Of a stretch of DNA of 32,000 bases, positions 1 through 32,000 are shown one piece after another. Origin of the DNA: Candidatus Saccharimonadota bacterium (GTDB taxonomy: Bacteria > Patescibacteriota > Patescibacteriia > 2-12-FULL-60-25). A program made the position numbers and the translations under genes. The DNA lies in the NCBI GenBank assembly GCA_022843095.1, contig JALHOH010000002.1, forward strand, positions 330,001 through 362,000, given 5' to 3'. A model generated the notes under the pieces. It was not told the origin of the DNA. It worked only from the letters and a program-made list of their open reading frames with translations, and ran no database searches. Position 1 is the first letter of the stretch. Each line of letters opens with the position of its first letter.

Positions 1-454
1 TGAACAAGTGTCCATCCGGCGGACGCGACCCGTACACAACCGACGTAGACGCATGCAAGAACTTGGATTTATACCGCACCGCCACATCCAACGCGTTTTT
101 CATCCCCAAGGAATTCGCGTAGAGCGTTTGGATTTTGTACTGATCAAATTTTTTTGGACTGGTTGGACAGGCTAAGTGGTACACCTCTTGGATCCCCTGA
201 AACTTGATTTTGAAACGCGTGAGTTCTGGAAACGCCTCCGGATCAAACGGCGTATTCAAATCATGACGAATGAATTCAAAATCCTGATTCGCCAACATCC
301 CATTGATGTTGAGCTCGGTGCTGGTCACAAAGTTGTCCACGCAAATGACGCGCGCGGTGCCGGTTTTCAAAATCGCTTCGCACAGATGCGACCCAATAAA
401 CCCCGCGCCACCGGTCACGAGGACATTCTTTTTCTCAAAAATAACGTCTGCCAT
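1..454 (-). CDS. UDP-glucuronate decarboxylase (UXS)-like extended SDR; 5' part only, the gene runs off the window start
   Basis: Absent from the ORF track because it has no stop in the window. Reverse translation from the ATG at 454-452 gives MADVIFEKKNVLVTGGAGFIGSHLCEAILKTGTARVICVDNF...GIQEVYHLACPTSPKKF...ASTSVVYG. It has a Rossmann GxxGxxG motif and is a clear paralog (about half identical by eye) of the adjacent gene 476-1486. Confidence 0.8.
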   Translation of the reverse strand, partial: MADVIFEKKNVLVTGGAGFIGSHLCEAILKTGTARVICVDNFVTSTELNINGMLANQDFEFIRHDLNTPFDPEAFPELTRFKIKFQGIQEVYHLACPTSPKKFDQYKIQTLYANSLGMKNALDVAVRYKSKFLHASTSVVYGSRPPDGHLF

Positions 455-475
455 ATGGGCAGATCATAGCACACG

Positions 476-1486
476 CTACAAAAGATGACGCTTGCTGCGC
501 GTATAATCGATCATCTTGCGCAACCCATCATCCAGACGCGTGAGCGGTACCCAGCCAAGCACCGACCGGGCTTTACTGATGTCCGGCAAAGGTGCCTCAA
601 AAAACGCCGGCGATGGATCAAATCGCACACGCGACCCTTCAGCGTTCACAAGCTGGATAATTTTTTGCGCGACCACCGCCATGCGTTCATCCTGATCCGA
701 CCCGATATTCATGAGCATGGATCCGACCGGTGAACGCATGTGCTTCAACAGACCATCCACCACATCCCCCACATAGCATAACCCGACACGCGCATCATCC
801 GGCCCTTTTAATTCCACGTCTTTGCCATCAAGCGCGGCCAAAATCATGTCCGGGATCAAGTTCCCATCAAAAATCTTCATGCGCGGACCGTATGTCCGAA
901 AAATACGACTAATTTTGACGTCTAATTTGTAGACATCTGCGTACGTATACAGAATGGATTCGCTGAACCGCTTTCCTTCGTCGTATGCCCCATACGGAGT
1001 CAGGTGATCCACGAAACACGGCGTGGTCTCGCTTGCGCGATCGAGATCCGGTCGGCGCGGTCCATACAAGACCGAGCTCGAGGCATACAGCATCTTTGCC
1101 TTGTATTTCACGGCAAGATCCAAGATGTGTTTGATCCCCACCGAATTCGTCAAAATAGTGGCGATCCGGAACTCATCAAACTGTCGTTTGGAGATGGGGC
1201 ATGCCAGGTGATAAATCTCCTGCACCCCTTGAATCCGAATACGGAACCGCTCCAATTCCGGATACCGCTCTAACTCCAACGGCTGCGTAATGTCGTGATT
1301 GATGAACTCGAAATGGGGATGCTGCAACAACCCATCGATATTGGAGACGTGACTTGTGGAAAAGTTGTCCACGCAAATCACGTTATGGGTCGCCACCAAT
1401 GCTTCGCACAAATGCGAACCAATAAACCCCGCCCCACCCGTCACGAGGACGGTTTTTCGGTCAATGACCGGAAACGCAGAAGACAT
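476..1486 (-). CDS. UDP-glucuronate decarboxylase (UXS)-like NAD-dependent epimerase/dehydratase
   Basis: ORF 476..1579 trimmed to the internal ATG at 1486 (MSSAFPVIDRKTVLVTGGAGFIGSH), which sits 4 nt after the GtrA stop. Motifs: TGGAGFIGSH, YHLACP, and YDEGKRFSE (the YxxxK context of UXS, YDEGKR). Confidence 0.85.
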   Translation of the reverse strand: MSSAFPVIDRKTVLVTGGAGFIGSHLCEALVATHNVICVDNFSTSHVSNIDGLLQHPHFEFINHDITQPLELERYPELERFRIRIQGVQEIYHLACPISKRQFDEFRIATILTNSVGIKHILDLAVKYKAKMLYASSSVLYGPRRPDLDRASETTPCFVDHLTPYGAYDEGKRFSESILYTYADVYKLDVKISRIFRTYGPRMKIFDGNLIPDMILAALDGKDVELKGPDDARVGLCYVGDVVDGLLKHMRSPVGSMLMNIGSDQDERMAVVAQKIIQLVNAEGSRVRFDPSPAFFEAPLPDISKARSVLGWVPLTRLDDGLRKMIDYTRSKRHLL

Positions 1487-1490
1487 GCCC

Positions 1491-1931
1491 CTATGATACC
1501 ACGACTTCTGGGGACGAACGGAACGTGAACCACCGGTGCAACCCGTAGGTGTACAGCGGGATACAGGCGCCAACGACAAAAATCACCAAAAAATCATGCA
1601 CTTTGAAGATGGCGTGACCCAGCCAAAACAAAAAGGTTTGCAGCCCCATCGCCGTCACCATGACAAACAAATACCGCGGAAGTTGATCGCGCTTGCGTCC
1701 GTTTGAACGAAACGTGTACGAACGATGCGCAAAAAAATTGAAGATGGATGCGATCGTGACCGAAATCGCATTCGCAAGGGTGTGATTCCCACCCTTCCAA
1801 AGGAGGCGCGTGATGCCCGCGTAGGTAACGGCGTTGATGGCAAACGACGTTCCGCCGATCAACAAGAACCGGCCAAGCTTCGCCCATTCATCACCCATTT
1901 TTTGCCGCACTGTCTGCCAGGTACTGGTCAT
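1491..1931 (-). CDS. GtrA family membrane protein (polyprenyl-phosphate-sugar handling)
   Basis: 146 aa with four hydrophobic segments. FLLIGGTSFAINAVTY...NFFAHRSYTFR...HRWFTFR is the typical GtrA-like pattern. Its ATG overlaps the upstream protease stop (ATGA at 1928-1931). Confidence 0.85.
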   Translation of the reverse strand: MTSTWQTVRQKMGDEWAKLGRFLLIGGTSFAINAVTYAGITRLLWKGGNHTLANAISVTIASIFNFFAHRSYTFRSNGRKRDQLPRYLFVMVTAMGLQTFLFWLGHAIFKVHDFLVIFVVGACIPLYTYGLHRWFTFRSSPEVVVS

Positions 1932-3406
1932 AGTTGCTCTAATCGATTGTGTTGCAAGCGCAATCGTCGCACCATTCCACCCCCACGCACTTCAATCGCC
2001 CCATCCGACCGTCGAGTGATACGCCACGTCGCCGACTTCGTTCCCACGGGAAATCCGCTCCACTGCACACGTCCTTCGGTGTCGAGCACCATCGCATGCC
2101 CACCTCCGCGTGTAGGCCAAGCCAGCGTTCGCTGATCATTCAAAGGGACCAATTGAATCCCCCCGCGATACGCTGCGCCGTACAACGCACGCGTCGAGGT
2201 GGATCCGGTCGCTGGATTCACAATCGTTAACACCGGCGAAGTGCGAGAGGCGATCAACCGTGGCTTCTCCTGCGCTCGCAGAGCGGATGTCGCGCTCGCC
2301 CCCAACGCACGCCCCGCGTTCAATCGCCCCACGCCAAGCAGCGCCGTTCGCCAGCCGTCCCCAGATCCCTGAATGGGATCCGCGGTCGTTAAAATGCGCT
2401 CGCGGATTTGCGCCGCCGTCCACTCTGGATGTTGCGCTTTGAGCAACGCCGCGACCCCGCTCACAAGTGGCGCCGCCAAACTGGTCCCGGTGTACCCGCC
2501 GTAATAGCCCGGCACGGTCGAGGTCGCGCGCCCTTTGTGGTGCGGATAACTTGGTCGCGCTCCAAAAATCTCGTGCGCCGGAGCGGCGATGTCGGTGCAG
2601 GTAATTCCCGTGTTCGCAAATGGTGCGCGCTGATCCAATGCATCCGTCCCCGTCACCCCAATCACGATATTCGACGCCCCTTCGCTACAGGCCGGATAAG
2701 CTGGCACCTGATCGATGTTTACCCCTTGCTTGCCCGCGCTGTTTCCGGTTGCCGCCACCAAGACAACCCCCGCATCGGCTGCACGACGCATAAGTTCCGT
2801 TAAGGTAGGGGTTTCTTCGTATCCGACCAGCGAAAAGTTGATCACGTCCGCGCCTTGACTCACGGCGTAGCGCACGGCTTCTTCTAGCTCCGTCACGTCG
2901 CCTTCTCCATCCGCATCCAAAATCACAAGCGGAAGGAGTCGCACATTCCACGCCACCCCGGATACACCGATCCCATTCCCTCCACGCGCACCAATGAGTG
3001 ACGCAACCAGCGTGCCATGCGTCCAGGCGTCTTCCGTTTGGATCTCGCGATACACCGGGCGAACGTCTCCCGTTTGGGAAACAAAATTCCATCCATGAAC
3101 GTCATCGATGTACCCATTTTGATCGTTATCGATCCCGTCTCCCGGAATTTCGCGTAGATTGGTCCAGATATTTTCCCGCAAATCCTCGTGCTGAATATCG
3201 ACACCCGTATCAATCAACGCAACAATCACGTCCCGGCTTCCGGTCGAAACGGTCCAGGCAGCAGGCGCATCGATCTGACGCAGATGCCATTGCTTGGAAA
3301 AAAACGTGTCTGGGGCCGCGGCAGCCATTTCCGGGAACACCCAACACGCCACACACGCAATCGCTCCGAATACCTGCAACATTCCGCGGTTTCTAGACAG
3401 TGTCAT
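1928..3406 (-). CDS. Secreted subtilisin-like serine protease (peptidase S8) with a C-terminal domain of unknown function
   Basis: Catalytic triad contexts LIDTGVD (Asp), HGTLVASLIG (His), GTSLAAPLVSG (Ser), plus the oxyanion-hole ATGNS. ORF trimmed to the ATG at 3406, giving a signal peptide MTLSRNRGMLQVFGAIACVACWVFPEMAAAAP. An alternative ATG lies at 3382. Confidence 0.85.
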   Translation of the reverse strand: MTLSRNRGMLQVFGAIACVACWVFPEMAAAAPDTFFSKQWHLRQIDAPAAWTVSTGSRDVIVALIDTGVDIQHEDLRENIWTNLREIPGDGIDNDQNGYIDDVHGWNFVSQTGDVRPVYREIQTEDAWTHGTLVASLIGARGGNGIGVSGVAWNVRLLPLVILDADGEGDVTELEEAVRYAVSQGADVINFSLVGYEETPTLTELMRRAADAGVVLVAATGNSAGKQGVNIDQVPAYPACSEGASNIVIGVTGTDALDQRAPFANTGITCTDIAAPAHEIFGARPSYPHHKGRATSTVPGYYGGYTGTSLAAPLVSGVAALLKAQHPEWTAAQIRERILTTADPIQGSGDGWRTALLGVGRLNAGRALGASATSALRAQEKPRLIASRTSPVLTIVNPATGSTSTRALYGAAYRGGIQLVPLNDQRTLAWPTRGGGHAMVLDTEGRVQWSGFPVGTKSATWRITRRSDGAIEVRGGGMVRRLRLQHNRLEQL

Positions 3407-3433
3407 GAAGCAAAGCATACACTGCCGGTAGCT

Positions 3434-4810
3434 ATGATCCAAGCCGGTTCTCATCTCAAAAAAGCGCTGCTTGCACTCGGAGACGCCACCGCCTTCCAGC
3501 TCGCGCTCGCGCTCACCCTCTTTATCCGATACGGCGCGCTTGATGCCTGGCATTGGTCGCTCCATGCCCTGCCGTTCGGGATTTTAACGATCCTCTGGAT
3601 CATGGGATTCTACGTCGCCGGCCTCTACGACCTGACCTTGATTCGCGAACCGCTCAAATTGTTTCGCACATATCTGGAAGCCATGATCGCGAACCTCGGG
3701 CTCGCCATCGGGCTCTTCTATCTCATCCCGGCGTTTGGCATTGCGCCACGCACGAACCTGTTTCTCCACTTCGCTTTCGCACTCCTTCTTGGATATGGAT
3801 GGCGCGTGGTTTATACCCGCGGATTATTTGCGCGCTTTAGCCCCGGTCGGGTGCTTTACCTTGGGAGCGCGGAAGATGCGGCCGCAGTTCAGGCGCTCCT
3901 GCAACGGTCATCGCTGGGCTTTGAACTTGCTGTCGCCATTCCAACCGAGGGAACACCGCATCAAAAACTCCCTATCATCTGGGAGAAAGACGTGACCGCG
4001 CTCGATACGATCGTCCGTCATCACGCCATCACGGCCGTGGTGGTTGGAAGCCAAGCCGATGCCAAAGAAGACGTAAAAAACGCGCTCTATCGCACCCTCT
4101 TTACCAACGTCGCCATTTTAGACCGTGCGGAATTAGAAGAGGTCACAACGGGACGGATTCCGCTCACACACGTGTCGGAAACGTGGTTTTTGCACCATCT
4201 CCGCGAAGCAGAAAAAGCGTGGTATGACGGGATCAAGCGGCTGGTGGATCTTCTCCTTGCATTGCCCTTCGGTGTGCTCACCCTCGCGCTCTATCCGATA
4301 GTCGCGCTCGGAATCAAACTCTCTTCCCCGGGACCCGTGCTCTACAGCCAGGTCCGCGTCGGGAAGGGTGGCCTCCCCTTCCGTATCTGGAAGTTCCGCA
4401 CCATGCACACCGATGCAGAAAAAGCCGGAGCGCAGTTCACGAAAGATGCAAAAACCGATCCACGCCTGTTTGCCGTCGGTCGCTTTTTGCGCCAAACCCG
4501 CATCGATGAATTGCCGCAAATCTGGAACGTCCTCCACGGCGATCTTTCGTTCATTGGTCCGCGCCCGGAACGACCGGAATTCGTCGAACCTCTCATCGAG
4601 CGCATGCCGTACTACGCACTGCGCCATCTGGCTCGCCCGGGGCTGACCGGTTGGGCGCAGGTCATGTTCCTTACCCCGACCGCATCCTTGGATGATAACC
4701 TCAAAAAACTGCAGTACGATCTGTACTACATCAAGCACCGCTCCCCGCTCCTGGACCTCGCCATTCTGCTCAAAACGATTGGCATCGTCTTGCGCAGACA
4801 GGGAACATAA
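3434..4810 (+). CDS. Polyprenyl-phosphate glycosyl-1-phosphate transferase (bacterial sugar transferase, WbaP/EPS-initiating type)
   Basis: ORF 3188..4810 trimmed to the ATG at 3434 (MIQAGSHLKK), because the upstream part overlaps the divergent protease gene. It has N-terminal TM segments. The C-terminal catalytic domain reads PGPVLYSQVRVGKGGLPFRIWKFRTM...DELPQIWNVLHGDLSFIGPRP...YDLYYI. Confidence 0.9.
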   Translation: MIQAGSHLKKALLALGDATAFQLALALTLFIRYGALDAWHWSLHALPFGILTILWIMGFYVAGLYDLTLIREPLKLFRTYLEAMIANLGLAIGLFYLIPAFGIAPRTNLFLHFAFALLLGYGWRVVYTRGLFARFSPGRVLYLGSAEDAAAVQALLQRSSLGFELAVAIPTEGTPHQKLPIIWEKDVTALDTIVRHHAITAVVVGSQADAKEDVKNALYRTLFTNVAILDRAELEEVTTGRIPLTHVSETWFLHHLREAEKAWYDGIKRLVDLLLALPFGVLTLALYPIVALGIKLSSPGPVLYSQVRVGKGGLPFRIWKFRTMHTDAEKAGAQFTKDAKTDPRLFAVGRFLRQTRIDELPQIWNVLHGDLSFIGPRPERPEFVEPLIERMPYYALRHLARPGLTGWAQVMFLTPTASLDDNLKKLQYDLYYIKHRSPLLDLAILLKTIGIVLRRQGT

Positions 4811-4819
4811 CGGCGATAC

Positions 4820-4844
4820 AAAAACGGGCTCGAGGCCCGTTTTT
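4820..4844. terminator. Bidirectional rho-independent terminator between convergent genes
   Basis: Sequence aaaaacgggc-tcgag-gcccgttttt. The GC core stem ACGGGC/GCCCGT is flanked by an A-run on one side and a T-run on the other. It lies between the stop at 4810 (+) and the stop at 4846 (-). Confidence 0.75.
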
Positions 4845-4845
4845 G

Positions 4846-5766
4846 CTAGCTTGCCGGTTCGATCCCATTCTCGCGAAGAAGCGTTCGCAACCCCTCTCCA
4901 AATTTGATCTGCGGTTCCCATCCAATCAGCTCTTTGGTCAAGGTGAGATCGGCCCAGGTCAATGCTGGATCCCCTTTTCGCGGCTCCCGATACGCAACCG
5001 GTCCACCGATAATGTCGGCGATGTCTTTCACGCTGTGCGGTTTTTCTCCCCCACCAATGTTAATCACCTCGCCATGCCCCGCCTTTTCGGACGTCATCGC
5101 CAAATAATTCGCGCGCGCCACGTCATGGACATGGGTAAAGTCACGCGCCTGTGAGCCGTCTCCATCGATCGTCAGCGGTTCGCCCGCCTTCTTTTGACGC
5201 ATAAAGATGGCGATCACCGTCACGTACGCCCCTTCATTCGCCATGCGCGGCCCGTAGACATTGAAATAGCGCAATGACACCGTGGGAAGATTAAACAGCT
5301 TAAAAAACTGCGTCGCGTACAACTCGCCCACGTATTTTTGAATGGCGTACGGGTTCAACGGATTCGGCTTCATATCCGGGGTATACGGGGCGCGCGGCTG
5401 GTTTCCGTATGCCGAAGACGATGCGCTGTACACCACGCGCTTTACCTTTGCATCCCGGGCCGCGACAAACACATTCAACGTTCCCGTCACGTTATTTTCG
5501 TTGGTTTCGATGGGAAACTGGATGGAATACGGGACGCGCGGCATGGCCGCCAAATGAAACACCCCATCAATCCCCTCAAACGCCGGACGAATCTCCTCGA
5601 GGTGCCGCATGTCTCCATGGAACAATTCCGCGCCCTTGGGAATATTCTCATGTTTGCCCGTAGAAAAATTATCCAATACACGCACCCGATGCCCCTCCTT
5701 CAACAAGAGTTCGGTAACGTGCGATCCAATGAATCCGGCGCCGCCGGTAACAAGATAGTGTGCCAT
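4846..5766 (-). CDS. NAD-dependent sugar-nucleotide 4-epimerase-like extended SDR (GalE/WbpP-like)
   Basis: ORF 4846..6045 trimmed to the ATG at 5766 (MAHYLVTGGAGFIGSH). Motifs: SASSSAYG, YAIQKY (YxxxK), RYFNVYGPR. Confidence 0.85.
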   Translation of the reverse strand: MAHYLVTGGAGFIGSHVTELLLKEGHRVRVLDNFSTGKHENIPKGAELFHGDMRHLEEIRPAFEGIDGVFHLAAMPRVPYSIQFPIETNENNVTGTLNVFVAARDAKVKRVVYSASSSAYGNQPRAPYTPDMKPNPLNPYAIQKYVGELYATQFFKLFNLPTVSLRYFNVYGPRMANEGAYVTVIAIFMRQKKAGEPLTIDGDGSQARDFTHVHDVARANYLAMTSEKAGHGEVINIGGGEKPHSVKDIADIIGGPVAYREPRKGDPALTWADLTLTKELIGWEPQIKFGEGLRTLLRENGIEPAS

Positions 5767-5807
5767 ACGCGAAGAGTGTGACAGATGTGCAACAAGATGA
5801 GAACGCG

Positions 5808-6635
5808 TTACGTGGATTTTTTGGGACTCCCCTCCGGCCACTGGACGTCCAACCCTTGAGCGTGCGTCAGCGCGGTATTGTACGCCTCTGCCGCATGCAA
5901 GAGAGACAAATCGACGCCGGCGTCTTTGGCAAGATGCGCGATCGCGCGCGTATCCTTGGGAAGACATTTTCCTCCATACCCACGATAGCCTTTGTGAAAA
6001 ATCTCCCAGTGATGTGTCCCCATCCACGGTTCTGCCTTGGCGCACTCTTTGACCTGTTCGTAATCAATGCCCATGGTTTGGCACAGATCATACATCTGGT
6101 TGGCGTACGCGACTTTGAGCGCATAAAACGCGTTCCCAAAATACTTCACCATTTCCGCCGCTTTTGCCGGGACGATGGCTTCATGCGGCGCGCGTGGCAG
6201 AAGTCCCAACGCAAGTTCCGCATCCCGTCGTGATGCGGGCGTATACCCAATGATCTGCCGATTCGGTTCGCGCATGTCTTTGTCTGCGGTGGTTTCGGTC
6301 AAAAACTCGGGATTAAACAAAAAGCGGTGTTGTGGATACAGCGCCTGAAACCGATCGGTCGTGCCCGGCAAAATCGTGGATTTCAACACAATCGTTTTTC
6401 CTGGCACCGGGATCGCCTCGATCGCGGCACGCAGATACGAATCATCAAATCCGGTCCCATCCAAATAGTACGGCGTCGGCACCGCGACAAAAATCACCTC
6501 CGCCGCCTCGAGCACGGACGGATCGTTCAATCCTTTTGGCGGATCATACAAACCCGCGCGCACTTGCTGGGATTCGAAAAACCGGTTCAGAGCACCGCCG
6601 ACCATGCCGGTGCCGATAATGGCGATGGGGGTCAT
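5808..6635 (-). CDS. Short UDP-glucose/GDP-mannose dehydrogenase family protein lacking the C-terminal nucleotide-sugar-binding domain
   Basis: 275 aa. Motifs: IAIIGTGMVGG (NAD fold), AVPTP, KSTILPGTT, NPEFLTE, and catalytic Cys context YGGKCLPKDTRA at about residue 224. Only about 50 residues follow the Cys. Confidence 0.8.
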   Translation of the reverse strand: MTPIAIIGTGMVGGALNRFFESQQVRAGLYDPPKGLNDPSVLEAAEVIFVAVPTPYYLDGTGFDDSYLRAAIEAIPVPGKTIVLKSTILPGTTDRFQALYPQHRFLFNPEFLTETTADKDMREPNRQIIGYTPASRRDAELALGLLPRAPHEAIVPAKAAEMVKYFGNAFYALKVAYANQMYDLCQTMGIDYEQVKECAKAEPWMGTHHWEIFHKGYRGYGGKCLPKDTRAIAHLAKDAGVDLSLLHAAEAYNTALTHAQGLDVQWPEGSPKKST

Positions 6636-6819
6636 AGGCTTTCACTGTACCTACGACGCATCCGCATGCCTAGACGCGCCCACTTGCTCTTTTTGTCCAC
6701 CGTGACGGATACTGCACACATCTATGCTGTCCTTCCTCTTTCGCACCTGCGTGCTTCCTCTCTTGCAGCACCCTACCTGGCGCTTTCGCATTCTGCCGTC
6801 GCTCTGGCAATACACCAGC

Positions 6820-7449
6820 ATGAATCGCAAAGAATTCGTGCTTTCCCAAGCCATGGAACTTGCCGCATTCTCGAATATCGGAGGGGATTATCTGGAATTC
6901 GGTGTATGGAAAGGTGGAAGCATGATGACGGCGTTTCATATGGCCCGTCGATCCGGCGGACTCAAAGGGATGCGTTTTTTCGGATTTGATTCCTACGAAG
7001 GGTTGCCCGAAAAAACGGGGCTCGATACCACTTCCGCGCAATTCGCAAAGGGTGAATACGCCTGCTCTCTGGAACAGGTCACTGCGAACCTCAAAAAAAA
7101 TAAGGTGGATCTCGCTCGGGTCCGATTGGTCAAAGGCTGGTACGACAAAACCCTGAACGAGGCGACACGGACGCAAGAATCGTTGCATCGCGCGGCCGTG
7201 GTCTACATCGACTGCGATCTCTATGAATCCACGGTTCCGGTCCTCCAGTTCCTGACGCCGATCGTGGCAGACGGCACCATCATCATCTTCGATGACTGGA
7301 ACTGCTTTAACGCCCGTCCAGACATGGGCGAACGGCGGGCATTTCAGGAATGGCTGAACGCGAATCCCCACATCACCGCGCAAGATTTTCATCGGTTCGG
7401 GTGGTCCGGGCATTCCTTCATTTTGAACGTGTCCCCCAGCAAAACGTAG
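6820..7449 (+). CDS. TylF/MycF-like class I SAM-dependent (sugar O-)methyltransferase
   Basis: GDYLEFGVWKGGSMM...FFGFDSYEGLPE...VVYIDCDLYESTVPVLQFL...GTIIIFDDW matches the macrocin-O-methyltransferase family pattern. Start set at the ATG at 6820 (MNRKEF). The upstream ATG at 6724 would add a non-conserved 32-aa extension. Confidence 0.8.
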   Translation: MNRKEFVLSQAMELAAFSNIGGDYLEFGVWKGGSMMTAFHMARRSGGLKGMRFFGFDSYEGLPEKTGLDTTSAQFAKGEYACSLEQVTANLKKNKVDLARVRLVKGWYDKTLNEATRTQESLHRAAVVYIDCDLYESTVPVLQFLTPIVADGTIIIFDDWNCFNARPDMGERRAFQEWLNANPHITAQDFHRFGWSGHSFILNVSPSKT

Positions 7450-7496
7450 AAAACCCACAATTGACGCCCCTATCCCGGAAGCGTACAACTGCTGGC

Positions 7497-9137
7497 ATGA
7501 AACGCATTGTTGTCGTGGGTTTTGGCTGGGTTGGTCAGGCAAATGCCTTGGCACTCGCCCAGATGGGATATGACGTCGCGCGGTATGACATCGGACAGCC
7601 GACGCATCATTATGCGCAGCGCTTTTCGACGATCTATCCGCGCATCACGATCCTGAATCAAGTGCTCGCCTGGGACGCACCCGACGTCACCTATCTTGTC
7701 TGTGTCGGCGACCGCGTGTCAGAGGAGGGGGTCCAAGACGTGTCGCTCATTCGCTCCGCGCTCGACAGCCTGCAGTCCGCAAAAGGGACCATCGTTTTGC
7801 GTTCCACGATTTTGCCAAGCCATCTCAAAACGCTGTCGTTTGATTTTTACGTCCCGGAATTCCTCCACGAAAAATACGCTGTGGAAGAATGCATGGATCC
7901 TCCCTACTTTGTGATTGGATCCGGAACACGTCGCCAGAACATCCCCGTTCCACCGGTCCTCCAAGAATGGAACGCGCGAGCCGGGAAATCCTATGAGGGG
8001 GATTTTCATTACGCCGCGCACATCAAATATCTCTCCAATATTTGGAACGCGCTTCGCATCGCGTTTGTAAACGAGTTTGGCGATTTAATGATGGACGAAC
8101 GCCCAACGCCGGAAAAGCAAAACGAAGTGAATCGGATTTTTTCCTTTTTGTTTGAAGGGAAGAGCTATCTCCGTTATGGACGTGCGTACGGCGGGCATTG
8201 TCTCCCAAAAGATACGCGTGCCTTTTTAGGCATGCATACCGAAGCCAAGAACACGCATATTTTGCGCGGCGTTCATCTTTCAAACAAAGCGCATGCCGAA
8301 TTGGAGGCGCAATCCGCCTTTTTGCCTGAATGGTTTTCGGCGTGGGATCAGCTCCCCGCAAACGGGACCACTGCGCGCACCCAAACGCGCTCCGAGCGCT
8401 TGTGGAATACCTCCGCCATCCGATTTCTTCGGCGTACCCTGAAGCCACTCGCGCACGGCGTGTCGCGCATGCTCGTCTCCCCGACTCTCGAAAAAACGCG
8501 TCGAGCATGGGAACAACATGCGCAGGAGAATGCCCGGTATTGGTCGCACCCAAAAACACCAAGCGGACGCAATGTGGATGACGCCGAACTCACAAAAACC
8601 GGCGAAGCGGATGTGGAACGGCACATTGTGCGCAACACCGCCATCCAATCACGCTTAGGCGACCTTGGAACACGCTCCGTCCTGGATCTTGGATGTGGCG
8701 TCGGACGCATGACCCTCCCGCTTGCACACCACGTTCGACAGGTCTCTGCCGTGGATCTTGCGCCAACCATGGTGGAACAGGCCATCAAGCGTGCGCAAGG
8801 GACAAAGAACATCGCCTTCACAACGACGGATGGGCGAACGCTTCCGTTCAAGGATGGATCCTTTGACCTTGTTTTCTCCCAGGAAACGCTTCACCATGTC
8901 CCAACAGACGCGGATCTCTCCAGCATTTTACGTGAAATTCGACGCGTTCTGACACCAACCGGCATCGCGCACCTCCAATTTCGGACGGGCGCCACACCGT
9001 TCCGCTGGAACTGGACCTACGGCGTCGCCCTGTCCCCCGAACGCGCCGCCTCTCTGCTTGCATCGCACGGCCTCACACAAACCGAAGCGCGTGTGGACGG
9101 AAAACATTTGTGGATCACCGCGATTCCCGCAACCTAA
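7497..9137 (+). CDS. Fusion protein: N-terminal truncated UDP-glucose/GDP-mannose dehydrogenase-like domain plus C-terminal class I SAM methyltransferase domain
   Basis: ORF 7350..9137 trimmed to the ATG at 7497 (MKRIVVVGFGWVGQ). The N-domain (about aa 1-275) has LRSTILPS, PEFLHE and YGGHCLPKDTRAF. The C-domain (about aa 335-546) has VLDLGCGVGRM...AVDLAPTMV...DGSFDLVFSQETLHHV. Confidence 0.85.
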   Translation: MKRIVVVGFGWVGQANALALAQMGYDVARYDIGQPTHHYAQRFSTIYPRITILNQVLAWDAPDVTYLVCVGDRVSEEGVQDVSLIRSALDSLQSAKGTIVLRSTILPSHLKTLSFDFYVPEFLHEKYAVEECMDPPYFVIGSGTRRQNIPVPPVLQEWNARAGKSYEGDFHYAAHIKYLSNIWNALRIAFVNEFGDLMMDERPTPEKQNEVNRIFSFLFEGKSYLRYGRAYGGHCLPKDTRAFLGMHTEAKNTHILRGVHLSNKAHAELEAQSAFLPEWFSAWDQLPANGTTARTQTRSERLWNTSAIRFLRRTLKPLAHGVSRMLVSPTLEKTRRAWEQHAQENARYWSHPKTPSGRNVDDAELTKTGEADVERHIVRNTAIQSRLGDLGTRSVLDLGCGVGRMTLPLAHHVRQVSAVDLAPTMVEQAIKRAQGTKNIAFTTTDGRTLPFKDGSFDLVFSQETLHHVPTDADLSSILREIRRVLTPTGIAHLQFRTGATPFRWNWTYGVALSPERAASLLASHGLTQTEARVDGKHLWITAIPAT

Positions 9138-9142
9138 CCCCT

Positions 9143-10138
9143 ATGACCTCCATTCTGATCACCGGTGGCGCCGGCTTCATTGGAAGCCACCTCACCCGTC
9201 ACCTCCTTCAGACCCGGGAAGCAATTCGCATCACCCTGGTCGATAACATGCAACGCGCCCGCATGGACCAGGATCTGCAAACACTTCTCGCTGATCCGCG
9301 CGTGACGCTCAAACAACTTGATCTCACCGACTGGGCGAGTTACGTCGCGCTTGGAGGCCCCTATGACGAGATCTACCACCTCGCGGCCGTAAACGGGACC
9401 GATCTTTTTTATAAAATTCCTCACGAAGTCCTACGGATCAACACGCTTTCCATCCACTTCATTTTGGATTGGATGCGTCAGTACAGCCCGAACGGAAAAC
9501 TGTGCTTCACCTCCTCAAATGAAGCCTACGCCGGCGCACTGGAATCGTTTGGACAACTCCCGATTCCAACGCCAGAAGCCGTGCCGCTTGTGATCTCGGA
9601 TCCATACAACCCCCGCTGGACATACGCGGCATCAAAACTCATCGGCGAACTGTTTTGCATCCACTACGCGGCGTCGCATAACCTGCGCGCGTTCATCGTG
9701 CGTCCGCACAACTTCTACGGCCCACGCGCAGGGTATAACCACGTCATTCCGCAATTTTCCGAACGCATCCACAAGCGCGTGGAACCGTTTGCTATTTTTG
9801 GCTCCGAGGAAACGCGCACGTTCTGCTACATCGACGACGCGGTACGTGCGATGGCGCTTCTCATGGCGTCAGACGCGACGGATACGCGCCCGATCCGCAC
9901 GTTCCATATTGGCGATGAAGAAGAGATCACGATGTTGGATCTGGCCAAACGAATGTGCGCGATCGAAGGCTGGACCCCCGCGACCTTCGATGTAAAGGAA
10001 GCCCCCTCTGGAAGCGTCAAACGTCGCCGAGCCGCAATCGACGCCATCAAAGAAGCCGTTGGCTGGACCCCGACCACCTCGCTGGATGACGGCCTGCGCA
10101 AAACGATGGAATGGTATCGCGCCTTTCCTAAACTATGA
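9143..10138 (+). CDS. NAD-dependent epimerase/dehydratase (extended SDR)
   Basis: ORF trimmed to the ATG at 9143 (MTSILITGGAGFIGSH), 5 nt after the upstream stop. Motifs: YAASKLIGE (YxxxK), RPHNFYGPR. Confidence 0.85.
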   Translation: MTSILITGGAGFIGSHLTRHLLQTREAIRITLVDNMQRARMDQDLQTLLADPRVTLKQLDLTDWASYVALGGPYDEIYHLAAVNGTDLFYKIPHEVLRINTLSIHFILDWMRQYSPNGKLCFTSSNEAYAGALESFGQLPIPTPEAVPLVISDPYNPRWTYAASKLIGELFCIHYAASHNLRAFIVRPHNFYGPRAGYNHVIPQFSERIHKRVEPFAIFGSEETRTFCYIDDAVRAMALLMASDATDTRPIRTFHIGDEEEITMLDLAKRMCAIEGWTPATFDVKEAPSGSVKRRRAAIDAIKEAVGWTPTTSLDDGLRKTMEWYRAFPKL

Positions 10139-11292
10139 ACACCCGTCACATCGGTTACGTGACCACTTCCATCTCGACACATGCGGGATGGGATACGCTC
10201 TCAAAGGGGATCGTGAACGCCGTCGCAAAGCAGCACAAGACCACGGTTCTCACGGCGAAAGATGCGGAAAACGACACGACGTCGTATCCGATCCATGCCG
10301 TCCTCCCAACGGGCATCAGCTTTTCCTTGTGGACGCAGGCGCGCATTTTTGTGCAGTGCCTGCGTTTTTTGCGTCACGTGGATGCGATCCACGCCCTTGT
10401 CGAACCCTACGCCCCGGGTGCGGCACTTGCTGCCTGGGTCTTGCGCAAGCCGTTTCTTATCACCTTGGCTGGCACCTACTGCGTCATCCCGACCGGATCG
10501 CGACTACGGGATCGCATCAAACGACGGATGATGGTCGCGATGTATCGCTCTGCCTCGTTTATTGCCACTGGTTCGCTAAAAAATATCGAGCTCATCGAAC
10601 AGGTCGTGCCCCTCGAACAACGCTGGAAGTTTGTCCCGTTTGGCATCGATCTGACCGCCTTTCAACCCACAACAGACACCCGAACGGATACCCCCTTTGT
10701 ACTGACGGTAGGCGGACTCAAACCTCGCAAAGGGACGGATATGGTGGTGCGCGCGCTTTCGCTGCTCAAAGACAAGCATCCCAACCTGAAATACAAAATC
10801 GCTGGTGGATTTAAGCCAAACACCCCGTTTCTGGATCACCTGAAACGCGTCATTCAAGAAACCGGGATGGAAGGGCGCGTCGAAATTCTCGGACGGGTCA
10901 GCGATCAAGAACTCCGCTCGCTCTACACCCATTGTTCTGCCATGGTGTTGGCGGCCCAAACGGTGAACGGATCGTTTGAAGGGTTCCCCATGGTATTCTA
11001 CGAAGCACAGGCCTGCGGCGCACCCGTCATCGGAACCACGGGATACGGCTCGGATTACATCATTCATCCTGGAGAAAATGGATTCTTGATCCCCCAAGGG
11101 GTCGTGGAGCCCATCGCGGAAGCAATTGATGCGATTGTCGGCGATCCAGCCCTCCGCGCTTCGATGTCCACACGCGCCATAGAAGAAGCCGCTCGCCACA
11201 CCTGGGATCACATCAGCGTTCACTATTTAGCCGCGTACGATCGTGTATGCTCGACTCCTCCGGCGTCCAAACCTACTGGAAAGAACAGTTAG
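10135..11292 (+). CDS. Glycosyltransferase family 4 (GT-B, retaining type)
   Basis: ATGA overlap with the upstream gene at 10135-10138. C-terminal Glycos_transf_1 pattern: FVLTVGGLKPRKG...EGFPMVFYEAQACGAPVIGT. Confidence 0.85.
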   Translation: MNTRHIGYVTTSISTHAGWDTLSKGIVNAVAKQHKTTVLTAKDAENDTTSYPIHAVLPTGISFSLWTQARIFVQCLRFLRHVDAIHALVEPYAPGAALAAWVLRKPFLITLAGTYCVIPTGSRLRDRIKRRMMVAMYRSASFIATGSLKNIELIEQVVPLEQRWKFVPFGIDLTAFQPTTDTRTDTPFVLTVGGLKPRKGTDMVVRALSLLKDKHPNLKYKIAGGFKPNTPFLDHLKRVIQETGMEGRVEILGRVSDQELRSLYTHCSAMVLAAQTVNGSFEGFPMVFYEAQACGAPVIGTTGYGSDYIIHPGENGFLIPQGVVEPIAEAIDAIVGDPALRASMSTRAIEEAARHTWDHISVHYLAAYDRVCSTPPASKPTGKNS

Positions 11293-11966
11293 AAAAGGGA
11301 GATAACCCCTGTCATTACCACAATAAATGGCAGGATTCGTACGCATTCCGTGTCCGATCCCGTGCATTCCGCAAAACGGATTTCGACGGAGCGCGGCATA
11401 TTGTTGACCTCGGATGCGGGGTTGGCGAGTACACCAAACACATCGGGACGCTGACCTCTGCCGATATTTGGGGATTTGATTTTCCGTTCCTCACCGAAAA
11501 AGCCGCGGAAACCTTTCGCGAGACCCCACGCTTTCACTTTGAAGGCGCCTCGTTGCCGAATCCGCGCGTCATGGATCGCATCGCTGCGGCGGACGTTGTC
11601 TACACCACCACGGTGTACGTCCACCTGGCCCCGGATGCACGCGCGGCGTTTTTTGCGGCAATCGAGCGGATGCGTCCAGGTGCACGCGTCCTCCTTTTGG
11701 AATACGCACCAGATGTCGTCCCCGCATTCCAACAAGGACTTCCCCACAAAGAGGTCGAAACAGCGCGCCAAATTCAAGAAAAATTCGAACGCGCCGGATG
11801 GAAGCTGGAGGAAATCCGCCCCGTCAACTACATCGACAGCTTTCTCTTTTTCCATCTCGGAAAACACGCGCTCACCTACGCGATCACACTCGGTCTCGAC
11901 ACGCTCCTTGCTTGGCTCCGCCTCCCCCGGTCCAAATATAAACTGCTTCGCTTCGTCAAACGCTAA
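11247..11966 (+). CDS. Class I SAM-dependent methyltransferase
   Basis: Motif I HIVDLGCGVGEY, then ADVVYTTTVYVHL and PGARVLLLEY. It has a true ATG at 11247 and overlaps the GT4 tail by 46 nt. There is no in-frame alternative start after the GT4 stop. Confidence 0.8.
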   Translation: MLDSSGVQTYWKEQLEKGDNPCHYHNKWQDSYAFRVRSRAFRKTDFDGARHIVDLGCGVGEYTKHIGTLTSADIWGFDFPFLTEKAAETFRETPRFHFEGASLPNPRVMDRIAAADVVYTTTVYVHLAPDARAAFFAAIERMRPGARVLLLEYAPDVVPAFQQGLPHKEVETARQIQEKFERAGWKLEEIRPVNYIDSFLFFHLGKHALTYAITLGLDTLLAWLRLPRSKYKLLRFVKR

Positions 11967-11972
11967 TCTCCT

Positions 11973-13064
11973 ATGAATATCCCCTTCATCAAACCCGCCA
12001 TCGAACAGGAAGACCTGGACCGCATGCGCGATTCCGTTGCGTCGGGATGGCTTGCTGGTGGACCGTACATGAAGCAATTCGAAACGGCGTTCGCATCCTA
12101 TCTGGGTGCCCCGGATGCGGTTATGGTGAACTCCTGCGCCTCTGCCCTGCATCTCGCCGTCCATCTGGCCGGGATCGGTCCGGGCGATGAGGTCATCACA
12201 ACCCCGATGTCGTATGTCGCGACCTCAAACGCGGTGCTCCTTGCCGGCGGGACACCGGTATTTGTCGATATCGATCCTACCACCGGCCTTATCGATCTGA
12301 ATCTCATTGAGGCTGCGATCACCCCGCGCACCAAAGCCATCCTCCCCGTGCATTTAAACGGTCTCATGGTGGATATGCAGGCATTGGAGGCCCTCGCAAA
12401 AAAACACAACCTCCTGATCATCGAGGATGCGGCACATGCCGTGGAATCCAAACGCGATGGCATCGTTCCGGGAGAAAAAAGCTTTGCCGCCTGTTTTAGC
12501 TTCCATGCCGCAAAAAATCTGTCCTGCGGACAAGGAGGCGCCGTGGTTTCGCGAGATCCTGCCGTGAATGCCCGCGGCAAAGTCTTGCGTCGGAACGGGG
12601 TCGTGACGACCGAAACGGGGCGACAGATGGTCGACTTTGGATTCAAGTACGATTCGACAGATTTTCAAGCTGCGTTGCTGATTGGCCAGCTAGCACGCAT
12701 CACCAAAACACATGCCGCACGCTGGGAACGATTCCAGCGTTACGCTGAGGCCTTTCAACACCTCCCCAATGCCGTCCAGGCAGTTCCGCCAAACGTGGTC
12801 CATGCAGCGCACATGTTTACCCTCTGGACCGACGAAACGCGTCGTGACGGCTTGCGAAAACATCTTCAGGACGCCGGTATCGAAACCTCCGTCCACTACG
12901 AAGCCATTCCACAGGAGCCGTACTACGTAAAACGGTTCGGATTTACCCCCGGACAGTTCCCCCACGCCGAACGGATGGGCAAACGCGTGGTCACCCTTCC
13001 GTTGTACCCATCACTTACGAAGGATGAGCAGGACTACATCATCAAAACCGTTCTGGCCTACTAA
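11973..13064 (+). CDS. DegT/DnrJ/EryC1/StrS family PLP-dependent sugar aminotransferase
   Basis: FE..FA.YLGA...VNSCASALHLA...PMSYVATSNAV...IIEDAAHA...FSFHAAKNLSCGQGG (Lys in the usual PLP-Lys context). Confidence 0.9.
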   Translation: MNIPFIKPAIEQEDLDRMRDSVASGWLAGGPYMKQFETAFASYLGAPDAVMVNSCASALHLAVHLAGIGPGDEVITTPMSYVATSNAVLLAGGTPVFVDIDPTTGLIDLNLIEAAITPRTKAILPVHLNGLMVDMQALEALAKKHNLLIIEDAAHAVESKRDGIVPGEKSFAACFSFHAAKNLSCGQGGAVVSRDPAVNARGKVLRRNGVVTTETGRQMVDFGFKYDSTDFQAALLIGQLARITKTHAARWERFQRYAEAFQHLPNAVQAVPPNVVHAAHMFTLWTDETRRDGLRKHLQDAGIETSVHYEAIPQEPYYVKRFGFTPGQFPHAERMGKRVVTLPLYPSLTKDEQDYIIKTVLAY

Positions 13065-13066
13065 TA

Positions 13067-13094
13067 CAAACCCCCCGCCTGTGCGGGGGGTTTG
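13067..13094. terminator. Bidirectional hairpin terminator between convergent operons
   Basis: Perfect 12-bp stem caaaccccccgc / gcggggggtttg with loop ctgt. It sits between the stop at 13064 (+) and the stop at 13107 (-). The A/T ends of the stem supply short U-tracts in both directions. Confidence 0.7.
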
Positions 13095-13106
13095 TGATCC
13101 GTCCCT

Positions 13107-13796
13107 CTAGTATTCTGCCACGTCGCGACCAGAGACAAAGTCCACGGCTTGAATGCCTGGTACCTTGCGAACGGCATCCAAAAATTGATGGTAGGACTCC
13201 GGATGCTTCAGGCGCACTTTGTAGTAGTACACGCGATCTTGTTCGACGCCGGACTTCACCTGCAGCAGTGTTGCCCCCTCCACCCGTTCGCGGATCACCT
13301 TTTCCAGCTCCTCCGCATTCAAGGCGTCCGTCCCGGTAAACGTCAGCAAGAACGCATTTCCCACGTAAGCGCCAAATCCAACGCGATCAAGGAGAAGAAG
13401 CAATGCCGACAATACGATCGTGGAAACGATGGCGATGCTGTAGTTATTCGTCCCGATCGCCATCCCGATCGACAACGCGAAAAACAGAAACGTTGCGTCT
13501 TTTGTGTCCTTCACGATGGTGCGGAACCGGATCAAGGTAAACACCCCAAGCACCCCGAGGGCGCGGGTCAGGTTGTTCCCAAGAATCATCATAGCGGTCG
13601 CAGCGAGCACCGACATCATCACGAGCGAATACAGATACGATCGCGAGTAGGAGATGCTTTTATGCGTTTTGGTGTACACCCATGCGATCGCAAGGCTCAT
13701 GAGCGCCGTGAGCAGCAGGTTTGCCAAAATCACGGCAACACTCATTTCTGTAAGCGACGAACGGGCAGCGTTGAGAAGTTGATCCATAGAAATCAT
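13107..13796 (-). CDS. DUF4956 family membrane protein
   Basis: About 4 TM segments followed by a soluble tail. GVFTLIRFRTIVKDTKDATFLFFAL resembles the DUF4956 signature I recall. Its start overlaps the VTC stop (TAATG at 13796). Confidence 0.7.
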   Translation of the reverse strand: MISMDQLLNAARSSLTEMSVAVILANLLLTALMSLAIAWVYTKTHKSISYSRSYLYSLVMMSVLAATAMMILGNNLTRALGVLGVFTLIRFRTIVKDTKDATFLFFALSIGMAIGTNNYSIAIVSTIVLSALLLLLDRVGFGAYVGNAFLLTFTGTDALNAEELEKVIRERVEGATLLQVKSGVEQDRVYYYKVRLKHPESYHQFLDAVRKVPGIQAVDFVSGRDVAEY

Positions 13797-14497
13797 TAGT
13801 GAGCGATCGGTTCAAAGGCGCGCACCGCATCCGCACACAGCGTGTATTTGGAGTGTGTGATACGTTCCAGCTGATAGGCTCGAATAAACTGCGCGACCTG
13901 TTCGGGCAACAACGTGCGAAACTTCACCTCGACCAGCACCTGCTGCGGCCTCACAGAGAGACAGGGACGCGTGTTGTGCAAATCCGCCGATTCCGTGGTT
14001 TCGAGGTCATAGTCGAAGGTGATGCGACACTGATCCATCCGATCCAGATATGCGCGGCGCTTGTACCGGACCAAGAGCCAGGGGCGTAACGGGCGCTCGT
14101 ACAAGGACCGTCGAACATCCTCGGGAAACTGCTCGACCCCGGTTCTTCCATCGCGGAGAAAGGCACGCGCCTGATCGCGGGTCAGGATGGCACGCGTCTT
14201 CCCGGTCAAGGTATCCGTTTTATGCTTTACCTCTAGCCACAATCGATCACATTCGGCGAGATTCGGTCGATATCCTCGGAGTCGCACCTTTTTTCGATGC
14301 AAGAGTCCGCCCATTTTTTCGTGGTAACACGCGAGGTCTAACGTATCGAAGTACAAACTGGTCACGGGATAAGACGTTTCCCCGGCGGGCGTACTCGGAT
14401 CCCGTTCGAGGCCGATTTGCCGGACCAAATGTTCCAGCATCATCGCTTGATGGACGGTGAGCGGATACTTGAATTCATGTCGGTACCGAATGTTCAT
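13796..14497 (-). CDS. VTC domain / polyphosphate-polymerase-like triphosphate tunnel metalloenzyme (TTM) protein
   Basis: N-terminal RHEFKY (ExK of the TTM fold), VTSLYFDTLDL, HRKKVRLRGY, VEVKF. No signal peptide or TM segment. ATGA overlap with the CotH stop (14494-14497). Confidence 0.75.
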   Translation of the reverse strand: MNIRYRHEFKYPLTVHQAMMLEHLVRQIGLERDPSTPAGETSYPVTSLYFDTLDLACYHEKMGGLLHRKKVRLRGYRPNLAECDRLWLEVKHKTDTLTGKTRAILTRDQARAFLRDGRTGVEQFPEDVRRSLYERPLRPWLLVRYKRRAYLDRMDQCRITFDYDLETTESADLHNTRPCLSVRPQQVLVEVKFRTLLPEQVAQFIRAYQLERITHSKYTLCADAVRAFEPIAH

Positions 14498-16944
14498 AGC
14501 GGAGGCAACTTACGTACGTCTCCCCATGAAGGATCGAGCTCTAGTCCTGCGGGTAGATCTTGCGTCACCCCTTCCCCGCGAAACCCGGCCTGTGCACGCG
14601 AGTTCTGCAAGGTGACCGTCCCCCCATCCCGAATGTCCGAAGCATGGACGTTTGCGCCGATCGTCATCCCTTCCCCCACAAAATCCCCTCCGCGGACAAA
14701 CTCCTGCTTTTTTTGATAGCTACTGATTCCAAGCTTGTTCCCCAAAATCCGCGTATTTTTGAATTGGATCCGTGCACGATCCTTCACCTCAACCCCTTTC
14801 GAGCACCCAAAAATCTCGGAGTCTTCCACGACAATATTGCGTGACTGCTCACCAACGCTCATCCCCTTATCCCCGAAGTGGGCGATGCGGACACGTTCCA
14901 CCTTCACCCCGTCCACACCCGAAAAATCCACGCCATCTCCATTACTCCCACGTGCCTTCTCATTCACGAACAGGGAATCACGTAGCACGCTATCCTGCAC
15001 ATAGTCCAAATCCAACGCATCCGAACTGTTGTTCACAAATTGGAGATGCGCGAGCTCCGTGGTCCCGGCAGCCACATGCATTCCATCATCCCCGTAGGCA
15101 TCGGCAAACAAGGAATGCTCGACGTTGGATCGAATCCCGCGCAAATCAAACTGCGACGTGATAAACATCCCCTGCCACGGCCGATTCTTTCCGCCACGTA
15201 CCTCGAGATAGGCAAACTGACTTGGTGCTTCGGTCGCATCAATGACGGTAAACACCCCCCATGGTTCGCCCGGTTTTGATCCATCCCCCATCAATCGAAT
15301 CCGCGACGCAGAAGTTCCGCGCGCATCCACGGGGCTATACGAAATCAAACTGATCGCCGGGGCGAATTTGAGCGTCACACCCGGTTCGATCGTGACACGC
15401 AATCCCTGCGGAATGATGACGTCCTGCGCGATGCGATATTCCCCGGCGCGCAACACGACACCCACGGTTCCGGACGCGGCAAAAAACGGATACCGCGCCA
15501 AAAACGCCTCGCGCGTGGCAAATCGAGACGCGTATTCTTTAAACGTCTCTGGGTAGACGATCGGTCGCTCAAGACGCGCCGGCGCCGTAATCTGCGAAGA
15601 TTCCAGCCCATCGATCGTCGCGGCGAGCGTCTCAAAGTTACGCTTCAGCAGCTCACGATTCCGAGCGACACGCGCATCAAACTGCGCATCGCTTTCGATC
15701 TTTGCCTGGTCACGATAAAAATCTTCACGATAGCGCTTGACCATCGCATCGTACTCCGCCAAGTCCGCATCAAGCCGGGTCGGATCTTGCACATAAGACC
15801 TAACGACAGCCTTGAATTCCTCCAAAAACGCAGGATGACGCAAAATGCGTTTGACCAGCGCGTTGTGCTGATTCCAAAGGTCGGCCTGGGTCGCAGGCGG
15901 TTCAAACAATTCGACATCCCAAGGCAGAAGCTCGAATTTTCCGGTTTCGACCTGGAAAAACAACACCGTGTTCCCCGCATCTCCCGCGTGCGCCGAACCG
16001 GCAAGCGCATGCACCAGCATCCAGCGATAGGCTTTTTGCAAATCCACAAGCCCAGGAATGAGCTTTGCGAACTCCGCATCGTTCGTTCGTGTGACTAGTT
16101 GATGCAGTAGATCCATCTCCGGGAAGGGACCGATCGGATTTGCAGCCGTGTAGCTCTGCCATTCAGAAAGCCCCTTCACTGGATCAAATCCGTTCACCGT
16201 TTCACCAATGGATGGATCACGCAGACTCAAAATATTCCCGCTATCAAATCGATCCGCACGCGCCAAAAATTCCGGCGACCAAACGTCCGCCCCCAAATAC
16301 ACCCCAAAATCACGTTTATTAACAGAGAGCTTCACGAATTCAAACTGTGGCGTGAGTAGCCCAAGATCCGCCGCACGCATCGCGTTCAACGGTTCGACGA
16401 AATATTGACGATCTTCCGGCAAAAACAGGTTGTACCCCGCCATCCCACGGTAATAATGATCATGCGGGAATTTAAATCGATACCCCTTTTTTTCGTGCGT
16501 CCAGTTGGAATCAACCAGCCCCCGATACCGCGTCTCCACGGCCGAAATGTAGCCGTCGCGTTCATCATAAAAATAAGCGTCGCTGTACTTCTTCCGATCA
16601 TCCGTCATGTTATCGAACCCTCCGGTACGCGGATCGAACGGCAAAGAGGCGATCATTTCTTCGACATCCGTCGCATCAATCGCCAAACGAATTTCCCGAA
16701 TATCACTTGTTCCAAACCAGCTGCCGATATTTTTCAGGTTTCCAATTTTTTTTATTGAGTGCCACGCCGTAAAAAAATGACGTACGCGTGGATCGGTCAC
16801 GACAGAAGATTGGATGGATCCACGAAATGCAACCCCGATCCCGATGAGCACGATTCCAAGGACGGCCGCGAGCAGCACAAGCCGACGACGGAGCCGCGCC
16901 TGACTCTCCCCTCCCCCAAAATACAGCGGCAACTGGGTACGCAT
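14494..16944 (-). CDS. Membrane-anchored CotH kinase family protein with a C-terminal right-handed parallel beta-helix (PbH1) region
   Basis: N-terminal signal anchor RLRRRLVLLAAVLGIVLIGIGVAF. CotH-like region about aa 85-450 (KGYRFKF...YNLFLPEDRQYFVEPLNAMRAADLGLLTPQFEFVKLSVNKRDFGVYLGADVWSPEFL). Repetitive beta-helix-like turns about aa 495-785 (coords about 14590-15462; NNSSDALDLDY..., GDGVDFSGVDGVKVERVRI, GDKGMSVGEQSRNIVVEDSEIFGCSKGVEV). Confidence 0.8.
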   Translation of the reverse strand: MRTQLPLYFGGGESQARLRRRLVLLAAVLGIVLIGIGVAFRGSIQSSVVTDPRVRHFFTAWHSIKKIGNLKNIGSWFGTSDIREIRLAIDATDVEEMIASLPFDPRTGGFDNMTDDRKKYSDAYFYDERDGYISAVETRYRGLVDSNWTHEKKGYRFKFPHDHYYRGMAGYNLFLPEDRQYFVEPLNAMRAADLGLLTPQFEFVKLSVNKRDFGVYLGADVWSPEFLARADRFDSGNILSLRDPSIGETVNGFDPVKGLSEWQSYTAANPIGPFPEMDLLHQLVTRTNDAEFAKLIPGLVDLQKAYRWMLVHALAGSAHAGDAGNTVLFFQVETGKFELLPWDVELFEPPATQADLWNQHNALVKRILRHPAFLEEFKAVVRSYVQDPTRLDADLAEYDAMVKRYREDFYRDQAKIESDAQFDARVARNRELLKRNFETLAATIDGLESSQITAPARLERPIVYPETFKEYASRFATREAFLARYPFFAASGTVGVVLRAGEYRIAQDVIIPQGLRVTIEPGVTLKFAPAISLISYSPVDARGTSASRIRLMGDGSKPGEPWGVFTVIDATEAPSQFAYLEVRGGKNRPWQGMFITSQFDLRGIRSNVEHSLFADAYGDDGMHVAAGTTELAHLQFVNNSSDALDLDYVQDSVLRDSLFVNEKARGSNGDGVDFSGVDGVKVERVRIAHFGDKGMSVGEQSRNIVVEDSEIFGCSKGVEVKDRARIQFKNTRILGNKLGISSYQKKQEFVRGGDFVGEGMTIGANVHASDIRDGGTVTLQNSRAQAGFRGEGVTQDLPAGLELDPSWGDVRKLPPL

Positions 16945-16980
16945 AAAGCGGGAACATCTTAGAAGGGAGGGTTTTTATCG

Positions 16981-18126
16981 TCAAACAGCCGTATTTTTTG
17001 TAATCCAGTCAAGAACCGCCTGTGCGCGATGCGTCCACGTGTACGTTCCGGCCGCCAATTCCTGTGCACGAGCGCCGTACGCGGCATACGCCGCCGGATC
17101 CTGAAGGACGTGTAGCAACACCTGCACCAATGCTGCGCGATCATCCGCCGGATAAAATACGGCAAGGTCCTCGTTCAGCACATCACGCACGGATGGAAGA
17201 TCCGACGTGACAATCGGCGTCCCACTTGCCATGTATTCGAACATTTTGAGCGGCGACATTTCATACGCATAGTGGGGCGTGTTCGGAAATGGCATCACCA
17301 GGGCATCGGCGGCGCGGTAGTACAGCGCCAATTCGGTTCGAGGACGGTTGGAGATGCAGCGGGTCGCATCCCCAGGAGCGCGTCCTTCCATCTTCAAAAA
17401 ATCCTGCTCTGATCCACCCACGAGATACAATCGCGCGTCCGGAATGCGCGTCGCGATCTCCTGCATGGCGAGATCCAGCATCCCAAGCCCCTTGCCCGCC
17501 CCCATCGTGGAAAACCGCCCTCCATACACCACCACACGCGCCTCGGGCGGGATCCCAAGCGCGGCACGCGCCTCGGCCTTGGTTTGTAACGGATGAAACA
17601 CCGCCATCTCCACGGCATCTGGAATCACGGTACAGGGTGTCTCCGGCAACGTCTCCCGCACTCGATCCGTGAGCGCTCGCGTCATGCACACGATACCCGT
17701 GACCTTCTCGAGCTTTTTCAGAACCTTGGTGGGAGGCAGTGCGTGAATCTCATAAAACACCCGTCCCACACGCGACAGCGCTTCGGCCATGCGTGCATCG
17801 CGGGTATACAACACCGCATCCGGATGGGCTTTCGCAAAACGCACCGCCTGACGCACAAACGTGGCGCGTTCGAGCACAAATGCCGGGGCAAACAGCCACG
17901 ACGGCAGATAGGGAAACAAATCGATCACCGGGAGCTCTCGCACCGAAAACGAAGGGGTCACGCCATAATGCGTAAACGGATCGCCCTGAAGCGACCCACG
18001 ACGGTTGGTCACCCCAAGCGTCACCTGTGCGTTTGCGAGACAAAGCGCTTCGCAGGTCTTCATGATTTGGTATCCATGCGCCTTTTCGGTCGGGAGGCGG
18101 ATATTTTCGAGATAGACGACATGCAT
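16981..18126 (-). CDS. Glycosyltransferase family 4
   Basis: ORF 16981..18324 trimmed to the ATG at 18126 (MHVVYLENIRLPTEKAHGYQIMKTCEAL). The C-terminal half has VVVYGGRFSTMGAGKG...YEMSPLKMFEYMASGTPIVTSD (E-x7-E-like GT4 motif). Confidence 0.8.
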   Translation of the reverse strand: MHVVYLENIRLPTEKAHGYQIMKTCEALCLANAQVTLGVTNRRGSLQGDPFTHYGVTPSFSVRELPVIDLFPYLPSWLFAPAFVLERATFVRQAVRFAKAHPDAVLYTRDARMAEALSRVGRVFYEIHALPPTKVLKKLEKVTGIVCMTRALTDRVRETLPETPCTVIPDAVEMAVFHPLQTKAEARAALGIPPEARVVVYGGRFSTMGAGKGLGMLDLAMQEIATRIPDARLYLVGGSEQDFLKMEGRAPGDATRCISNRPRTELALYYRAADALVMPFPNTPHYAYEMSPLKMFEYMASGTPIVTSDLPSVRDVLNEDLAVFYPADDRAALVQVLLHVLQDPAAYAAYGARAQELAAGTYTWTHRAQAVLDWITKNTAV

Positions 18127-18210
18127 ACGACTTTGGCAAAGCATACGCGTCTCCCCAAAACCGAGCAACGCCCTCTGTTCGAGAACCCCGGGATTGTCTA
18201 TGCTCGTTTT

Positions 18211-19473
18211 ATGATTGCTCGCACAAAAGTGGCTGCCCATCGTACCCTCACCCGCCTCGGTGCCCGCATCGGGACGGATCTGGTCTACCTGGCAAAAGGC
18301 GGTTTTTGGATCAATATCCGCCAATTTTTAGCCATGGCGTTTAGTTTACTGACCGCGCTTCTTTTTGGACGCTACGTCTCGCAAGAAGTCTACGGAGAAT
18401 ACAAATACCTCGTTTCCATCTTTAGCTTGCTTACAACGCTCACCCTCACCGGGCTCGGTTCGGGCGTCATGCAAGCGATCGCGCGCGGCAATGAGGGGAC
18501 GCTTCCAAAGGCCTTTTGGCTAAACCTGCGCTGGAGCGTCTTTGCCTGTGCAGGCGCCATCGGATACGCCGGGTATCAATTGGCGCAGGGAAACACAACG
18601 CAAGGTATTGCGCTCCTCCTGATTGCCGTCACCTTCCCGTTCATTCGGAGTTTTCAATTGGCAGAATCGTTTTATACCGGGACACGTCAGTTCCAAAAAA
18701 ACGCCCTCCTCAAAGGAACGGCGGATACGCTGCTTTTTTTGGCGGTCGCGATCGTCGCCATCTGGACCAACAACGTGCTGCTTATTTTGTGCGCGTTTTT
18801 GTTTACCAGCCTCATCTCCGAAGGGACGATTTACCTCTACACGCGTTCTCGAATCACGCATCTGGAACGAGTGGAATACGACGTCTTTTCGTTCAGCAAA
18901 CATCTCAGCGTGACCGGGATCGTCTCGAGCATCGCAGGGCAAGCCGATAAACTCCTCGTCTACCATGTCCTTGGCGCGGTACCGCTTGCCGTGTACACTT
19001 TCGCGCTCGCCATTCCAAAACAGTTCCGGACGGCGGTGAGCTTTGTCGCACCTCTCGCCAAACCAAAATATGCCGTGATGGAAGAACACCAGGTCCGCAC
19101 CTCTGTCTTTCACAAGTTCGTGTTGTCGCAAGCCATCTTGATCCCGGCGACGATCGTGTATTGGCTCGCAGCCCCCTGGATCTACCAAACGTTTTTCCCG
19201 CAGTACGTGGAATCCGTAACCGCATCTCGCCTGTACGCGCTCATCTTTCCGCTCTTTGGAAACTTCAGCTTTATCGCCTTTGAAACCCAAAAGAAAACCC
19301 GAGAAACCTACCTCTCCACCCTCATTCCGAGCGTCATCCAAATCGCCCTCATGGTTGCCTGTATTTTCCCATTTGGGATCAACGGCGTGATCCTCGCGAC
19401 GCTCATCGCGAAATACGGAAGCACCCTTTATTCGCTGCTCCTTGTTTCTCGCATGCGAACATCCAATACTTAA
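18211..19473 (+). CDS. Wzx-like oligosaccharide/polysaccharide flippase (MOP superfamily)
   Basis: ORF 17593..19473 trimmed to the ATG at 18211, because the upstream part is antisense to the GT4 gene. 420 aa and very hydrophobic, about 12 TM segments, with an N-terminus typical of Wzx (GGFWINIRQFLAMAFSLLTALLFGRYVSQEVYGEY). Confidence 0.8.
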   Translation: MIARTKVAAHRTLTRLGARIGTDLVYLAKGGFWINIRQFLAMAFSLLTALLFGRYVSQEVYGEYKYLVSIFSLLTTLTLTGLGSGVMQAIARGNEGTLPKAFWLNLRWSVFACAGAIGYAGYQLAQGNTTQGIALLLIAVTFPFIRSFQLAESFYTGTRQFQKNALLKGTADTLLFLAVAIVAIWTNNVLLILCAFLFTSLISEGTIYLYTRSRITHLERVEYDVFSFSKHLSVTGIVSSIAGQADKLLVYHVLGAVPLAVYTFALAIPKQFRTAVSFVAPLAKPKYAVMEEHQVRTSVFHKFVLSQAILIPATIVYWLAAPWIYQTFFPQYVESVTASRLYALIFPLFGNFSFIAFETQKKTRETYLSTLIPSVIQIALMVACIFPFGINGVILATLIAKYGSTLYSLLLVSRMRTSNT

Positions 19474-19480
19474 AAGCCGT

Positions 19481-20497
19481 ATGATGAAATTCATTGTCGC
19501 CATCCTTCTTGGCATTGTCGGACACGGGACCTTTGTTCAGGCGCAACAGACGCCGATCGATATCCGAGCGTTTGAAAACGTCCGCATCGAACAGGAGGAT
19601 AAAATCTTGGTTCCCGAGGGGAAGGCGGATGAAGTCTGGAAGTACATCACGGAACGATATTTGAATCAGGAACATGTAAAAACCCTGGATCCGGAATTTT
19701 CGACGTACCACCACGACGAACAGTTTGAAGACCGTTATTTTGATACACCCGACCTGTTCATGCTGGGAAAGAAAAGTGGTATTCGACATCGCAAGCGCGA
19801 AAACCTGACCGATCCCACCGACCGAAAGGATGGACGCGAGCTTGTTCAGATCAAACTAAACAACATCAGCGACAACCCGCTTGAACGCGCAGAAATCAAG
19901 TTTGACGTCGAATACCCTCTCTATCGCGAGGGAAAAGAAAATACGCATCCTTTGATCGGCGTCATCAAAGAATCCGATCGACGCGCGTTTTTCACAGAAA
20001 CGGCAAAACTTGGAATTGACCCGTTTTCGCTCCGCCCGGTTGTGACGCTCCACAACCTCCGTCGGCGCGTCTACTTCAAAAAAGGCGATCAGCCGTTCAT
20101 GTCCATTTCGTTTGACTACGTGAACAGCAACGTGTGGTGGGCAAAGGCGAATTTTGTCGAAATTGAACCGGAATTAAACGAAGAACAGTTCACCGCCGCC
20201 TCCCCAGAAACACGGCGTTACATGGAAGAAAAGCTGCACCTCCTCATGACGGATTTAAAAACCAAATTTCCATACCTACAAACCAATCTCACCCCAAAGT
20301 ACAACAAAACGTTTGAACGGATCGAGCACGCTTTGCCTTTTTTTCGTTTCTTGGTGCAAATCTACTTCCATACCGTGGAAGGGATGCTGCTTGTGATTGC
20401 CGGGATCCTGGCGCTGATCGGAGGCGTGGGATACGCGATCCGCGCCCGCATCCTTGCCGCCCGCACAAAAAAACACGAGGCAGAACTTGCCTCGTGA
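19481..20497 (+). CDS. Exported, C-terminally membrane-anchored CYTH (triphosphate tunnel metalloenzyme) domain protein
   Basis: Start at the ATG at 19481, 7 nt after the flippase stop. Signal peptide MMKFIVAILLGIVGHGTFVQA-QQ. CYTH ExExK signature RIEQEDKILV. Also DRYFDTPDLFML...GIRHRKRE and FVEIEPEL. C-terminal TM GMLLVIAGILALIGGVGYAI followed by a basic tail RARILAARTKKHE. Confidence 0.75.
   Translation: MMKFIVAILLGIVGHGTFVQAQQTPIDIRAFENVRIEQEDKILVPEGKADEVWKYITERYLNQEHVKTLDPEFSTYHHDEQFEDRYFDTPDLFMLGKKSGIRHRKRENLTDPTDRKDGRELVQIKLNNISDNPLERAEIKFDVEYPLYREGKENTHPLIGVIKESDRRAFFTETAKLGIDPFSLRPVVTLHNLRRRVYFKKGDQPFMSISFDYVNSNVWWAKANFVEIEPELNEEQFTAASPETRRYMEEKLHLLMTDLKTKFPYLQTNLTPKYNKTFERIEHALPFFRFLVQIYFHTVEGMLLVIAGILALIGGVGYAIRARILAARTKKHEAELAS
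20467..20496 (-). terminator. Rho-independent terminator of the NeuB-like gene, embedded in the last codons of the convergent CYTH gene
   Basis: The minus strand reads CACGAGGCA-AGTTC-TGCCTCGTG (9-bp stem) followed by TTTTTTTGTG. It lies 14 nt downstream of the stop at 20510-20512. Confidence 0.65.
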
Positions 20498-20509
20498 CGG
20501 GTGCCGCGA

Positions 20510-21523
20510 TTAGACGCGGCGCAGTTTCTTCATCGTTGCGATCTCGCCGTCGAGGACGCGCTTGACCCCATCGCCGCAGATCTTCTGGAGATCCTCGGCG
20601 GACGCCCAGTCCGTGATCTTGGCGGTACCGGCTTCCAGCGCACGGATCTTCGTGACGAGCTCCGCCATCTGTGCCGGCGCGAGCGACGCCTTCTGATCCG
20701 ACCCGGGCATCTTCTTATCGAGGGTGATGTGCCGCTCGATCACGCAGGCGCCCATCGAAGCCGCGACGAGCGAGGGGAGGATTCCCTCCTCGTGGCCGGA
20801 GTATCCGACCGGCACGTCCGGAAACGCGCGACGCAGGAGGTTCATCACCTCCAGGTTTGCGTCTTCGTCACGCGCCGGGTAGGTGCTGACGCAGTGCAAG
20901 AGCACCAGATCTTGGGTGCCGAGCACCTCAACGGCGTGCGTAATCTGCTCGAGCGTCGACCCACCCGTCGAGAGGATCACCGGCTTCCGGTTCGATCGCA
21001 CCCGACGCAGCAGGTCATCGTGGGTCAGGCATGGCGATGCGATCTTGTGCCACGCCACATCGAAGCCGTTCATGAAGTGGGCGCTGAGCCCATCCCAGGA
21101 AGAGGCGGCGAAGTGAATCCCGCGGCTCTTGCAGTGCCGCTCGATCTCGTCGAACTCGGCGAGGCCGAACTCGAGGGACCACTTGAGGTCCCCGTTCGTC
21201 GTGCGCTCGGGCTCGATGAAGAGCCGCGCGCACGCCTCGTCCGGCAGGACCATCCGACGCTTCCCGCCCAGCATCGCGCGCTCGCGTGCATGTGCGATGA
21301 AGCTCGGGTCAAACGCGCGTGGCGTCGCGAGCTCCTCGGCGGTGTACACGGTCGGCACATCGCGCTTCTGGAACTTCACCGCGTCGCACCCGGCCTCGAC
21401 CGCGACGTCGATCAGCCGCTTCGCGATCGCGAGACTGCCGTTGTGGTTGATGCCGATTTCGGCAATAACATAGCACGGATTCCCGGGGCCGATCTTTCGA
21501 TCGGCGAAACACACCGCCTTCAT
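20510..21523 (-). CDS. NeuB/NANS-family ulosonic acid (phosphate) synthase, PEP-condensing; no C-terminal SAF domain
   Basis: ORF trimmed to the ATG at 21523, preceded by AAGGAG. PCYVIAEIGINHNGSL...AGCDAVKFQ...PVILSTGGST...LLHCVSTYPA...VGYSGHEEG...VIERHITLDKKMPGSDQKASLAPAQMAELV. The protein is 337 aa and ends about 20 residues after the barrel. Confidence 0.85.
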   Translation of the reverse strand: MKAVCFADRKIGPGNPCYVIAEIGINHNGSLAIAKRLIDVAVEAGCDAVKFQKRDVPTVYTAEELATPRAFDPSFIAHARERAMLGGKRRMVLPDEACARLFIEPERTTNGDLKWSLEFGLAEFDEIERHCKSRGIHFAASSWDGLSAHFMNGFDVAWHKIASPCLTHDDLLRRVRSNRKPVILSTGGSTLEQITHAVEVLGTQDLVLLHCVSTYPARDEDANLEVMNLLRRAFPDVPVGYSGHEEGILPSLVAASMGACVIERHITLDKKMPGSDQKASLAPAQMAELVTKIRALEAGTAKITDWASAEDLQKICGDGVKRVLDGEIATMKKLRRV

Positions 21524-21528
21524 GTGAA

Positions 21529-21534
21529 CTCCTT
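21529..21534 (-). promoter_or_regulatory. Shine-Dalgarno site (AAGGAG) of the NeuB-like gene
   Basis: The minus strand reads AGAAGGAGTTCAC-ATG, a 5-nt spacer. Confidence 0.6.
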
Positions 21535-21594
21535 CTTTCTGACTCGCAATGTGCGAACTCGGGTCAAAGAAAAACACACCCGTATCAGGCCGTC

Positions 21595-21624
21595 AATAAA
21601 ACCCCCCTCACGAGCGAGGGGGGT
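21595..21624 (-). terminator. Rho-independent terminator after the HAD gene, separating it from the NeuB-like gene
   Basis: The minus strand reads TAA-GTG-ACCCCCCTC-GCTCGT-GAGGGGGGT-TTTATT. An 8-9 bp G/C stem is followed by a T-rich tract, directly after the stop at 21628-21630. Confidence 0.7.
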
Positions 21625-21627
21625 CAC

Positions 21628-22311
21628 TTATGGATAGAGAAGGGCGCTACAGGCTTCTCGCAGGGTATTTGCGAAGCACTCCTCTGGAATGCCTCGGTCG
21701 AACCCCTCTCGACGACGCGCTTCCGTATCAGGAACGATCCGACATTGGATTCCCGCACCGTTCGCGGAAGCGTATCCCTTCCACTCATTCTCGACCGCGA
21801 GGCAGATGCTCGGATCGAACGCGACACGATGGAGCGCGAGGTGATAAACCGCGGAATCCGGCTTACTCGCCCCAGCCTCATGCGTACTCACGAACGCATG
21901 AAACCAGGCACGCCATCCCATGATCTCCGAGGTCCGACGAATGAGATTGGGTGACATCCCAGAGACAATCGCCATGCGATACCCGCGAGCCAAAAGTTGC
22001 TCCAGGACATCGGACACATCCTCCTGAGTCGGCTTCAGGTGCAGGGCGTAATAGGCGCACATCGCCTCCTCACGACTCGCCTTGATCTCTGAGACCTGCG
22101 TGGAGAGACCGTGCGTTTCTATGCATTCCTGGAAAATATGGTCCAGGAGAACACCTGCGTCACGACGGGCGCGCCAGACCGGTTTCCAAGCCTCCCAATT
22201 CGTTGCTCCGAGAAGCGATGAGAAAAACGCCTCATCGATCCGTGGCCAGTGACGCTCGCTTTGAACGAGCGTCCCGTCCAGATCGAACAGGACACCAGCG
22301 ATCTCGCTCAC
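21628..22311 (-). CDS. HAD-IA (beta-phosphoglucomutase-like) phosphatase
   Basis: Start assigned to the GTG at 22311, preceded by GGAGG with a 4-nt spacer and overlapping the SIS stop (GTGA). (V)SEIAGVLFDLDGTLV is motif I (DxDGT). AIVSG is motif II, ASKPD is motif III, and LAVENEWKGYASANGAGI is a motif IV-like region. Confidence 0.8.
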   Translation of the reverse strand: MSEIAGVLFDLDGTLVQSERHWPRIDEAFFSSLLGATNWEAWKPVWRARRDAGVLLDHIFQECIETHGLSTQVSEIKASREEAMCAYYALHLKPTQEDVSDVLEQLLARGYRMAIVSGMSPNLIRRTSEIMGWRAWFHAFVSTHEAGASKPDSAVYHLALHRVAFDPSICLAVENEWKGYASANGAGIQCRIVPDTEARRREGFDRGIPEECFANTLREACSALLYP

Positions 22312-22919
22312 GGCGCCTCCGGAACACACACCCGCTCGATCACCTCGCACCAGGCGTGGATGATGAGGATGTGCCCTTCTTGAATGCGCGGCGTGGCCGC
22401 GGACGGAACGATGAGCGCGTGGTCCACAAGGGACGCCGCCTGACCTCCGTCACGCCCCAACAGTCCGACCGTCACCATGCCGCGCGCGCGTCCCGTCTGA
22501 AACGCAGCGAGAAGATTCTTGGATCCCCCGCTGGTCGAGATGCCAATAAAGGCATCCCTTTCCGTTCCATGCGCTTCGAGCTGACGGCTAAAGACCGTGT
22601 CGTACCCCACGTCATTCGCCCATGCGGTCAGCATGGACGTGTCGGTGGTAAGCGCGACCGCACGGATCGGGGGACGATCTCGGAGATATCGTCCCACAAG
22701 CTCCGCGGCAAAATGCTGCGCATCCGCCGCACTCCCGCCGTTGCCGGCGATGTAGAGCGTTCCGCCCTTGCGCACGCACTGCGCGAGCACGGCGCCGATC
22801 GCAGAGAAGTTCCGGACGAATGCCTCATCCGCTTGCATGCGCGAAAGAAGCGCCTGCTGTTCTTTGAGCGCATCACGGAACGTCGTTCCGAACGCACCCT
22901 CTTCGTCTGAAAGGTCCAT
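22308..22919 (-). CDS. gmhA: SIS-domain phosphoheptose isomerase family protein (GmhA type)
   Basis: GNGGSAADAQHFAAELVGRY...ALTTDTSMLTAWANDVGYDTVFSRQ...GISTSGGSKN...GLLGRDGG...PRIQEGHILIIH matches the GmhA/DiaA SIS pattern along its whole length. Start set at the ATG at 22919. The track start at 22970 is a TTG that would overlap the upstream gene by 19 nt. Confidence 0.8.
   Translation of the reverse strand: MDLSDEEGAFGTTFRDALKEQQALLSRMQADEAFVRNFSAIGAVLAQCVRKGGTLYIAGNGGSAADAQHFAAELVGRYLRDRPPIRAVALTTDTSMLTAWANDVGYDTVFSRQLEAHGTERDAFIGISTSGGSKNLLAAFQTGRARGMVTVGLLGRDGGQAASLVDHALIVPSAATPRIQEGHILIIHAWCEVIERVCVPEAP
22316..22320 (-). promoter_or_regulatory. Shine-Dalgarno site (GGAGG) of the HAD gene, inside the 3' end of the SIS gene
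   Basis: The minus strand reads GGAGG-CGCC-GTG. Confidence 0.55.
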
Positions 22920-22951
22920 GGACGAAGAACTACCCGCAAAATGGAACCTCG

Positions 22952-23767
22952 TCAAGCGTTTTCGTTCCAATGTGTCGCAAAAAATGCACGATGCTGACGC
23001 GCCGTTTCGCGCTCGGATGATCCACGCGTCGTTTCAAAGGTATACGCACCGGCATACCCCACCTCTTTGCAGGCACGCGCAACCGCCGAAAAAGGGACCT
23101 GTCCCGTTCCTAGGATCACGTTTTTTCCGGCCGCATCCTTATCCTTAATATGAACATGCACGATCCGTTCGCCAAGCAGACGAATTTCTGCAGGGACATC
23201 ATATCCAAACGCCGAACGATTCCCCGTGTCATAACACACCCCCACACGATCGCCACACGAGCCAAGAAGAGTCAGCTGCTCGTCCACCGTCGCATCCGTT
23301 TCGATGGCATACCGCAGCGTTGCGGGAGATGAATTCCGCAGCCGCCGGATGATCGTCGCGGCACGCGAGACGCGCTCCGGCTGATCACGCAAACTCGACC
23401 CCTCAAGCCAAGGAAGCACCACCAACGAGATGCCAATAGCCGCCGCGCGCTGGAACACCGTCATCGCCTCTTGTAACGCCTCCTCACAAGCATCGGAATC
23501 CTCAAACCATGGCCGTGCCATGAGCGGATCGTACGTCATGGAATACGCCGGTGTTCCGGCCTTCTCCATCGCAACACGCGCGTCCTCCAACCCCTCCCCC
23601 GTCCACAACGGATTCGCCGGATTCGGCTCGCGATCGGTAATCCATTCCAAATAATCAAATCCATCCTCACGAGCAATCGCAAACTCTTCTCGCCACGCGG
23701 TGTTTGGAAACTGCTGGATCACCCCACCCGACGGGGTGAGCCGTCCTTGTGTCATGCCGATCATCAT
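22952..23767 (-). CDS. Sugar phosphate isomerase/epimerase (xylose-isomerase-like TIM barrel)
   Basis: 271 aa. N-terminus MTQGRLTPSGGVIQQFPNTAWREEFAIAREDGFDYLEW is typical of the glycan-cluster TIM-barrel family. Also HVHIKD near the C-terminal third. Confidence 0.7.
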   Translation of the reverse strand: MMIGMTQGRLTPSGGVIQQFPNTAWREEFAIAREDGFDYLEWITDREPNPANPLWTGEGLEDARVAMEKAGTPAYSMTYDPLMARPWFEDSDACEEALQEAMTVFQRAAAIGISLVVLPWLEGSSLRDQPERVSRAATIIRRLRNSSPATLRYAIETDATVDEQLTLLGSCGDRVGVCYDTGNRSAFGYDVPAEIRLLGERIVHVHIKDKDAAGKNVILGTGQVPFSAVARACKEVGYAGAYTFETTRGSSERETARQHRAFFATHWNENA

Positions 23768-23784
23768 AGCGTTGGGTCACGACC

Positions 23785-24621
23785 TTACCACACGCTCCGC
23801 CCTCCATCGATGACGACGTTTTGGCCCGTCATATACGCGCTCGCATCCGAGCACAAAAAGACGAGCGTGCGCGTCACGTCTTCGGGCGTCGCCATGCGTC
23901 CAAGCGGAATCAACTGCGTCAACCGTTTTACAAACGCCGGGTCCACCGTCGGTTGCCAAATGCCCCCAGGAGAAATCGCATTCACGCGCACCCCTTCGTC
24001 GGCCCAATAGGTCGCCAAGTATTTGGTCAGTCCCACAAGCGCGTGCTTGACCACCGAATAACTCGCCGGCTTTTTTGGCGCCTGATTGGGATCCATCCCA
24101 TCCGCCACGTAAATACGATGATCTGGCGCAATCACCGAGAGATCGCTCGCAATATTTACGATCACCCCCGAACGCTGGGCGGCAAACAGCGGGCCGATCA
24201 CTTTGCACATCAAAAACGCCGCAGTGACCCCGACTTCCAAATCTTTTTCCCAAAGCGCCAATGGAAACGTCTCCACACGACCATTGTGTGCAAGCGCCCC
24301 TTCTCCGCCAGTTTTGGGATTATTCGCGGCATTGTTCACCAAAATATCCAGACGTCCAAATGCCTCCTGCACCGACTGAACCGCCGCACGAATCGCCTCT
24401 TCGTTTGTGATGTCGACCGTCCATCCACGAATAGCACCCGATGGATCAAGCGTCGCCGCGATCGACGCCGTGTCTGGATGAATATCAAACAGAGCGACGC
24501 GTGCGCCCGCCTCGCGCAGCGCTGTTGCGTGCGCCCGTCCCAAAAACCCAACCCCGCCGGTCACGATGGCGACGCGGCCGTCCAATACCGTTGCAGAAAA
24601 TGGCGTAGTCATAACATCCAT
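23785..24621 (-). CDS. Classical SDR family oxidoreductase
   Basis: True ATG at 24621 (the track start is a TTG one codon upstream), overlapping the upstream stop (TGATG). VTGGVGFLGRA (TGxxxGxG), NNAA, YSVVKHAL (YxxxK). Confidence 0.85.
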   Translation of the reverse strand: MDVMTTPFSATVLDGRVAIVTGGVGFLGRAHATALREAGARVALFDIHPDTASIAATLDPSGAIRGWTVDITNEEAIRAAVQSVQEAFGRLDILVNNAANNPKTGGEGALAHNGRVETFPLALWEKDLEVGVTAAFLMCKVIGPLFAAQRSGVIVNIASDLSVIAPDHRIYVADGMDPNQAPKKPASYSVVKHALVGLTKYLATYWADEGVRVNAISPGGIWQPTVDPAFVKRLTQLIPLGRMATPEDVTRTLVFLCSDASAYMTGQNVVIDGGRSVW

Positions 24622-25391
24622 CAAGAAAACGAAGTTGTTTGTCCACCGTCTACCACGAACGCGCTTCCGGTCACAAACGCGGCCTCTGGACGACTAACAT
24701 ATTCCACCAATGACGCCACTTCTTCGGGCGTACCAAACCGTTGCTGAGGGACGCTCGCCTGGAGCATCGCGTGGATTCGGTCGGGATCTGCCGCGCGTTT
24801 TTGCTCCCATCGTCCTCCCGGAACCAATATATTCCCCGGATGGATCACGTTCACGCGAATGCCGTCCGTGGCAAGAGAGAAAGAAAGTTCTTTTGCGTAG
24901 GTGTGCAGCGCCGACTTTGCCACCGCGTACGGCACCGGTGCCCCCAGATGCTGTAGCCCCGCGATCGAACCGATGAGACAAATGCTACTAGGTGATCCGG
25001 CGCGTAAAAGCGGCAAACAGGCATCCACCGTACGGACATGGCACCAAAAATTCTGCGCAAACGCCCCTTCCCACTCAGACCAGGGAACAGGATAGCCGGT
25101 CGCCCATGCGCCATTCCCAACGCACGAAATCAGCGCATCCAAACGCGGGGCAACGGCCCGACATCCATCCGCAAACGCCTGCGCGCCCGCCTCTGTGGTG
25201 ACATCGGCGCACACGCCATACACCTGCGCCGTTTCCGGAAACGCCGCTTTTGCCTCCGCAATCCCCTGTTCGGTCCGGCCGTTCACAATCACCGTCGCCC
25301 CGGCACGAGCAAATGCCTGCGCACAAGCAAGACCGATCCCACGCGTGGAACCGGTTAGTGCAATGACGCGTGGCGTCGAGGAAGAATGCAT
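24621..25391 (-). CDS. Classical SDR family oxidoreductase
   Basis: LTGSTRGIGLACA (TGxxxGxG), YAVAKSAL (YxxxK), VNVIHPGNI. It is the first gene of the minus-strand unit 25391 to 21628. Confidence 0.85.
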   Translation of the reverse strand: MHSSSTPRVIALTGSTRGIGLACAQAFARAGATVIVNGRTEQGIAEAKAAFPETAQVYGVCADVTTEAGAQAFADGCRAVAPRLDALISCVGNGAWATGYPVPWSEWEGAFAQNFWCHVRTVDACLPLLRAGSPSSICLIGSIAGLQHLGAPVPYAVAKSALHTYAKELSFSLATDGIRVNVIHPGNILVPGGRWEQKRAADPDRIHAMLQASVPQQRFGTPEEVASLVEYVSRPEAAFVTGSAFVVDGGQTTSFS

Positions 25392-25482
25392 AAAATCCCT
25401 TGCTTTTTTGCGTAATTCGTTGGTAGAGTCAAGTCGGGATCGTCCCTTCTACCCTAACGGAGAACGCTCTGATCCGCAATCC

Positions 25483-25490
25483 AAAGGAGG
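25483..25490 (+). promoter_or_regulatory. Shine-Dalgarno site (AAAGGAGG) of the radical SAM gene
   Basis: AAAGGAGG-ATTC-GTG. It is the strongest ribosome-binding site in the window. Confidence 0.65.
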
Positions 25491-25494
25491 ATTC

Positions 25495-27114
25495 GTGAAC
25501 GCACTACCCGTCATCCAGCACGCAACCGCGTCGAACGAGGCGCCCCGGCTGCAAGGCCTCCGCGCCGTGTTCATCAACATGCCGCTCCGAGAATCGGCGC
25601 GGCCCAACACCCCGCCCGAAGGCCCGGCGCTCTTGGCTGCACGTCTTCGTGAAGCAGGCGCCGACGTCTCCATCATCGATCTGAACGCCTACCGGATTCA
25701 GGACGAAGACGCGGCGACGCGCGGACTCCCCTACGGCCGTCATCTGACGCAAGCCGAAGCGGAGGCGCTCATCCAGCGCCACTTCCAGAAGCACGGTGCG
25801 CCGCGTCTCATCGCCCTCTCTGGGATGATTACGACGTTGCGCTGGCAAGAACGCATCGCAACCTTCTGCCGTCGCATGGTCCCGGACGCGAAGATCCTCT
25901 CCGGGGGCGGTCTGGCGACGGAACTGAAGGGCGCGCTTTTGCGCTGGATTCCGGCGCTCGACGCCATCGGTCACTCCGAAGGAGATGACATCATCCTCGC
26001 CATCGGCCGCGACGTGCTCGCAGGGACCCTGCAACCGGTCTACGCCGGCGACCGACCGGTCGCGCTGGATCGCCTGCCGCTTCCGGCGTGGGATCTGCTG
26101 CACACCGACGTGGATGGCAATCCGCTTATCGAGTGGTACATCCAGACGCCGGTGTGGGGCGGCGCGGCGGGCAATAGCTCCGCCACAAGCTTCACGATGA
26201 CGCGCAGCCTCACCACAGTGAGCTCGCGTGGCTGTCCGTACGCCTGCTCCTTCTGCTACCGCGGGGCGCAGGGCGAACGTAACTGGGGGATGCGTTCCGC
26301 GGAGGCGCTCATGCATCAAGCGGCGTTGTACAAGGAAATGTACGGGATCGATTTCCTGGGCTTTCCGGACGACAACTTCGCCATCGATCGCAAGCGCATC
26401 GCGCACCTCCCCGAGACGCTCGGCAAGGTCGGGATCCGTTGGGGCACGCACACGCGCCTGGACGAAGCCGATGATCGGCTGGAACCCATGGCGAAATCCG
26501 GGTGTGTCTACATCGGATTCGGCGCAGAAAGCGCCAGCAAACCGGTGCTGACGCGCATGAAGAAGGGCGGATTCATCCTGAAGCGTGGGATGGTACGCCC
26601 GGAAGGGGCGGATCGCGCATTCCCGAAGACCATGGTCGATGGGATCGAGAACTGCCTCCGCGTGGGTATCCACGCGAACTGCACCTGGATCATGGCCTAC
26701 CCCGGCGAAACGCTGGAAGACCTGCAAACCAGCATCTCCTTCATCCTCTGGCAACAAGAACGCGTGACTCGCGGGCTCGTGGCCGGAACGGAGGCGCATC
26801 AGATCGCGCTCGCCTCCATCAATCGACGCATGTTCACCGCCACGGCCTATCCGGGCACGGACATGTTTACCGATCCGGATGTGAAGCCGCTGCTCGGCAA
26901 ACACTTCGGCATCCGCTTCGACGACACCGGCGAGCCGGTCGCAGACGAGGCGCTTCGTCGATACATCGAAGAGCTGGACGATGCGACCAAGGTGCTGCAC
27001 GGCACCGACGGTCAACCGCTGAACGCCTCCCGCATGTCCATGGACACCTTCCTCACGGCACGCGCCCTCGTGGACGCCGGCAACCTGGAAGCGGTTCTGG
27101 ACTTGAAGGAATAA
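25495..27114 (+). CDS. B12-binding-domain-type (class B-like) radical SAM enzyme
   Basis: ORF 25195..27114 trimmed to the in-frame GTG at 25495, behind the SD site. N-terminal B12-binding-like region: RAVFINMPLRESARPNTPPEGPALLAARLREAGADVSIIDLN. Radical SAM cluster motif SSRGCPYACSFCY (CxxxCxxC), then GFGAESASKPVLTRMKKG. Confidence 0.85.
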   Translation: MNALPVIQHATASNEAPRLQGLRAVFINMPLRESARPNTPPEGPALLAARLREAGADVSIIDLNAYRIQDEDAATRGLPYGRHLTQAEAEALIQRHFQKHGAPRLIALSGMITTLRWQERIATFCRRMVPDAKILSGGGLATELKGALLRWIPALDAIGHSEGDDIILAIGRDVLAGTLQPVYAGDRPVALDRLPLPAWDLLHTDVDGNPLIEWYIQTPVWGGAAGNSSATSFTMTRSLTTVSSRGCPYACSFCYRGAQGERNWGMRSAEALMHQAALYKEMYGIDFLGFPDDNFAIDRKRIAHLPETLGKVGIRWGTHTRLDEADDRLEPMAKSGCVYIGFGAESASKPVLTRMKKGGFILKRGMVRPEGADRAFPKTMVDGIENCLRVGIHANCTWIMAYPGETLEDLQTSISFILWQQERVTRGLVAGTEAHQIALASINRRMFTATAYPGTDMFTDPDVKPLLGKHFGIRFDDTGEPVADEALRRYIEELDDATKVLHGTDGQPLNASRMSMDTFLTARALVDAGNLEAVLDLKE

Positions 27115-27120
27115 CCCTGT

Positions 27121-27151
27121 CCCCGATCGACATTACGATCGGGGATTTTTT
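27121..27151 (+). terminator. Rho-independent terminator of the radical SAM gene; overlaps the stop codon of the convergent methyltransferase
   Basis: ccccgatcg-acatta-cgatcgggg followed by attttttg. The stop codon (27133-27135) of the minus-strand gene lies in the loop. Confidence 0.75.
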
Positions 27152-28083
27152 GTAGGCCGAATCAGCAACAAACTTGGCTCTTTTGGCAGCGCATTCACCT
27201 CTGCGGCGTAGACATACGGCGCGCACTCCAAATGGTTCACCTCCTGCAAACGACGCGTCCCCAAAAGACGTCGTTGTACACCAAACGGCAACCGACTAAA
27301 CGCCCATTTCATCCAACGGACAGGTGCATGGCGACTGACCGTTTTCGCGACATGGAGATGCGTTACCGCGAGCCCCGCGCCTTCCGCCAACCGTTGCCAA
27401 TCCTTCAAGCGAAATTCACGTTCCCCGTTCATACGGCGCGTCAGTCGGACGGCGGGGTCAACCCCCATCTTTTTCTTCGCCTCCTCGGTATATTCAACGT
27501 CGAGGAGCGCATCCAATGCGGCGTCATCCAACCGATTGGCGCGCGCTTTATCCAAACACACGATCACGCCATCCGGACGCAATACGCGTCGAAATTCCTG
27601 AAACACCGCCCCGAGATCCGGAGCATGATGCAGGGAATAAAAATCAAAGATCGCATCCACCGATTCATCAGGCAGTCCGATCCGCGCAAACTCCCCCACG
27701 CATCCGGTCACAGGCGCATCCGACGGACGCCGCAACGCCTCCACGACGCGTGACATGAGCAGCTCCACCTGGTTTGCGCAGGCATCCATGGCATACACCT
27801 CTGCAACCCCAGGAATCCCAGAAAGCAGCGTGCTAAAAAACCCGCATCCGGCCCCGGCTTCCAGCACGACGCCACGAAACGGACGTCCGGATTCACGCTG
27901 GATACGCTGAAGCAACGCGCGCATTCCGGCGATCGTCACCTCTGGCGCATCCCCGTCGAAGGTCACCGCTTGCGCGATGGTGAGCGGATCCTTGCCGGCA
28001 AGCGCACGCGCAAACTCCGTGCGGTAATGACGGGCTAATTCCGCCTCGAGCGTCGGATCAATGGGCCATCGTACCATCTCCAT
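27133..28083 (-). CDS. Class I SAM-dependent methyltransferase
   Basis: Motif I VVLEAGAGCGFFSTLL, then VDAIFDFYSLHH and DGVIVCLD. ATG at 28083. Confidence 0.8.
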   Translation of the reverse strand: MEMVRWPIDPTLEAELARHYRTEFARALAGKDPLTIAQAVTFDGDAPEVTIAGMRALLQRIQRESGRPFRGVVLEAGAGCGFFSTLLSGIPGVAEVYAMDACANQVELLMSRVVEALRRPSDAPVTGCVGEFARIGLPDESVDAIFDFYSLHHAPDLGAVFQEFRRVLRPDGVIVCLDKARANRLDDAALDALLDVEYTEEAKKKMGVDPAVRLTRRMNGEREFRLKDWQRLAEGAGLAVTHLHVAKTVSRHAPVRWMKWAFSRLPFGVQRRLLGTRRLQEVNHLECAPYVYAAEVNALPKEPSLLLIRPTKNPRS

Positions 28084-28124
28084 ATGGCTTGAACGGTACC
28101 AACCTTCCTGCTAAAAACAAAGTC

Positions 28125-28862
28125 ATGCGTATCCTTGGAGTCATTCCGGCGCGTGGCGGGTCAAAACGCGTCTACAAAAAAAATATCCGCCCGTTGCTTG
28201 AGAAACCCCTCATCGCCTGGACGATCGAGGCGGCGTGTCTTGGGCTTCCCGGTCGCACCATCGTTTCCACGGATGATCCAGAAATCGCCGAGATCGCGAA
28301 AGCGGCGGGTGGAGAGGTTCCCTTCATTCGTCCTGAACAACTCGCAACCGACACCTCTGGCATCGAAGGGGTGTTGCGTCATGCGTATGAATGGATGCGC
28401 GACCACGCACAGTACGAAGCGGACGCGATCGCGCTCTTGCTTCCGACCAATCCCACGCGCCAGCCGTTTCATCTACGCGAAGCCGTGGAACGGATGGCGA
28501 ACACCGGCGCCGATAGCGTCGTTGCTGTCGTCCCCGCACTCGCCAACATGAATCCCGCCTGGATTCTGAAGCGTGATACCGACGGACGCGTCTGCCTGCA
28601 TGACGGCGAACCTCTCACAAAGATATTGACGCGAAGCCAAGACCTGCCGCCACGTTTTTCGCGCAACGACTTGGTGTATCTGCTCAAACCCGCGAACCTG
28701 TATCAGGCCACGCCGAATTTATACGGCGATCACGTAGAACTCCTGGAAACCGATGATTTTTTTACCGCGGATATCAACACCGAAAACGACTGGTTCATGA
28801 CCGAACAGAAGATGCGTCTCCTTCGGGACGGGAAGGTGCCTGGCGGATCGCTGCCGCAATAA
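28125..28862 (+). CDS. Acylneuraminate cytidylyltransferase family protein (CMP-ulosonic acid synthetase, NeuA-like)
   Basis: Start set at the ATG at 28125 (the track start at 28089 is a TTG). MRILGVIPARGGSKRVYKKNIRPLLEKPLIAWTIEAA...VSTDDPEIAEIAKAAGGEVPFIRPEQLATD...LLLPTNPTR. Confidence 0.85.
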   Translation: MRILGVIPARGGSKRVYKKNIRPLLEKPLIAWTIEAACLGLPGRTIVSTDDPEIAEIAKAAGGEVPFIRPEQLATDTSGIEGVLRHAYEWMRDHAQYEADAIALLLPTNPTRQPFHLREAVERMANTGADSVVAVVPALANMNPAWILKRDTDGRVCLHDGEPLTKILTRSQDLPPRFSRNDLVYLLKPANLYQATPNLYGDHVELLETDDFFTADINTENDWFMTEQKMRLLRDGKVPGGSLPQ

Positions 28863-30213
28863 ACGCCCCGATCCGTTCGCCCGCGTGGCCATCGCACTGG
28901 TACAACTGCTGCGCGCGCATCCGATCACGCCCCTCTTTGTCCAACGAGGGGTTTTGCAAATACGCATTGATCGCCTCGATCAATTCCTTCGCAGACTTCA
29001 CGATGCGAACGCCCCCGCACGCGATCATTTTTTTCATGTGATCTTCGTCGTGGTACCGCTGCACACTTTGCAAATACGGCAACGTCTTTGTGCCATCAAA
29101 ATCCAAAATAATTTGCGGTTTGTCGTACACGAGCGAATCCACACCAAGCGTCGTCGCCACGTACAACACCACATCTGCGTGGTACAGCGTGTCCGCAAGG
29201 TGACGAATGTCATCCTGAGACAATTCCTGCGCTTTTGAACGTCCTCCAAACGAAATACCGGGATGCTCCGACGTTAAATGCGGACGCGAAACCAACATTG
29301 GCATTGGATGGTTCGGATGATTGCGGACATGGAGATGCACGGGCGAGACAAACGCCCCCGTATCCATCGCCTGAACAAACACATCCAGAAGTTCATGATC
29401 CGTTTGTGAAAGCAACTGTCCCGCCGGGGCAAACAGGAGTAGTTTTCGCGAGGGATCAGTTGCGCCAATTTTTTCAAAAAACGCCTCACGCGAAAGCCGC
29501 GTCCCCCGCACGGATTCATCATACTGCGGCGTGCCACCGACAAACACGCGATCTGCAGGGACGTCATGCATCTGGGTCACCTCCTCTTTGATGGTCGTAT
29601 TATTCGTGATGACCTGATCCGGAATCACGGGCAACACCCCTTTGCTCCAACAATTATCCCATGAGCGTACCATCCCGATGACCGGGACCCCGTTCCGACG
29701 CGCCGTCGCATTCAAAAGCGCATCCGTGCCATCAAAAATATCCGTCGAAAACACCGCATCCGGCTTTACGGCGTCAAACAACTGCTCCATTTCTGGCGCA
29801 AAGGAATAGCGCTGATACAGGCGCCGAAACAATCGACGAACAACCCGTCGTTCCGCGATGAGCTTGATGATGAGCGTCTCGAGTCCATGACGCAGATATT
29901 TGAGAGGCGATCGGCGGGCACGCAACCGCTCGTGCCGCTTGTACCACAGGTAATGCGTGTCCTGACACAACACCGCAAGCGTATGGAGCCATTGTTGCGA
30001 ACGCGTCGCAGCAATCGCCGGAACCGGAATTCCGCGTACTTCTACGCCAAGCGGAGCCAGAACCTCTGCAAAATACCCCACTTTGATCTCGGGTACCGCC
30101 ACGACCACGCGAAGGTCCGGTTCCTGTACAAGCGTCTTCAAAACGTCCGATCCCAGGATATTTTTTCCGATGTACCCATGAAACGCTCCCAGCAAAAGTG
30201 TACGCATAGACAT
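28795..30213 (-). CDS. GT-B-fold transferase-like protein of uncertain family (TagF/CDP-glycerol-transferase-like features); candidate ulosonic acid transferase
   Basis: 472 aa from the ATG at 30213 (TAATG overlap with the upstream stop). VFVGGTPQYD...KLLLFAPAG...LYHADVVLYVATTLGVDSLVYDKPQIILDFD loosely resembles the GYPR.D / LYAPT.R / ITDYSS pattern of TagF-type enzymes. The family call is weak. Confidence 0.45.
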   Translation of the reverse strand: MSMRTLLLGAFHGYIGKNILGSDVLKTLVQEPDLRVVVAVPEIKVGYFAEVLAPLGVEVRGIPVPAIAATRSQQWLHTLAVLCQDTHYLWYKRHERLRARRSPLKYLRHGLETLIIKLIAERRVVRRLFRRLYQRYSFAPEMEQLFDAVKPDAVFSTDIFDGTDALLNATARRNGVPVIGMVRSWDNCWSKGVLPVIPDQVITNNTTIKEEVTQMHDVPADRVFVGGTPQYDESVRGTRLSREAFFEKIGATDPSRKLLLFAPAGQLLSQTDHELLDVFVQAMDTGAFVSPVHLHVRNHPNHPMPMLVSRPHLTSEHPGISFGGRSKAQELSQDDIRHLADTLYHADVVLYVATTLGVDSLVYDKPQIILDFDGTKTLPYLQSVQRYHDEDHMKKMIACGGVRIVKSAKELIEAINAYLQNPSLDKEGRDRMRAQQLYQCDGHAGERIGAFIAAAIRQAPSRPEGDASSVRS

Positions 30214-30914
30214 TACGCGAAAGTCACCTCGTAACACACCTGATGGCCAAACAGATTAGGAAAGCGACGCATCCACCATCCGCCAAATCCATTGGATGCC
30301 TCGACACGACGCACCGTCCCGCCCTGCGCGCGGAGCCAATCTAAAAAGTCCAGATGCGACCAAAAACGCAGGTGCTCTGACGGATGCGACACCCATTGCG
30401 TAAAAAATCGTCCGCCAAAAAGAAGTCCGAACCGGTACCGATAATACGCGCTATTCGGCACAGAAAGCAGGAACGTTGTGCCAAATGGCTTGAGCGCATG
30501 CAGCGCATTTTCCGGATAACGCAGATGCTCGAGCACCTCGGATAACACGATCACGTCATACCGTTGATCCAGTGCGATCGCTTCCGGACGCTCCAAATCC
30601 ACCACGCGCGTCTCGATTGACTGGTTCGCGAATCCTTCCAACACCATGGGGCTCACATCCGCCACGGTCACGGGATTTCCACGATCGCGCAGCACAACCG
30701 GCAATCGCGAGGTTCCGCACCCAATATCCAACACCCGCGCCGTTGCCGGAATCCAGGACGCGAACACCGCCTCCCGAGGCTTGAGCTTGGGATTGATCGC
30801 AAACCCGCGTCCGCGCCAGTACGCGTCGTAATCCTGCACACCGGGACCCGGAAACACGGGAACGCGCGTCCCCGTAAACGCAAAGCGACGCCGGAGCGAG
30901 GCGAAGATCCCCAT
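30213..30914 (-). CDS. Class I SAM-dependent methyltransferase
   Basis: Start set at the ATG at 30914, 2 nt after the upstream stop. Motif I RVLDIGCGTSRL, then YDVIVLSEVLEHL. Confidence 0.8.
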   Translation of the reverse strand: MGIFASLRRRFAFTGTRVPVFPGPGVQDYDAYWRGRGFAINPKLKPREAVFASWIPATARVLDIGCGTSRLPVVLRDRGNPVTVADVSPMVLEGFANQSIETRVVDLERPEAIALDQRYDVIVLSEVLEHLRYPENALHALKPFGTTFLLSVPNSAYYRYRFGLLFGGRFFTQWVSHPSEHLRFWSHLDFLDWLRAQGGTVRRVEASNGFGGWWMRRFPNLFGHQVCYEVTFA

Positions 30915-30916
30915 AC

Positions 30917-31921
30917 CTAGAACAGCCGATCCTTCCACGTGCGCGGAATCGCGTCCGTCACGATTTCAAGCGGAAGGTGGTAGGTGAACGGTTTTACGCC
31001 ACGGGTTTTGATGTACTCGATCATTTCCTGGAGACCTTGTTCCAAGGTGTACTGTGTTTTATATCCAAGCAACGTCCGTGCTTTTTGTGCGCTGCACGTC
31101 GCTTTCTTCACCTCGCGTGGACGATCCGGCATGTAGATCGGCTTACACTCGACGTTCAAGAGCCGTCCAATCGTTTGCGCAAGTTGGTTAATGGTGACGC
31201 TTTCTTCGTCCGGACCGACGTTGATCACCTGACCCACGACATCCGCGCGATGCATCAATTTTTCGAGCGGGTCAATGACGTCCTGAACAAAGCTAAAACA
31301 GCGCACCTGTTCCCCGTCTCCGTAAATCACCGGCTGACGTCCCTGCAGCATCAGGTTAATCATGATGGAGGCGACGTTTCGATACGGGTCATCGTATTTT
31401 TGCCGCGGTCCGATGATGTTGTGCGGCACGGCGATCACATACTCCATCCCATGCGTTTCGCACAGTTCGCGGATCGCAAGCTCTGCCGCATATTTGGCGA
31501 TCCCATACGGATCTTGCGGGCGCGGGGTCATGTCCTCCGTAAACGGGAGCGTATCCTGAGTCCCATACCGCGCCATGCTGGAACAAAACACAAACCGTTT
31601 GACCTTGTTGGCCACAGACGCAGAAAGCAAAGAAATCGTGTTGCCAAAGGTGTTTTGCGTCACGATATGCGGAGAAAACACCGATAAGCCTTCGTAGGCG
31701 GTGCAGGCACAGTGGTAAACCACGTCTACGCCCTCGGTCAGGCGCTGCATGGCCGCATGATCCAAACAATCCACCTGATGAAACTCCGCCCCTTTGGGGA
31801 CGTTATCCAAATAGCCGCCAACAAGCGTATCCACCCCGATGACCGTATGCCCTTCGGCAAGCAGCCGATCGGCCAAATGACTCCCCAAAAACCCGGCGAT
31901 TCCCGAAATAAAAATACGCAT
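30917..31921 (-). CDS. NAD-dependent epimerase/dehydratase (extended SDR)
   Basis: MRIFISGIAGFLGSHL, CSSMARYG, YGIAKYAAE (YxxxK), PHNIIGPR. Confidence 0.85.
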   Translation of the reverse strand: MRIFISGIAGFLGSHLADRLLAEGHTVIGVDTLVGGYLDNVPKGAEFHQVDCLDHAAMQRLTEGVDVVYHCACTAYEGLSVFSPHIVTQNTFGNTISLLSASVANKVKRFVFCSSMARYGTQDTLPFTEDMTPRPQDPYGIAKYAAELAIRELCETHGMEYVIAVPHNIIGPRQKYDDPYRNVASIMINLMLQGRQPVIYGDGEQVRCFSFVQDVIDPLEKLMHRADVVGQVINVGPDEESVTINQLAQTIGRLLNVECKPIYMPDRPREVKKATCSAQKARTLLGYKTQYTLEQGLQEMIEYIKTRGVKPFTYHLPLEIVTDAIPRTWKDRLF

Positions 31922-32000
31922 ACAGAATGGGACGATTGTACTCGCCGAAATCTAGGATCGCAACCTCGACTCCATCGTATCTCGCAAGAGCTTCCCCAGC

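What the first reader, a model, noticed from the sequence alone, without database searches (positions are those of the whole stretch)
13107..16944. Tightly coupled CotH kinase / VTC polyP-polymerase-like / DUF4956 membrane module inside a glycan locus
Seen directly: the three genes are translationally coupled (ATGA at 14494-14497, TAATG at 13796) and follow a GT4 gene on the same strand. CotH has an N-terminal signal anchor with a positive-inside RLRRR, which places its kinase-like domain and a roughly 290-aa parallel beta-helix outside the membrane. The VTC protein has TTM signatures (RHEFKY, SLYFDT, RKKVRLRGY) and no export signal. DUF4956 is polytopic. Established: CotH proteins are atypical protein kinases (Bacillus spore coat). 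The VTC/TTM domain is the catalytic core of eukaryotic Vtc4, which makes polyphosphate and threads it through a membrane channel. Inference: an extracytoplasmic kinase has no ATP supply. VTC plus DUF4956 could synthesise and export polyP or another phosphoanhydride as donor or product, so that CotH phosphorylates a surface glycan or protein bound by its beta-helix. I know of no experimental characterisation of this bacterial trio.
Basis: partly seen in the sequence, partly recalled or inferred. Interest (0 to 1): 0.75.

Follow-up and report, generated by a model that had tools for sequence, protein, structure and literature searches.

The report
Outside-facing CotH enzyme with polyphosphate-export pair
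Three tightly coupled genes in a sugar-coat locus look like an internal polyphosphate-making enzyme, its membrane partner and an outward-facing kinase-like enzyme; the set recurs across many bacteria, but its chemistry has never been tested.

Summary
Three minus-strand genes overlap at their stop and start codons. They encode a membrane-anchored CotH-like protein with a beta-helix (816 aa), a VTC-type tunnel enzyme (233 aa) and a DUF4956 membrane protein (229 aa).

VTC plus DUF4956 is the core. They were adjacent in 9 of 9 sampled VTC relatives. In outer-membrane bacteria the next gene is an HlyD adaptor (6 of 6 loci), then TolC-like OEP in both Myxococcales loci. That is the layout of an export machine.

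The VTC protein keeps every residue that yeast Vtc4 needs to make polyphosphate. CotH joins the pair in many lineages, always with an export signal.

Two points are new. In this clade the catalytic Asp of CotH is an invariant His (19 of 20 sequences, against Asp in 124 of 124 others). A second, exported tunnel-fold protein lies 2.5 kb away; elsewhere it is adjacent to the pair or fused to CotH.

The trio itself is not new: it was described beside Gram-positive pel operons in 2020, and deletion mutants were reported in 2025. This is a new variant of a known but biochemically uncharacterised module.

The parts
14494..16944 (-). CotH-like protein with a beta-helix, 816 aa. It has an N-terminal signal anchor, a kinase-fold domain and a right-handed beta-helix.
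   Evidence: Pfam CotH E=2.8e-17 and Beta_helix E=1.2e-9. The AlphaFold2 model has mean pLDDT 74. Foldseek matches B. cereus CotH 5jda at E=2.7e-15, TM 0.83 normalised to the target.
16825..16881 (-). Signal-anchor TM helix of CotH (residues 22-40), preceded by RLRRR. This puts the rest of the protein outside the membrane.
   Evidence: Hydropathy score 2.96. All 20 clade relatives have the same kind of N-terminal anchor, and the Myxococcales relative has a lipoprotein-type signal.
15643..16530 (-). CotH kinase-fold domain (residues 139-434). Key residues are K153 (16486-16488), H319 (15988-15990, in the place of the catalytic Asp), N325 (15970-15972) and D343 (15916-15918).
14740..15480 (-). 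Right-handed parallel beta-helix (about residues 489-735). It resembles enzymes that bind or modify polysaccharides.
   Evidence: Model strands 489-734. Foldseek hits are the AlgE4/AlgE6 mannuronan epimerases (E=6.6e-5 and 1.8e-4), AlgG, PL6 lyases, NosD and phage tailspikes.
13796..14497 (-). Stand-alone VTC-type triphosphate tunnel enzyme, 233 aa, cytoplasmic. The active site is Vtc4-like.
   Evidence: Pfam VTC E=1.5e-30. The family profile hits Vtc4 at E=2e-20. The model has pLDDT 96 and its best Foldseek hits are Vtc4 at E=3.7e-15. No TM segment was found.
13107..13796 (-). DUF4956 membrane protein, 229 aa. It has 4-5 TM segments and a soluble C-terminal domain, and is distantly MgtC/SapB-like. 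The invariant RFRT motif lies at 13518-13529.
   Evidence: Pfam DUF4956 E=9.4e-14 and MgtC below its cut-off. NCBIfam MgtC/SapB E=5.9e-6, below its cut-off. Invariant residues.
13063..13090 (.). GC-rich hairpin (CCCCCCGC-ACAG-GCGGGGGG) with T-rich runs on both sides. It is a likely two-way terminator shared with the convergent DegT gene.
   Evidence: Read directly. The consensus scan did not list it.
16981..18324 (-). GT4 glycosyltransferase directly upstream, probably in the same transcript. Its true start is probably downstream of the listed TTG.
   Evidence: Pfam Glyco_trans_1_4 and Glycos_transf_1. The same GT4-CotH order occurs in relatives.
19442..20497 (+). Second tunnel-fold (CYTH) protein, with a signal peptide and a C-terminal TM anchor, so predicted to lie outside the membrane. 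Probable fourth part of the module. The true start is probably the ATG at 19481.
   Evidence: Pfam CYTH E=1.5e-8, above the cut-off. Hydropathy. A homologue lies directly upstream of VTC in L029 (E=7.5e-54) and the domain is fused to CotH in L045 (E=5.4e-42).

Best explanation
The three genes form one functional module that handles phosphate on the outer face of the membrane, for the surface glycan made by the surrounding locus.

- **Step 1 (inferred from conserved residues).** The cytoplasmic VTC protein uses a nucleoside triphosphate to build a polyphosphate chain, or another short phosphoanhydride, in its tunnel, as yeast Vtc4 does.
- **Step 2 (inferred from gene context).** DUF4956 sits in the membrane with its soluble C-terminal domain inside. 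It partners the VTC protein and passes the product across the membrane. The pair would then be a two-gene counterpart of the eukaryotic VTC synthase-translocase.
- **Step 3 (topology shown by sequence; chemistry inferred, and the least certain step).** The CotH-like protein is anchored by one N-terminal helix, with its kinase-fold domain and beta-helix outside. The beta-helix holds the glycan. The kinase-fold domain transfers phosphate to the glycan, or to a surface protein, from the exported polymer rather than from ATP. In this clade an invariant His takes the place of the usual catalytic Asp.
- **Possible fourth part.** The nearby exported CYTH-type protein probably binds or trims the exported chain.
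For: **The module is real.**
- Stop and start codons overlap.
- From the DUF4956 side, VTC lies directly upstream in 15 of 22 genome loci, including every locus with a strong DUF4956 match.
- From the VTC side, DUF4956 was adjacent in 9 of 9 sampled representatives, and CotH was adjacent in 6 of 8 that could be judged.
- From the CotH-clade side, VTC directly follows CotH in 12 metagenome loci. It lies 3.4 kb downstream in L045 and is absent from 2.3 kb downstream in L043. L036 ends inside CotH, and L046 holds only a distant CotH.
- Gene order differs between lineages: CotH-VTC-DUF4956 here, VTC-DUF4956-CotH in L029, L049 and Planococcus, and CotH-LTD-VTC-DUF4956 in L019. That argues for selection on the gene set, not on one ancestral arrangement.

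**Step 1.**
- Window residues K10, R72, R74, K91, Y145, R147, E190, S216 and K217 match Vtc4 K200, R264, R266, K281, Y359, R361, E426, S457 and K458.
- Mutating K200, R264, R266, K281, Y359, R361, S457 or K458 of Vtc4 lowers polyP. E426 binds the Mn2+. K458 is Ile or Leu in the inactive Vtc2/3.
- The structure model's best matches are the Vtc4 polymerase (E about 1e-15), ahead of hydrolytic tunnel enzymes such as YgiF at 3e-9.

**Step 2.**
- In 6 of 6 loci from outer-membrane bacteria, an HlyD-family adaptor follows DUF4956, and its start overlaps the DUF4956 stop in L017.
- OEP follows the adaptor in both Myxococcales loci.
- No other inner-membrane transporter was found in the same-strand gene run of these loci.
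- DUF4956 has invariant Arg90 and Arg92 (the RFRT motif) and Asp100 across 24 sequences from several phyla. The VTC channel is likewise lined with rings of basic residues.

**Step 3.**
- All 22 CotH partners checked carry an N-terminal anchor or a secretion signal.
- The beta-helix resembles enzymes that act on polysaccharides.
- In L019 and L018 a separate Cthe_2159 carbohydrate-binding beta-helix gene takes its place.
- An exported tunnel-fold domain is fused to CotH in L045.
Against: - There is no biochemical result for any bacterial member.
- In S. intermedius the VTC deletion had no aggregation or Pel phenotype. The DUF4956 and CotH deletions changed Pel in opposite directions (PMC12345266). 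This is hard to fit to a linear donor-supply pathway.
- To my knowledge no kinase-fold enzyme is known to use polyphosphate.
- The window's clade lacks the canonical catalytic Asp, and 6 of 20 members also lack the metal-binding Asp. The domain could therefore be a binding module rather than an enzyme.
- The bacterial VTC family keeps Glu8, from the ExExK motif of hydrolytic tunnel enzymes, where Vtc4 has Thr198. Hydrolase activity is not excluded.
- DUF4956 is unrelated to the three-helix VTC membrane domain. Its nearest named relatives, MgtC/SapB, are known as regulators, not channels.
- The CotH catalytic loop is modelled at low confidence (pLDDT below 50 for residues 318-324).
Confidence: 0.4

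Rival explanations
1. Exported polyphosphate is itself the end product, as a surface or extracellular polyanion layer. The outside proteins (CotH-beta-helix, CYTH, and LTD or Cthe_2159 in other lineages) bind it, tether it to the glycan or trim it. CotH here acts as a binding module or pseudokinase and transfers no phosphate.
For: - The core pair occurs without CotH in 10 of the 15 VTC-containing genome loci.
- The accessory outside proteins vary: LTD, Cthe_2159, CotH and CYTH.
- The catalytic Asp is absent in the window's clade, and the metal-binding Asp is missing in 6 of 20 members.
- The HlyD/OEP context indicates export right out of the cell.
Against: - K153, H319 and N325 are (near-)invariant across the clade (K153 in 19 of 20, H319 in 19 of 20, N325 in 20 of 20). 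This is more typical of an active site than of a decayed one.
- CotH partners in other lineages keep the full canonical catalytic set.
Confidence: 0.2
2. CotH is a Ser/Thr protein kinase that regulates the glycan assembly machinery, as proposed for pel loci. VTC and DUF4956 manage phosphate or polyP inside the cell and are linked to CotH only by regulation.
For: - Bacillus CotH is a proven protein kinase (PMC7821199).
- The pel authors suggested regulation by phosphorylation.
- The S. intermedius deletions altered the amount of Pel but did not abolish it.
Against: - The kinase-fold domain is predicted to lie outside the membrane in every relative checked, away from cytoplasmic ATP and from the cytoplasmic glycosyltransferases.
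- The HlyD/OEP neighbours and the CotH-CYTH fusion are not explained.
- The fused glycan-type beta-helix points to a glycan partner.
Confidence: 0.15
3. The VTC protein is a hydrolase or a sensor of tripolyphosphate or NTP, not a polymerase. DUF4956 is an MgtC-like membrane regulator. The module senses or scavenges phosphate and exports nothing.
For: - Most bacterial tunnel-fold enzymes are hydrolases (established knowledge of the CYTH family).
- Glu8 of the ExExK motif is retained.
- DUF4956 shows weak similarity to MgtC/SapB.
Against: - Sequence and fold are closest to Vtc4, and the Lys specific to the polymerase is kept.
- The pairing with a periplasmic adaptor and an outer-membrane channel is not expected for a sensor.
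Confidence: 0.1
4. The three genes are neighbours by chance within a crowded glycan locus.
For: None beyond the dense gene packing.
Against: The same set recurs across Patescibacteria, Bacillota, Myxococcota and a T9SS-bearing lineage, and on plasmids, with changed gene order and with domain fusions.
Confidence: 0.01

Closest known systems
cotH-PPP-DUF4956(-DUF4832) accessory genes of Gram-positive pel operons (Whitfield et al. 2020, PMC7112168; S. intermedius SIR_1594/1593/1592, PMC12345266)
   Same: The same three families lie contiguous beside an exopolysaccharide locus. CotH is predicted to be secreted. DUF4956 is described there as an MgtC-like membrane domain plus an intracellular ACT-like domain.
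   Different: - No pel genes are present here. The locus has a Bac_transf initiating transferase, a Wzx-type flippase and nonulosonic-acid genes.
- CotH carries a beta-helix rather than an FN3 domain.
- The catalytic Asp is His.
- There is no DUF4832 gene, and an exported CYTH protein is present.
- The 2025 paper reported that its analyses failed to find this syntenic arrangement outside the Pel locus. This window and Pseudobutyrivibrio plasmid pNP95 show that it does occur outside.
Eukaryotic VTC complex (Vtc4/Vtc3/Vtc1), which makes polyP and moves it across the membrane
   Same: The tunnel domain has the same fold and the same triphosphate-binding and metal-binding residues, including the K458 equivalent. 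It is tied to a membrane protein that has conserved basic residues.
   Different: There is no SPX domain and no three-helix VTC/DUF202 membrane domain. The catalytic and membrane parts are separate genes. The membrane partner belongs to a different family (DUF4956, MgtC-like). Glu8 replaces Thr198.
Bacillus CotH spore-coat Ser/Thr kinase (PDB 5JD9/5JDA)
   Same: Same fold (TM 0.83 normalised to the target). The Lys, the Asn and the DFG-like Asp are conserved.
   Different: The catalytic Asp (Bsu D228) is His. The protein is membrane-anchored and faces outward. It is fused to a beta-helix and sits in a glycan locus, not a spore-coat context.
C. perfringens NELoc-2 (VTC domain / 'tubulin-FtsZ-like' / CotH, PMC2879425) and the Planococcus maritimus plasmid locus
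   Same: VTC, DUF4956 and CotH lie beside glycosyltransferases.
   Different: The order is VTC-DUF4956-CotH, followed by a 685-689 aa protein and a HEAT-repeat protein. CotH is canonical (Asp kept) and has no beta-helix.
Secretory-pathway glycan kinases of animals (Fam20B xylose kinase, POMK); from my own knowledge, not tested here
   Same: These are kinase-fold enzymes that work outside the cytosol and phosphorylate sugars. POMK was long taken for a pseudokinase because its catalytic residues are displaced.
   Different: They use ATP imported into the lumen. No polyP link is known and they have no beta-helix.
Tripartite envelope-spanning exporters (inner-membrane transporter + HlyD adaptor + TolC/OEP)
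   Same: In the loci from outer-membrane bacteria, VTC-DUF4956 is followed by HlyD. OEP then follows in the two Myxococcales loci.
   Different: The inner-membrane component would be DUF4956 rather than an ABC, RND or MFS transporter. The window's own organism shows no such genes and probably lacks an outer membrane.

Membership tests
CotH kinase family (PF08757) | Matches the family profile above the curated cut-off | tested here: met
   63.7 bits against a cut-off of 23.8.
CotH kinase family (PF08757) | Atypical kinase fold as in B. cereus CotH | tested here: met
   Foldseek hit to 5jda at E=2.7e-15, TM 0.83 normalised to the target. Model pLDDT is above 85 over most of the core.
CotH kinase family (PF08757) | Catalytic Asp (B. 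subtilis D228; D228Q is inactive) | tested here: not met
   The column is Asp in 119 of 119 Bacillales CotH and in 5 of 5 other VTC-linked CotH. It is His319 here and in 19 of 20 clade members, in the same register after Trp308 (PMC7821199).
CotH kinase family (PF08757) | Nucleotide-binding Lys, catalytic-loop Asn and metal-binding Asp (B. subtilis D251) | tested here: met
   K153, N325 and D343 are present in the window. Across the clade D343 is D in 14, N in 5 and E in 1.
CotH kinase family (PF08757) | ATP-dependent protein phosphorylation | not testable with these tools
   Needs an enzyme assay.
Vtc4-type polyphosphate polymerase (VTC domain, PF09359) | Matches the VTC profile, and the closed tunnel fold is closest to Vtc4 | tested here: met
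   106.9 bits against a cut-off of 23. The family profile hits Vtc4 at E=2e-20, better than Vtc2/3. Foldseek E=3.7e-15, TM 0.73-0.76 normalised to the query.
Vtc4-type polyphosphate polymerase (VTC domain, PF09359) | Triphosphate and Mn2+ ligands K200, R264, R266, K281, Y359, R361, E426, S457, plus K458 (specific to the active subunit) | tested here: met
   K10, R72, R74, K91, Y145, R147, E190, S216 and K217 are all invariant in 51 family members.
Vtc4-type polyphosphate polymerase (VTC domain, PF09359) | Tunnel domain joined in one chain to an SPX domain and a three-helix VTC membrane domain | tested here: not met
   The protein is 233 aa with the VTC domain alone and no TM segment. The membrane partner is a separate DUF4956 gene.
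Vtc4-type polyphosphate polymerase (VTC domain, PF09359) | Makes polyP from ATP and passes it through the membrane | not testable with these tools
   Needs reconstitution.
DUF4956 (PF16316) | Matches the profile above the cut-off and is a multi-pass membrane protein | tested here: met
   51.9 bits against a cut-off of 30.6. TM segments. Invariant SYS and RFRT motifs.
MgtC/SapB family | Matches the family profile above the curated cut-off | tested here: not met
   Pfam MgtC 18.4 bits against 31.4. NCBIfam PRK09977 26 bits against 214. The resemblance is distant only.
pel-associated cotH-PPP-DUF4956 accessory module | The three genes are contiguous | tested here: met
pel-associated cotH-PPP-DUF4956 accessory module | Contiguous with pelDEA(DA)FG | tested here: not met
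   Pfam scans of the main window ORFs gave no pel family. The flippase matches only Polysacc_synt, and the GT4 has no PelF-type match.
CYTH / triphosphate tunnel family (for the neighbour at 19442-20497) | Matches the CYTH profile above the cut-off | tested here: met
   35.1 bits against 23.2. hhalign against the VTC profile gives E=1e-4 over 218 columns.
CYTH / triphosphate tunnel family (for the neighbour at 19442-20497) | Conserved ExExK motif on the first strand | tested here: inconclusive
   E50-x-E52-x-K54 is present in the window protein but not conserved in its two relatives.

The most novel reading that the evidence does not exclude
Bacteria have a third route to polyphosphate besides PPK1 and PPK2. 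It is a two-gene VTC-like synthase-translocase (VTC tunnel enzyme plus DUF4956) that builds the chain inside and pushes it out. In outer-membrane bacteria the chain leaves through an HlyD/TolC conduit. The exported polymer is the phosphoryl or energy source for outward-facing CotH-family enzymes. That would explain how extracellular bacterial kinase-fold proteins work without ATP. The clade-specific Asp-to-His change would mark a switch to a polyP donor, possibly through a phospho-His intermediate.
Probability: 0.25. Interest if true: 0.85.

Novelty: new variant of a known kind. Interest (0 to 1): 0.65.

Why it matters
- Bacterial polyphosphate synthesis is credited to PPK1 and PPK2. A VTC-type enzyme coupled to export would add a new route and a source for extracellular polyP.
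- Many bacteria secrete CotH-family proteins (on cellulosomes, as T9SS cargo, beside pel loci), and their phosphate donor outside the cell is unknown. This module offers a concrete, testable answer.
- The closest relatives found are Patescibacteria, which have reduced genomes. They keep the module inside their surface-glycan loci, so it probably matters for their cell surface.
- The Asp-to-His clade gives a natural test of whether the kinase-fold domain has changed its chemistry.

Tried and rejected
- **Locus searches with VTC alignments failed.** Alignments A1 and A2 had no stretch conserved enough to search with. I used a DUF4956 alignment for genomes and a CotH-clade alignment for metagenomes instead.
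- **The third homologue search was poorly designed.** Including a B. cereus fragment pulled in almost only Bacillales CotH. Those sequences were still useful as the canonical reference set.
- **Word-index searches found few relatives.** They gave 4 for VTC and 2 for CotH. The exhaustive search showed that the VTC family is large, with 4499 cluster representatives.
- **The catalytic-loop alignment was unstable.**
  - Ungapped MAFFT runs put Ala320, and then Asp322 by analogy with L048, opposite the catalytic Asp.
  - I rejected both after a gap-tolerant alignment and a register count: there are 10 residues after the conserved Trp in all 143 sequences bar one. These place His319 there.
- **Other candidates tested.**
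  - The genes just upstream of VTC in Planococcus and in L049 are not CYTH-like.
  - L049's gene looks like a coiled-coil adaptor but has no Pfam match, so I do not count it.
  - The LTD proteins are not hidden CotH.
- **Signal scans added little.** One promoter-like site lies before cotH, but that is fewer than chance gives (1 found, 3.4 expected). The hairpin after DUF4956 was not listed.
- **Source organism not identified.** The window's contig carries no name, and its genome is not in the species-representative set.

Full report
**1. The observation**

The three ORFs sit on the minus strand exactly as described: 16944..14494 (816 aa), 14497..13796 (233 aa) and 13796..13107 (229 aa).
- The CotH stop overlaps the VTC start in ATGA, and the VTC stop overlaps the DUF4956 start in TAATG.
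- A GT4 gene ends 36 bp upstream of cotH.
- A perfect 8-bp GC hairpin with T-rich flanks follows DUF4956. It is shared with the convergent DegT aminotransferase gene.
- Pfam assigns CotH plus Beta_helix, VTC, and DUF4956, all above the curated cut-offs.

The surrounding 32 kb is one large glycan locus. It holds:
- a Bac_transf initiating transferase and a Wzx-type flippase;
- several GT4 genes, epimerases/dehydratases, UDP-sugar dehydrogenase-like genes, methyltransferases and DegT;
- a NeuB / cytidylyltransferase / HAD / SIS set;
- a B12-radical SAM gene.

No pel family was detected.

**2. Source**

The proteins are on record only from one unnamed NCBI contig of 525,788 bp.
- The closest relatives of the DUF4956 protein in species-representative genomes are Patescibacteria: Yanofskybacteria, Saccharibacteria and an unclassified Patescibacteria group bacterium, at 38-47% identity.
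- All five of those genomes carry the same CotH-VTC-DUF4956 arrangement.
- The window therefore probably comes from a member of that radiation, but this is not proven.

**3. The VTC protein**

The stand-alone bacterial VTC family is large. An exhaustive search found 4499 cluster representatives at E≤1e-3.
- In a 51-sequence alignment the invariant residues are E8, K10, Y43, S47, Y49, R68, K70, R72, R74, E89, K91, K100, P139, Y145, R147, R158, D162, E190, K192, S216 and K217.
- The profile matches the yeast Vtc4 tunnel domain at E=2e-20. It matches the inactive Vtc2 and Vtc3 less well.
- Residue by residue, K10, R72, R74, K91, Y145, R147, E190, S216 and K217 correspond to Vtc4 K200, R264, R266, K281, Y359, R361, E426, S457 and K458.
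- The cryo-EM study reports that K200, R264, R266, K281, Y359, R361, S457 and K458 hold the triphosphate, and that mutating any of them lowers polyP. E426 chelates the Mn2+. K458 is the one residue that differs in Vtc2/3.
- The AlphaFold2 model is very confident (pLDDT 96). Its best structural matches are Vtc4 (E=3.7e-15), ahead of the hydrolases YgiF, SaTTM and thiamine triphosphatase.

There are three differences from Vtc4:
- there is no SPX domain and no membrane domain;
- Glu8 stands where Vtc4 has Thr198;
- two extra basic residues (R68, K70) are present.

The hydropathy scan finds no membrane segment, so the protein is taken to be cytoplasmic.

**4. DUF4956**

The hydropathy scan and the positive-inside rule suggest about five membrane segments, with the N-terminus outside and the soluble domain (about residues 140-229) inside (plus my reading of the loop charges).
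- It resembles MgtC/SapB only weakly, below both curated cut-offs.
- Across 24 distinct sequences from several phyla the invariant residues are Y41, S49-Y50-S51, G84, R90-F91-R92-T93, D100, G111, G115 and G142.
- Two invariant arginines in or next to a membrane segment would suit an anion path. This is an inference.

**5. Who travels with whom**

| Search side | Result |
|---|---|
| DUF4956 | 15 of 22 genome loci have VTC directly upstream, often overlapping. The 7 without it are weak, MgtC-like matches in Bradyrhizobium and Acidobacteria. |
| VTC | 9 of 9 sampled representatives have DUF4956 adjacent. 6 of 8 that could be judged have CotH adjacent. |
| CotH clade | In 12 metagenome loci VTC directly follows CotH, and DUF4956 follows wherever the contig continues. 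In L045 the pair lies 3.4 kb downstream. L043 has none in 2.3 kb downstream. |

Gene order varies between lineages:
- VTC-DUF4956-CotH in L029, in L049 and on a Planococcus plasmid;
- CotH-LTD-VTC-DUF4956 in a Myxococcales genome;
- DUF4956-VTC in L047.

Two cultured examples were found in RefSeq plasmids.
- Pseudobutyrivibrio xylanivorans pNP95 has GT2 - CotH - 'polyphosphate polymerase domain' - DUF4956 - GT4, in a non-pel polysaccharide locus.
- Planococcus maritimus repeats the order published for C. perfringens NELoc-2.

The pair VTC plus DUF4956 is therefore the core, and CotH is a frequent add-on.

**6. Context that speaks to export**

In all six loci from outer-membrane lineages with enough downstream DNA, the gene after DUF4956 is an HlyD-family periplasmic adaptor. 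These loci are three Phycisphaerae/Planctomycetaceae, one Planctomycetota and two Myxococcales.
- In L017 the adaptor's start overlaps the DUF4956 stop.
- In both Myxococcales loci a TolC-like OEP gene follows.
- In two planctomycete loci an LTD protein follows.
- No other inner-membrane transporter was found in the same-strand gene run of these loci.

An adaptor and an outer-membrane channel normally dock on an inner-membrane exporter, and DUF4956 is the only candidate. This is the strongest new argument that the pair moves something out of the cell.

**7. The CotH-like protein**

Topology and fold:
- Every CotH partner examined carries an N-terminal signal anchor preceded by basic residues. 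The exceptions are a lipoprotein signal in Myxococcales and a T9SS sorting domain in L049. An outward-facing location is thus a constant feature.
- The model (pLDDT 74) matches B. cereus CotH at TM 0.83, normalised to the target.
- The C-terminal part is a right-handed beta-helix. It is most like mannuronan epimerases, alginate lyases, NosD and phage tailspikes, which are folds that bind or modify polysaccharides.
- Elsewhere the beta-helix is a separate gene (Cthe_2159 family, L018 and L019), or is replaced by LTD or by a CYTH domain.

Catalytic residues, taken from a gap-tolerant alignment of 144 sequences:

| Column (window residue) | 119 Bacillales CotH | 5 other VTC-linked CotH | Window's clade (20) |
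|---|---|---|---|
| Catalytic Asp, Bsu D228 (H319) | Asp in 119 | Asp in 5 | His in 19 |
| Catalytic-loop Asn (N325) | Asn in 119 | Asn in 3 | Asn in 20 |
| Metal-binding Asp, Bsu D251 (D343) | Asp in 119 | Asp in 5 | Asp 14, Asn 5, Glu 1 |
| Nucleotide-binding Lys (K153) | Lys in 117 | Lys in 3 | Lys in 19 |

- The H319 column is in the same register in all groups, with ten residues after the conserved Trp.
- The B. subtilis D228Q and D251A proteins are inactive (PMC7821199).
- The domain here is therefore either a pseudokinase or an enzyme with altered chemistry. The strict conservation of Lys, His and Asn favours the second, but this is not shown.
- The catalytic loop itself is modelled with low confidence.

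**8. A fourth part**

The ORF at 19442-20497 (plus strand) lies 2.5 kb from cotH.
- It encodes a CYTH-family tunnel protein (35.1 bits, cut-off 23.2) with a signal peptide and a C-terminal membrane anchor followed by a basic tail. Its tunnel domain should therefore lie outside.
- A homologue lies directly upstream of VTC-DUF4956-CotH in L029 (E=7.5e-54).
- In L045 the same domain is fused to the C-terminus of an anchored CotH domain (E=5.4e-42; Pfam finds both CotH and CYTH), with VTC-DUF4956 3.4 kb downstream.
- Its profile aligns with the VTC family over 218 columns (E=1e-4).
- It occurs in only a minority of the loci.

An exported enzyme of a family that acts on triphosphate-type substrates makes sense only if such substrates reach the outside. 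That again fits export.

**9. Mechanism and rivals**

The best-supported reading is this: the VTC protein makes a phosphoanhydride polymer inside the cell; DUF4956 takes it across the membrane; the anchored CotH-beta-helix protein and the CYTH protein act on it at the surface glycan.

I rate the steps as follows:

| Step | Estimated probability |
|---|---|
| The module is one functional unit | about 0.95 |
| Topology as described | about 0.85 |
| VTC acts as a polymerase | about 0.55 |
| DUF4956 exports the product | about 0.45 |
| CotH uses polyP as its donor | about 0.2-0.25 |

The main counter-evidence is genetic. In S. intermedius the VTC deletion had no phenotype, and the other two deletions changed Pel in opposite directions.

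The rivals are:
- polyP itself is the exported product, and the outside proteins are binders;
- CotH is a regulatory protein kinase;
- VTC is a hydrolase or a sensor.

**10. Relation to what is known**

The trio is not new as a gene set.
- Whitfield et al. (2020) described cotH, a 'poly-phosphate polymerase' and DUF4956 (plus DUF4832) as accessory genes of Gram-positive pel operons.
- The 2025 S. intermedius paper deleted them. It stated that its analyses failed to find this syntenic arrangement outside the Pel locus.
- Lepp et al. (2010) listed the same neighbours in C. perfringens NELoc-2.
- No paper in the searched library reports any enzyme activity for a bacterial member.

What this analysis adds:
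- the module occurs outside pel loci, across several phyla and on plasmids;
- the core is the VTC-DUF4956 pair;
- the pair is linked to HlyD and OEP in outer-membrane bacteria;
- a clade of CotH-beta-helix proteins carries an Asp-to-His change at the catalytic position;
- there is an exported CYTH partner, in one case fused to CotH.

I file the finding as a new variant of a known but biochemically uncharacterised module.

Noticed in passing
window 19442-20497 (+): A CYTH-family tunnel protein with a signal peptide and a C-terminal TM anchor, so predicted to lie outside the cell. Homologues sit next to VTC in L029 and are fused to CotH in L045. The listed TTG start is probably wrong: the exact sequence is not in the protein collection, and an ATG lies at 19481.
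   Followed up: yes
L003/L016, L012, L014, L015, L017, L019 (downstream of DUF4956): In outer-membrane lineages VTC-DUF4956 is followed by an HlyD-family adaptor. After that comes OEP (TolC-like) in the two Myxococcales loci, or an LTD protein in L014 and L017. This looks like an undescribed exporter spanning the whole envelope.
   Followed up: partly
L019:2277-6989: A Myxococcales locus carries the parts as separate genes: Cthe_2159 beta-helix carbohydrate-binding protein, canonical CotH with a lipoprotein signal, and a small LTD protein. VTC, DUF4956, HlyD and OEP follow.
   Followed up: partly
L051:4369-7703: In another CotH(beta-helix)-VTC-DUF4956 locus the next genes are an NTP transferase, a PNK3P/HAD phosphatase and an inorganic pyrophosphatase, with an alkaline phosphatase on the opposite strand. 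This is a cluster of phosphate-handling genes.
   Followed up: no
window 13063-13090: A perfect 8-bp GC hairpin with T-rich runs on both sides lies between the convergent DegT and DUF4956 genes. It is a likely two-way terminator. The consensus scan did not list it.
   Followed up: partly
window 7350-9137 (+): A 595-aa ORF combines partial UDP-glucose/GDP-mannose dehydrogenase domains with a C-terminal class I methyltransferase domain. This is an unusual fusion, or the upstream start is over-called.
   Followed up: no
window 1928-3565 (-) and 3188-4810 (+): A subtilase (Peptidase_S8) gene lies next to the Bac_transf initiating transferase, and the listed ORFs overlap by about 380 bp. The same S8-Bac_transf pairing occurs in the closest relative, L002.
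   Followed up: no
window 20510-23767 (-), 28089-28862 (+): NeuB, HAD phosphatase, SIS isomerase, a xylose-isomerase-like TIM barrel and a CMP-sugar cytidylyltransferase suggest that a nonulosonic or related acidic sugar is part of the glycan.
   Followed up: no
window 25195-27114 (+): A B12-binding radical SAM enzyme lies inside the glycan locus. A 503-aa ORF with no family match overlaps it on the other strand (25504-27015).
   Followed up: no
L006, L032, L038, L040: A sub-group of the CotH-beta-helix clade has Tyr in place of Asp322. In three of the four, Asn replaces the metal-binding Asp (PWN). All four keep the invariant His and the full trio.
   Followed up: partly

Follow-up and report, generated by a model that had tools for sequence, protein, structure and literature searches.

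A patescibacterial surface-glycan locus pairing GmhA with a SAF-less, NANS-like synthase: a candidate route to a ten-carbon ulosonic acid

The Kdn pathway of Bacteroides thetaiotaomicron and Prymnesium parvum uses a Kdn-9-P synthase (BT1714), a KdsC-type Kdn-9-P phosphatase and a CMP-Kdn synthetase. The animal Neu5Ac pathway comprises NANS, NANP and CMAS, the Kdo pathway KdsD, KdsA, KdsC and KdsB, and the nucleotide-heptose pathways GmhA, HldE/HddA, GmhB and HldE/HddC. C10-type CMP-ulosonic acids have been seen by mass spectrometry in Magnetospirillum gryphiswaldense, with no pathway assigned (SugarBase preprint, 10.64898/2026.04.20.719630). These data indicate that CMP-ulosonic acids longer than C9 probably exist in nature, and a published pathway for such a C10 acid was not found in the literature searched.

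The window analysed here, a 32 kb stretch of DNA, contains a minus-strand block of six genes belonging to an extensive surface-glycan locus in a member of the Patescibacteria (CPR). All six genes, together with a cytidylyltransferase gene, are present where an initial annotation made without database searches had placed their ORFs, and its family assignments for the block were upheld by profile matches. We propose that the locus product is a CMP-activated, methylated 3-deoxy-dec-2-ulosonic acid. This reading is inferred, there being no chemistry or enzymology for the clade, and we put its probability at roughly 0.5. The ORFs scanned over the 32 kb were those of at least 180 aa in positions 1-17000 and the main ORFs beyond. 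Among these larger ORFs there is no kinase or NTP_transferase-type enzyme, and to that extent the annotation's statement that the window lacks a heptose kinase or nucleotidyltransferase held. Such enzymes could lie elsewhere, as the window covers no more than 32 kb of the genome.

The synthase gene (20510..21523, minus strand) encodes a 337-residue putative PEP-condensing ulosonate-phosphate synthase of the NeuB family (PF03102, 2.8e-69). Its ATG at 21523 is preceded by an AAGGAG ribosome-binding site and its product is identical to database protein P0001; a start at 21577 was rejected on these grounds. The protein scores below the equivalog cut-offs for both NeuB (234 vs 399.65) and PseI (173 vs 340). 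By BLASTP it is 34% identical to human NANS (185 bits); over the BLASTP comparisons, identity to NANS is 34-41% (181-226 bits) as against 25-34% to segments of N. meningitidis NeuB (97-152 bits). The motifs GYSGHE and ERHITLDK are common to the synthase and NANS, and human NANS is the sister of the SAF-less synthase clade in a neighbor-joining tree. This tree is rough and without support values, the locus sampling is biased by the HITLDKKM search pattern, and a resemblance to NANS is also common to many other prokaryotic NeuB homologues. The AF2 model of the synthase (pLDDT 95) has SpsE, NeuB and PseI as its best structural matches, with KDO8PS ranking far below NeuB in the fold search. We conclude that the synthase is a member of a SAF-less NeuB-family clade and that its own closest characterized homologue is NANS.

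The absence of a C-terminal SAF domain, as originally annotated, is confirmed by the end of the protein (GDGVKRVL..MKKLRR), which in the alignment falls on the linker immediately preceding the AFP/SAF domain of NANS. The extra segment after the KFQ motif, initially estimated at about 35 aa, is also real and measures 31 aa relative to human NANS. It is kept across the patescibacterial clade and is predicted to form ordered helices (pLDDT 93-96); the window's subclade alone has a second insert, of 16 aa, close to the C-terminus. Two lysines further link the clade to NANS. Among 36 clade members the position of K114 (NANS K85) is occupied by 33 Lys and 2 Arg, and that of K333 (NANS K290) by 33 Lys, whilst 76 other NeuB homologues have hydrophobic residues at both, leaving the lysines confined to the clade and NANS. 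Phosphate recognition in NANS has been credited to the alpha2-beta2 loop (PMC8208679), which we take to be the variable segment following the KFQ strand; both K114/NANS K85 and the patescibacterial insert lie within this segment. The BLASTP comparison, the tree and the two lysines thus all uphold the original suggestion that the synthase is closer to NANS than to bacterial NeuB.

The neighboring gene (21628..22311, minus strand) encodes a HAD-IA phosphatase with a DLDGT motif (PF00702, PF13419, TIGR01509 [HAD-SF-IA-v3]), whose best family matches are HxpB, CbbY and 2-deoxyglucose-6-P phosphatase. A PDB search with this protein did not return NANP (E<=1e-5), and there is no specific NANP similarity. 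Its GTG start at 22311 overlaps the TGA stop of gmhA (...GCG CCG TGA / GTG AGC GAG...), so that the GTGA coupling noted at the outset can be read directly. The HAD stop is separated from the synthase start by a G+C-rich hairpin (21602..21621, minus strand) followed by TTTTATT, putatively terminator-like or attenuator-like; a terminator-like element at this point counts against the main reading.

A phosphatase adjoins the synthase in 11 of the 13 independent patescibacterial clusters counted. Nine of these enzymes are of the KdsC/YrbI type and two, those of the window and its closest relative, are HAD-IA; the contig of this relative has the same SIS, HAD-IA, NeuB order. Against TIGR01670 (cut-off 107) the KdsC/YrbI-type phosphatases of relatives reach 104-109 bits, and against the Kdn-9-P phosphatase model of B. 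thetaiotaomicron these small HADs reach 77-98 bits. Likewise, wherever a Methanomicrobiales locus covers the DNA just upstream of the synthase, a KdsC-like phosphatase directly precedes the synthase. The patescibacterial and archaeal lineages share the SIS, HAD, synthase order, with the HAD type differing. Since a phosphatase nearly always adjoins the synthase in its relatives, a phosphorylated acceptor and product are favored. That the acceptor is phosphorylated is likely and well supported, albeit inferred from sequence alone, and the phosphorylated route with a HAD phosphatase put forward in the initial annotation gains support from the same neighbors.

The SIS protein (22308..22919, minus strand; 203 aa, PF13580, equal to P0121) is annotated as a GmhA-type sedoheptulose-7-phosphate isomerase. 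It scores 182 bits against gmhA TIGR00441, just under the cut-off of 209, and 191 bits against PRK13936. It matches the GmhA proteins of C. jejuni (1tk9, 7e-54) and B. pseudomallei (2x3y, 1.3e-51) at ~50% identity, and its nearest database relatives are ordinary bacterial GmhAs (57-64% identity). All metal and catalytic residues are kept, with the motifs AQH..AAE, TTDTS, STSG and IQEGH..H intact. By these sequence features it is an orthodox GmhA.

Whether GmhA supplies the acceptor is less certain. Just 4 of the 13 patescibacterial clusters have it nearby, so a housekeeping sugar phosphate, Man-6-P for example, could be the acceptor common to the clade. A Methanomicrobiales operon of transaldolase, GmhA, KdsC-like phosphatase and synthase is present in 13 of 13 loci with enough upstream flank, and a split transketolase precedes the transaldolase in all 11 loci reaching that far. 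In longer loci these genes are followed by an aminotransferase, a TIM barrel, two SDRs and a cytidylyltransferase (CTP_transf_3). Together, transketolase and transaldolase are precisely the enzymes required to convert F6P and GAP to S7P. No HldE-like kinase/nucleotidyltransferase was detected in any Methanomicrobiales locus, nor among the genes Pfam-scanned in two of them, and neither a kinase, a GmhB-type phosphatase nor a heptose nucleotidyltransferase was found in the window or in related clusters of the two clades. The archaeal operon and the lack of a detected kinase or heptose nucleotidyltransferase point to sedoheptulose 7-phosphate as the feedstock; no transketolase or transaldolase was found in the window or on the contig of its closest relative. 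The archaeal operons thus support the suggestion that the GmhA product is the acceptor, giving a C10 acid, but this remains an inference, and the seven-carbon acceptor is a weaker step than the phosphorylated one.

The remainder of the block encodes putative tailoring enzymes. The xylose-isomerase-like TIM barrel (AP_endonuc_2; 22952..23767, minus strand; PF01261, 1.1e-25), a putative epimerase/isomerase, has the L-ribulose-5-P 3-epimerase UlaE as its best PDB match (1e-8), and its homologues are fused to NeuB-SAF in Desulfobacterota. Two classical short-chain dehydrogenases follow, SDR1 (23785..24624, minus strand; PF13561, 2e-51) and SDR2 (24621..25391, minus strand; PF13561, 8e-41). Most patescibacterial clusters have an SDR, SDR1 being the one conserved in nearly all related clusters and 46-48% identical to the SDR of the Methanomicrobiales clusters; SDR2 is 33-38% identical to the archaeal SDR2. 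The TIM barrel and SDR2 are absent from the closest relative's cluster and are thus considered accessory. A B12-binding radical-SAM enzyme (25363..27114, plus strand; PF04055, PF02310), a class B candidate C-methyltransferase, weakly matches PhpK, KedN5 and ApyD-type methyltransferase models and has homologues of 45-47% identity in six other patescibacterial clusters; its start codon is uncertain, the ORF opening at 25195. The SAM-dependent methyltransferase MT1 (27133..28083, minus strand; PF08241) accompanies the synthase in most of the patescibacterial clusters, and the MetW-like MT2 (30213..30938, minus strand; PF13489, PF07021) recurs in related clusters.

The NeuA-like cytidylyltransferase (28125..28862, plus strand; PF02348, 2.1e-19) was correctly identified from the start. 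This putative CMP-ulosonate synthetase scores 137.6 bits against PseF TIGR03584 (cut-off 205.7) and no more than 44 bits against KdsB models, and 12 of the 13 patescibacterial clusters carry homologues of 48-51% identity. The adjacent ORF, first annotated as a GT-B transferase at 28795-30213, in fact spans 28795..30237 on the minus strand. It is a putative ulosonate transferase with a TagF-like or GT-B-like fold, the latter plausible but weakly supported because there are only weak family matches (Glyco_transf_4, PF13439; TagF-type Glyphos_transf, PF04464; the BFO_1060-family glycosyltransferase) and no PDB sequence match. Homologues of 35-40% identity recur in related clusters, and a Glyphos_transf protein occupies the same position on the closest relative's contig.

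Our preferred reading is that the block is the precursor-supply module of the surface-glycan locus and would provide a CMP-activated higher ulosonic acid by a phospho-type route. GmhA would convert sedoheptulose 7-phosphate to D-glycero-D-manno-heptose 7-phosphate, as inferred from its orthodox sequence features, and the synthase would condense this with PEP to give 3-deoxy-dec-2-ulosonate 10-phosphate, a homologue of Kdn-9-P one carbon longer. The HAD-IA phosphatase, in the slot filled in relatives by KdsC/Kdn-9-P-phosphatase-type enzymes, would then strip the terminal phosphate. More speculatively, SDR1, joined here by the TIM barrel and SDR2, may tailor the sugar by oxidation, epimerization and reduction, with the two SAM methyltransferases and the B12-radical-SAM enzyme adding O-methyl and possibly C-methyl groups. 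The NeuA/PseF-like cytidylyltransferase would form the CMP-sugar, the TagF-like transferase would attach it to the glycan, and a neighboring flippase would export the glycan.

The main rival, the Kdn-like C9 acid from mannose 6-phosphate already raised as the alternative in the initial annotation, still stands and is possible. Here Man-6-P and PEP would be joined by a Kdn-9-P synthase, the HAD would be a Kdn-9-P phosphatase and the CMP-Kdn would then be methylated, with GmhA either making heptose for another glycan residue or acting as a phosphomannose-type isomerase on F6P. In B. thetaiotaomicron the pairing of a Kdn-9-P synthase with a KdsC-type Kdn-9-P phosphatase is established, and Man-6-P is a substrate of human NANS (PMC6200933). 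The match of the relatives' small HADs to the Kdn-9-P phosphatase model, and the lack of a nearby GmhA in 9 of the 13 clusters, also favor this view. It is harder to reconcile with the archaeal loci, which, where their flank extends far enough, have both transketolase and transaldolase by GmhA although F6P/Man-6-P supply needs neither in the operon. Moreover, the window's GmhA has every S7P-isomerase residue, is 50-57% identical to bona fide GmhAs and is translationally coupled to the phosphatase, and a heptose-activating enzyme was seen in none of the clusters.

The same C10 product could arise in a different order if the HAD dephosphorylated heptose 7-phosphate and the synthase then used free D-glycero-D-manno-heptose and PEP, paralleling the action of bacterial NeuB on free ManNAc. 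HAD-IA enzymes are generic sugar-phosphate phosphatases and the HAD gene is placed between those for GmhA and the synthase, yet we consider this order unlikely. The phosphatase slot in relatives is filled by KdsC/YrbI-family enzymes, and characterized members of this family act on 2-keto-3-deoxy-acid phosphates. In addition, the two lysines shared by the clade and NANS are absent from free-sugar enzymes, and the synthase lacks the SAF domain that is the source of NeuB Arg314 for free-sugar binding (PMC8208679). It is similarly doubtful that GmhA and the HAD serve a GDP-/ADP-heptose route completed outside the window while the synthase separately makes a Neu5Ac/Leg/Pse-type acid. In favor of such a route, the view is limited to 32 kb, genes for a DegT aminotransferase and an RmlB-like dehydratase occur 8-11 kb away, and in one proteobacterial locus (L013) a SIS protein lies beside an HldE-like kinase/adenylyltransferase and a NeuB-SAF-TIM fusion. 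That SIS protein, however, lacks the GmhA catalytic Glu and Gln, the window's HAD is not of the GmhB type (HAD-IIIA), and the GmhA, phosphatase, synthase order recurs in two domains, where no kinase or heptose nucleotidyltransferase was seen next to it. An ordinary nonulosonic acid is also disfavored by the lack in the window of a NeuC/LegG hydrolysing epimerase, PseB/G/H or an N-acetyltransferase, and by a synthase that is far below the NeuB and PseI cut-offs and without SAF.

Every computationally testable part of the initial reasoning held, and comparative genomics strengthened the reading. A tiny uncultured bacterium and unrelated methanogenic archaea, from two domains of life, share this gene set. 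If the C10 reading is correct, it would build from a C7 sugar phosphate and PEP a ten-carbon sialic acid relative whose biosynthesis has not been described. The claim that such an acid would be unprecedented needs qualifying in view of the Magnetospirillum mass spectrometry. Those compounds are also CMP-activated alpha-keto acids with a backbone longer than C9, but of a diacetamido Leg/Pse-type sugar and with no genes assigned.

With the nucleotide-heptose pathways the locus shares only a first enzyme, here an orthodox GmhA; neither the window nor the related clusters of the two clades yielded their kinase, GmhB-type phosphatase or heptose nucleotidyltransferase. The proposed order of chemistry is identical to that of the Kdo pathway, from SIS-domain isomerization of a ketose phosphate to an aldose phosphate, through aldol-type condensation with PEP, to HAD phosphatase and CMP activation. 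As first proposed, this Kdo-like logic is built from non-orthologous parts, with GmhA rather than KdsD, a NeuB/NANS-type rather than a KdsA-type synthase, HAD-IA rather than KdsC and a PseF/NeuA-like enzyme rather than KdsB. The animal Neu5Ac pathway also uses a phosphorylated substrate followed by a HAD phosphatase, but no ManNAc-6-P supply (GNE) is encoded here, and NANS has the AFP/SAF domain and lacks the 31-aa helical insert in the loop after KFQ. The likeness to the Kdn pathway extends to a NeuB-family synthase acting on a terminally phosphorylated aldose and PEP, a HAD phosphatase (a KdsC/Kdn-9-P-phosphatase-like enzyme in related clusters) and a CTP_transf_3 cytidylyltransferase. The locus departs from that pathway in its SAF-less synthase, its HAD-IA phosphatase and its extensive tailoring genes (SDRs, TIM barrel, methyltransferases and B12-radical-SAM enzyme), and in the dedicated GmhA of the operon, joined in the archaea by transketolase and transaldolase, which would imply a C7 rather than a C6 acceptor.

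Family scans of the window ORFs show a single long glycan-biosynthesis locus, encoding a priming sugar transferase, several GT1/GT4 enzymes, NDP-sugar epimerases and dehydratases, a DegT aminotransferase, a flippase and methyltransferases. The initial annotation had flagged a six-gene minus-strand block within this locus, and its assignments hold gene by gene: SDR2 (24621-25391), SDR1 (23785-24624), a xylose-isomerase-like TIM barrel (22952-23767), a GmhA-type SIS isomerase (22308-22919), a HAD-IA phosphatase (21628-22311) and a NeuB-family synthase (20510-21523). The translational coupling it proposed is also confirmed, with the GmhA stop and the HAD start overlapping as GTGA. The gap separating the HAD stop from the start of the synthase contains a G+C-rich, terminator-like hairpin (minus strand, 21602-21621; CCCCTCGCTCGTGAGGGGGG then TTTTATT), and the synthase, which begins with an ATG at 21523, has its own AAGGAG ribosome-binding site. 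Because this hairpin lies 5' of the synthase and the ribosome-binding site is strong, the gene may be transcriptionally buffered from the upstream five-gene operon. Beyond the block come, in order, a B12-radical-SAM enzyme, a methyltransferase, a NeuA/PseF-like cytidylyltransferase (28125-28862), a TagF-like putative transferase and a second methyltransferase.

The glycan locus also contains a DUF4956 protein, a VTC-domain protein and a CotH-kinase/beta-helix protein (13107-16944), and a separate CYTH-domain membrane protein (19442-20497) sits directly downstream of, and convergent with, the synthase. This set of domains is linked to polyphosphate or triphosphate chemistry. In a 595-aa ORF on the plus strand (7350-9137), partial NDP-sugar dehydrogenase domains are joined to a SAM methyltransferase at the C-terminus, and near it on the opposite strand is a truncated UDP-glucose dehydrogenase-like ORF (5808-6635, minus strand); the two could represent a fusion, a frameshift or gene remnants.

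The synthase is identical to an existing NCBI protein, and its closest relatives are found in Candidatus Kaiserbacteria, Paceibacterota and other Patescibacteria, which identifies the source organism as a member of the CPR bacteria. We assigned proteins to the NeuB family (PF03102) if they had the TIM-barrel domain above the gathering score together with equivalents of residues E25, K53, Q55, H215 and H236 of NmNeuB. The synthase is a member on this basis, scoring 233.7 bits against a cut-off of 22.1 and conserving the AEIGINH, KFQ, SGH and ERH motifs, and a fold search with the predicted structure matched SpsE, NeuB and PseI at a TM-score of about 0.7. It falls well short of the equivalog models for NeuB/LegI (TIGR03569, 234.5 bits against a cut-off of 399.65) and PseI (TIGR03586, 173.5 against 340.25). 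The canonical NeuB/NANS architecture, in which a C-terminal SAF/AFP-like domain contributes Arg314 to the adjoining active site, is not met: a Pfam scan found no SAF match in the synthase, and in alignment the protein terminates exactly at the linker leading into the AFP domain of human NANS. Compared with NANS and with archaeal homologues, the synthase has an insert of 31 aa in the loop following the KFQ strand, which is conserved across the patescibacterial clade and is predicted to form ordered helices (model pLDDT 95).

Comparison with human NANS, whose sequence was confirmed by exact look-up, places the synthase and its SAF-less relatives (hereafter, the clade) closer to the animal enzyme than to bacterial NeuB. 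The window protein is 34% identical to NANS (185 bits) and other clade members are 33-41% identical (181-226 bits), with one archaeal homologue aligning at 39% identity with just 3 gaps, whereas the clade proteins score only 97-152 bits against segments of N. meningitidis NeuB. A neighbor-joining tree built from 113 sequences groups the SAF-less, phosphatase-linked proteins into a single clade, to which NANS is sister. This tree lacks support values and the search pattern biased its sampling; likewise, other prokaryotic homologues that do contain a SAF domain score well against NANS, and BT1714 lay outside the comparison. Two lysines are common only to the clade and NANS: that at window K114 (K85 in NANS) is Lys in 33 and Arg in 2 of the 36 clade members, and that at K333 (K290 in NANS) is Lys in 33 of them, with both positions hydrophobic in 76 other NeuB homologues. 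Phosphate recognition by NANS has been assigned to its α2-β2 loop (PMC8208679), which we take to be the variable segment after the KFQ strand, containing both K114/K85 and the insert. One criterion for the phosphosugar subfamily, a closer relationship to NANS than to the free-sugar synthases, is met by the synthase. These profile and phylogenetic checks thus bear out what had been inferred for this protein from sequence alone, namely that it looks closer to the NANS type than to bacterial NeuB, that it has no C-terminal SAF domain, and that it carries an extra segment after the KFQ motif, although the latter measures 31 aa and not the approximately 35 aa claimed.

A second criterion, the genomic association of a dedicated phosphatase, is also met. 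We surveyed 123 related loci, plus the contig of the closest relative, by tblastn and profile scans. Of 13 independent patescibacterial clusters, 11 have a phosphatase gene of the HAD superfamily adjoining the synthase, and such a gene immediately precedes the synthase in all Methanomicrobiales loci whose sequence covers that stretch. In most clusters this is a KdsC/YrbI-family protein of roughly 170-190 aa, scoring 104-109 bits against TIGR01670 (cut-off 107) and 77-98 bits against the model for the B. thetaiotaomicron Kdn-9-P phosphatase. A HAD-IA protein fills the slot instead in the window and in the 69%-identical relative, with the order SIS, HAD, synthase; profile scans of the window HAD returned HAD-IA models only, with no match to TIGR01670 or NF058599. 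Its identification as a beta-phosphoglucomutase-type mutase was considered and rejected (32 bits against a cut-off of 189). Among the related loci surveyed, the SAF-containing distant homologues of marine Thaumarchaeota and others have neither phosphatase type beside the synthase. The non-orthologous displacement of KdsC/YrbI by HAD-IA at the same position indicates that the pathway requires a phosphatase, and therefore that a phosphorylated ulosonate is an intermediate, as it is in the Kdn and animal Neu5Ac pathways (PMC6200933). We consider this phospho-type logic highly likely, with the use of a phosphorylated aldose inferred in the absence of any enzyme assay.

The identity of that aldose depends on the isomerase and its genomic context. 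Over its whole core (176-185 aa) the SIS protein is about 50% identical to the structurally characterized GmhAs of C. jejuni (1tk9) and B. pseudomallei (2x3y). It retains the four metal/catalytic residues (His, Glu, Gln, His) and the phosphate-binding Ser/Thr motifs; GNGGSAADAQHFAAE, ALTTDTS, GISTSGGS and RIQEGHILIIH are all conserved. Its scores are near, though below, the GmhA equivalog cut-offs (TIGR00441, 182.3 against 209.45; PRK13936, 191.5 against 276), and its nearest database relatives are ordinary bacterial GmhAs. In the archaeal counterparts, all 13 Methanomicrobiales loci with enough upstream flank share the order transaldolase, GmhA, KdsC-like phosphatase, SAF-less synthase, in co-directional, overlapping genes, and a split transketolase precedes the transaldolase in all 11 loci that extend far enough upstream. 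Longer loci then carry an aminotransferase (class IV or class III), a TIM barrel, a methyltransferase, two successive SDRs and a CTP_transf_3 protein. No HldE-like kinase/nucleotidyltransferase was detected in these Methanomicrobiales loci.

Several alternative routes have to be weighed against an acceptor of this heptose type. Had the locus been an ordinary Neu5Ac, legionaminic or pseudaminic acid cluster, we would look for a NeuC/LegG/PseG hydrolysing 2-epimerase or nucleotidase together with an N-acetyltransferase and PseB/LegB-type dehydratases. None of these families was present among the scanned ORFs of the window; the only candidates, a DegT aminotransferase (298 against 423 for the PseC model) and an RmlB-like dehydratase, lie 8-11 kb from the block. 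With the defining enzymes missing and the synthase under the equivalog cut-offs, we reject this reading. An analogy with PtmA and PtmF of the Campylobacter legionaminic acid route cannot account for the SIS gene either, since PtmF is described in the literature as a 326-aa oxidoreductase and not as an SIS isomerase (PtmA is a 254-aa protein of unstated function). A Kdn-type route, in which Man-6-P is the acceptor and the product a C9 acid, is harder to dismiss. Transketolase and transaldolase make sedoheptulose 7-phosphate (S7P) from F6P and GAP, and their presence in the operon would be pointless with a Man-6-P acceptor; we therefore favor heptose-7-P as the acceptor, with a C10 acid as the consequence, over the Kdn-type reading. 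The C10 product is itself an inference, to which we assign a probability of about 0.5. It is also conceivable that the B12-radical-SAM C-methyltransferase candidates that recur in the clusters provide a different means of lengthening the carbon backbone.

Because GmhA occurs in only 4 of the 13 patescibacterial clusters (the window, its closest relative, and loci L045 and L049), the acceptor may not be uniform across the clade, or GmhA may be encoded elsewhere; two other patescibacterial clusters have a transaldolase. One patescibacterial variant without GmhA (related locus L004, 13731-16302; the same in L051 and similar in L050) encodes a KdsC-like HAD, a Staphylococcus-type transaldolase, a 205-aa protein and a Cof-type HAD, and could reflect a different sugar-phosphate supply. 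The 205-aa ORF after the transaldolase was examined as a possible SIS protein and rejected, having only faint similarity to P-loop kinases.

The remaining genes appear to act in tailoring, activation and transfer. Most clusters contain an SDR, usually nearest to SDR1, for which a PDB sequence search returned only generic SDRs. The TIM barrel and SDR2 are missing from the cluster of the closest relative and are thus accessory. Nevertheless, NeuB-SAF-TIM fusion proteins of 589-632 aa are encoded in about a dozen Desulfobacterota and other loci, tying the TIM barrel functionally to NeuB enzymes. The cytidylyltransferase meets PF02348 (CTP_transf_3; 70.7 bits against a cut-off of 22.6) and is below the PseF equivalog cut-off (137.6 against 205.7), with KdsB models at no more than 44 bits; the putative transferase had no match in a PDB sequence search. 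The aminotransferases of the archaea, and the methyltransferases and B12-radical-SAM enzymes of the CPR bacteria, suggest that a common scaffold is decorated differently in each lineage, by chemistry that is speculative in its details.

Some related loci have features of their own. The fusions occur in MAGs of Desulfobacterota and other Pseudomonadota (loci L013, 495-2429; L014-L017, L114, L117 and L119-L122). Neighbors of the L013 fusion are a divergent SIS protein without the catalytic Glu and Gln of GmhA, a domain-swapped HldE-like heptose kinase/adenylyltransferase, a radical-SAM/SPASM enzyme and a transketolase, so that a nucleotide-heptose-based route to a higher ulosonic acid is possible there. 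In otherwise syntenic Methanomicrobiales operons the aminotransferase downstream of the synthase is of class IV (BCAT/D-amino-acid type) in L010, L006 and L009 and of class III in L005, L062 and L071 (compare L010 10855-11838 with L005 12652-14043), a second non-orthologous replacement in the same pathway. Some patescibacterial clusters (L041, 7853-8569 and 10001-11023; also L042 and L043) encode a pair of NeuB-family proteins (238 aa and 340 aa) with a 400-aa protein lacking any Pfam match between them, next to a divergent KdsC-like HAD and two SDRs.

A bolder reading, which we judge a little more likely to be wrong than right, is that the surfaces of Patescibacteria and Methanomicrobiales carry an undescribed class of sugars, the 3-deoxy-dec-2-ulosonic acids. 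These would be made from S7P by GmhA, the SAF-less NANS-like synthase and the phosphatase, and would be decorated before CMP activation, by amination in the archaea and by O- and C-methylation in the CPR bacteria. The known ulosonic acids, Kdo (C8) and the C9 Kdn, sialic, legionaminic and pseudaminic acids, are key surface determinants, and genome-based prediction of glycan structure makes use of their pathways. If heptose phosphate does feed the NANS-like synthase, the class would extend to C10, and this conserved, self-contained gene set would give ulosonic acids of more than nine carbons their first genetically defined route. A large group of SAF-less 'environmental' NeuB homologues, mentioned without functional assignment in a large NeuB phylogeny (PMC8208679), would gain a function, and a surface feature common to CPR bacteria and methanogens, both of which have poorly known envelopes, would be identified. 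New aldolase, phosphatase and cytidylyltransferase parts would also become available for the chemoenzymatic synthesis of sialic-acid analogues.

In the literature searched we found no prior description of a GmhA-plus-NeuB pathway, nor, with one exception, of ulosonic acids in Patescibacteria or Methanomicrobiales or of decose or ten-carbon ulosonic acids. That exception, the SugarBase preprint (bioRxiv 10.64898/2026.04.20.719630), describes CMP-activated ulosonic acids from Magnetospirillum gryphiswaldense that show a C10 marker fragment, without putting forward any genes for their synthesis. The initial claim that a 10-carbon acid would be unprecedented therefore needs qualification; if correctly interpreted, the genes described here would provide a genetic entry point to the still unexplained higher-carbon CMP-ulosonic acids that mass spectrometry is now revealing. 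The window pathway works in the manner of the Kdo, Kdn and NANS routes but is a member of none of them, differing in its isomerase, its type of phosphatase, the architecture of its synthase and, probably, its acceptor.
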